Assembly (NCBI GenBank): GCA_000388065.2
Contig: KB932206.1
DNA from: Fonticula alba ATCC 38817
Lineage: Eukaryota; Protista; Nucleariida
Reading direction: 5' to 3' (one strand)
DNA length: 35,566 nt
Shown: in pieces, positions 1 to 35,566 of the stretch
Layout: each line of letters opens with the position of its first letter
How positions within the stretch are numbered: position 1 is the first letter of the stretch
Program-made: the position numbers and the translations under genes
The notes under the pieces: model-generated
Told to the model about the DNA's origin: nothing
Database searches by the model: none
What the model saw: the letters and a program-made list of their open reading frames with translations, nothing else

Positions 1-529
1 CAAAAGGGGGATCTTGGGAAGGTCGCGCCTCCTCGCACCTCCCTCCGCGGGAGGGGGGCCGGCCCCCGGGAGCCAGCCTGCCCCGAGAGGCGAGGCAAGG
101 GGCGCGACCGCACGGCGCCACCCTTTCACACGATACCCGGTCAGATTGCGTAACTAGCCACCGGCGAGGGAGGGGGGGGAGCACATTTTTAGCCGGGGCA
201 CATCCTCCCCGAGCCAGGTGCACTGGCGTTGGTCATCGATTGCCACCTACGTAGCCCCCCCCCTTTCTTGCTCGTTTGCTTGCTCGCCCCCCTCTTCTCC
301 GCTTCGCTCTCGGGCTCCCCTTTTCCCCTTCTGCAAGCGCGCGCCCGCGCACACACACACACACCCACACGCACATCCTTGCCCACATACGCGCCCTCGC
401 ACGCCAGCACACGTCCACTCCTGCCTGCGCTTCTGCCGCGTGCTGCCGTTTCTCGCGCGCGCGCGCACCCTCCCCCTCCCGTCCCCCCGGCCGGCATCTG
501 CCCGTTTGCCCGCTTGCCCGGCGAACACG

Positions 530-3420
530 ATGGTGCTGCGGAAGTTCCCCTATCGGGTCCCGGTTGTGCGTCCCCCCCCCCCCCCCCCCCCATGCTCCGG
601 CCCCATGTGCCTGTGTGTGTGCGCGCCCGGCCCTCTTGGCCTCCTGCTGACAGCTCGCCTGCCCCGGCCCCTTCCGTTGTCGCCCTCGCCGCCGCTCCAA
701 CCCGACACGGGCAGGTGGATCCCAAAATCTCCGACCTCGTTGAGTGGCTCACCCAGCAGGAACGCCCGCTGGACCATCTCATCAACCTCGTCCCGGCCCA
801 TGTCGACCTGATCGACTACTCCTGGCCGCTCCCACGGGTGCGTCGGTGCTCGCGCGCGCAAGTGTATCACCCCTCTCCTTGGACCCCCCCCCCCCTCCCC
901 CGCTCCCGCGCTCCTTGTCCCTCTGCTCCCTGTCGTGCCCTCCATCCGGCCCTCCATCCATCCGGCCGGCCGGCCCGCATTCGCCATGACTGACATCGCC
1001 CTCCCCTCAGTCGGATCTCCTTCTCTGGGTGCCGGTCCTCAAGCTGGTGGATGCCTTCATCGAGCGCATCCTCCAGGGGCTGGCCGTGGGCTCGGTGCTG
1101 GAGGTCACCTTCCCCGCCGAGCGCCGGACCCTGGTGTCGGTCCTGCGGTTCCTGGCCATCCTCCTGCGAAACACCTTCAACCGGTCGATCTACACCTGCG
1201 TGGACTATGTGAATGGTTTGCTGGTGGTGGACGACCTGGAGGTCCTGGAGGCGGCCCTGACCCTCGGCAGTGTGGTCCTTCGGCGGGCCACGCGCGCGGC
1301 GCGCGGCCGCATCGAAGCCTCCCGGCTGCTGACCCTGGCCCGGGGCTGGGGTCCCACCCACCGGGGGATGCCGCTGCCGTTGCAGTGTGACCTGGTGGCC
1401 TCGGGCGGCCCGGCGCCGGCCTCCATGAGCCAGGTGAACTTCGAGTACTCGGCCATCGATGACCCGGTGGGGCTGCCGGTGACCATCCGCCTGGCCGGGC
1501 TGCCGGACACCGGCAACGGGCCATCCTCCTCCATGGCGCCGGCCATGCGCGATCTCGAGGTGCACTATCGCCAGCAATTCCAGCGCGCCTTGCGCAAGTA
1601 CAATGTCCCGCTGGCCGAGAAGTTTCCCCTCTTCCACCACATGCGCCTGAATACGTTGGTCTGCGCGCCGGAGGCCCGCGAGACCCTGGTTCGCATCCGG
1701 CTGCTGGCCATCATGCTGATCCAGTTCATGGCCGTCGACGAGGCGTCCTTCCGGATGTTGGTCTTCCATGAGCCGGAGTTCATGAGCGACCTGGCCAGCC
1801 TGATCTCCGGTGACCGTGTTGTTCCGTGGGTGCGTGTCGTGCTCTCTCTTCTTCTCTCTGTTTCTGCATCCCTCTCTCTCTGTTTATGCACTTCTCTCTC
1901 TGTTTATGCACTTCTCTCTCTGTTTATGCATCTCTCTCTCTTTCTCTTTCTTTCTCTTTCTTTCTCTTTCTTTCTCTTTCTTTCTCTTTCTTTCTCTTTC
2001 TTTCTCTCTCTTTCTCCCCCTCCCTCCACCTCCCTCCAGAGCTATCCCGGCTTCTGACCCCTCGACCACGTACACCCCCGTAGTCCCTGCAAACACTGGT
2101 CCTGCGCATCTTCGAAATCGTGGCCACGGCCAATGACTCACGCACGCATGGGCTCGTGTCGGCCCTGCGCCTGACCGCCGATTATGGCATCCTCGTGGCC
2201 ATCCTGCGCAAAACCCTGGCCTCCATTCGCTCTGCCGAGGCCCCGGCCGATATCCCGCCCTCCTTCTTGACTTCCCTCTTTTCGCTGATCGCCGTGCTGG
2301 TCATGTCCCTGCCCCGGAGCCAGCGTTTCGCCGCCACCAGCATCTTCATCTCCATGCAGCCCTTCCTGGATGGGGTGTTCCCCCGGTACACTCGGGCCAC
2401 ATCCCTCTGCCTGCATGTGGTGGACACGATGCTCTTCACACAAACCAGCTCCGTGGCCCCGAGCGCCGAGAGCGAAATCCACGCCTTCTTCAATGAGCAC
2501 CGGGGCGTGCTGCTGGTGGCCCAGCGCCTGGCCACCGAGCTGGAGTCCATGCATGGCAGTCTGCTGGCGCTTCGGGCCCCGGCTGCCGGGGCCGATGCCA
2601 TGGATGTGGACAGTGGTCCGGGCGATGGCACCGAAACTTCGGCCAGCTTGGCCGCCGGGCCCATGCCCTTCCTGGCGGAGATGGCCATCCCCATGGACCA
2701 AATGCGGCTGATCCGCGTGCTCTTCCGGTTTTTCATCCACGCCTTCCGGTCCAACCGCGCGGCGGAAACCCTGCGCTCCCTGACCGACAGCCCGCTGATG
2801 GATGCCTTCCGCTTGGTGTTCGCCAACAGCCACCTCTTCCCGTCCATCTACTCGACGGCCCTCTCGCTGCTGGGGCTGATGATCCACACGGAGCCCACGT
2901 CGTTGGTGGTCTTCCAGGAGCTCGGCATCACGGACTTAGTGCTGGAGACCCTGGCCCCGGCCGGGCTGGAGCCCGGGTCGGTCCGGTGGTCGCCCTTCTC
3001 CTTCCCGGCCGGGTATGCCCCGCTGGATCGCCTGTGCGGCGTGGCCGCCGGCACGGATGCCGGCCTGCCCGCGGCCGGGGGCTTCTTCGCGCGGCCCATC
3101 CGCCCGTACCCGGACGAGGAGGCCCTCCTGTCGTTGCCGCTCTTGCTGTCGGCCCTGTGCCTGAATGACGCCGGTGTCCAGGCGGTCCGCGAGTCCCGGG
3201 CCCTGGAGCACCTGGCTTGTGTCCTGACCAGCCCGAACTTCGTCAACATCCTGTCCCTCTCGCCGATGATCTACATCCCGGAGCGGGCATCCTGCTACCT
3301 GCCCACCGACTTCGGGGCCACCTTCAATGAGCTGGCGCGCCATCATCCGTCCCTCAAGCCGGCGGCCATGGCGGCCGTGCGCCTGGTCCTGCGGAACCTC
3401 CACGAGCTGGCGGACAGTGC

Positions 3421-3452
<32 letters not shown>

Positions 3453-6400
3453 NNNNNNNNNNNNNNNNNNNNNNNNNNNNNNNNNNNNNNNNNNNNNNNN
3501 NNNNNNNNNNNNNNNNNNNNNNNNNNNNNNNNNNNNNNNNNNNNNNNNNNNNNNNNNNNNNNNNNNNNNNNNNNNNNNNNNNNNNNNNNNNNNNNNNNNN
3601 NNNNNNNNNNNNNNNNNCCCCCGCCCCCCCCCTGCCCCCTTTTCGTCTGCGCCCGTCTGCCGTGCATGCTGCTGACCCTCGGCCTTTCCGCCCGCTCCCC
3701 AGCCGTCGCCTCGAATCCCGGGCGCTTTGACGCCTTCACCAATCTCGCGATGGAGTCCGAGAGCCTGGTCCTGGAGTCGGCCGGGCCCAACCGGGCCCCC
3801 TTCTCCTTCCTGCTTCGGGCCATTTCCTCCACCTGCAAGTTCCTGGAGGCCTTCACCCGGACGCCGTGCGTGTGTGGCGATCTCCTGCGCGAGGTCCCGG
3901 TGCCGGAGCTCCTGTCGCTGGCCCTGCTTCCCGGGCTGCCGTACACCTTCTCCGAGGGCCGGTCCTACTCCTGCATCACCAAGCTCCTGGGTCATTTGAT
4001 CTCCAGCTCGAATCTCTGCGTCAAGTCCTTGCTGCCGTTCCTGGTGGAGCGCCTCGGCACGAGCCTCGCCACGCTCCAGGCCGAGGGCAGCCTCTTCCAC
4101 AAGTTCTCCTTCGATTCGCATCTGGCACAGTTCATCGGCATCACCGGTGCGTGGCGCGGCTTCTCTGCCTCTTCCTCTCTCTCCCCCCCCCCCCCCCCCC
4201 CCCCCCCGCCGGTCCATGTCTGTGAGCTAACTCCCGAATGCCGCGCTCCCGGTGTCCCTGTCCCCCCTGCCCCCGCCCCCCGCCCCCCTCCTGCCCCTGC
4301 CCCTTGTGGTGCACTGCATGCGACACAGACCCCGCGGTTCGTGATCGTGGCTCGGCCATCCTGCATGCCCTGAGCCAGTCCTTGATTCTGGTGCGGCTGG
4401 TGGCCGACCTGACGCACTTGACCCTGACCGGGCACATCTTCGGGTCGATGCTCTTCATCATGGAGTACATCGGCACCCCGGAGGTGGCGGCCACCCTGGC
4501 CCAGGCGGCTCGGCTGTCGCTGTCCCTGTCGAAGGAGGCCTTCCTGCTGTACCGGGCCCCGGAAAGCCCGGCCGTGTTGCGGCTGATTGAGACCCGCCGG
4601 GCCGAGGCGGCCGCCGAAAACATCCAGCTGCTGAACACCACCCAGCCGCAGTCCATGTACCAGCTGTCGCAACTGTCGCGCTACTTCACCCCCCAGGCCC
4701 AGGCGCAGATGGCCACCGCCGGGGAGAATGTCCGGCTCCTGTGCCCCTCCAACCGGATGGCCCTCTACTCGGTGAGCAGCAAATTTGTCAGCGCCCTGAC
4801 GGCCCTGCTGCGGGGCTTCGCCGAGGCGGCGCACCGGCTCCAGGCCGAAACCCCGACCCTGGAGCGGAAGGCCTGCTTCCCGGCGCCGGCCGTTCGCCAG
4901 GCCGCCCGGCAGACCATGGCCCTGGTGTTGGATCCGATTCGCGAGCCGGGGTTCCTGCTGCCGGGGCCGGCATGCGAGGCCACTGCCGGGGGCTCGTCGC
5001 CGGCCGAGGCCGATGGGTCGTCCGCACCGGTGGAGCACACCCTGGTGGCCAGCTCGGTGGCCTACATGCTGGTGCATCGGCTCCATCGGGTGCTGGCCCA
5101 GGGCCAGCCCGGGTGGGTGCCCAACATCCCGATGGCCTTTGCCTTTGCCGAGCACCTTTCCCCGGAGGAGGCGGCCGGGCCGGCGGACAAGGTGTTCGCG
5201 GATGCGGAGCCGGCTCCCCTGCTGCTGGCCCGGTGCCTGTGGGCCCGGCGCCAGGCCTTGAGTCGGCATCCGGCGGCGGTGGCCGCGGCCGCCGGCGGGC
5301 ACATGTCCTGCGCGTCCACCTGTCCCGAGGCGCCGGCCAATGTCCTGCCGGATCCGCTGCTCCGGGCCATGCGTGCCACGGAAATTGCCCTGTCCTTCTT
5401 CCTGAACTTGACGGCCGGGTTGATGACCTTCCGGCAGCTCTTCTCCCGGCAGGCCCTCACCTACTACTTCATCATGTATGCCTACTTCGGCGAGCCGGAG
5501 CCGCTGACGGCCGAGCAGGTGGCCGCGCTGCCGGCCCCGCCGCCCGACGCCGGGGCCGCCGGGGCCGACATCCTCCCCGGGCAGCCGGCCACCCACCATC
5601 GTGTGACTTACCATCAGCTGGTGGCGCCGGCCAAGCAGCATGCCCATGTCAGCCGGGCCCTGCATGCCTTGATCCGGTTCAATTCGCAAGTCAGCGACTT
5701 TGTCGTGGGCATGTGGCGCCAGGGGCTGGGCACTCTCAAGCATTGCGATGCCTACCTCCTGAGCCATGTCATCTATCATCTGCACTTTACGTTGGACTTT
5801 GCGCAGAATCGCCTGCCCGACTTGTCGGCGGTCAAGCTCCCGACGCCGGGTGGCCCGGCGCGGGTGTCCATCGACCCGCTGGCCGGGCGCCTTGACCGGA
5901 CCCCGGGCGCCGGCTTCGGCCTGACGACCTTCGTCATGCCGGACTGGCAGACCTTGGTCGGCGGCCGGCCGGGAGAGGGTGCTGCCGCGGATGCCGGCCG
6001 GGGGGGCACCCTTGCCGCCGCCGCCGCCGCCGCCGGGCCCGGGGCCACTGTCCCCGGGTCACGGCCCGGGGATGGGGCCGCCCCGGGGCCGGCCGCCGGG
6101 CCCGGAAGGCCCATCCTCCCGGGCCCCGGGGCCGGGACCGGCACCTCCGGCGCCACGCCCGCCGCTCCGACCACCAATCCCCTGGCGTCGCCGCACTTCC
6201 TGGAGCTGCTGGACATCCTGCACGGGGTGTCGAGCCCGGACTCCGAGGACGAGGGCGATGCCGGGGACTCGGACACCGAGTCCGAGGATGGCCGGGGAAG
6301 CCCCTCCTCCGGGGATGAGGAGTCCATCGACATCCTGGAGCCGCTGTCGGCGGCCGAGGCGGCGGCCGCATTCGAAGTGCCGGAGGTCGAGCCGGATCCC

Positions 6401-9269
6401 AGCTCGGTGGACATGCTGCAGGAGCTGGGCTTCTCGCGGGCCGACTGCGAGCGGGCCCTGCGGGCGGCGCACAACAACCTGGCCGTGGCGGCGGATGCGC
6501 TGCTGTCGCAGCCGGCCGCCAGCCGGTCGGCTCCCCCGCGACGCCCGGCGCTTGTGATCCCGGAGCCGGTGGCCGCCGCGGGCGGCGCGTCGCCGGCGGC
6601 GGCGGCCGTTGAGGCGGCGGCGGCCGTCGCCACTGCGGCGGCGGCGGCGGCGGCCGGTGCCGGTGCCGGTGCCGGTGCCGGTGCTTCCTCCACGACGGAG
6701 GCCACGGCCGCGGCCGCGGCCGCGGCGACCTCCCCCGATGGGCGTGCCGGGGCCGGTGGCGCCGAGGCCGAGACCACTGGCACCGGCGGCGCTGCCGCCG
6801 CCGGGCGCCCCGCCGGCCCTGGCGACGCCCCTCTGCCACCCTTCCTGGAGGTGGAGATGTCGGCCTTCATTTCGACCCTGATGGACCACTTTTGCGAGCT
6901 GGCCGGCCGGCGCATCGCCGCGTCGCGTGCCCTCTCGACGCCGGAGCTGATCGACCAGTCGATCGAGCTCATCCAGTCGACGGAGCGCATCACCCGGAGC
7001 TGCCAGATCCTGATTGTGTCGCTGCTGCTCAGTGTCTCGGCCCTGGCCTTCAAGCAGGAGGACCCGGTGGCCGGGGCCAAGGCCGAGGATGCGGCCACCG
7101 CGGCGGCCAGCCTGACGGCGCACTATTCGCGCTCGCTGCTGGCCCAGTCGAAGGACCGGATCCGGGAGATGATCGATCGAATTGTCCTGCGCGCGCGCGA
7201 CATGATGGCCGAGCTGCTGCTGCTGCCGGTCAAGGAGGAGCCGGGGTCGGCCGAGGCCGGCCCGGCCTTCGGGCTGTCGGGCTGCCCGCTGGCCGGGTCC
7301 CAGGGGCACCGGGCGGTCCTCCGGCTGCTGGCCGTGTGCTTCCAGGATGCGGACTTCGGGTCGGCCTTTGTGGCGTCGGTGTCGCGGCAGCTGGTGCCCA
7401 CGCTGGCGGCCTGTGTGGACCGGGTGCTTGCCCGGCCGCCGGCCAGCCCGGACCGGCCGCCCTTCTGGCTGAGCACCTGCCTGTTGGTCTTGGTCCGGGT
7501 GCAGAAGTTCTCCTGCGCCATGGATGATGGCCAGGTGAACCCGGTCCTCCGGCGGCCGCTGGACATGCAGGCGGTCCTGCAGTCGGTCGAGTATTCGCTC
7601 CCGCGCCTGCTGGACGAGTCGCTTGCCGAGCCGGCGGCCGTTGTGGCCGAGCCGGCGGCCGATGTGCCGATGGCCGACGGCCCGGCCTCCGGGACGCGGC
7701 CCTCCCCCCCGCCGGCGGATGTCGCCCCGGCGGACGTCCCCATGGCCGACGGCCCGGCGGCGGAGGCCGGGCCCCTGCCGGCCGCTGTGGCCTTCCAAAT
7801 TGCCCCCCTGACTGAGGAGCAGCAGCATGCGGTGGTTCGCCTGGCGGTGCTGGTGCTGGCACGCAGCGGGGAGCTTCCGCTGCTGGAAAATGAGCAGACC
7901 CTGGCCGATGACCATGTGCGCCTGATCACCCTGGCCCAGGCCGGGCGGAGCTTCACCCTGACGGTGGACAATTCCCTCTGCCCATCGTACGTCGGGGCCT
8001 TGATGACCATCGAGGCGGCCTTCATGGCCCTGGTGACGCTGAGCTCCAGCCGGTCGGCGGTCCGGCTGTTTGTGGCCCTCGGCGGCCCGGGGCACACCAT
8101 CCGGTCCTGCCGGCGGTCGCTCTTCTTCAACCACTTCACGTATGCCAATTTGCTGGTGCGCCAGGCGCTGGAGCTGGCCCTGGTGGACTATGTGGTGGAG
8201 GACCTGGCCCTGCAGACGACGCACGCCCGGGACCCGCCGATCCCCCTGACGCGCTTCCTGGGCTACTTCCAGTATGATGCCACGGCCACGGCCAAGGCCA
8301 TGGCCCTGGCCGGGCTGTATGGCGAGGCGGTCCTGTCGCAATCGCTGGCCGCCGGGGTGTCGGCCTACTCGCTGGAGCTGCCGCGGGCATTCTTGCGGTT
8401 TTCGGATTTGGATTTGTCCGCCGCCACGGGCCCGGCCGCCACGGGGGCCGATCGGCCGGCCGGCGGGGAGGCCGCCAAGCCGGCCGCCACAAGCCCGGAG
8501 GCCGTGTCACGGGCCTACTTCGCCGGGCTGGCACGCGAGTTTGACCGGTTCTTCCCGGACACCAGCGACGCGCCGCTGACCGCGGTCCTGGGGCCGCTGG
8601 TGGACGAGCTGCTCGCCTCGCAGGCCAGTCGCATTCACCTGGAGCGGGCCTTCCTCCGGACGTCGAAGCTCGGCGCCTCCGGGCCGAATTACGCGGAAAT
8701 GCCGGCCCCCTGCACCCAGCGTCGACGCCTGGCGGCCGATGTGCGCTACCGCGATGCGCACTTCTACACCTGCTTCCTGATGGAGCTGCTGAAGGAGGTG
8801 GTGGCTTCCTACCCGCCGGCCAAGTATTACCTGGCCCTGCGGTATGTCCCGGGGGCCGGCAGCGGCGGGGGCTTTGTGGCCCCGGCGGCCGGGACCACGG
8901 CCCACGGTGCCACCGGCCCCGGGGCCGGTGCTGCCAGCATGCCGGGCCCCGGCGGCGGGGCGCCCAGCGCCGCGGCCACGGTGGCCGCCCCGGCGCGGCC
9001 CTTCGATTCGGCCTTCCTGGACTTCCTGCTGGACCGGATCCTGCTGGCGCACATGCGCGTCGAGACGCCGCCCGGGCCGAAGTCCTCGGCCACGGTGCTG
9101 GTGGACTCGCGCCGAACGGCCGAGGCCTCCCTGGCGGCGGATCTCCTGCTGGAGTTGTCGCTCGTGTCGACCTCGTCACTGAACCGGGTGCTGATCACCA
9201 GCCTGCTGGGGTTCAGCCGGCAGGCTGCTCCGACCGGGGCCGGGGCCGGGGCCGGGGCCGGGGCCGGGG

Positions 9270-9300
<31 letters not shown>

Positions 9301-12300
9301 TTCTGGGCCCGGGGCGCCTGTCGCCGCCGGCGCGGCTCCCTCCCCGGCCTCCGGGTCCCTGCTGACGGACATCCCGTCCGACCGGTCGCCCATCTACTCG
9401 GCCCGCTTCGAGGTGGACCTTGCTCGGCAGCTGGTGCTGATGATCCACCACCGGGTGGCCACCCTGCTGGACTTGCTGGCGGCGCACTTGCACCCGGCGG
9501 CGTCCGGGTCCACCGGGTCGCCCATTTCCTCGGCCAGCGGGTCGCCGCAGTTGCTCGGCCTGCCGGGGCAGTCGCCGGTCCTGCCGGCCGCCGACAGCGG
9601 CGCCTGCGCGCCCGGCCTCCTGGGCGGGGCTTCGCTGCCGGGGTCCTCCATGGCGGCCGTGGTGACCGCGGTGACCGCGGCGGCCGCCAGTGCCAACACC
9701 CTGACGCCGAATCAGATCTTCGGCCGGCTGTCCATCCTGCTGCAACTTCTGTACCGGATCCTGTCCGGGTCCTTGGGGTCCATTTGCGAGGTGTCGCGGG
9801 CGCTGTCGCTCAAGAGCTTGCAATTTGCCTCGCCGGCCAAGGCGGCCCTGGATGCCGGGTTCATCCCCCTGCTGTTTGGCACCCTGCGGGTGTTGAATGC
9901 CAACTTCCAAGCGGCCCCGGAGCTCATCACGTCCATCCTCACGCCGCTGGCCTTCCTGACCAAAACCGCCAACCGCCTGTCGCAGATGATGTACCGGCTG
10001 CAGCTGAGCGAAAGCTGGCTGGCCAGCCAGCAGGCCCCCGGGGGCGGGAGCTCGGCCGGGGCGGCCGGTGCCAAGGCCCTGGCCGGGGCCCGGGCCCGGC
10101 GCCCCGGCGGCGATGCCTCCGACTCGGATGCCGAGGGCCCGGACCGGCCGAGCAAGCGCCGTCGCGGCGGCAGTGGCAGCTCGGCCGGGGCCGACTCGAC
10201 GGCCCTGGCGGCGATGCGGCCGGGGCGCGCGCGCCCCGGCGCGGCGGGTGCCTCCTCCTCCTCCTCCTCCTCCGGCGCGTCGGCCAGTCGGACCGGGCTG
10301 CTGTTCAGCCGGTCGCGATCGTGGTTCGCGGCGCCGATGCGCACGTCGCTCATCATCTCGCACAGTGGCCCGGGGTCCGGGCTTGGCGGGCCTTCGCTCG
10401 GGGAGATTGAGTTTGTCATCGAGGCCGACGACTCGGACGACGAGGAGGAGGAGGACGCCCATGACGACGGCTCGGAGGGCATGGACGCCGGGTCGCCGGT
10501 CCCGCTGGTCACCGAGGCCGATGCCCAGCGGCTGCTGCACATTGTCTTCGACACGGCGTCCGACTCGGCGTCCGGGCTGGAGTCCGGCTCCGATGGGTCG
10601 GAGTCCGGGTCTTCCTCCGGGGCCGGCAGCGAGGCCGAGGACGCCGGCGACGGGCCGTCCGGCTCGACCGGCGCCCTGCGCTATGCGCAAATCCGCTCGC
10701 TGTCCGACTACGACCGTCTGGTGCTGCTGGATGCCGTGCAGGAGCAGGAGCAAATGCAGCATGCTCAGCAGCAGCAGCAGCAGCGCCAGCAGCGGCAGCA
10801 GCAGCAGCAGGCACAGGCCCGGGCACACGCACAGAGCCTCGCGCACGCGGCGCCGGCCGGTGCCGCTTCTGGGCCGGCCTCGGACAGCGATGCCGAGGAC
10901 ATTCTGCTGGCCCTGCTGGCGGCCGACCGGTCGTCGACCGGTGGCCAGACCATCCTCGACACCGGGTCTTCGCGGATCTACCTGTCGGACTTGCTGAGCT
11001 CCGGCGGCGGCGGCGGCGGCGGGCCGGCCAGTGCCGGTGGCGGTCGCTCCCCGGACGCCGGGGATGTGCTCTTCGAGGCGTCCGGGCCGCCTGGCGACTC
11101 GACCACCAGCGACTCGGAGCCCGGCCGGACCAGCGAGGACGACGAGGACCTCAGCCTGTCCGAGGGCGACATCAACATCGTGCTCAACATCCTGGATGGG
11201 GAGGACGACGAGCATGACGAGCATGGCAGCGATGATGACGAGGCCGATGACCATGACGACGTGGATCTGCACCTGCATCTCGGGCTCGGGCTCGAGCGCA
11301 ATGGCCGCGTGGTGGCCGGCCCCGGCGATGAGGATGACGACAGCGACGTCTACTCCGGGCTGCTGATGCCGCTGGGGCGGGGCCGCGGTCGGGGCCGGGC
11401 TTCCGCCGCCGGGGCCTCCCACTCGGACTCCTCCGCCTCCTCCTCCTCGGACGAGGAGGAGGACGACGACGACGACGACGACGACGATGCCATCGACGAA
11501 TCGACGGAGCCCGGTGTGCCGGGCGATGTCTTTGGGCAGAATTCCGACGTCGACGATGAGCATGACAGCCTGGTGGAGGATGACCACCTGCGCGACATGA
11601 TGCTCTACGGCGAGGATGAGGTTGAGCTTCAGCTTCGCCGGGCCGGGCAGCCCGATGACAACTCCATCGACACATTGCCGTCCAGTCGCCGGCGCCAGAG
11701 GCTGATCCTTCGCCGGGCGGCGGTCATGGATTCGCCGCTGCGCGCCGGGCCCGGGGATGCCGCTCAGCCAGCCGGCGTGTCCGGGTCCCTGTCCCATGCG
11801 GCCGGCGGTGTCGGGGGCGCCACCCGGCCCGGGGCCCCGAGTCCCGGTCCTGGATCTGGCCCGGGGGCGGCCCTGTCGGGCCCTGTGCCCATGGGGGCGG
11901 CGACGCCGGGGCCGGTGGCGGTGCCGGCGGCCGCGGGCTCGGTGCCCTCCCCGGGGCAGGTGGCTGCTGCCCCGTCGCCGGAGGCCGCCCTGGCCGCCAG
12001 TGTGCCGGGCACGCCGGTGCCGGCGGCGGCGGCGGCCCCTGGGCCCGGGTCGACTGCGGCGCCGGCCGCCGAGGATCCCCTTGGCGACAGCCTCATCCTG
12101 GCGGTGGACGATGCCTTCGACGTGATGGACGCCGCGGCCGACGAGGAGGAAGAGGAAGACCCGGATGGCTGGGATGCCGATGGCGACCCCGAGGATGGGG
12201 GCATCATCAGCATGCCCCCGCCGCAGGGGCACCACGACATGTCGGACATCGAGTCCATGGACGAGGACGACGTCAATGAGGATGACTTCGGCGGGGAGAC

Positions 12301-14379
12301 CCTTTGCGACAATTCCTACACGACGACCGTGGCCCCGGGCGATGAGCACATCATCGGCGAGGACCTGGTGCGCGATCCCTTCGACACCATGGACGAGGAT
12401 GACGACGATGAGGCCCTCTTCGACCAGATCCCGCGGCTGGCCCGGCGCTACGTCGGCGATGAGGATGAGGACGAGGACGAGGATGAGGATCTGGAAGAGG
12501 AGGAGGACGACGACGACGAGGAGGAGGAGGAGGATGAGCATGACATCCACACGCTGCATGGCGAGGACCACGCGGACTTCGAGGCGCGTGGCCCGCCCCC
12601 GGCGGACGCCCTCTTCGCCCTGCCCTCGCGCAACTCCCCGATGGACCCTCACGATGGCATCCCGGGCGACTACCCGCCCGGGGAGCTGAACCGCCTGCTC
12701 CGCGCCCCGGGGCTCGTGGTCTCGGGCTTCCCGATCCGGCGCTCCGGGCGCCGGTCTTCCCTGTCTGTCGGGGGCACTGACCGGGGCGCGGCGGGTGCCC
12801 CCGGCGCCGAGCGGGCTTCCTCCCCGCCACCGGCCTCGGCCCCGGGCCCCGGTGACCTTTCCGAGGACACGGCTCAGCAGGTGGCCGGCCTGGTGCGGCT
12901 GCTGCAGTCGGCCTCATCGCGCCTGGCGCCGGGCTCCGGAGGCCATGGCGACAGCAGTGACGACGGCAGCAGCAGCAGCAGCGGCGGCAGCGACAGCGAC
13001 AGCGACAGCGGTGCCCCGTCGGGCGGCGGCACCAGCGACTCCGACAACAGCGGGGCCTCGTCCGACGGGTCGGACCACTCCGGCGACGATGCGGACGTCA
13101 GCGACATCTTCCGCCTGCTGGCCGAGCAGGCCAGCGAGTCCGACGACCTCGACGAGGGCGGCGACCTCTCCTCGCCGGGTGGCCCCGGCAGCGAGTACAA
13201 CGACATCCTGGCCTCGCTGGAGCGCATCCTCGGCACGGAGGGCGGCGAGTCGCGGGCCGGGCGCCGGCGGCCGATTGCCGGCGGTCCGCCGCTGGCCGCC
13301 GGCGGCTTCGGCGGCCCGGTGAGCTCCAGCGACCGCGAGGATGCCACCGAGCCACAAGCCACCAATCACCACCTTCGGCTGCCCGCCGGGGTGGGGTACA
13401 TGCGCCTCCCCTCCGGCGCCTCCGGGCCCGGTGGGGCCGGCGTCGGGCCGGCCGAGGATTACCCCAGCTCGGACGCCTACTCCGACGAGGACCTGGACAT
13501 GGTGGGGGGCCTGGGGCCGGACGACCTGTCCGAAACCACGGCCAACTACACGCCGGCCGACCTGGACCCGGATGTCATTGAATTCGGCATGGACGGCGAA
13601 ATTGTCCGCATGGGCACCTTCACCTCGGGCGATGGGGCCGGAGCTGGCGGTGGCGGCGGCGGCGGCGGCGGCGGCGGCCCGGGTGCCGGGGGAGCCGACG
13701 CGGCGGCCCCCGGCGGCGGGTCCTCGCGGCGGCCCTCGGTCCGGTGGGTCTTGCCGCCGATTCGGCACCAGGCCGCGGCGGCTGGCAGCCCGCTGCGGCC
13801 GGGGCTCCTGCGGTCGCCGATCGGCCGGCGCTTTGGCGGTCCTGGCGGCGGGGGGGGCCCCGGTCGCCGGGGCGGCCCGGGCGGCCACCATCCCCTGGGC
13901 CCGGAGCGGTTGATCTTCTCGTCGATGAACTTCCGGGACTTGTGGGCCCGGGTGCGGCTGCTGCCCGACCCGCCGACCGAGGACTCGGCGCGCGCCTTTC
14001 GGCTGAATTCGGCCGACGCGGCGGAGGCCGACGCCCGGCTGCCGGGGGTCACGCCGCTTGGGGTTGCTCCCGGGCAGCCTCCGCTGCTGGTCAGCCCGGG
14101 CGGCGGGGCCGCCGGGTCGGCCGGCATGCATCACCAGCACCCGCTGCACTTGGTCCCGGAGCGCGAGGACCTGATCGACCCGGCCGGCAGCGACATGCAA
14201 TCGCTGATGACCATGTCCGAGGCGGTGAGCCCACGCCCCGGGCGGCTGGCCATGCCGCGGTCGGCCGCGTCCCTGCGCATGGGCTGGTCGCCATCCGGCC
14301 GGCGTCCCTCGGGGTTCCTGCTCCCGGGGGTCCGGCCCCCGGGCATGGCCCCGCCACTGAGCCCTGGCACCCAGGGTGC

Positions 14380-14416
<37 letters not shown>

Positions 14417-15778
14417 TCGACTGCCTCGCCCCGGGGGGCCGCCCCGATGCCGGACGACCTGAATGCCCTGGTTTTGACGGTCATGCCGGGCGCGGTGCCG
14501 GTGCGGTCGGTTTCGTCGTCTCCTCGCGAGGCGGCCGAGGCCCCGGCTGGGGGTTTGGCCACGGCCGGGGCGGGCGGCTCGGCGGCCGATGCCGCCGCAT
14601 CGGCCGCCAGTGCATCGGACAGCACCGGTAACCTGTCGGCCCTGCTGGCACAGTACCTGCCCCAGCCGGGTGGCCTGGATGTCCTGGCACAGCAGATGGC
14701 CGGCGACCGGGCACCCCCCGGCCCGGTGGACCTGTCCTCCATCAATGCCTTCCCCAACACGCACATCGTCACGTCGCAGCTGCTGGCCCTGTCGCAATTT
14801 GGCGGCGGGGCCACCGGGCACCATGCGGCCGGGCTGTGCTCGGCCCCGCCTCCGACCGGCTGGCACGAGCCGCCGCCGCCGCTGCAGCAAACCTGGGAAA
14901 CGGCCAACGCCATTGCCAGCCTCCATGCGCGGAATGAGCGCAACCGCCCCGGGGCCGACATGTTCCACTTCTTCCGGGTGACGCAGTCCGGCCGGCCCAC
15001 CCGCCGGGATCGGAATTCCTTCCTGCCGGCCCCGTCGGCGGCTCTCGACAGCCCGAACCGCTTCGGCCCGCCGCCGGAGCACTCGTACATCGCCCCGCCG
15101 TCGGTCAGCCAGCCGCAGCTGCACACCCTGCCGGAGCTCTTTGTCCCCTATGTCGACGCCCTGGCCCTCATCGACCTGGACCTGCCCTTCGCGGCCCTGC
15201 GGGACTTGTACACCATGCGCATGTTCCCGGCCCCGGCGGTCATGATGAATGGCCGGGCCCTGCGCCGGACCCCGGCCATCTACTACAACCTCGAGACCAC
15301 CGCCTACCGGTGGGGCTCCATGCTGGTGGTGGCCGGCTGCCACGCCATCAATGGGACCCTGCTGGGCCTGCTGAATCGGTTCCTGGCTCGACACCTCCGG
15401 CCGCTGGCCCTGGGCCTGGGCCCGGAGGCCGCCGGGCCCGAGCTCGCCCAAGTCGGCGGCATGGCCGATGACCCGGCCGCCGAGTCGGGCCCCAAGGCGC
15501 CTGGCCCGCCGGTTCCCGGGTTCCCCGCCAACCACCTGGCCCACGGGCGCTCCTCCCTGGCGGTGTCGCCGTCGGAGGACCACCCGACCGGCGGCAATCC
15601 CATCGGGCGTCTTCGTGTGGCCCCGTCGGGAACGCTGCTTGCGCGTTCGCCCGCCATCCGCGAGCGTGCGTCCTCACTCGGTTTTCTTTTCTCCCTTTCC
15701 GCCATTTTCCCTCGCCCGCCGCTGCCGCTGCCGCCGCCCTCGAGGGGGGCCCCCCTTGTGTTTGTGGCCATCCTAACC

Positions 15779-15837
<59 letters not shown>

Positions 15838-18800
15838 TTCCCATCGTCGCAGGCCGTCCGACGGCTCGCCTGGCGGCCCGGCCTCGGGCCTCGCCGCGGC
15901 TCCCCACCAATGTCAGCCTGTCGATCTACCTGCGCTCCAAGGAGTTCTCCCCCTCGCCGCTCATCGATCGGGAGATGCTCTTCTCGCTGATGAAGCTGCT
16001 GTTTGTGGCGCACCCGATCAATTCGGTGGCCCTGCTCCAGCCGATCACCTTCCTGTGTGCCAACCGGTCGGTCAGCGCCTTTGTGCTGGCCTTCATCCTG
16101 TGTGTCATCAGCCCGAACCCGGCCTTGCGCATTGTCCTCGGGCCGAAGTACTCGTCGCTGGGGTTCCTCGGGTCGCGCCATGAGCGCGAATCGGCGGCCC
16201 TCATCCAGCGCATGCTGCGTGCCGGGCCCACCGGCGCCGGGGTGGAGGACCCCGGCGACGCGCCGAGCTGGACGCTCCCCTCGCGCGTGACCCTCCGCTC
16301 GGTGACCCTCCTGCGCGGGCTGATCGAGCGGTCCGACGTCTCCGGCACCATCAACCGCATGATGCTGAGCCCGGTGGACCTGGGGGTCATCCTGTCGGCC
16401 ACCTCGCAGCAGGCGGCCACCGGTGGGCCGGGGGCCGGGGGGCCGGCCGGCTCGGGCTCGGCCCCTGCTGCCGCCCCGCCGGGCCCGGGCCCGGCCCCTG
16501 TGGCCGCCTCCCGGCAGGTGGTCATCCCGCTGATTCACCTGATCGAGCTGCTGCACATCGATGCCATTGTGCACGACTCGCCGGTGCTCGAGAACCTCAT
16601 GGACTTGATCTTCAATGTGAGCCTGCTGCTGGTCCAGCGCCAAACCCCGCCGATGCATGTCATCGAGCAGCTCATGTCGCTGGAGCCGGCGCCCATCATC
16701 GAGCCCGTGCCGATCCTGGCTCCGAGCCCGCCGGCCTCGATGGCCTCGATGGCCCCGAGCGCCGGCGGGCCGGCCACCCCGGGCCCCGGCCCGGACACGG
16801 CCACCAGCGCCCCCCTGCCGCGCAGTCTCAACATCAGCCAGTTGCTGATCCCCACCACGTCCGTCTACCACCTGGTCAACCTGCTGCAGGTGCCGAATTG
16901 CTCCAGCCGCACCTTCGGCCTGACGCTGCTGGTGCTGTCCAACATCTCGGAGCTCCCGCGCTATCGGCCGGTGGTGCGCGATGCCATCCTGGCCTCCATC
17001 CGGACCTTGGGCCGGCGCACGGCCGCCGACATCGCCAGCCTGGCCGATCTGCTGGACCGGTTTGTCACCGTGGCCACGGTCACCCAGACCGACGAGCAGT
17101 CCAGCAGCACCAGCAGCACCGAGCAGCAAAAGATCGATGTCACCGCGGCCATGGCCAACATGGACCTGTCGCGCCTCAGCTCCCAGGTGTCCTCCCAGGT
17201 GCAGCTCCTGCGCACGGTCAAGGCCCTCGGGTCGCCCTTCAGTGTCGATGGCCCGGACTCGCCCTTCGGCCAGGCCTCTTCGGCGGGGCTTTCGGCCGAC
17301 GCCGGTCCCCCGGGGCCGGGCTCGGGCTCGGGCCCGGCTGCCGCCGGCGCCGGCGCCGGCCCCGCCATGGCCGACGGATCGCCCGACAGTCAGCCCCCTC
17401 TGCGCCCTGCGGCCCCGGTGCCGGTCAGCCCGCTGGCCGGGGCCGCCGACGCCACGGCCTCGCTGATGGCCGCCTTCCGGTGGAACATCGAGCAGGTGTT
17501 CCATGACCTGACGGCGGCCGGGCTCTGGCGGTCCCTGTCCCGGGCGTTGGACCTGCTCCTGCTGTCTTCGGACTTGACCCATGTGTCGGCGGTCTTGCTC
17601 CCGGTCATCGAGTGTCTCTTCCTCATTTGCCAGGTGAGCATCTTCAAGGAGCGCTCGCTGCCACAGACGGTCGACTCGACGCCCTGCCCGTCGGCCGGCC
17701 CGAGCCGGGCCCCCTCACCGGGCCCCGGCGGCGGCCACCCCGGGCCCCTGGCTCCGGCCGACATGGCGCACCCTCTCCCGGGCTCGCACTCGGGCTCCGG
17801 CTCCGGCTCCGGCTCCGGCTCGCCCGCCTCCTCGCCCGGGGAGTACCTGGTGAAGTTTGTCTACCGGTTCAAGGTCCTCATCAACCACATCATCCGGTCG
17901 CAGACCAACCTCATCAGCAAGGGGACCTTCCTGTGTCTGGTGACCCACCTGCCGGATGCACTGGACTTCGACATCAAGCGCACCTTCTTCAACCACCAGA
18001 TCCAGCAATTCCTGGACCCGAGCAGTCGGGCGGCCACGCAGGCCGCCGCCACGGCCGGCATGTTCAATGCCGGGACGCCGCCGGGCGTGGCGGCGGCGGC
18101 GGCGGCGGCGGTCTTCCCGCGACCCGGCGCCGGGGCCGCCTCGCCCGGCGGCGGCTTCCTGCCGACCGCGGCCGGGCCGGGATCGTCATTGCCCACGGCC
18201 GCCAGCATGACCGAGCTGGCGGCCCAAACGCGCCAGCCCATCCGGCTGACCGTCGACCGAGACACCGTCCTGGAGGACTCCTTCACGGCCATGCAATTCC
18301 TCAAGCCGGAGCGCGTGCGCCTGGCCCCCATCCAGATTACCTTCCGCGGGGAGCCGGCCGTCGATGCGGGCGGCGTCACTCGCGAGTGGTTCAACATCCT
18401 CACCCGGCAGATGTTCGACCCGAATTATGCCCTCTTTGAGAATGTCTCCGGCAAGAAGGTCACCCTGCAGCCGAACCGCCTGTCGCACCTGGCCTCGGCC
18501 AACCACCTGGCGTACTTCCGCTTTGTCGGGCGCATCATCGGCCGGGCCATCTTCGACGCGCGGGTGCTGGATGTCCACTTCACCCAGTCCCTCTACAAGC
18601 ACATGCTCGGCCGGCCGATCAGCCACCAGGACATGGCCGCGGTCGATCCGAGCTTCCACCAGAGCCTGGTGTGGATCCTGGAAAACAGCATCGACGACGT
18701 GCTGGACCTGACCTTCTCCCATGACACGGATGACCTGGGCCAGACGGTGGCCGTGGACTTGGTCCCCGGCGGGTCGGCCATCCCGGTGACCGACGCCAAC

Positions 18801-19478
18801 AAGCACGACTACGTGCGCCTGGTGGCGGAGCTCCGCCTGTCCAAGGCCATTGAGTCCCAAATTGGCGCCTTCCTGCAGGGCCTGCACGAGATCATCCCTC
18901 GGCACTTCCTGTCGATCTTCAGCGAGCAGGAACTCGAGTCCCTGATTGCCGGCATGCCGGACATCGATGTCGACGACTGGCGCAACAACACCCTCTACAC
19001 GAACTACTCCCCGGCATCGCCGCAGGTCCAGGTTCGTGCTCTCGCCCTCGCCACACGCACACACGCACACACGCACACACACGCCCGCCCATGCATGCTG
19101 CCTGGCCTTTTCCCCTCTCTTGCTCCTGGCCCATGTCGTCGATGCTAACGCGCCCATCTTCCCTCCCTCCCCATGATGCGGCCTGCTCAGTGGTTCTGGC
19201 GTGCGGTTCGCTCTTTCAGCAATGAGGAGCGCGCGCAGCTGTTGCAGTTCGTCACCGGGTCTTCGCGCATCCCGCTCGAGGGCTTCTCCCACCTGGAGGG
19301 GTCCAATGGCCGGCAGCGCTTCTCCATCAGCAAGGACTTCCGCAGCAACAACCGCCTGCCGGCGGCACACACCTGCTTCAACCAGCTGGACTTGCCGGAG
19401 TACGATTCCTACGAGCAGCTCCGCCGGAATCTCCTGACGGCCATCAGCGAGTGCACCACCGGCTTTGCCTTTGCCTGA
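530..19478 (+). CDS. HUWE1: HUWE1/Tom1-like HECT E3 ubiquitin-protein ligase, spliced, ~5,852 aa. Exons 530-565, 715-837, 1011-1829, 2084-3416, 3703-4146, 4329-15665, 15853-19031, 19191-19478
   Basis: All 7 introns are GT..AG with matching phases; exon lengths sum to 17,559 nt = 5,853 codons including TGA. N-terminus MVLRK...[21 protein letters not shown] resembles the Tom1/HUWE1 DUF908 start; ARM-like helical DUF908/DUF913 region follows, then a UBA and a long acidic disordered region. Pre-HECT segment LINHIIR...[10 protein letters not shown]; HECT motifs [66 protein letters not shown]; C-terminus ECTTGFAFA. Exons 1-2 are the least certain. Confidence 0.93.
1851..2010 (+). repeat. Intronic compound tandem repeat: ~20-bp unit CTTCTCTCTCTGTTTATGCA x3 (plus a degenerate copy), then 10-bp TTTCTCTTTC x~6
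   Basis: Read directly from the sequence, inside HUWE1 intron 3. Confidence 0.9.
3453..3617. other. Assembly gap (N) in HUWE1 intron 4
   Basis: N run flanked by poly-C. Confidence 1.
6392..6511 (+). other. UBA domain within the HUWE1/Tom1-like protein
   Basis: [40 protein letters not shown] fits the UBA pattern (L..MGF/LGF...AL....NN...A...LL). Confidence 0.85.
15780..15837 (+). repeat. Poly-C tract (58 C) in HUWE1 intron 6, between CTAAC branch candidate and 3' splice site
   Basis: Read directly from the sequence. Confidence 0.95.
18240..19475 (+). other. HECT catalytic domain, split by intron 19032-19190; catalytic Cys codon TGC at 19374-19376
   Basis: [15 protein letters not shown] start, HTCFN active-site motif, conserved -4 Phe in terminal GFAFA. 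Confidence 0.95.
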
Positions 19479-19632
19479 GCCGGGGCACTGCACGGACCCG
19501 CCCCCCCTCTCCCCCCCCCCTTCTCCCTGACATACATGTACTTTTATAGACCTTCCTTCTACCCTTCCCAAAAGGAAAAGGCGTTCGCCTGTGACCGTCA
19601 CCGTCCGCCACATGCCTCCCCCCATGTGTGCG

Positions 19633-19657
19633 CGACACACACACACACACACACACA
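19633..19657. repeat. (CA)n microsatellite in the 346-bp convergent HUWE1/PLRG1 3' region; similar CA runs near 350-370, 23657-23685, 31184-31207 and 31576-31592
   Basis: Read directly from the sequence. Confidence 0.85.
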
Positions 19658-19824
19658 TGACACAGGCACCAGAGAACAAGCAAGAGCGGCAGGGAAGCAG
19701 TGGCATTTTAGTGGAGAGGACAAGGACAGGGAAGCGGGGAAGGCGCAGACGCGAGCGCAAGCAAAGTGGCCCCGCCCGCTGGGCGTGCGCAAATGGGAAC
19801 ACCCGAGCGCCGGGACACCGCCCT

Positions 19825-22208
19825 TTAGTAGCGCTTGCGCTTGAGCATCGCCTTGAAAGCAATCGGGTGAGACTCGGGCGTGGCCTCGGCATCCTCGCAC
19901 CACACCTTGATGGACTTGTCCACCTCGCAGGTGATCAGGCGCGTCCCGGTGTGGTCGAAGGTGGACGACAGAATGCCACACTCGCTGGCCAGCGAGCCGG
20001 GCTGCGGGACCGTCCGCGCGGTCTGGAAGTTGTAGCCGGACTTCCAGTCGTAAAAGTGCATCATGCCATTGTCGGCTGCGTGGCGTGGTGTGATGTGATG
20101 TGGCGTGGTGTGATGTGACGTGGCATGGGGTGGCGTGGTGCGGCGTGGCATGGGGTGGCGTGGTGCGGCGTGGTGTGGCGCGGTGCGGCGCAGTGTGAGT
20201 CAACGCAGAGTGGCAGGCGGACACCGCAAGAGGGAGCAGATTGTGTGACGCACCGCCAGCGAACAGGACGTTGTCCTGGTTGATGGACATGGTGTTGACG
20301 ATCGGGTGGTCCGTCAGGGGGAGGTTCTGCAGGAAAGTGCCATTCGGGAACTGCCACTGCTTGATGTGGTCCGAGGAGCCGGATGCGAAGGTGTACTCGC
20401 TCGGGTGCAGCAGCACCGAGCGCACGCTCTTCTTGTGGTTGGTCAGGGTCTTGAGGCACTTGCCGGCGGCCAGGTCCCACAGGCGGACAGTGCTGTCCAT
20501 GCTGTTGAGCGAACAGGGAACCGAGCCAGGGAGAGAGGGGAGGGGGGGGGGGGGGGGGGGGGTGAGTCGGGCGGGAGGAAGGGGACGGCGCGAGCACGCG
20601 GGGAGCAAGTGATGCCACACCCCCCCCCCCCGGCGGGGGAGGGAACCGACACACCTGCCGGAGACAATTTGCGGGTTGACCGACTGCGCGGCCACCGAAG
20701 CCACGGTCTCCATGTGTCCAGTCAGCGTGTGGACACACTGCTTGGCACGGATGTCCCACACGCGGACCGAGGCGTCACGGCTGCCGGTGATGAGGACATC
20801 GAGCGACGGATGCACCGCCATGCAGTACACGCCATTCAGGTGCCCGTGGTACTTGCGAATGACCTTGTTGATCTCCAAGTCCCAGCAGAGGACCTGCTTG
20901 TCCTCGCCGGCCGAGAAGAGATACGGATGCCGCTGGCTGGCGGCCACGGCCCGCACGCCCATCGAGTGGGCCGTGAAGGTGGTCTTCAGGGTGCCGGAGG
21001 CAAGGTCCCAAATCTATGCGCAGCAGGAAAAAGCAAAGCCAGGCGCAGGCATCGCGAAGGGGGGAGGCCCGGCACAGGGAGCGAGGGAGCAGGAGGGCCG
21101 TTAGCAAGTGACCGACACCGGCGACAGGGCAGGCAGGAGGGCCAGCACCAGCCGGGCACCGGCGGCAGGGCGAACCTTGATGGTCTGATCGCGCGACCCG
21201 GTGGCGAACCACTGGTTGGTCGGGTCCACCGAGATGGACCGGACCCAGCCGCTATGGCCGGAGATGACCTGATGATCGCCACGGGAGGAGGCAGATGGAG
21301 AGAGAGGGGGAGGAGGGAGGAACGACCAGAGGGGGGGGGGGAGGGACAGGGACAGGGCCAAGGGGGCGGGGGCGTTTGGCAACGAAGGAGAGGTGAGTGA
21401 CGTGAAGGAGGGCAATCCCCGACCACACGGGCGAAACATCGAAGAGGAGGCGGAGAAGGGGCAGTGGACGGAAAAGAAAAAAAAAACCAGCACGCACACG
21501 CATGAGCTTCCAGGGGGCGTGCCAGGTCGGGCGCGGGACCGAGTGCGTGTGAGTCTGCAGGACGAGCGACCCGGACTCCGAGGGCGGCGCCGGGGCCCGG
21601 GCTCCAGGACCGAGGGCCGCCAGCTGCCGGTCTCCGCCGGACCCGGGGCCGCCGCTGCGCAGCACCAGCGACTGGCTGCCCGACGGGCGGCCCGACTGCT
21701 CGGCGCGGCCCGTGGCCCCGGCCACCGAGGCGTCGATGGCCGCAGCCAGGCCAGATGCCTCGGCCGTGCCGGCCTCCGCCGCGTTCTTCTTGGCCTCCGA
21801 GCGGTCCCTCCGCGTCGGGCGCTTGATGGACTCCGGCAGTCGGCGAACCACCTCATACTCGTCCAGGATTTTGGATGTCATCCGGAGCCTCTGCCTGGAC
21901 AGGAGGGAAAGGCGGATGGGCGGGGGGGGGGGNNNNNNNNNNNNNNNNNNNNNNNNNNNNNNNNNNNNNNNNNNNNNGGGGGGGTGGGGCAAAAAAGGGG
22001 CAAGCGGAGCAGGGGCAGGGGACGCGGCCAGCCTGGCATGCCAGACTGCAAGCCAGAGGAGGGAGACGCACGACGAGGAGTCCTCAAACAGGTCGTCCGG
22101 CGACCCGATGAACATGTCCAGCGCGCGCTTGGTTCGCGGCTTCAAGAAGGACACCACCGCCGGCGAGGGGGCGGCGGGGCTGGGCGGAGTCGGCACCGGG
22201 CTGGCCAT
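19825..22208 (-). CDS. PLRG1: PLRG1/Prp46/PRL1 WD40-repeat pre-mRNA splicing factor (Prp19/NTC complex), 494 aa. Exons 22208-22072, 21894-21498, 21268-21176, 21013-20655, 20501-20254, 20075-19825
   Basis: Five GT..AG introns with matching phases; 1,485 nt = 495 codons. Family signatures: KRALDMF...[119 protein letters not shown]. Confidence 0.96.
20078..20192. repeat. Pentanucleotide satellite (CGTGG/TGTGA/TGCGG variants) in last PLRG1 intron
   Basis: Read directly from the sequence; gives HHTTP/RHAT pseudo-peptides in the ORF track. Confidence 0.85.
21933..21977. other. Assembly gap (N) in PLRG1 intron 1
   Basis: N run flanked by poly-G. Confidence 1.
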
Positions 22209-22892
22209 GGTGAGGGCAGGGGTGGTGGTGGTGGTGGCGGTGGTGGTCCGGGCAGGAGCAGGAGAGGGAGGGGAGAAGAGGCGGGGAGGGCGGAGGAAGA
22301 GGGCGAGCAGGCAGGGGACACAGGGGGGGGGGAGGGAGGGAGGGAGGGAGGCGGTGACACAGGAGGATGGAGCGGGTGTGGCGGCCCCTTTGGGGCCCAG
22401 TGGGGGGAAGCCCAGCCGTCTCTTGAGCCGGCCCCGGCTGCGATTGCGGCGAGGGAGAGAGAGAGAGAGAAAGGGACAGGGGGGAGAGCCGTTCCCCCCC
22501 TGCGCGGCCGCCTGGCCGTCCCCCGCCCGCTCGCCGGCCCGCCCGGGGCCCGGCGAAACAACCGGTACGAGCATGGGAGCCGCGTTGGCATGCCGGTACG
22601 TGGGCACCTGGCCGATCGGCGGTCTAAGAGGCCCCAGGGGCGGAGGCCCTGACGGCATCCGCTGGCCGCCCGCCAATCAGGTATCTCCCACCACGGCCGC
22701 CCCCACCTCGCCTCTCCGCCTCCGCCTCCGCCTCCGCCTCCGCCTCCTGGCCCTCCTTCTCCGTGACGGCTATCGCCCCCCCTCCCTTCCTGTCGCAGCT
22801 CCCCGCGCCAGTCCTACCGCTCCCCGGCCACACCGCCCAGGCCTCCCTTCGCGCCCCCTCGCCTGGCCCTCGGACGGGCAGACCCCGCAATC
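22209..22892. promoter_or_regulatory. Head-to-head intergenic region, candidate bidirectional promoter and 5' UTRs for PLRG1 and gene 3
   Basis: 684 bp between divergent ATGs; contains CCAATCAG at ~22671-22678, (CTCCGC)n at 22713-22746 and GA repeats. No experimental support. Confidence 0.45.
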
Positions 22893-23992
22893 ATGGCCGA
22901 GCCGCCCCCCTCGCTGATCGGCATGCCGGAGCTGATCCAGCTGCCCGACCTCCCTCCTCTGCCGTCGGTCGGCAGCCTTCCCCTGCCGCCGGTGGGGGGG
23001 CTTCCGCCTCTGCCGACGGTCGGCGGGCTGCCGCCGCCGCCGATGGATTTGCCGGACCTGCCGCCGTCGATGATCGCCGATCCGGTGCCCGGGGCCATGG
23101 GTCTGCCGGACTTGACGGCGCCGGCGGCCGGGCTCCCGCCCCCGCCGCTCGCGCTCCTCGCTCCACACGGCCCCACCCTGACGCCGGCCCCGGGGGAGAG
23201 GCCCGAGGACGGGGCAGACCCGGCGTTCCTGTCCGACCGGCGGGTGGCCCAGTTTGTCCGCGCCAAGGCCGCCTCCGCGCCGGCGGCCGTGAAGCTGGTC
23301 CAGAGTGTCAACGAGGCCTGCCAGGTGCTGGATTCGATCGAGCGCGCGGTTGGGGACTTTTTCGACCGGATGTGCGACCCTGGTTGCCGACTTCTTCCCG
23401 CTGTCTCCCTGCGCTCCCTCTTTCCCCTTCCCGCCCCCTTGCTGACACGCTCGCGCCGCCGGCTGCCCTCCTCCCGCCAGTGAGATCTCCTGCTCAAGTC
23501 AGTACTCCATGGCTGATGCCGAAGGTGCGTCTTCATGCCGCCGGCCAGCGCCGGCGAGCTCGCTCCGCCGTCAGCCGTGCCCGGCTGCCAGGCCGCACGC
23601 ACGGCTTGGTCCATGCGCGCCTGCCTCTCCCCTGCACGCCCACTCACCCACCCACCCACACACACACACACGCACGCACACACACGTATGTATTTATCTG
23701 TCCAGACGATTACCAGCGTATCATCGCGCTCCTGGGCGAGCTCGAACTCATTCTCGACAAGAACCACCTGGTGCGTGCGCGTTCTCCAGCTCGTCCGCCC
23801 CCCGCCGCGGATGGTGCGGGGAGCCAGGGCGCGCTCAATTGGCAGACATGCCACCCTTCCTCGCTCGCAGGCGGGGGGCGCAAAAGAGGAGCCAAACACC
23901 CGAGGGAGGCAGGGCGGACGAAGACAGAGGCAAAGCCCGCGCACACACACACGCACACAGACGCATGCAAGACACTTCCTGGCCTGACCAAT

Positions 23993-24068
<76 letters not shown>

Positions 24069-24245
24069 CCAACCGCACCGCCCACCGCGTCCCAGCGCTT
24101 CCTTTCGCCCGCCCCGTCGCCAGCTGCCAACTCGGCGCTCGAGCGGCTCGAGACCATCCGCACCGCGTCCGACGTGCTCAAGGAGCACGTGCACAGGATA
24201 CGCTCGAACGCCCAGCGCGCGGTCAATCGTCACGCCCCTGTGTAA
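22893..24245 (+). CDS. 245-aa protein: Pro/Leu-rich N-terminus plus helical-bundle C-half; tentatively MED27/Med3-like Mediator tail subunit. Exons 22893-23371, 23481-23524, 23706-23770, 24096-24245
   Basis: Three introns (donors GTGCGA, GTGCGT, GTGCGT; CAG acceptors; CTGAC branch candidates in introns 1 and 3) join into one open frame of 738 nt ending TAA, with coding-like C/G third positions. The product call rests on a by-eye pattern match only (gene existence ~0.85, identity ~0.35). Confidence 0.7.
23995..24067 (+). repeat. Poly-C tract (73 C) in gene 3 intron 3, between CTGAC branch candidate and 3' splice site
   Basis: Read directly from the sequence. Confidence 0.95.
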
Positions 24246-27071
24246 TACACACATGATCACAGCTTATCTGCCCGGTTCTGGTCTCGCGCGTTCACCGGCC
24301 ACAGTTACGCACCCGCTCCCAGGCATCTGGTGTCGTCTTCCCCCCCCCCCCCCCGGGTTGGGTTACACATGCCCAGGTTACGCTGGGCTCTAAACTGCTG
24401 GGTCTCCCGCCGTATCCGATCGGCGCCGCCGGGGTTGATCGAGATCCCAGCGCGCGCGCACACCAAGGCAGCAGGACAACAGCGGCCCATGATGGAGGTC
24501 GCGCAGGCTATGCGGCCGCCGGGCCCGGCACCGGGGCCGATCGCCCGCTGCCGGATCCCGGCGCACCCCGATCCGCCACATGGGCCGCGGCCGCTCGATC
24601 CAGGCCACCCGAAAAAAAAAAAGGAACACCCTTGGCCACTCGGCATGGGTAGGATGGTGTGCTGGGCGAGCCCCCCGGCTCCCCTTCGCGGGAGGCCGAA
24701 GAAGGGGCGTAGGAGCGGGGACGGGTGAGGCGGATAGCCCCCCCCCCCTCTTTCCTATGGCTGGGGGTGTCTGCTTCTGCCGATGCAGATTGCTCCCTGG
24801 GGTGTTCCCCGGGGGGCGGGAGGGGGGGGGGGGGGGGGCGGCCGATGCCGCCTTCGCCGGGAGAGCCCAGGCTCCCCAGGCGGCCGACTAGCCAGCGACT
24901 AGTGGAGACTAAGTGCACTGAAGGATGCTTGGCGGCAGGAATGCCGCGGGCTAGGTGGTCTCGGGTGTGTGCGGTGAGATCGCTTCTCGGCTCTCCTTCT
25001 CCGCGGCGGAAGCAGTGCTGCGGCACTTGAAGGATGGCATTCTCAGACGGACCCCACGCGTGTACCATGTACATGCTCTCTCTCTCCCTGCCCGGCCTAT
25101 TGCGTTGTGCCCATCCCTCCTTGGGGATCCCTCGGATCCCCGCAACCAGGCCAAGCTGGAGTCAGGGGGGGGGGTCTTTACTTTTCAATTCGACTCTCGG
25201 TCCGTCGGAGGCGGCTTCCAGGCCTCACCACATCTGCGGGAGGCAGAGAAGGGGGGGGGGAGGCGATCCACGCACGGCCCAGCGGGGAGATGCGTTTCTC
25301 ACAGAGAAGGACGGCCGAGGAGGGCGTCTGCATCCCGGGGCCACCGGGACATGGTGTCCCCACGGTGGGTGTTTTTGCTTTTGCGCCTGGATCGGATCGA
25401 GCGGCATGGCCGATGCGGAGAAGATATCCCGTACCACTTCTCCCACACAGATGCCGACAATTTCGCCCTCCCATCAGCCCGGAGAGGGGACATGGGCGAG
25501 CCGGAAATCGGTCTGGGGGGCAGCCGTCGGCCTTCCTTTTTGCTATGTGTTCCTGGGGCGTCGGGCGTGGGGGTGGAGGGGGGGTGTGCCTTTTAAACGC
25601 GCTAGATCCCGGGGGATGAGGTGCCCACACTAGGGTGGGCAGCCGCCTCCCCCCCCCCCCCATACACGGATACACACACTTCCCCGAGGAGATGAGGGGC
25701 CCCAGGCGCAGGGAACCATGGACTCGGCGTTTGGGCAGGGAAAAGGGCACCCGCGCTTGCCTCGAGCCCATGCCGGGTCTTCTGTCCGGCCAAAGGTCTT
25801 CACCGGCCCTCCCCTCCACGGATCCCCCTCCACGGGGGTCCCTTTTGGTGCCGGGGGGGGGGGGGGTCTGGATCGCCAGGAGGAGGCGGGGGATGGGGAT
25901 ACGGGGGGCATCCTGGCCAAGGACGTGTGCCCTGTTGTCCCTCCCCCCCCTCGCCCATCACTTGCACGAAACGCCTCTGGTGCCCTCCGTGCCGAGCAAG
26001 CCCCGGGTATGAGGAGGGAGGAGACGCTGGGAGTGGGACAGCGAAGCCACCGAGCCGGCCTCGGGAGGGAGCTCCGGGGGCGCGGCGCTTGAACAGGGGA
26101 GGGCAACGGACGAGGGGCACAGGCCGGGGACCGGCGACCGGCGACCGGCGACCGGTGGCGGGAGGCGCAGGGGAGGGGAGGTGGGGCTGGTGGAGGCATG
26201 CGCCGCCTCCGGGGCCCGACCCCCCCCCCCCCTCCCGGGACCGAGCGAAGCGCCTTCCAGGAGCGCACCTATTAAACAATCCCCGCCGCGTGCTTCCGTC
26301 CGCCGCATATTGGACCATCACCCTGAGAGCGCACTCCATCCGGACCGTTTCTCCCCTCCCCCTTTTGCTTCCTCCGCTCGCAGCCTCCTGTGCGTGTCTG
26401 TGTCTGTGTCTGTGTGTGTGCCCGTTGAAGCGTGCCTGCCCGACACCGTTCCCTCCCCCTCGCCTCCCCGCCATCCCCGGTGTGACACCCTCACGCCTGT
26501 CGAGGTACGCCCCTGCCGCTCCCTTCCCCCGCCCCCCGCCCCTCTGCCATCCCCTCCCCAGTGGCCTGGCCACGACAGGGCCTCTCTCCCTTTCGCCGCC
26601 CCTCCGGCGAGCCCCCCTCTCCCGCGCGCGCGCGCGCGCGCGAGTGCCGGCCAAGCCTCCCCGAGATCGCCCCGATCGCCCCGATCGCCGACGCCCACGC
26701 CCCGGCAGCTGCCGTCGGATGGGACCGATCGGAGCGTGCCAGAGCTCCGTCCCCGCACGCGCGCGCACGCGCGCGCTAGGAGATCCAACACGCCCCCCCC
26801 CCCCCCCCCCCCCCGGGCTCCCGCCGAGATCGGGGGAGCATGCGAGGACGGCACGACGGGGGCTGGCAATCTAAAAGGGAGCCCGGCAACACGCCACTGC
26901 CCCGGGGGGGGCTTGCTGTCCAGGGTCCCTCCTCTCCCCTTCCCCCTCTTCTCCTTCTCTTTGGCCTCTCCCCCGCCGTGCACCCCTCCTGACAAATGCC
27001 GCCCCCTCAGTCAAGCAACCCCCTCCCCCTCCCGGTGTGTCTGTGGACGTGAGTTAGCCTCGAACGGCCTC

Positions 27072-27126
27072 NNNNNNNNNNNNNNNNNNNNNNNNNNNNN
27101 NNNNNNNNNNNNNNNNNNNNNNNNNN
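27072..27126. other. Assembly gap (N) just upstream of the beta-helix gene ATG
   Basis: N run followed by C-rich tract. Confidence 1.
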
Positions 27127-27167
27127 CCCCTCCCCCTCCCCCCCACCTCCCCTCTCGAAAGACAAAC

Positions 27168-30100
27168 ATGTCGATCCCCGTCTTCTGGTCCTCGGAGCAG
27201 GCCCTGCCCGATGACACTGTCATGGTCGGCGGAGCCGAGTTCTCCAAGAACACCGTGGTCATGATCTCGCGGCTGAATGACGACCCGCCGCGGGCCTTCG
27301 AGAGCCTGGCCCAGCGTGTCCATCGCCCGGCACAGGCCTCCTATGTCGGCACCGCGCGCGAGAAGTCCCCCCGGCGGGTGACGGCCCTGTCGCAGATTTT
27401 CGACCACTCGCCGGTGGCCGAGCAGCACCAGCACCACCATGCCGGGCACCAGCATGGCAACCCGCACGAGGAGTTCCTGTGCGCCAGCGACGCGGACCTC
27501 CGCCAGCTGATGGTCAGCGAGATGGCCGCCGAGGTCATCCAGTTCACGTCGTCCTCTTTGAAGTTCGTCGTGCCGGCCTCCTTTGCCGAGGGTGTTTTTG
27601 CCTTCTACCTGGCGGACACCACGCGCAATGCCCGGAGCGCCGTGCGGCTGATCAACCGGCCGGTTGTTTGGTGGCTGCACAAGCGCGTGGCCCAGCCGGC
27701 CGGGTCTTTCCAGATCTTCGGCAAGGCCCTGGCCCCGTACTCGGGCATCGCCGCCCGGCGCGCGGCCGCCAGCACGGCCTCCCGGTCCGCGTCGCAGGAT
27801 GACGCCGGCGAGCGCTGGTACGATGCCAGTGACGCGGCCGGTGTCGGGGCCGGGGCCCGGGCCCATGCCGCCGGCCCGAAGGCCGGCGCCGGCGCCGGCG
27901 CCGGCGCGGTGGCCCGCATCGCCGAACGCCTTGGCCATTTGGATCTGGGCCACCGGCAGCCGGCGGCCGCCGGCGGCGGGGGCGGCCGGGGGCTGCCCTC
28001 GACATCGGGCACGGCATCTCCGCCGGCGCTTCCGCCCCGGCGCCACCACTCCTTCGACGAGCAGCACCACGACGACGACGACTCCCCTGCTGCCACCACC
28101 GGCGGCGGCAACCTGGAGGATGACGGCGACATGCTGGCCGAGTCTTCGTCCGTGGAATCCTTCGTGCAGCTGACCCCGCCCGGGTCGGCGCGCGAGGGGG
28201 CCGTGGTGTGGGGCCGCGAGGCGGCCGTGGGCCGTCATTCCCAAGCCTCCGGCCTCTCTTCGTCCTCCTCCTCCTCGGGCAGCGTCGAGGCCCAGGCCAA
28301 CCATGGCGTGCGCATCCGCTTTGTGCGCAAGAACGACGGCCTGACCCGTGTCTTCGTCCTGCAGGATGCCAGCATCAACCAGTACTACCTGACGATGCAG
28401 CTCCCGCGCGACATGCAAACCGGCGAGTGGTATGTCGACGTCCACAATGGGTGCGTGTGTTTTCCGCCGGCCCCCGGCCGTGTGTGTGTGTGTTTCCCCC
28501 TTCCTCTTGCCCCCCTTCCTCCTGCCTGCGCGATCGCAGACACGGCGGGGGATGCGCACCGATGGCCATCCCATCGTGTTCGGCCCCTTTCTGACGCGCC
28601 CCTCGCTCGATGTGGTGGACATGCGCATTCGTGGGGGGCCCTCTTTCCCTCCCCCGGCATGTATTCCCCCTCCCCCTCTCCCTCCCTCCCTCCCTCCAGC
28701 TTTGGCGGTCCGACCACCTGGACCCCCTGCCCGGATCTGCTGACCATCGCCAATTTGAATGACAACTGGCCGACCAAGGTCTTCAATGTCAAGGCCCTCG
28801 GTCTGGACAAGGCCCTGGCCGCGGCCAAGGACAATGGCGGCGGCGTGGTGTACTTCCCCTCGGGCAAGTACTGGTTCTCTTCGCCGATCACGGTTCCCCC
28901 CCGGACGACCCTCCTGGGCGAGGGGATGGACACGGTGTCGCTGAATTACAGCAATGCCAACAACCCGAACAACAGCTACCTGATCACCGGCACGTCCATG
29001 CGCGTGGAGCACTTGACCATCTACTGCATGTCGCCGTATGTCAATGTGTTCCTCTGCCCGCGCGGGTCTTCCGACTGCCGGTTCCTCAGCGTGCGCTTCC
29101 GGTCCAACTGCTACATGAAGATGTTCACCGGCGACCCGAGCGACCGGACGCAGCATCTCCGCAGCCGGTCGGTCTTCAACATGATGACCGACAACTTCGA
29201 GATCCGGGACTGCGACATCTACTGCAACAACTTCTGCCTCTTCCTGGAGGGTGCCAGTGACGGTGAGATTGTCAACAACAAGTTCTACTTCGGCGGCCAG
29301 GGATACAGCCTCAATGCCTGCGACCGGCTGTCCATCATCGGGAATTCCTTCATCGGCAACACCTTCGATGCTGTGGGCAATGGCATTAGCAGGTGAGTGA
29401 TTTTGTCTTTACTTGCTCTGCGGCGGGGGGGGGGGGGGGGCCTGCTCTCTCCTCTCTTCCCCTTTCTTCACCAACGGGGGGGGGGGGCGGGTTGCCTGCC
29501 TGTGGTGTCGCCCCCTCCCCTCTCCGCCCCTTCCGCCAGAGACACATTCCCCATGATGTATACTGACACAGCCGCCCGCCACGATGCCCACCCCCACCTC
29601 CCGCCCCTCCGCGCTCAGCAACTCCTACAACATGAACAAGAAGTACTCCGAGCGCATCTTCTACTTCGACAACTTCCACCAGCATGTGTACGGCAACAAC
29701 CGCGAGATCATGACCCTGGATGGGGCCGGCGGGTGCTACTATGGCGGGGTGTCGGCCGTCCGGGGCAACACCGTCACCATCAGCGGCAACCCCAACTACA
29801 AGCCGGACACCATGCCGGACACCATCAAGCGCGACTGGCGCAACGGCATGATGGCCATCATCAAGGGCAAGGGCGCCGGCCAATACCGGCGCATTGTGTC
29901 CAGCACCGACAAGGAGTGGGTCTTGGATGAGCCCTTCGTCGTGACCCCGGACTCCAGCAGTGTCATCACCATCACCTACTACCGCGGGCACTACCTCTTC
30001 CTGGGCAATGTCTGGGAGGATGGCGGCCCGGTGCAGCTGTACGGCTGCGCCATGGAGTGCGTGGTGGCCGAGAATGTGGGCCGGCGCATGGGCGGCTTTG

Positions 30101-30483
30101 CCAACTGGTCGCTGGACCCGCATAACATGGGCCTGCAGCCGTCCTTCAACAATGTCTTCAGCGAGAACCTCGTGGAGGAGGGCCTCGGCTTCGGGACCGA
30201 CTACTCGGTCTTCTGGTGCACGGGCTTCCACGCGGTCCCGGATGAGCACATCACCCGGTTCATCGAGTGGCGCCGCAACCACTCCCTCAACAACGCCTAC
30301 TTCCGGAGCACCAAGAACATGACCGACTGTGTCTTCGAGAAGAACGACTTCCGCAACGCCGACCTCTTCATGAACACCAAGGAGATCACCAGCAAGGATT
30401 GCGTCCTGCGCAAGAACAAGCTGACCAACATCCCGCGTCTGATCGACGGCCCGGGGGCCACCCTGTGGAAGATCATCATCTAA
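27168..30483 (+). CDS. Right-handed parallel beta-helix protein (pectate lyase superfamily / Pectate_lyase_3-like putative carbohydrate-active enzyme) with N-terminal beta-sandwich-like region, 946 aa. Exons 27168-28450, 28700-29392, 29619-30483
   Basis: Introns 28451-28699 (GTGCGT..CAG) and 29393-29618 (GTGAGT..CAG, TACTGAC branch) are both phase 2; 2,841 nt = 947 codons. Pectate_lyase_3-type cap NGGGVVYFPSGKY....PITVPPRTTLLGEG. Repeated beta-helix rungs with Asn/Cys ladders: FEIRDCDIY, GEIVNNKFY, LSIIGNSFI, YLFLGNVWE, CVVAENVGR, NVFSENLVE, CVFEKNDFR, CVLRKNKLT. The start codon may be preceded by further exons. Confidence 0.85.
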
Positions 30484-31611
30484 GCGGGTGCGGGAGGAGG
30501 GGGGGGGGCCGGAGCGCCATGCCAATGCGCGGCATTCTGTGTGCGTGTGCATGTGCTGCTCTCTCCCCCCTCTTCCGGCCTCGCCCCGCGTGTGTCTCCC
30601 GGGGGCCTTCTTCTCCTTCGGGGGCGAAAAGGGCACACGAGCATATCTATCCTCCCTGCACACTTCCTCTTTGCTCTCCTCCCCCCCCCCCTCTTTTTGT
30701 ACCATATAGTCTCCCCTCTTCTTGCGCGCGCGCGCATCCCCCATTCCCAGGCCAAAAAGACAAAAAATATATCCCTCTTTTTCTCTCCCCCACGGAGCAT
30801 CCCAGCGGCTTTTATGTTTTTCTGTTGTGTTTCCTGCGTCGTGTGCAGCATCCGATGGACAGAAGCGGGAAGAGGGGTAGGGGGGGGGAGAGCGAAAGAG
30901 AGAAAGTGCCTTCAGCACAGGAAGATGATGACCCTCTCCTGCACCTGCCCAATGTCCGATGGTCAAGCAAACGAGGAGGGCATGGAAGGGCATCCGCGGC
31001 CGGTTGTCCTCGACAACCTCTCGGACGCGCCGCCTGGCCTCTCAAAGCACCTCCGATAGCCCCGATTGTCCCTGCCGGTTTCGATACTGCCATGTCTCTT
31101 CGCCCTTTCCCCCCTCCCCCTCCCACGTCCCACTGAATGCAGTCCGCCCCCCGCCCGTCGCACCCCCCGTGCAATCCATGCGCACACACACACACACACA
31201 CACACACAACGCGCTGGGCCGAGAAGGGGAGCGCGGCAAGAAAAGCAAGATCGGAAGAGGGAAGCTGCATTATTGTGAAAAGAACACAATCTCAAGGACA
31301 GACGCGCGCGCGTGCGCGCACGCGTGCGCGCGCGCGGCGAGAGGCGGGAGACCGGACAGACAGGGGCGCGGAGGGGAAGGGCGGAACACACCAGGGGGGA
31401 GCAGGAGGAGGCCAAGGGAGGCAGGCGCGGACGAAAGGACGCCATCAAGCGAAAGGAAGGGGAAGAAACTAAGCTCGCAGGCCCTTCTCTCTCTCTCTCG
31501 CTCCCTCGTGCCCCCTCTGATGCCCCCCTCCGTCTCCCCTGATCCCCGATCACCAAGATGCAGGGGGGGGGAGCGCACACACACACACACACATACACGC
31601 GCACACGCCTC

Positions 31612-34600
31612 TCAGAAGTAGCTCTCGCGGTGCCGGCGCAGCTGGTTGACCACACGGATCTGAGTACGCACATCGGAGATGGCGGTCTCCCACAGGAGCC
31701 GGCCCCGGGTGACGGACTCCGTCTCGATCGGGGGGACCTTCTTCTCGGAGATGGGGATCACCCGCACCACCAGGCCCAGGGGCCAGGACAGGAAGCCGAT
31801 GCCAATGCAAATGAGCCACTGGTACCAGTTGAGCGGGTGCGTGCGGAAGGCCGCCCCGCCGAACTCCACCACCAGCACCTGGATGGCCACGGTCAGCAGC
31901 ATGATCAGGATGAAGGACAGGTGGCGGTGCAGGCCGCGGAAGATATTCACCGACCGGTCCAACACACGGCAGTTGACCTCGTTGAAGAACTGCATGAAGA
32001 CGAAGGTGTTGAAGACAATGGTCCGGTGGACACCGCGGTCCACGCTGCTGGTGCTGTCCAGGTCAAACAGCCCAAAGCCCAGGTAGTAGAGGATGAAGCA
32101 CACCAGCAGCTGGAAGGCCGACTGGCCGAGGATGTTCTTCCACATCTGCCGGGAAATGAGCGACCCGGTCTTCGGGTGCGGCGGGCGCTGGAGCAGCTCG
32201 TCGGTCGGCGGCTCGGTGGCCAGGGCCAGCGCGGCCAGCGTGTCCATGATGAGGTTCACCCAGAGCAGCTGCACGGCCGACAGGACGGCCGTGCCGTCCG
32301 GATCGGAAATGGCACTCACGAAGGACAGCGTCACGGCCACCACATTGATGGTGAGCTGGAATTGCAGGAACTTGCGCACCGCGTCGAAGACACCACGGCC
32401 CCACACCACGGCGCGGACGATGGACGCGAAGTTGTCATCCATCAGGATGATGTGAGCCGCCTCCTTGGCCACCTCGGTACCGGCAATGCCCATGGCGAAG
32501 CCGACATTGGCCAGCTTCAGGGCCGGGCCGTCGTTGGTCCCGTCACCGGTGACCGCCACCACGTGGCCCATCTCCTTCAGGTGCCGGACCAGCAGCTGCT
32601 TGTCGGTGGGCGACGACCGGGCCAGGACCTCGAGGCTCGGCAGGATGCGGCTCATCTGCAGCGGGTTCAGCCGGCGGAACACCTGGCCCTCCATGACGAT
32701 GCCGGTGGGGCTGAGGATGCCGCACTCGCGGGCGATGGCCCGCGCGGTCATCAGGTTGTCGCCGGTGACCATGCGCACGCGGATGCCGGCCTGCTGGCAC
32801 TGGCGCACGGCGTGCGGCACCTCCGGACGCAGGGGGTCCTGGATGCCGACAATGCCGATGAGCGTCATGTTGGCCTCGGAGGGGAACTCGTCGTCAGTGA
32901 GCGACTCGATTTCTGCATGTATATGTGCGCGCGGGGGGTGGGGGTGGGGGGGGGGGGATCAGAGGTCAGTGGGGGGGCCCGTAGCCTCAGGCGTATGCCA
33001 AGAGCGGGAGGGGTGCAGGAGAGAGGGAGAGAGAAGCAAAAAGAGACAGAAAAAGAGAGGGAGAGAGAGAAAGAGAAACGGCTGGCGGGCGCTGGCGAGA
33101 GCAGACCCAAATGCAAGCACGCACCGTCCGCCTCGAAATCCCGGTATGCCATGCAAATGGCACGCAGGGCATTGTTGGCGAAGGACTCGATCGACACCAG
33201 GTACGAGCGGATGATCTCCTCGGTCATGGGGGCCACATAGTAGGGGGCATGGTCGGCCGCATTGCCGGCGGCGGCGGCTCCCTCGCCGATGGCCACCGAG
33301 GACGACCGGGAAATGGACACCGACCCGGGGAGCGGGTCCGGCGACAGGTACGACAGGCAGTTGGCCAGAACCATCTCCGCGGCACCCTTGCAGTAGAGAC
33401 GGTACTTGCCGTTGTTCAGCCGCACGACGGTGGACATGCGCTTGCGATCCGAGGAGAAGGGCACCAGCCGGACAATCGGGTTGGCCTGGCGCACGATCGA
33501 GTAGTCGAAGCCGGCCGCCGCGCGAATGTACTCCAGAAGAGCCACCTCGGTCTTGGACCCGAGGAAGGTCGTCACACCGTCCTCGACGGTCTCGGCGGCG
33601 TTGGAGTTGATGCAAATCCCGTGGGCAAGGATCTCGGTCAGCCCGGTGCCAATCTGCTGCGGGATGTTCCGGCTGCCCTCGATGTCGGTGAAGGACTTGG
33701 NNNNNNNNNNNNNNNNNNNNNNNNNNNNNNNNNNNNNNNNNNNNNNNNNNNNNNNNNNNNNNNNNNNNNNNNNNNNNNNNNNNNNNNNNNNNNNNNNNNN
33801 NNNNNNNNNNNNNNNNNNNNNNNNNNNNNNNNNNNNNNNNNNNNNNNNNNNNNNNNNNNNNNNNNNNNNNNNNNNNNNNNNNNNNNNNNNNNNNNNNNNN
33901 NNNNNNNNNNNNNNNNNNNNNNNNNNNNNNNNNNNNNNNNNNNNNNNNNNNNNNNNNNNNNNNNNNNNNNNNNNNNNNNNNNNNNNNNNNNNNNNNNNNN
34001 NNNNNNNNNNNNNNNNNNNNNNNNNNNNNNNNNNNNNNNNNNNNNNNNNNNNNNNNNNNNNNNNNNNNNNNNNNNNNNNNNNNNNNNNGGGGGGGGGAGG
34101 GGGGAAGAGACAGCAATGCAGAGCACCGCGGCGTGGACCTGGAGGGGGAGAGGCACATCGGCCCCGGGAAAGAAAGAAAGAGCACGCACCTGGACAACGG
34201 TCATGCGGTTCTGGGTCAGGGTACCGGTCTTGTCCGAGCAAATGGTCGTCGCACCACCCATGGTCTCGCAGGCGGCCAGGATTCGGACAAGGTTGTTGTC
34301 GCGCAGCATCTGAATGGTGGCATAGGCCAGGGCCAGGGTGACGGCCATGGGCAGGCCCTCCGGCACGGCCATCACCACGACCGCCACGGCGGTAATGATG
34401 AACCCCACGATGTCTTGGACGATGGCCGACGCGCCGCTGGGCCAGGACTTGTTGATGGCTGAATGGGCGCCACGCCCATCCATGCACCGGCACACACGCA
34501 CAGACATCGAGACACGGAAGCAGGCAACGAGGCGACCAGACCGAGCGACCGGAACACCAACGGCGGCCAGGGGGGGCCCGATATGGAGATGATGATATGT

Positions 34601-35566
34601 CGGCGGGTGTCAGCAGAAAGAAAAAAAAAGGACAAAGGGCCCGCGCGGGGGGGAGAGGGGGAAAAGGAAAGCAAGGCAGGGAAAAAGACCGGCGCGCACC
34701 GTGGATGGCACAATACTTGACGATCAGGATGAAAAGCATGAGCAGCGCCACGGCCAGGCCGATCTTGCCGATGGTCTCGGACAGATCGGCCAGCTTGTCC
34801 TGCAGGGGGGTATTCTCATTGCCGGTGGACATGGCTGCCAGGGTGCTACCATACATGGAGTGCTCGCCGACACAGGTGACCACCATGGAACCGACACCCT
34901 GCAGGACCTTCGACCCGGACAGGAGGAAAGGCCCGGACCCCTTGGAGCTGGAGACCGGGGCGTCATCCTTGTCGCTGCCAGGCTGCCGGCCATGGCACAC
35001 GATCTTCTTGATGGCGTCCGACTCGCCGGTCAGGCTGGACTCATCGCACTGAATGTCATGGCCCTCAAGCAGGACACCATCGGCGCAAAGGACATCACCG
35101 GTGTCGATGATCAGGATGTCACCGACAACCACCTCGTACACCGAGATGGACAGACGCTCGCCGGACCGGATGACCGTCACATTGCGGTCCTCGCGCTTGG
35201 CATTCAGCTTGCGGAACTGGCGCTCCTTCTGGTAGTCGTTACCGGCACTGACCAGCACCACGGCCACCACGGCCACCATGATGGCCACACCCTCGACCCA
35301 GGACCCGAGCTCGTACTCGTTGTCCTGGCTGCCGGAGGACCCGCCAGACCGGTCGCGCGTCACCTCCTCGTAGATACCAATGGCCACGGACACCAGGGAC
35401 GCGCAAATCAGCATGATCAGCGTCGGGTCCTGCAGCGCCTCCCAGACCAGCTCCAGGAAGGTCACCGACGGGGGCTTGGGAATGGTGTTCGTGCCGTAGA
35501 CCGTCTGCCGGGCGTGGACGTCCTCATTGGGGACACCCCGCGTCGGGTCCACCTTCAGCAGCTTGG
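31612..35566 (-). CDS. PMC1: P-type IIB Ca2+-transporting ATPase (PMCA/Pmc1/ATP2B family), 5' end outside window. Exons >35566-34700, 34458-34190, (start in gap 33701-34088)-33125, 32912-31612
   Basis: Motifs [31 protein letters not shown]-type [13 protein letters not shown], phosphorylation site CSDKTGTLT (Asp codon 34234-34232), [79 protein letters not shown]. Intron phases consistent where visible. Confidence 0.96.
33701..34088. other. Assembly gap (N) in the Ca2+-ATPase gene, hiding a 3' splice site and probably a few codons
   Basis: N run; coding sequence resumes at 33700 with no visible AG acceptor. Confidence 1.

What the first reader, a model, noticed from the sequence alone, without database searches (positions are those of the whole stretch)
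27168..30483. Bacterial-type beta-helix glycan-processing gene, apparently horizontally acquired and intronised
Seen: a 946-aa beta-helix protein between core eukaryotic housekeeping genes, with host-like codon usage and two canonical introns, so it is not simple contamination. Its ordered motifs are PVFWSSE...PDDTVMVGG, RPVVWW, FQIFGKAL, YYLTMQLP.D...GEWYVDVHNG-FGG...W, WPTKVFNV, NGGGVVYFP.GKY, NREIMTLDGAGGCYYG, DW..G...IIKGKGAGQYRRIV, W..D.PF.V.PD.SS.I.IT, YLF.GN..EDGG..QLYG and GGF.NW......QPS. This series matches my recollection of uncharacterised 'pectate lyase superfamily / GH28-related' proteins from Planctomycetota, Verrucomicrobiota/Lentisphaerae and Armatimonadota, not fungal GH55/GH28 enzymes. 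Removing intron 1 restores the VHNGFGG motif. Inference: HGT-derived enzyme of an undescribed family, perhaps used to digest bacterial prey exopolysaccharide or remodel the organism's own matrix or stalk glycans. The N-terminus corresponds to the mature bacterial protein without its signal peptide.
Basis: partly seen in the sequence, partly recalled or inferred. Interest (0 to 1): 0.72.

Follow-up and report, generated by a model that had tools for sequence, protein, structure and literature searches.

The report
Bacterial beta-helix gene in Fonticula
The slime-mould-like amoeba Fonticula alba carries an expressed, intron-containing nuclear gene for a sugar-polymer-binding "beta-helix" protein whose relatives are almost all bacterial. 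It is a sound case of gene transfer from bacteria, but its biochemical job is still unknown.

Summary
Window 27168-30483 (+) is a three-exon gene with GT..AG introns at 28451-28699 and 29393-29618. Its 946-aa product is the public record Fonticula alba H696_04043 (XP_009496189.1). It lies on a 2.5-Mb scaffold between a HUWE1/Tom1-like HECT ligase plus a WD40 gene and a P-type ATPase.

- **Host signature:** GC3 is 0.90 and codon usage matches the neighbours (RSCU r 0.90-0.95).
- **Transcripts:** contigs from two independent studies show intron 2 spliced out. Intron 1 splicing is inferred from depth arithmetic only.
- **Family:** the protein matches, end to end and in the same order, a family of about 700-750-aa secreted bacterial beta-helix proteins at 33-38% identity. 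Members come from Planctomycetota, Verrucomicrobiota, Lentisphaerota, Kiritimatiellota, Armatimonadota and others. No specific Pfam or NCBIfam model and no solved structure covers the family.
- **Phylogeny:** Fonticula is a long branch between two well-supported bacterial or metagenomic groups.
- **Other eukaryotes:** only one other eukaryote-sourced sequence was seen, an unnamed EukProt transcript. It is closer to bacterial proteins than to Fonticula.

Horizontal acquisition is therefore well supported. Function remains inferred as polysaccharide-active. The Fonticula copy has two low-complexity inserts, no signal peptide as annotated (an assembly gap lies 42 nt upstream), and has lost two near-invariant acidic residues. 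This is a new member of a known kind, of moderate interest.

The parts
27072..27126 (.). Assembly gap (55 N) 42 nt upstream of the start codon, so the 5' end of the gene model is not secured
27049..27161 (+). Candidate 5'-UTR or upstream intron spanning the gap (GTGAGT donor at 27049; pyrimidine tract plus AG at 27160-61, in frame with the ATG). Speculative
   Evidence: Sequence reading; no read evidence
27168..28450 (+). Exon 1, aa 1-428 (first two bases of codon 428). N-terminal Ig-like beta-sandwich region, colinear with the bacterial mature N-terminus
   Evidence: RNA contigs X1 records 1-3
27294..27521 (+). Fonticula-specific insert 1 (aa 43-118, His/Gln-rich), about 63 aa longer than the bacterial family
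   Evidence: Family-HMM alignment; GC3 0.91
27744..28346 (+). Fonticula-specific low-complexity insert 2 (aa 193-393, Ala/Gly/Ser-rich), about 190 aa longer than the bacterial family. Both borders lie inside RNA contigs
   Evidence: X1 records 2 and 3
28451..28699 (+). Intron 1, 249 nt, GT..AG, in frame and stop-free; interrupts the VHNG|FGG motif
   Evidence: splicing inferred from X1 record 4 and depth arithmetic
28700..29392 (+). Exon 2, aa 428-659. Start of the right-handed parallel beta-helix (PF12708 N-cap, NosD-like repeats)
29337..29339 (+). Codon for Ile641, at a position that is Glu in 309 of 325 aligned family members
29393..29618 (+). Intron 2, 226 nt, GT..AG, phase 2
   Evidence: Spliced out in contigs of runs X1 and X7, from two studies
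29619..30483 (+). Exon 3, aa 659-946 plus TAA. Rest of the beta-helix, with the family's most conserved loops
29698..29745 (+). Most conserved family block (aa 686-701, N-R-E-x-x-T-x-D-G-x-G-G-x-Y-x-G). E688 and D693 are retained; D is changed to N at 686

Best explanation
This is a nuclear gene of Fonticula alba that descends from a bacterial gene acquired by horizontal transfer. It has since been fully domesticated: it has two spliceosomal introns, host GC3 and codon usage, and two host-style low-complexity inserts, and it is transcribed and spliced.

The protein has N-terminal Ig-like beta-sandwich domains followed by a right-handed parallel beta-helix of about 500 aa. It belongs to an uncharacterised family of secreted bacterial proteins. 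Those proteins occur either inside Wzy-type exopolysaccharide biosynthesis clusters or in glycan-degradation operons.

The most likely activity, by inference only, is binding and cleaving or modifying a complex, probably acidic, polysaccharide along the groove of the helix, as related beta-helix glycanases, lyases and epimerases do. HGT origin, expression and fold are shown here. Substrate, chemistry, cellular location and biological role are not.
For: - **Gene and genomic setting:** the gene model and its identity with H696_04043 rest. Eukaryotic neighbours lie on the same sequence.
- **Host signature:** GC3 is 0.90 and RSCU r is 0.90-0.95 against the neighbouring gene.
- **Transcripts:** intron 2 is removed in contigs of two studies, X1 and X7. 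Intron bins have zero depth. The 5.84 depth in bin 28327-28446 equals exactly what is expected if the left 111 letters of X1 record 4 lie on 28345-28450 plus 28700-04, meaning intron 1 is spliced.
- **Family match:** the protein matches a profile of 18 bacterial or metagenomic homologues colinearly, at 540 bits and E 2.4e-166.
- **Exhaustive HMMER search:** 165 representatives score E<=1e-30. The best reach only 36-38% identity over full-length matches, and none is closer.
- **Bacterial genomes:** 23 loci, and every one whose record title names a lineage is a PVC-group MAG.
- **Sources of close hits:** the names and sources looked up for the 20 nearest representatives, and the 102 profile hits, are bacterial or metagenomic, apart from P0001 itself and P0014.
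- **ESM Atlas:** the nearest clusters are 100% Bacteria, TM 0.87-0.91.
- **Tree (LG+G4, 68 rows):** Fonticula sits between splits supported at 98/96 and 99/92, inside a 49-row group at 100/97.
- **Structure:** AF2 model pLDDT 87.7, pTM 0.89. The nearest solved folds are AlgE6/AlgE4 epimerase A-modules (Z 30.6, rmsd 2.2, 327 aa), an alginate epimerase/lyase, phage tailspike depolymerases, RbmB lyase and GH28.
- **Bacterial contexts:** EPS clusters with GTs, Wzy, Wza and Wzz (L027 Methylococcus, L001), and a glycosidase/lyase operon (L025).
Against: - As annotated, the protein has no signal peptide, while the bacterial homologues examined and P0014 have one. A cytosolic location would not fit a role on extracellular glycans, unless the 5' end is hidden by the N gap.
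- Two near-invariant acidic positions are changed: E to I at 641 (Glu in 309/325) and D to N at 686 (Asp in 288/325).
- The Fonticula branch is very long (1.48 substitutions per site). Relaxed constraint or a changed, even non-catalytic, function is therefore possible.
- No family member has been characterised, and the bacterial gene contexts are mixed.
- The donor lineage is not resolved.
- An AU test does not reject grouping Fonticula with the other eukaryote-sourced sequence (p 0.144).
Confidence: 0.8

Rival explanations
1. The gene came by HGT but is no longer an enzyme. It would be a catalytically altered or dead beta-helix protein, for example a glycan-binding or scaffold protein, possibly intracellular, kept for another role or drifting.
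For: Near-invariant Glu replaced by Ile641 and Asp by Asn686. No signal peptide in the annotated model. Longest terminal branch in the tree. About 250 aa of low-complexity inserts.
Against: 47 of 66 columns conserved at 85% or more are retained, including E688, D693, D600, D770, D793, E899 and the G-x-G-x-G-Q block. Position 641 lies at the end of a PB2 strand, two residues before an Asn-ladder turn in the model's secondary structure. That suggests a structural residue, not a catalytic one. The reading frame is intact over 946 codons, with strong codon bias and spliced transcripts.
Confidence: 0.25
2. The gene belongs to an ancient eukaryotic family inherited vertically and lost almost everywhere, or it was acquired once in an older eukaryotic ancestor shared with the source of P0014.
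For: A second eukaryote-sourced homologue exists: P0014, a EukProt Trinity transcript with a eukaryote-like signal peptide and AT-rich composition. The AU test does not reject Fonticula+P0014 as a clade (p 0.144).
Against: P0014 is 43-45% identical to many bacterial or metagenomic proteins but only 32-33% identical to Fonticula. It sits inside the 46-row bacterial core clade in the free tree. No other EukProt, NCBI or UniRef eukaryote appears among the hits whose sources were shown. P0014 could also be a bacterial contaminant of a protist transcriptome.
Confidence: 0.05
3. Assembly artefact: a bacterial contaminant fragment was scaffolded into the Fonticula genome across the N gap.
For: A 55-N gap lies directly upstream of the gene. 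Fonticula cultures contain prey bacteria.
Against: There are two GT..AG introns, one shown to be spliced in RNA-derived contigs of two studies. GC3 and RSCU equal those of the neighbours. Gap-free sequence runs from the stop codon to the ATPase gene's 3' end at 31612. No bacterial protein is more than 38-41% identical.
Confidence: 0.01

Closest known systems
Uncharacterised bacterial 'glycosyl hydrolase family 28-related' / PF12708 beta-helix proteins of about 700-750 aa (e.g. Armatimonadia MEN6642145.1; PVC-group MAG loci L002-L024; Methylococcus P0333)
   Same: Colinear over the whole length: mature N-terminus, two Ig-like domains, and the beta-helix with the D-R-E..T.D-G-x-G-G and G-x-G-x-G-Q-Y-R blocks. 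Identity is 33-38%. Predicted-structure TM is 0.87-0.91.
   Different: The Fonticula copy has two introns, two low-complexity inserts (about 63 and 190 extra aa), no signal peptide as annotated, and I641 and N686 in place of near-invariant E and D.
AlgE4/AlgE6 mannuronan C-5 epimerase A-modules (2pyg, 5lw3) and alginate epimerase/lyase 8ja4
   Same: Best solved-structure match for the beta-helix (Z 28.6-30.6, rmsd 2.1-2.9, 321-351 aa). They share the N-cap sequence motif.
   Different: Only 15-17% identity. Sequence similarity is confined to the first 150-200 residues. The epimerase catalytic stretch (..YGFDPHE..) aligns to a non-conserved family segment with no equivalent motif. Z scores decline smoothly to unrelated beta-helices (Z about 24), so the match is not specific.
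Phage tailspike / EPS depolymerases and the Vibrio VPS lyase RbmB (6f7k, 3gq8, 2vbk, 9ozl)
   Same: Right-handed beta-helix acting on bacterial surface polysaccharides (Z 25-28). RbmB, like some family members, is encoded with EPS genes.
   Different: No detectable specific sequence relationship. Not trimeric tail proteins. Catalytic residues not shared.
CAZy beta-helix hydrolases GH28, GH55, GH87, GH110
   Same: Same superfamily fold and the PF12708-type N-cap.
   Different: No PF00295 (GH28) hit. GH55 matches only through its two N-caps. Foldseek TM is about 0.25-0.46 at 7-12% identity.

Membership tests
Pectin-lyase-like right-handed beta-helix superfamily (Pfam PF12708 Pect-lyase_RHGA_epim) | Pfam model hit above the gathering score | tested here: met
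   Exon 2: 40.5 bits against cut-off 27, E 3.5e-10; NosD 24.6 against 23.6
Pectin-lyase-like right-handed beta-helix superfamily | Parallel beta-helix fold | tested here: met
   AF2 pLDDT 87.7, pTM 0.89; VIA Z up to 30.6 to solved beta-helices
Unnamed bacterial 'GH28-related' 700-750-aa family (PVC group, Armatimonadota and others) | Full-length colinear match to a family profile | tested here: met
   540 bits, E 2.4e-166, three colinear segments covering HMM positions 28-713
Unnamed bacterial 'GH28-related' 700-750-aa family | Conserved acidic and Gly-rich blocks (D600, E641, D686, E688, D693, G742/744/746, Q747, D770, D793) | tested here: inconclusive
   All are kept except E641 (now I) and D686 (now N); 47 of 66 conserved columns are retained
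Unnamed bacterial 'GH28-related' 700-750-aa family | N-terminal signal peptide (secreted) | tested here: not met
   Fonticula starts at family-HMM position 28. The assembly gap 42 nt upstream leaves the 5' end open.
GH28 polygalacturonase family | PF00295 Glyco_hydro_28 hit / GH28 catalytic motifs | tested here: not met
   No PF00295 match at E<=1 on any exon. GH28 structures reach only Z about 24 at 7-12% identity.
AlgE-type mannuronan C-5 epimerase | Catalytic Y-G-F/I-D-P-H-D/E stretch | tested here: not met
   In the profile-to-AlgE6/AlgE4 alignment, that stretch faces a variable family segment with no such motif
Bacterium-to-eukaryote HGT | Recipient sequence nested among donor-domain sequences with support | tested here: met
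   Splits 98/96 and 99/92 on either side of Fonticula
Bacterium-to-eukaryote HGT | Absence from other eukaryotes | tested here: inconclusive
   Only P0014 (EukProt transcript, source unknown) among the hits with sources shown. Genomes of other nucleariids could not be searched directly.
Bacterium-to-eukaryote HGT | Integration in the host genome: introns, host codon usage, linkage, transcripts | tested here: met

The most novel reading that the evidence does not exclude
Fonticula co-opted a bacterial exopolysaccharide-processing beta-helix enzyme to build or remodel its own secreted stalk and sorocarp matrix, or to breach prey capsules during collective feeding. A bacterial gene would then have contributed directly to an independent origin of aggregative multicellularity. 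The bacterial family would also represent a new carbohydrate-active enzyme family with a novel catalytic loop (D-R-E..T.D-G).
Probability: 0.1. Interest if true: 0.75.

Novelty: new member of a known kind. Interest (0 to 1): 0.4.

Why it matters
Bacterial glycan-active genes in bacterivorous protists are a familiar pattern, so the transfer itself is not surprising. Three things make this case useful.

- It is a clean, well-documented HGT in the sister lineage of fungi, an organism used to study an independent origin of aggregative multicellularity.
- It points to a widespread bacterial beta-helix family with hundreds of representatives. The family is often embedded in EPS clusters and has no characterised member, no dedicated Pfam or NCBIfam model and no solved structure.
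- The Fonticula copy shows what domestication looks like: introns, low-complexity inserts, and possible loss of the signal peptide and of two conserved acidic residues.

Tried and rejected
- **Word-index search with exon 2 alone** found only two relatives. The exhaustive search was needed to see the family.
- **Default mixture-model tree (LG+C20 PMSF)** did not finish in two 300-s calls. I fell back to LG+G4, so long-branch effects on Fonticula's exact position are not controlled.
- **AU test for Fonticula+P0014** was not decisive (p 0.144).
- **Raw RNA-seq run X16** (label 'organism B') gave essentially no reads on the gene. It gives no information on strand, 5' end or expression level. That run's label may not be this organism.
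- **The intron-1 joint** was not listed by read laying, because 28660-28704 was masked as a repeat. I inferred it from depth arithmetic only.
- **Two non-canonical 'joints' in X1** (27902>28056 and 27984>28256, sides of 20-21 nt, high depth) were rejected as cross-mapping of GC-rich repeat transcripts.
- **PDB profile search** matched only the N-cap. Foldseek and VIA gave generic beta-helix hits with no specific family.
- **NCBIfam** gave nothing near cut-off for Fonticula or for the bacterial members.
- **Literature search** for the locus tag and accessions found nothing, and nothing in the Fonticula collective-feeding paper PMC9097593.
- **Upstream signal-peptide exon:** none found in 26600-27048.
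- **Handling of the spliced model:** I gave no self-joined spliced sequence to any search tool. Searches used exon references, the in-frame read-through reference 27168-29390, and the database's own record P0001. Exons were joined only inside a local script, to count codons.
Full report
**1. What is there**

Reading the sequence gives a three-exon gene on the + strand.

| Feature | Coordinates | Notes |
|---|---|---|
| Exon 1 | 27168-28450 | starts at the ATG |
| Intron 1 | 28451-28699 | 249 nt, GTGCGT..CAG, in frame and without a stop |
| Exon 2 | 28700-29392 | |
| Intron 2 | 29393-29618 | 226 nt, GTGAGT..CAG |
| Exon 3 | 29619-30483 | ends in TAA |

- The exons total 2841 nt, or 946 codons plus stop.
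- The word-index search returned an identical 946-aa public protein, P0001. This is Fonticula alba H696_04043 (XP_009496189.1, KCV69624.1, UniRef A0A058Z5R4), carried on a 2.53-Mb scaffold.
Removing intron 1 joins VHNG to FGG.
- A 55-N gap (27072-27126) lies 42 nt upstream of the ATG.

**2. Setting**

- Upstream on the + strand is a giant HUWE1/Tom1-like ligase (DUF908, DUF913, UBA, HECT; about 1029-19148).
- A WD40 gene follows on the - strand (19598-21856).
- Downstream, convergent, is a P-type cation ATPase (31612-35552, - strand).
- No N run lies between the stop codon and the ATPase's 3' end.
- GC3 of the gene is 0.90 (0.91 in the conserved C-terminal 553 codons), against 0.88-0.905 in the ligase. 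RSCU correlation with the ligase is 0.90-0.95.

**3. Transcripts (3574 letters laid, within the operators' limit)**

- Logan contigs of run X1 (2012, study P1) and X7 (2024, study P3) both carry the joint that skips 226 nt with GT..AG ends, which is intron 2.
- All three contig runs (X1, X5, X7) have zero depth in the purely intronic bins 28567-28686 and 29407-29526.
- The intron-1 joint was not listed because 28660-28704 was masked as a repeat.
- X1 record 4 (396 nt) lies on 28705-28989 with 111 further letters to its left.
- The 5.84 depth of bin 28327-28446 equals exactly 47 positions of record 3 at 4.5 plus 102 positions of record 4 at 4.8. That is what is expected if record 4 continues from 28700 straight to 28450. 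I therefore take intron 1 as spliced, but by inference.
- X1 records 2 and 3 run without mismatch across both borders of the large low-complexity insert, so that insert is exonic.
- The one raw-read RNA run tried (X16) gave essentially nothing. Strand, 5' end and expression level remain unknown.

**4. What the protein is**

- **Family scans.** Exon 2 passes Pfam's threshold for PF12708 (Pect-lyase_RHGA_epim) and NosD. Exons 1 and 3 have no family. NCBIfam has nothing near cut-off.
- **Exhaustive search.** The HMMER search with residues 365-946 found 1433 representatives at E<=1e-3 and 165 at E<=1e-30. The best full-length matches reach only 36-38% identity.
- **Colinearity.** A profile of 18 of these proteins matches P0001 colinearly (540 bits):

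| Fonticula residues | Family-HMM positions | Comment |
|---|---|---|
| 5-42 | 28-65 | immediately after the bacterial signal peptide |
| 43-118 | 66-78 | insert 1, about 63 extra residues |
| 119-192 | 79-153 | |
| 193-393 | 154-164 | insert 2, about 190 extra residues |
| 394-940 | 165-713 | |

- **Structure.** The AlphaFold model of residues 365-946 is confident (pLDDT 87.7, pTM 0.89). It shows an Ig-like sandwich followed by a long right-handed beta-helix.
- **Solved relatives.** The PDB profile search matches only the N-cap motif shared by GH55, AlgE epimerases, GH87, GH110 and phage appendages.
- **Structural ranking.** AlgE6/AlgE4 A-modules rank first (Z 30.6, rmsd 2.2, 327 residues, 17% identity). 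Next come an alginate epimerase/lyase, tailspikes, NosD, RbmB, PL6 and GH28, with Z falling smoothly to about 24. The fold is certain; no characterised family can claim the protein.
- **AlgE catalytic motif.** In the profile alignment, the AlgE catalytic stretch faces a variable segment.

**5. Who else has it**

- In one genome per bacterial species, 23 loci encode relatives. Every locus whose record title names a lineage is a MAG of Verrucomicrobiota, Lentisphaerota/Victivallales, Kiritimatiellota or Planctomycetota, including Kuenenia, Phycisphaerales and Pirellulales.
- Named database members add Armatimonadia, Gemmatimonadetes, Thermoguttaceae, Methylococcus and Filimonas.
- The nearest ESM-Atlas clusters are 100% bacterial.
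- The 20 closest representatives were looked up, and the sources were shown for 102 profile hits. Among all of these, the only eukaryote-sourced entries are P0001 itself and P0014, a 717-aa Trinity transcript from EukProt.
- P0014 has a signal peptide and an AT-rich, Cys- and Asn-rich composition.
- It is 43-45% identical to many bacterial or metagenomic proteins, 32-33% identical to Fonticula, and has no eukaryotic neighbour of its own.
- It is either a second, independent acquisition in some protist or a bacterial contaminant.

**6. Phylogeny**

The tree used 68 rows and 720 columns, with IQ-TREE LG+G4, ultrafast bootstrap and SH-aLRT.

- Fonticula is a long terminal branch (1.48).
- One split (98/96) separates it from a 46-row core clade. 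That clade holds all the named PVC-group, Armatimonadia and Gemmatimonadetes sequences, and P0014.
- Another split (99/92) separates Fonticula plus that core from 21 further metagenomic members. A 49-row group including Fonticula has 100/97.
- Bacterial sequences therefore lie on both sides. The donor cannot be named.
- Forcing Fonticula and P0014 together costs 10.45 lnL units and is not rejected (p-AU 0.144).
- The site-heterogeneous model did not finish.

**7. Functional clues and cautions**

- **Bacterial contexts are mixed.**
  - The Methylococcus copy lies inside a Wzy/Wza/Wzz exopolysaccharide cluster (L027).
  - P0003 lies in a glycosyltransferase, pyruvyl-transferase and methyltransferase cluster (L001).
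  - P0186 lies in an operon with GH71-like, GHL6, alpha-L-fucosidase, SGNH esterase, polysaccharide lyase and RhaT genes (L025).
  - P0275 lies next to an alpha-N-acetylglucosaminidase.
  - The other contexts are uninformative.
- This fits a secreted enzyme that trims, cleaves or modifies complex polysaccharides, but no member has been tested.
- **Conserved residues.** Across 327 family members, Fonticula keeps most near-invariant residues: D600, E688, T691, D693, G742/744/746, Q747, D770, D793 and E899.
- It differs at two acidic positions:

| Position | Fonticula | Family |
|---|---|---|
| 641 | Ile | Glu in 309 of 325 |
| 686 | Asn | Asp in 288 of 325 |

- In the model's secondary structure, position 641 ends a PB2 strand two residues before an Asn-ladder turn. 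That suggests a structural role, not a catalytic one, but I could not inspect coordinates.
- **Signal peptide.** The annotated protein lacks one. No upstream exon encoding one was seen in 26600-27048.
- A GTGAGT at 27049 and a pyrimidine tract plus AG at 27160-61 would allow an intron across the gap. That is speculative.

**8. Verdict**

This is a domesticated gene of bacterial origin from an uncharacterised beta-helix family, not GH28 or GH55.
- The proposed roles in prey-EPS digestion or stalk-matrix remodelling are reasonable but untested. The missing signal peptide and the two substitutions weaken them somewhat.
- No paper in the searchable library names this gene.
- It is a new member of a known kind, bacterium-to-protist transfer of a glycan-active gene, and of moderate interest.

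- I gave no self-joined spliced sequence to a search tool. Searches used exon references, an in-frame read-through reference and the public record P0001. The joined step was left out of all searches.

Noticed in passing
window 1029-19148 (+): Giant HUWE1/Tom1-like HECT ubiquitin ligase (DUF908, DUF913, UBA, HECT), including a single 3981-codon open frame at 4238-16183. A 165-N gap lies at 3453-3617.
   Followed up: partly
window 31612-35552 (-): P-type cation ATPase (E1-E2_ATPase, Cation_ATPase, Hydrolase, Cation_ATPase_C), convergent with the beta-helix gene. The apparent GC dip to 0.44 at 33001-34000 coincides with a 388-N gap (33701-34088) and is probably an artefact of counting Ns.
   Followed up: partly
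window 28451-28699: Intron 1 is a multiple of three and stop-free, so retaining it would add 83 residues inside the VHNG|FGG motif. One X1 contig runs 43 nt into it before diverging at a (GT)n tract (loose end at 28493).
   Followed up: partly
P0014 (EukProt Trinity transcript, 717 aa): A second eukaryote-sourced member of the same bacterial family. It has a eukaryote-like signal peptide and AT-rich composition, and it retains both acidic residues that Fonticula lost. Its source organism is unknown. It may be an independent HGT into another protist or a contaminant.
   Followed up: partly
L027 8001-10232 (Methylococcus), L001 10001-12298, L025 8001-10115: Bacterial homologues sit either inside Wzy/Wza/Wzz-type EPS biosynthesis clusters or in a fucosidase, esterase and lyase degradation operon. 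The family may include both EPS-processing and catabolic members.
   Followed up: partly
window 21900-26900: About 5 kb between the WD40 gene and the beta-helix gene has long GC-rich open frames on both strands but no Pfam match. It also has a 45-N gap at 21933-21977. Content not identified.
   Followed up: partly
runs X5/X6 and X16 (label 'organism B'): Contigs of X5 hold the gene with a few differences (for example 5 in 247 nt at 28030-28276). A large poly-A RNA-seq run under the same species label showed essentially no reads. The label may cover a different organism or strain.
   Followed up: no
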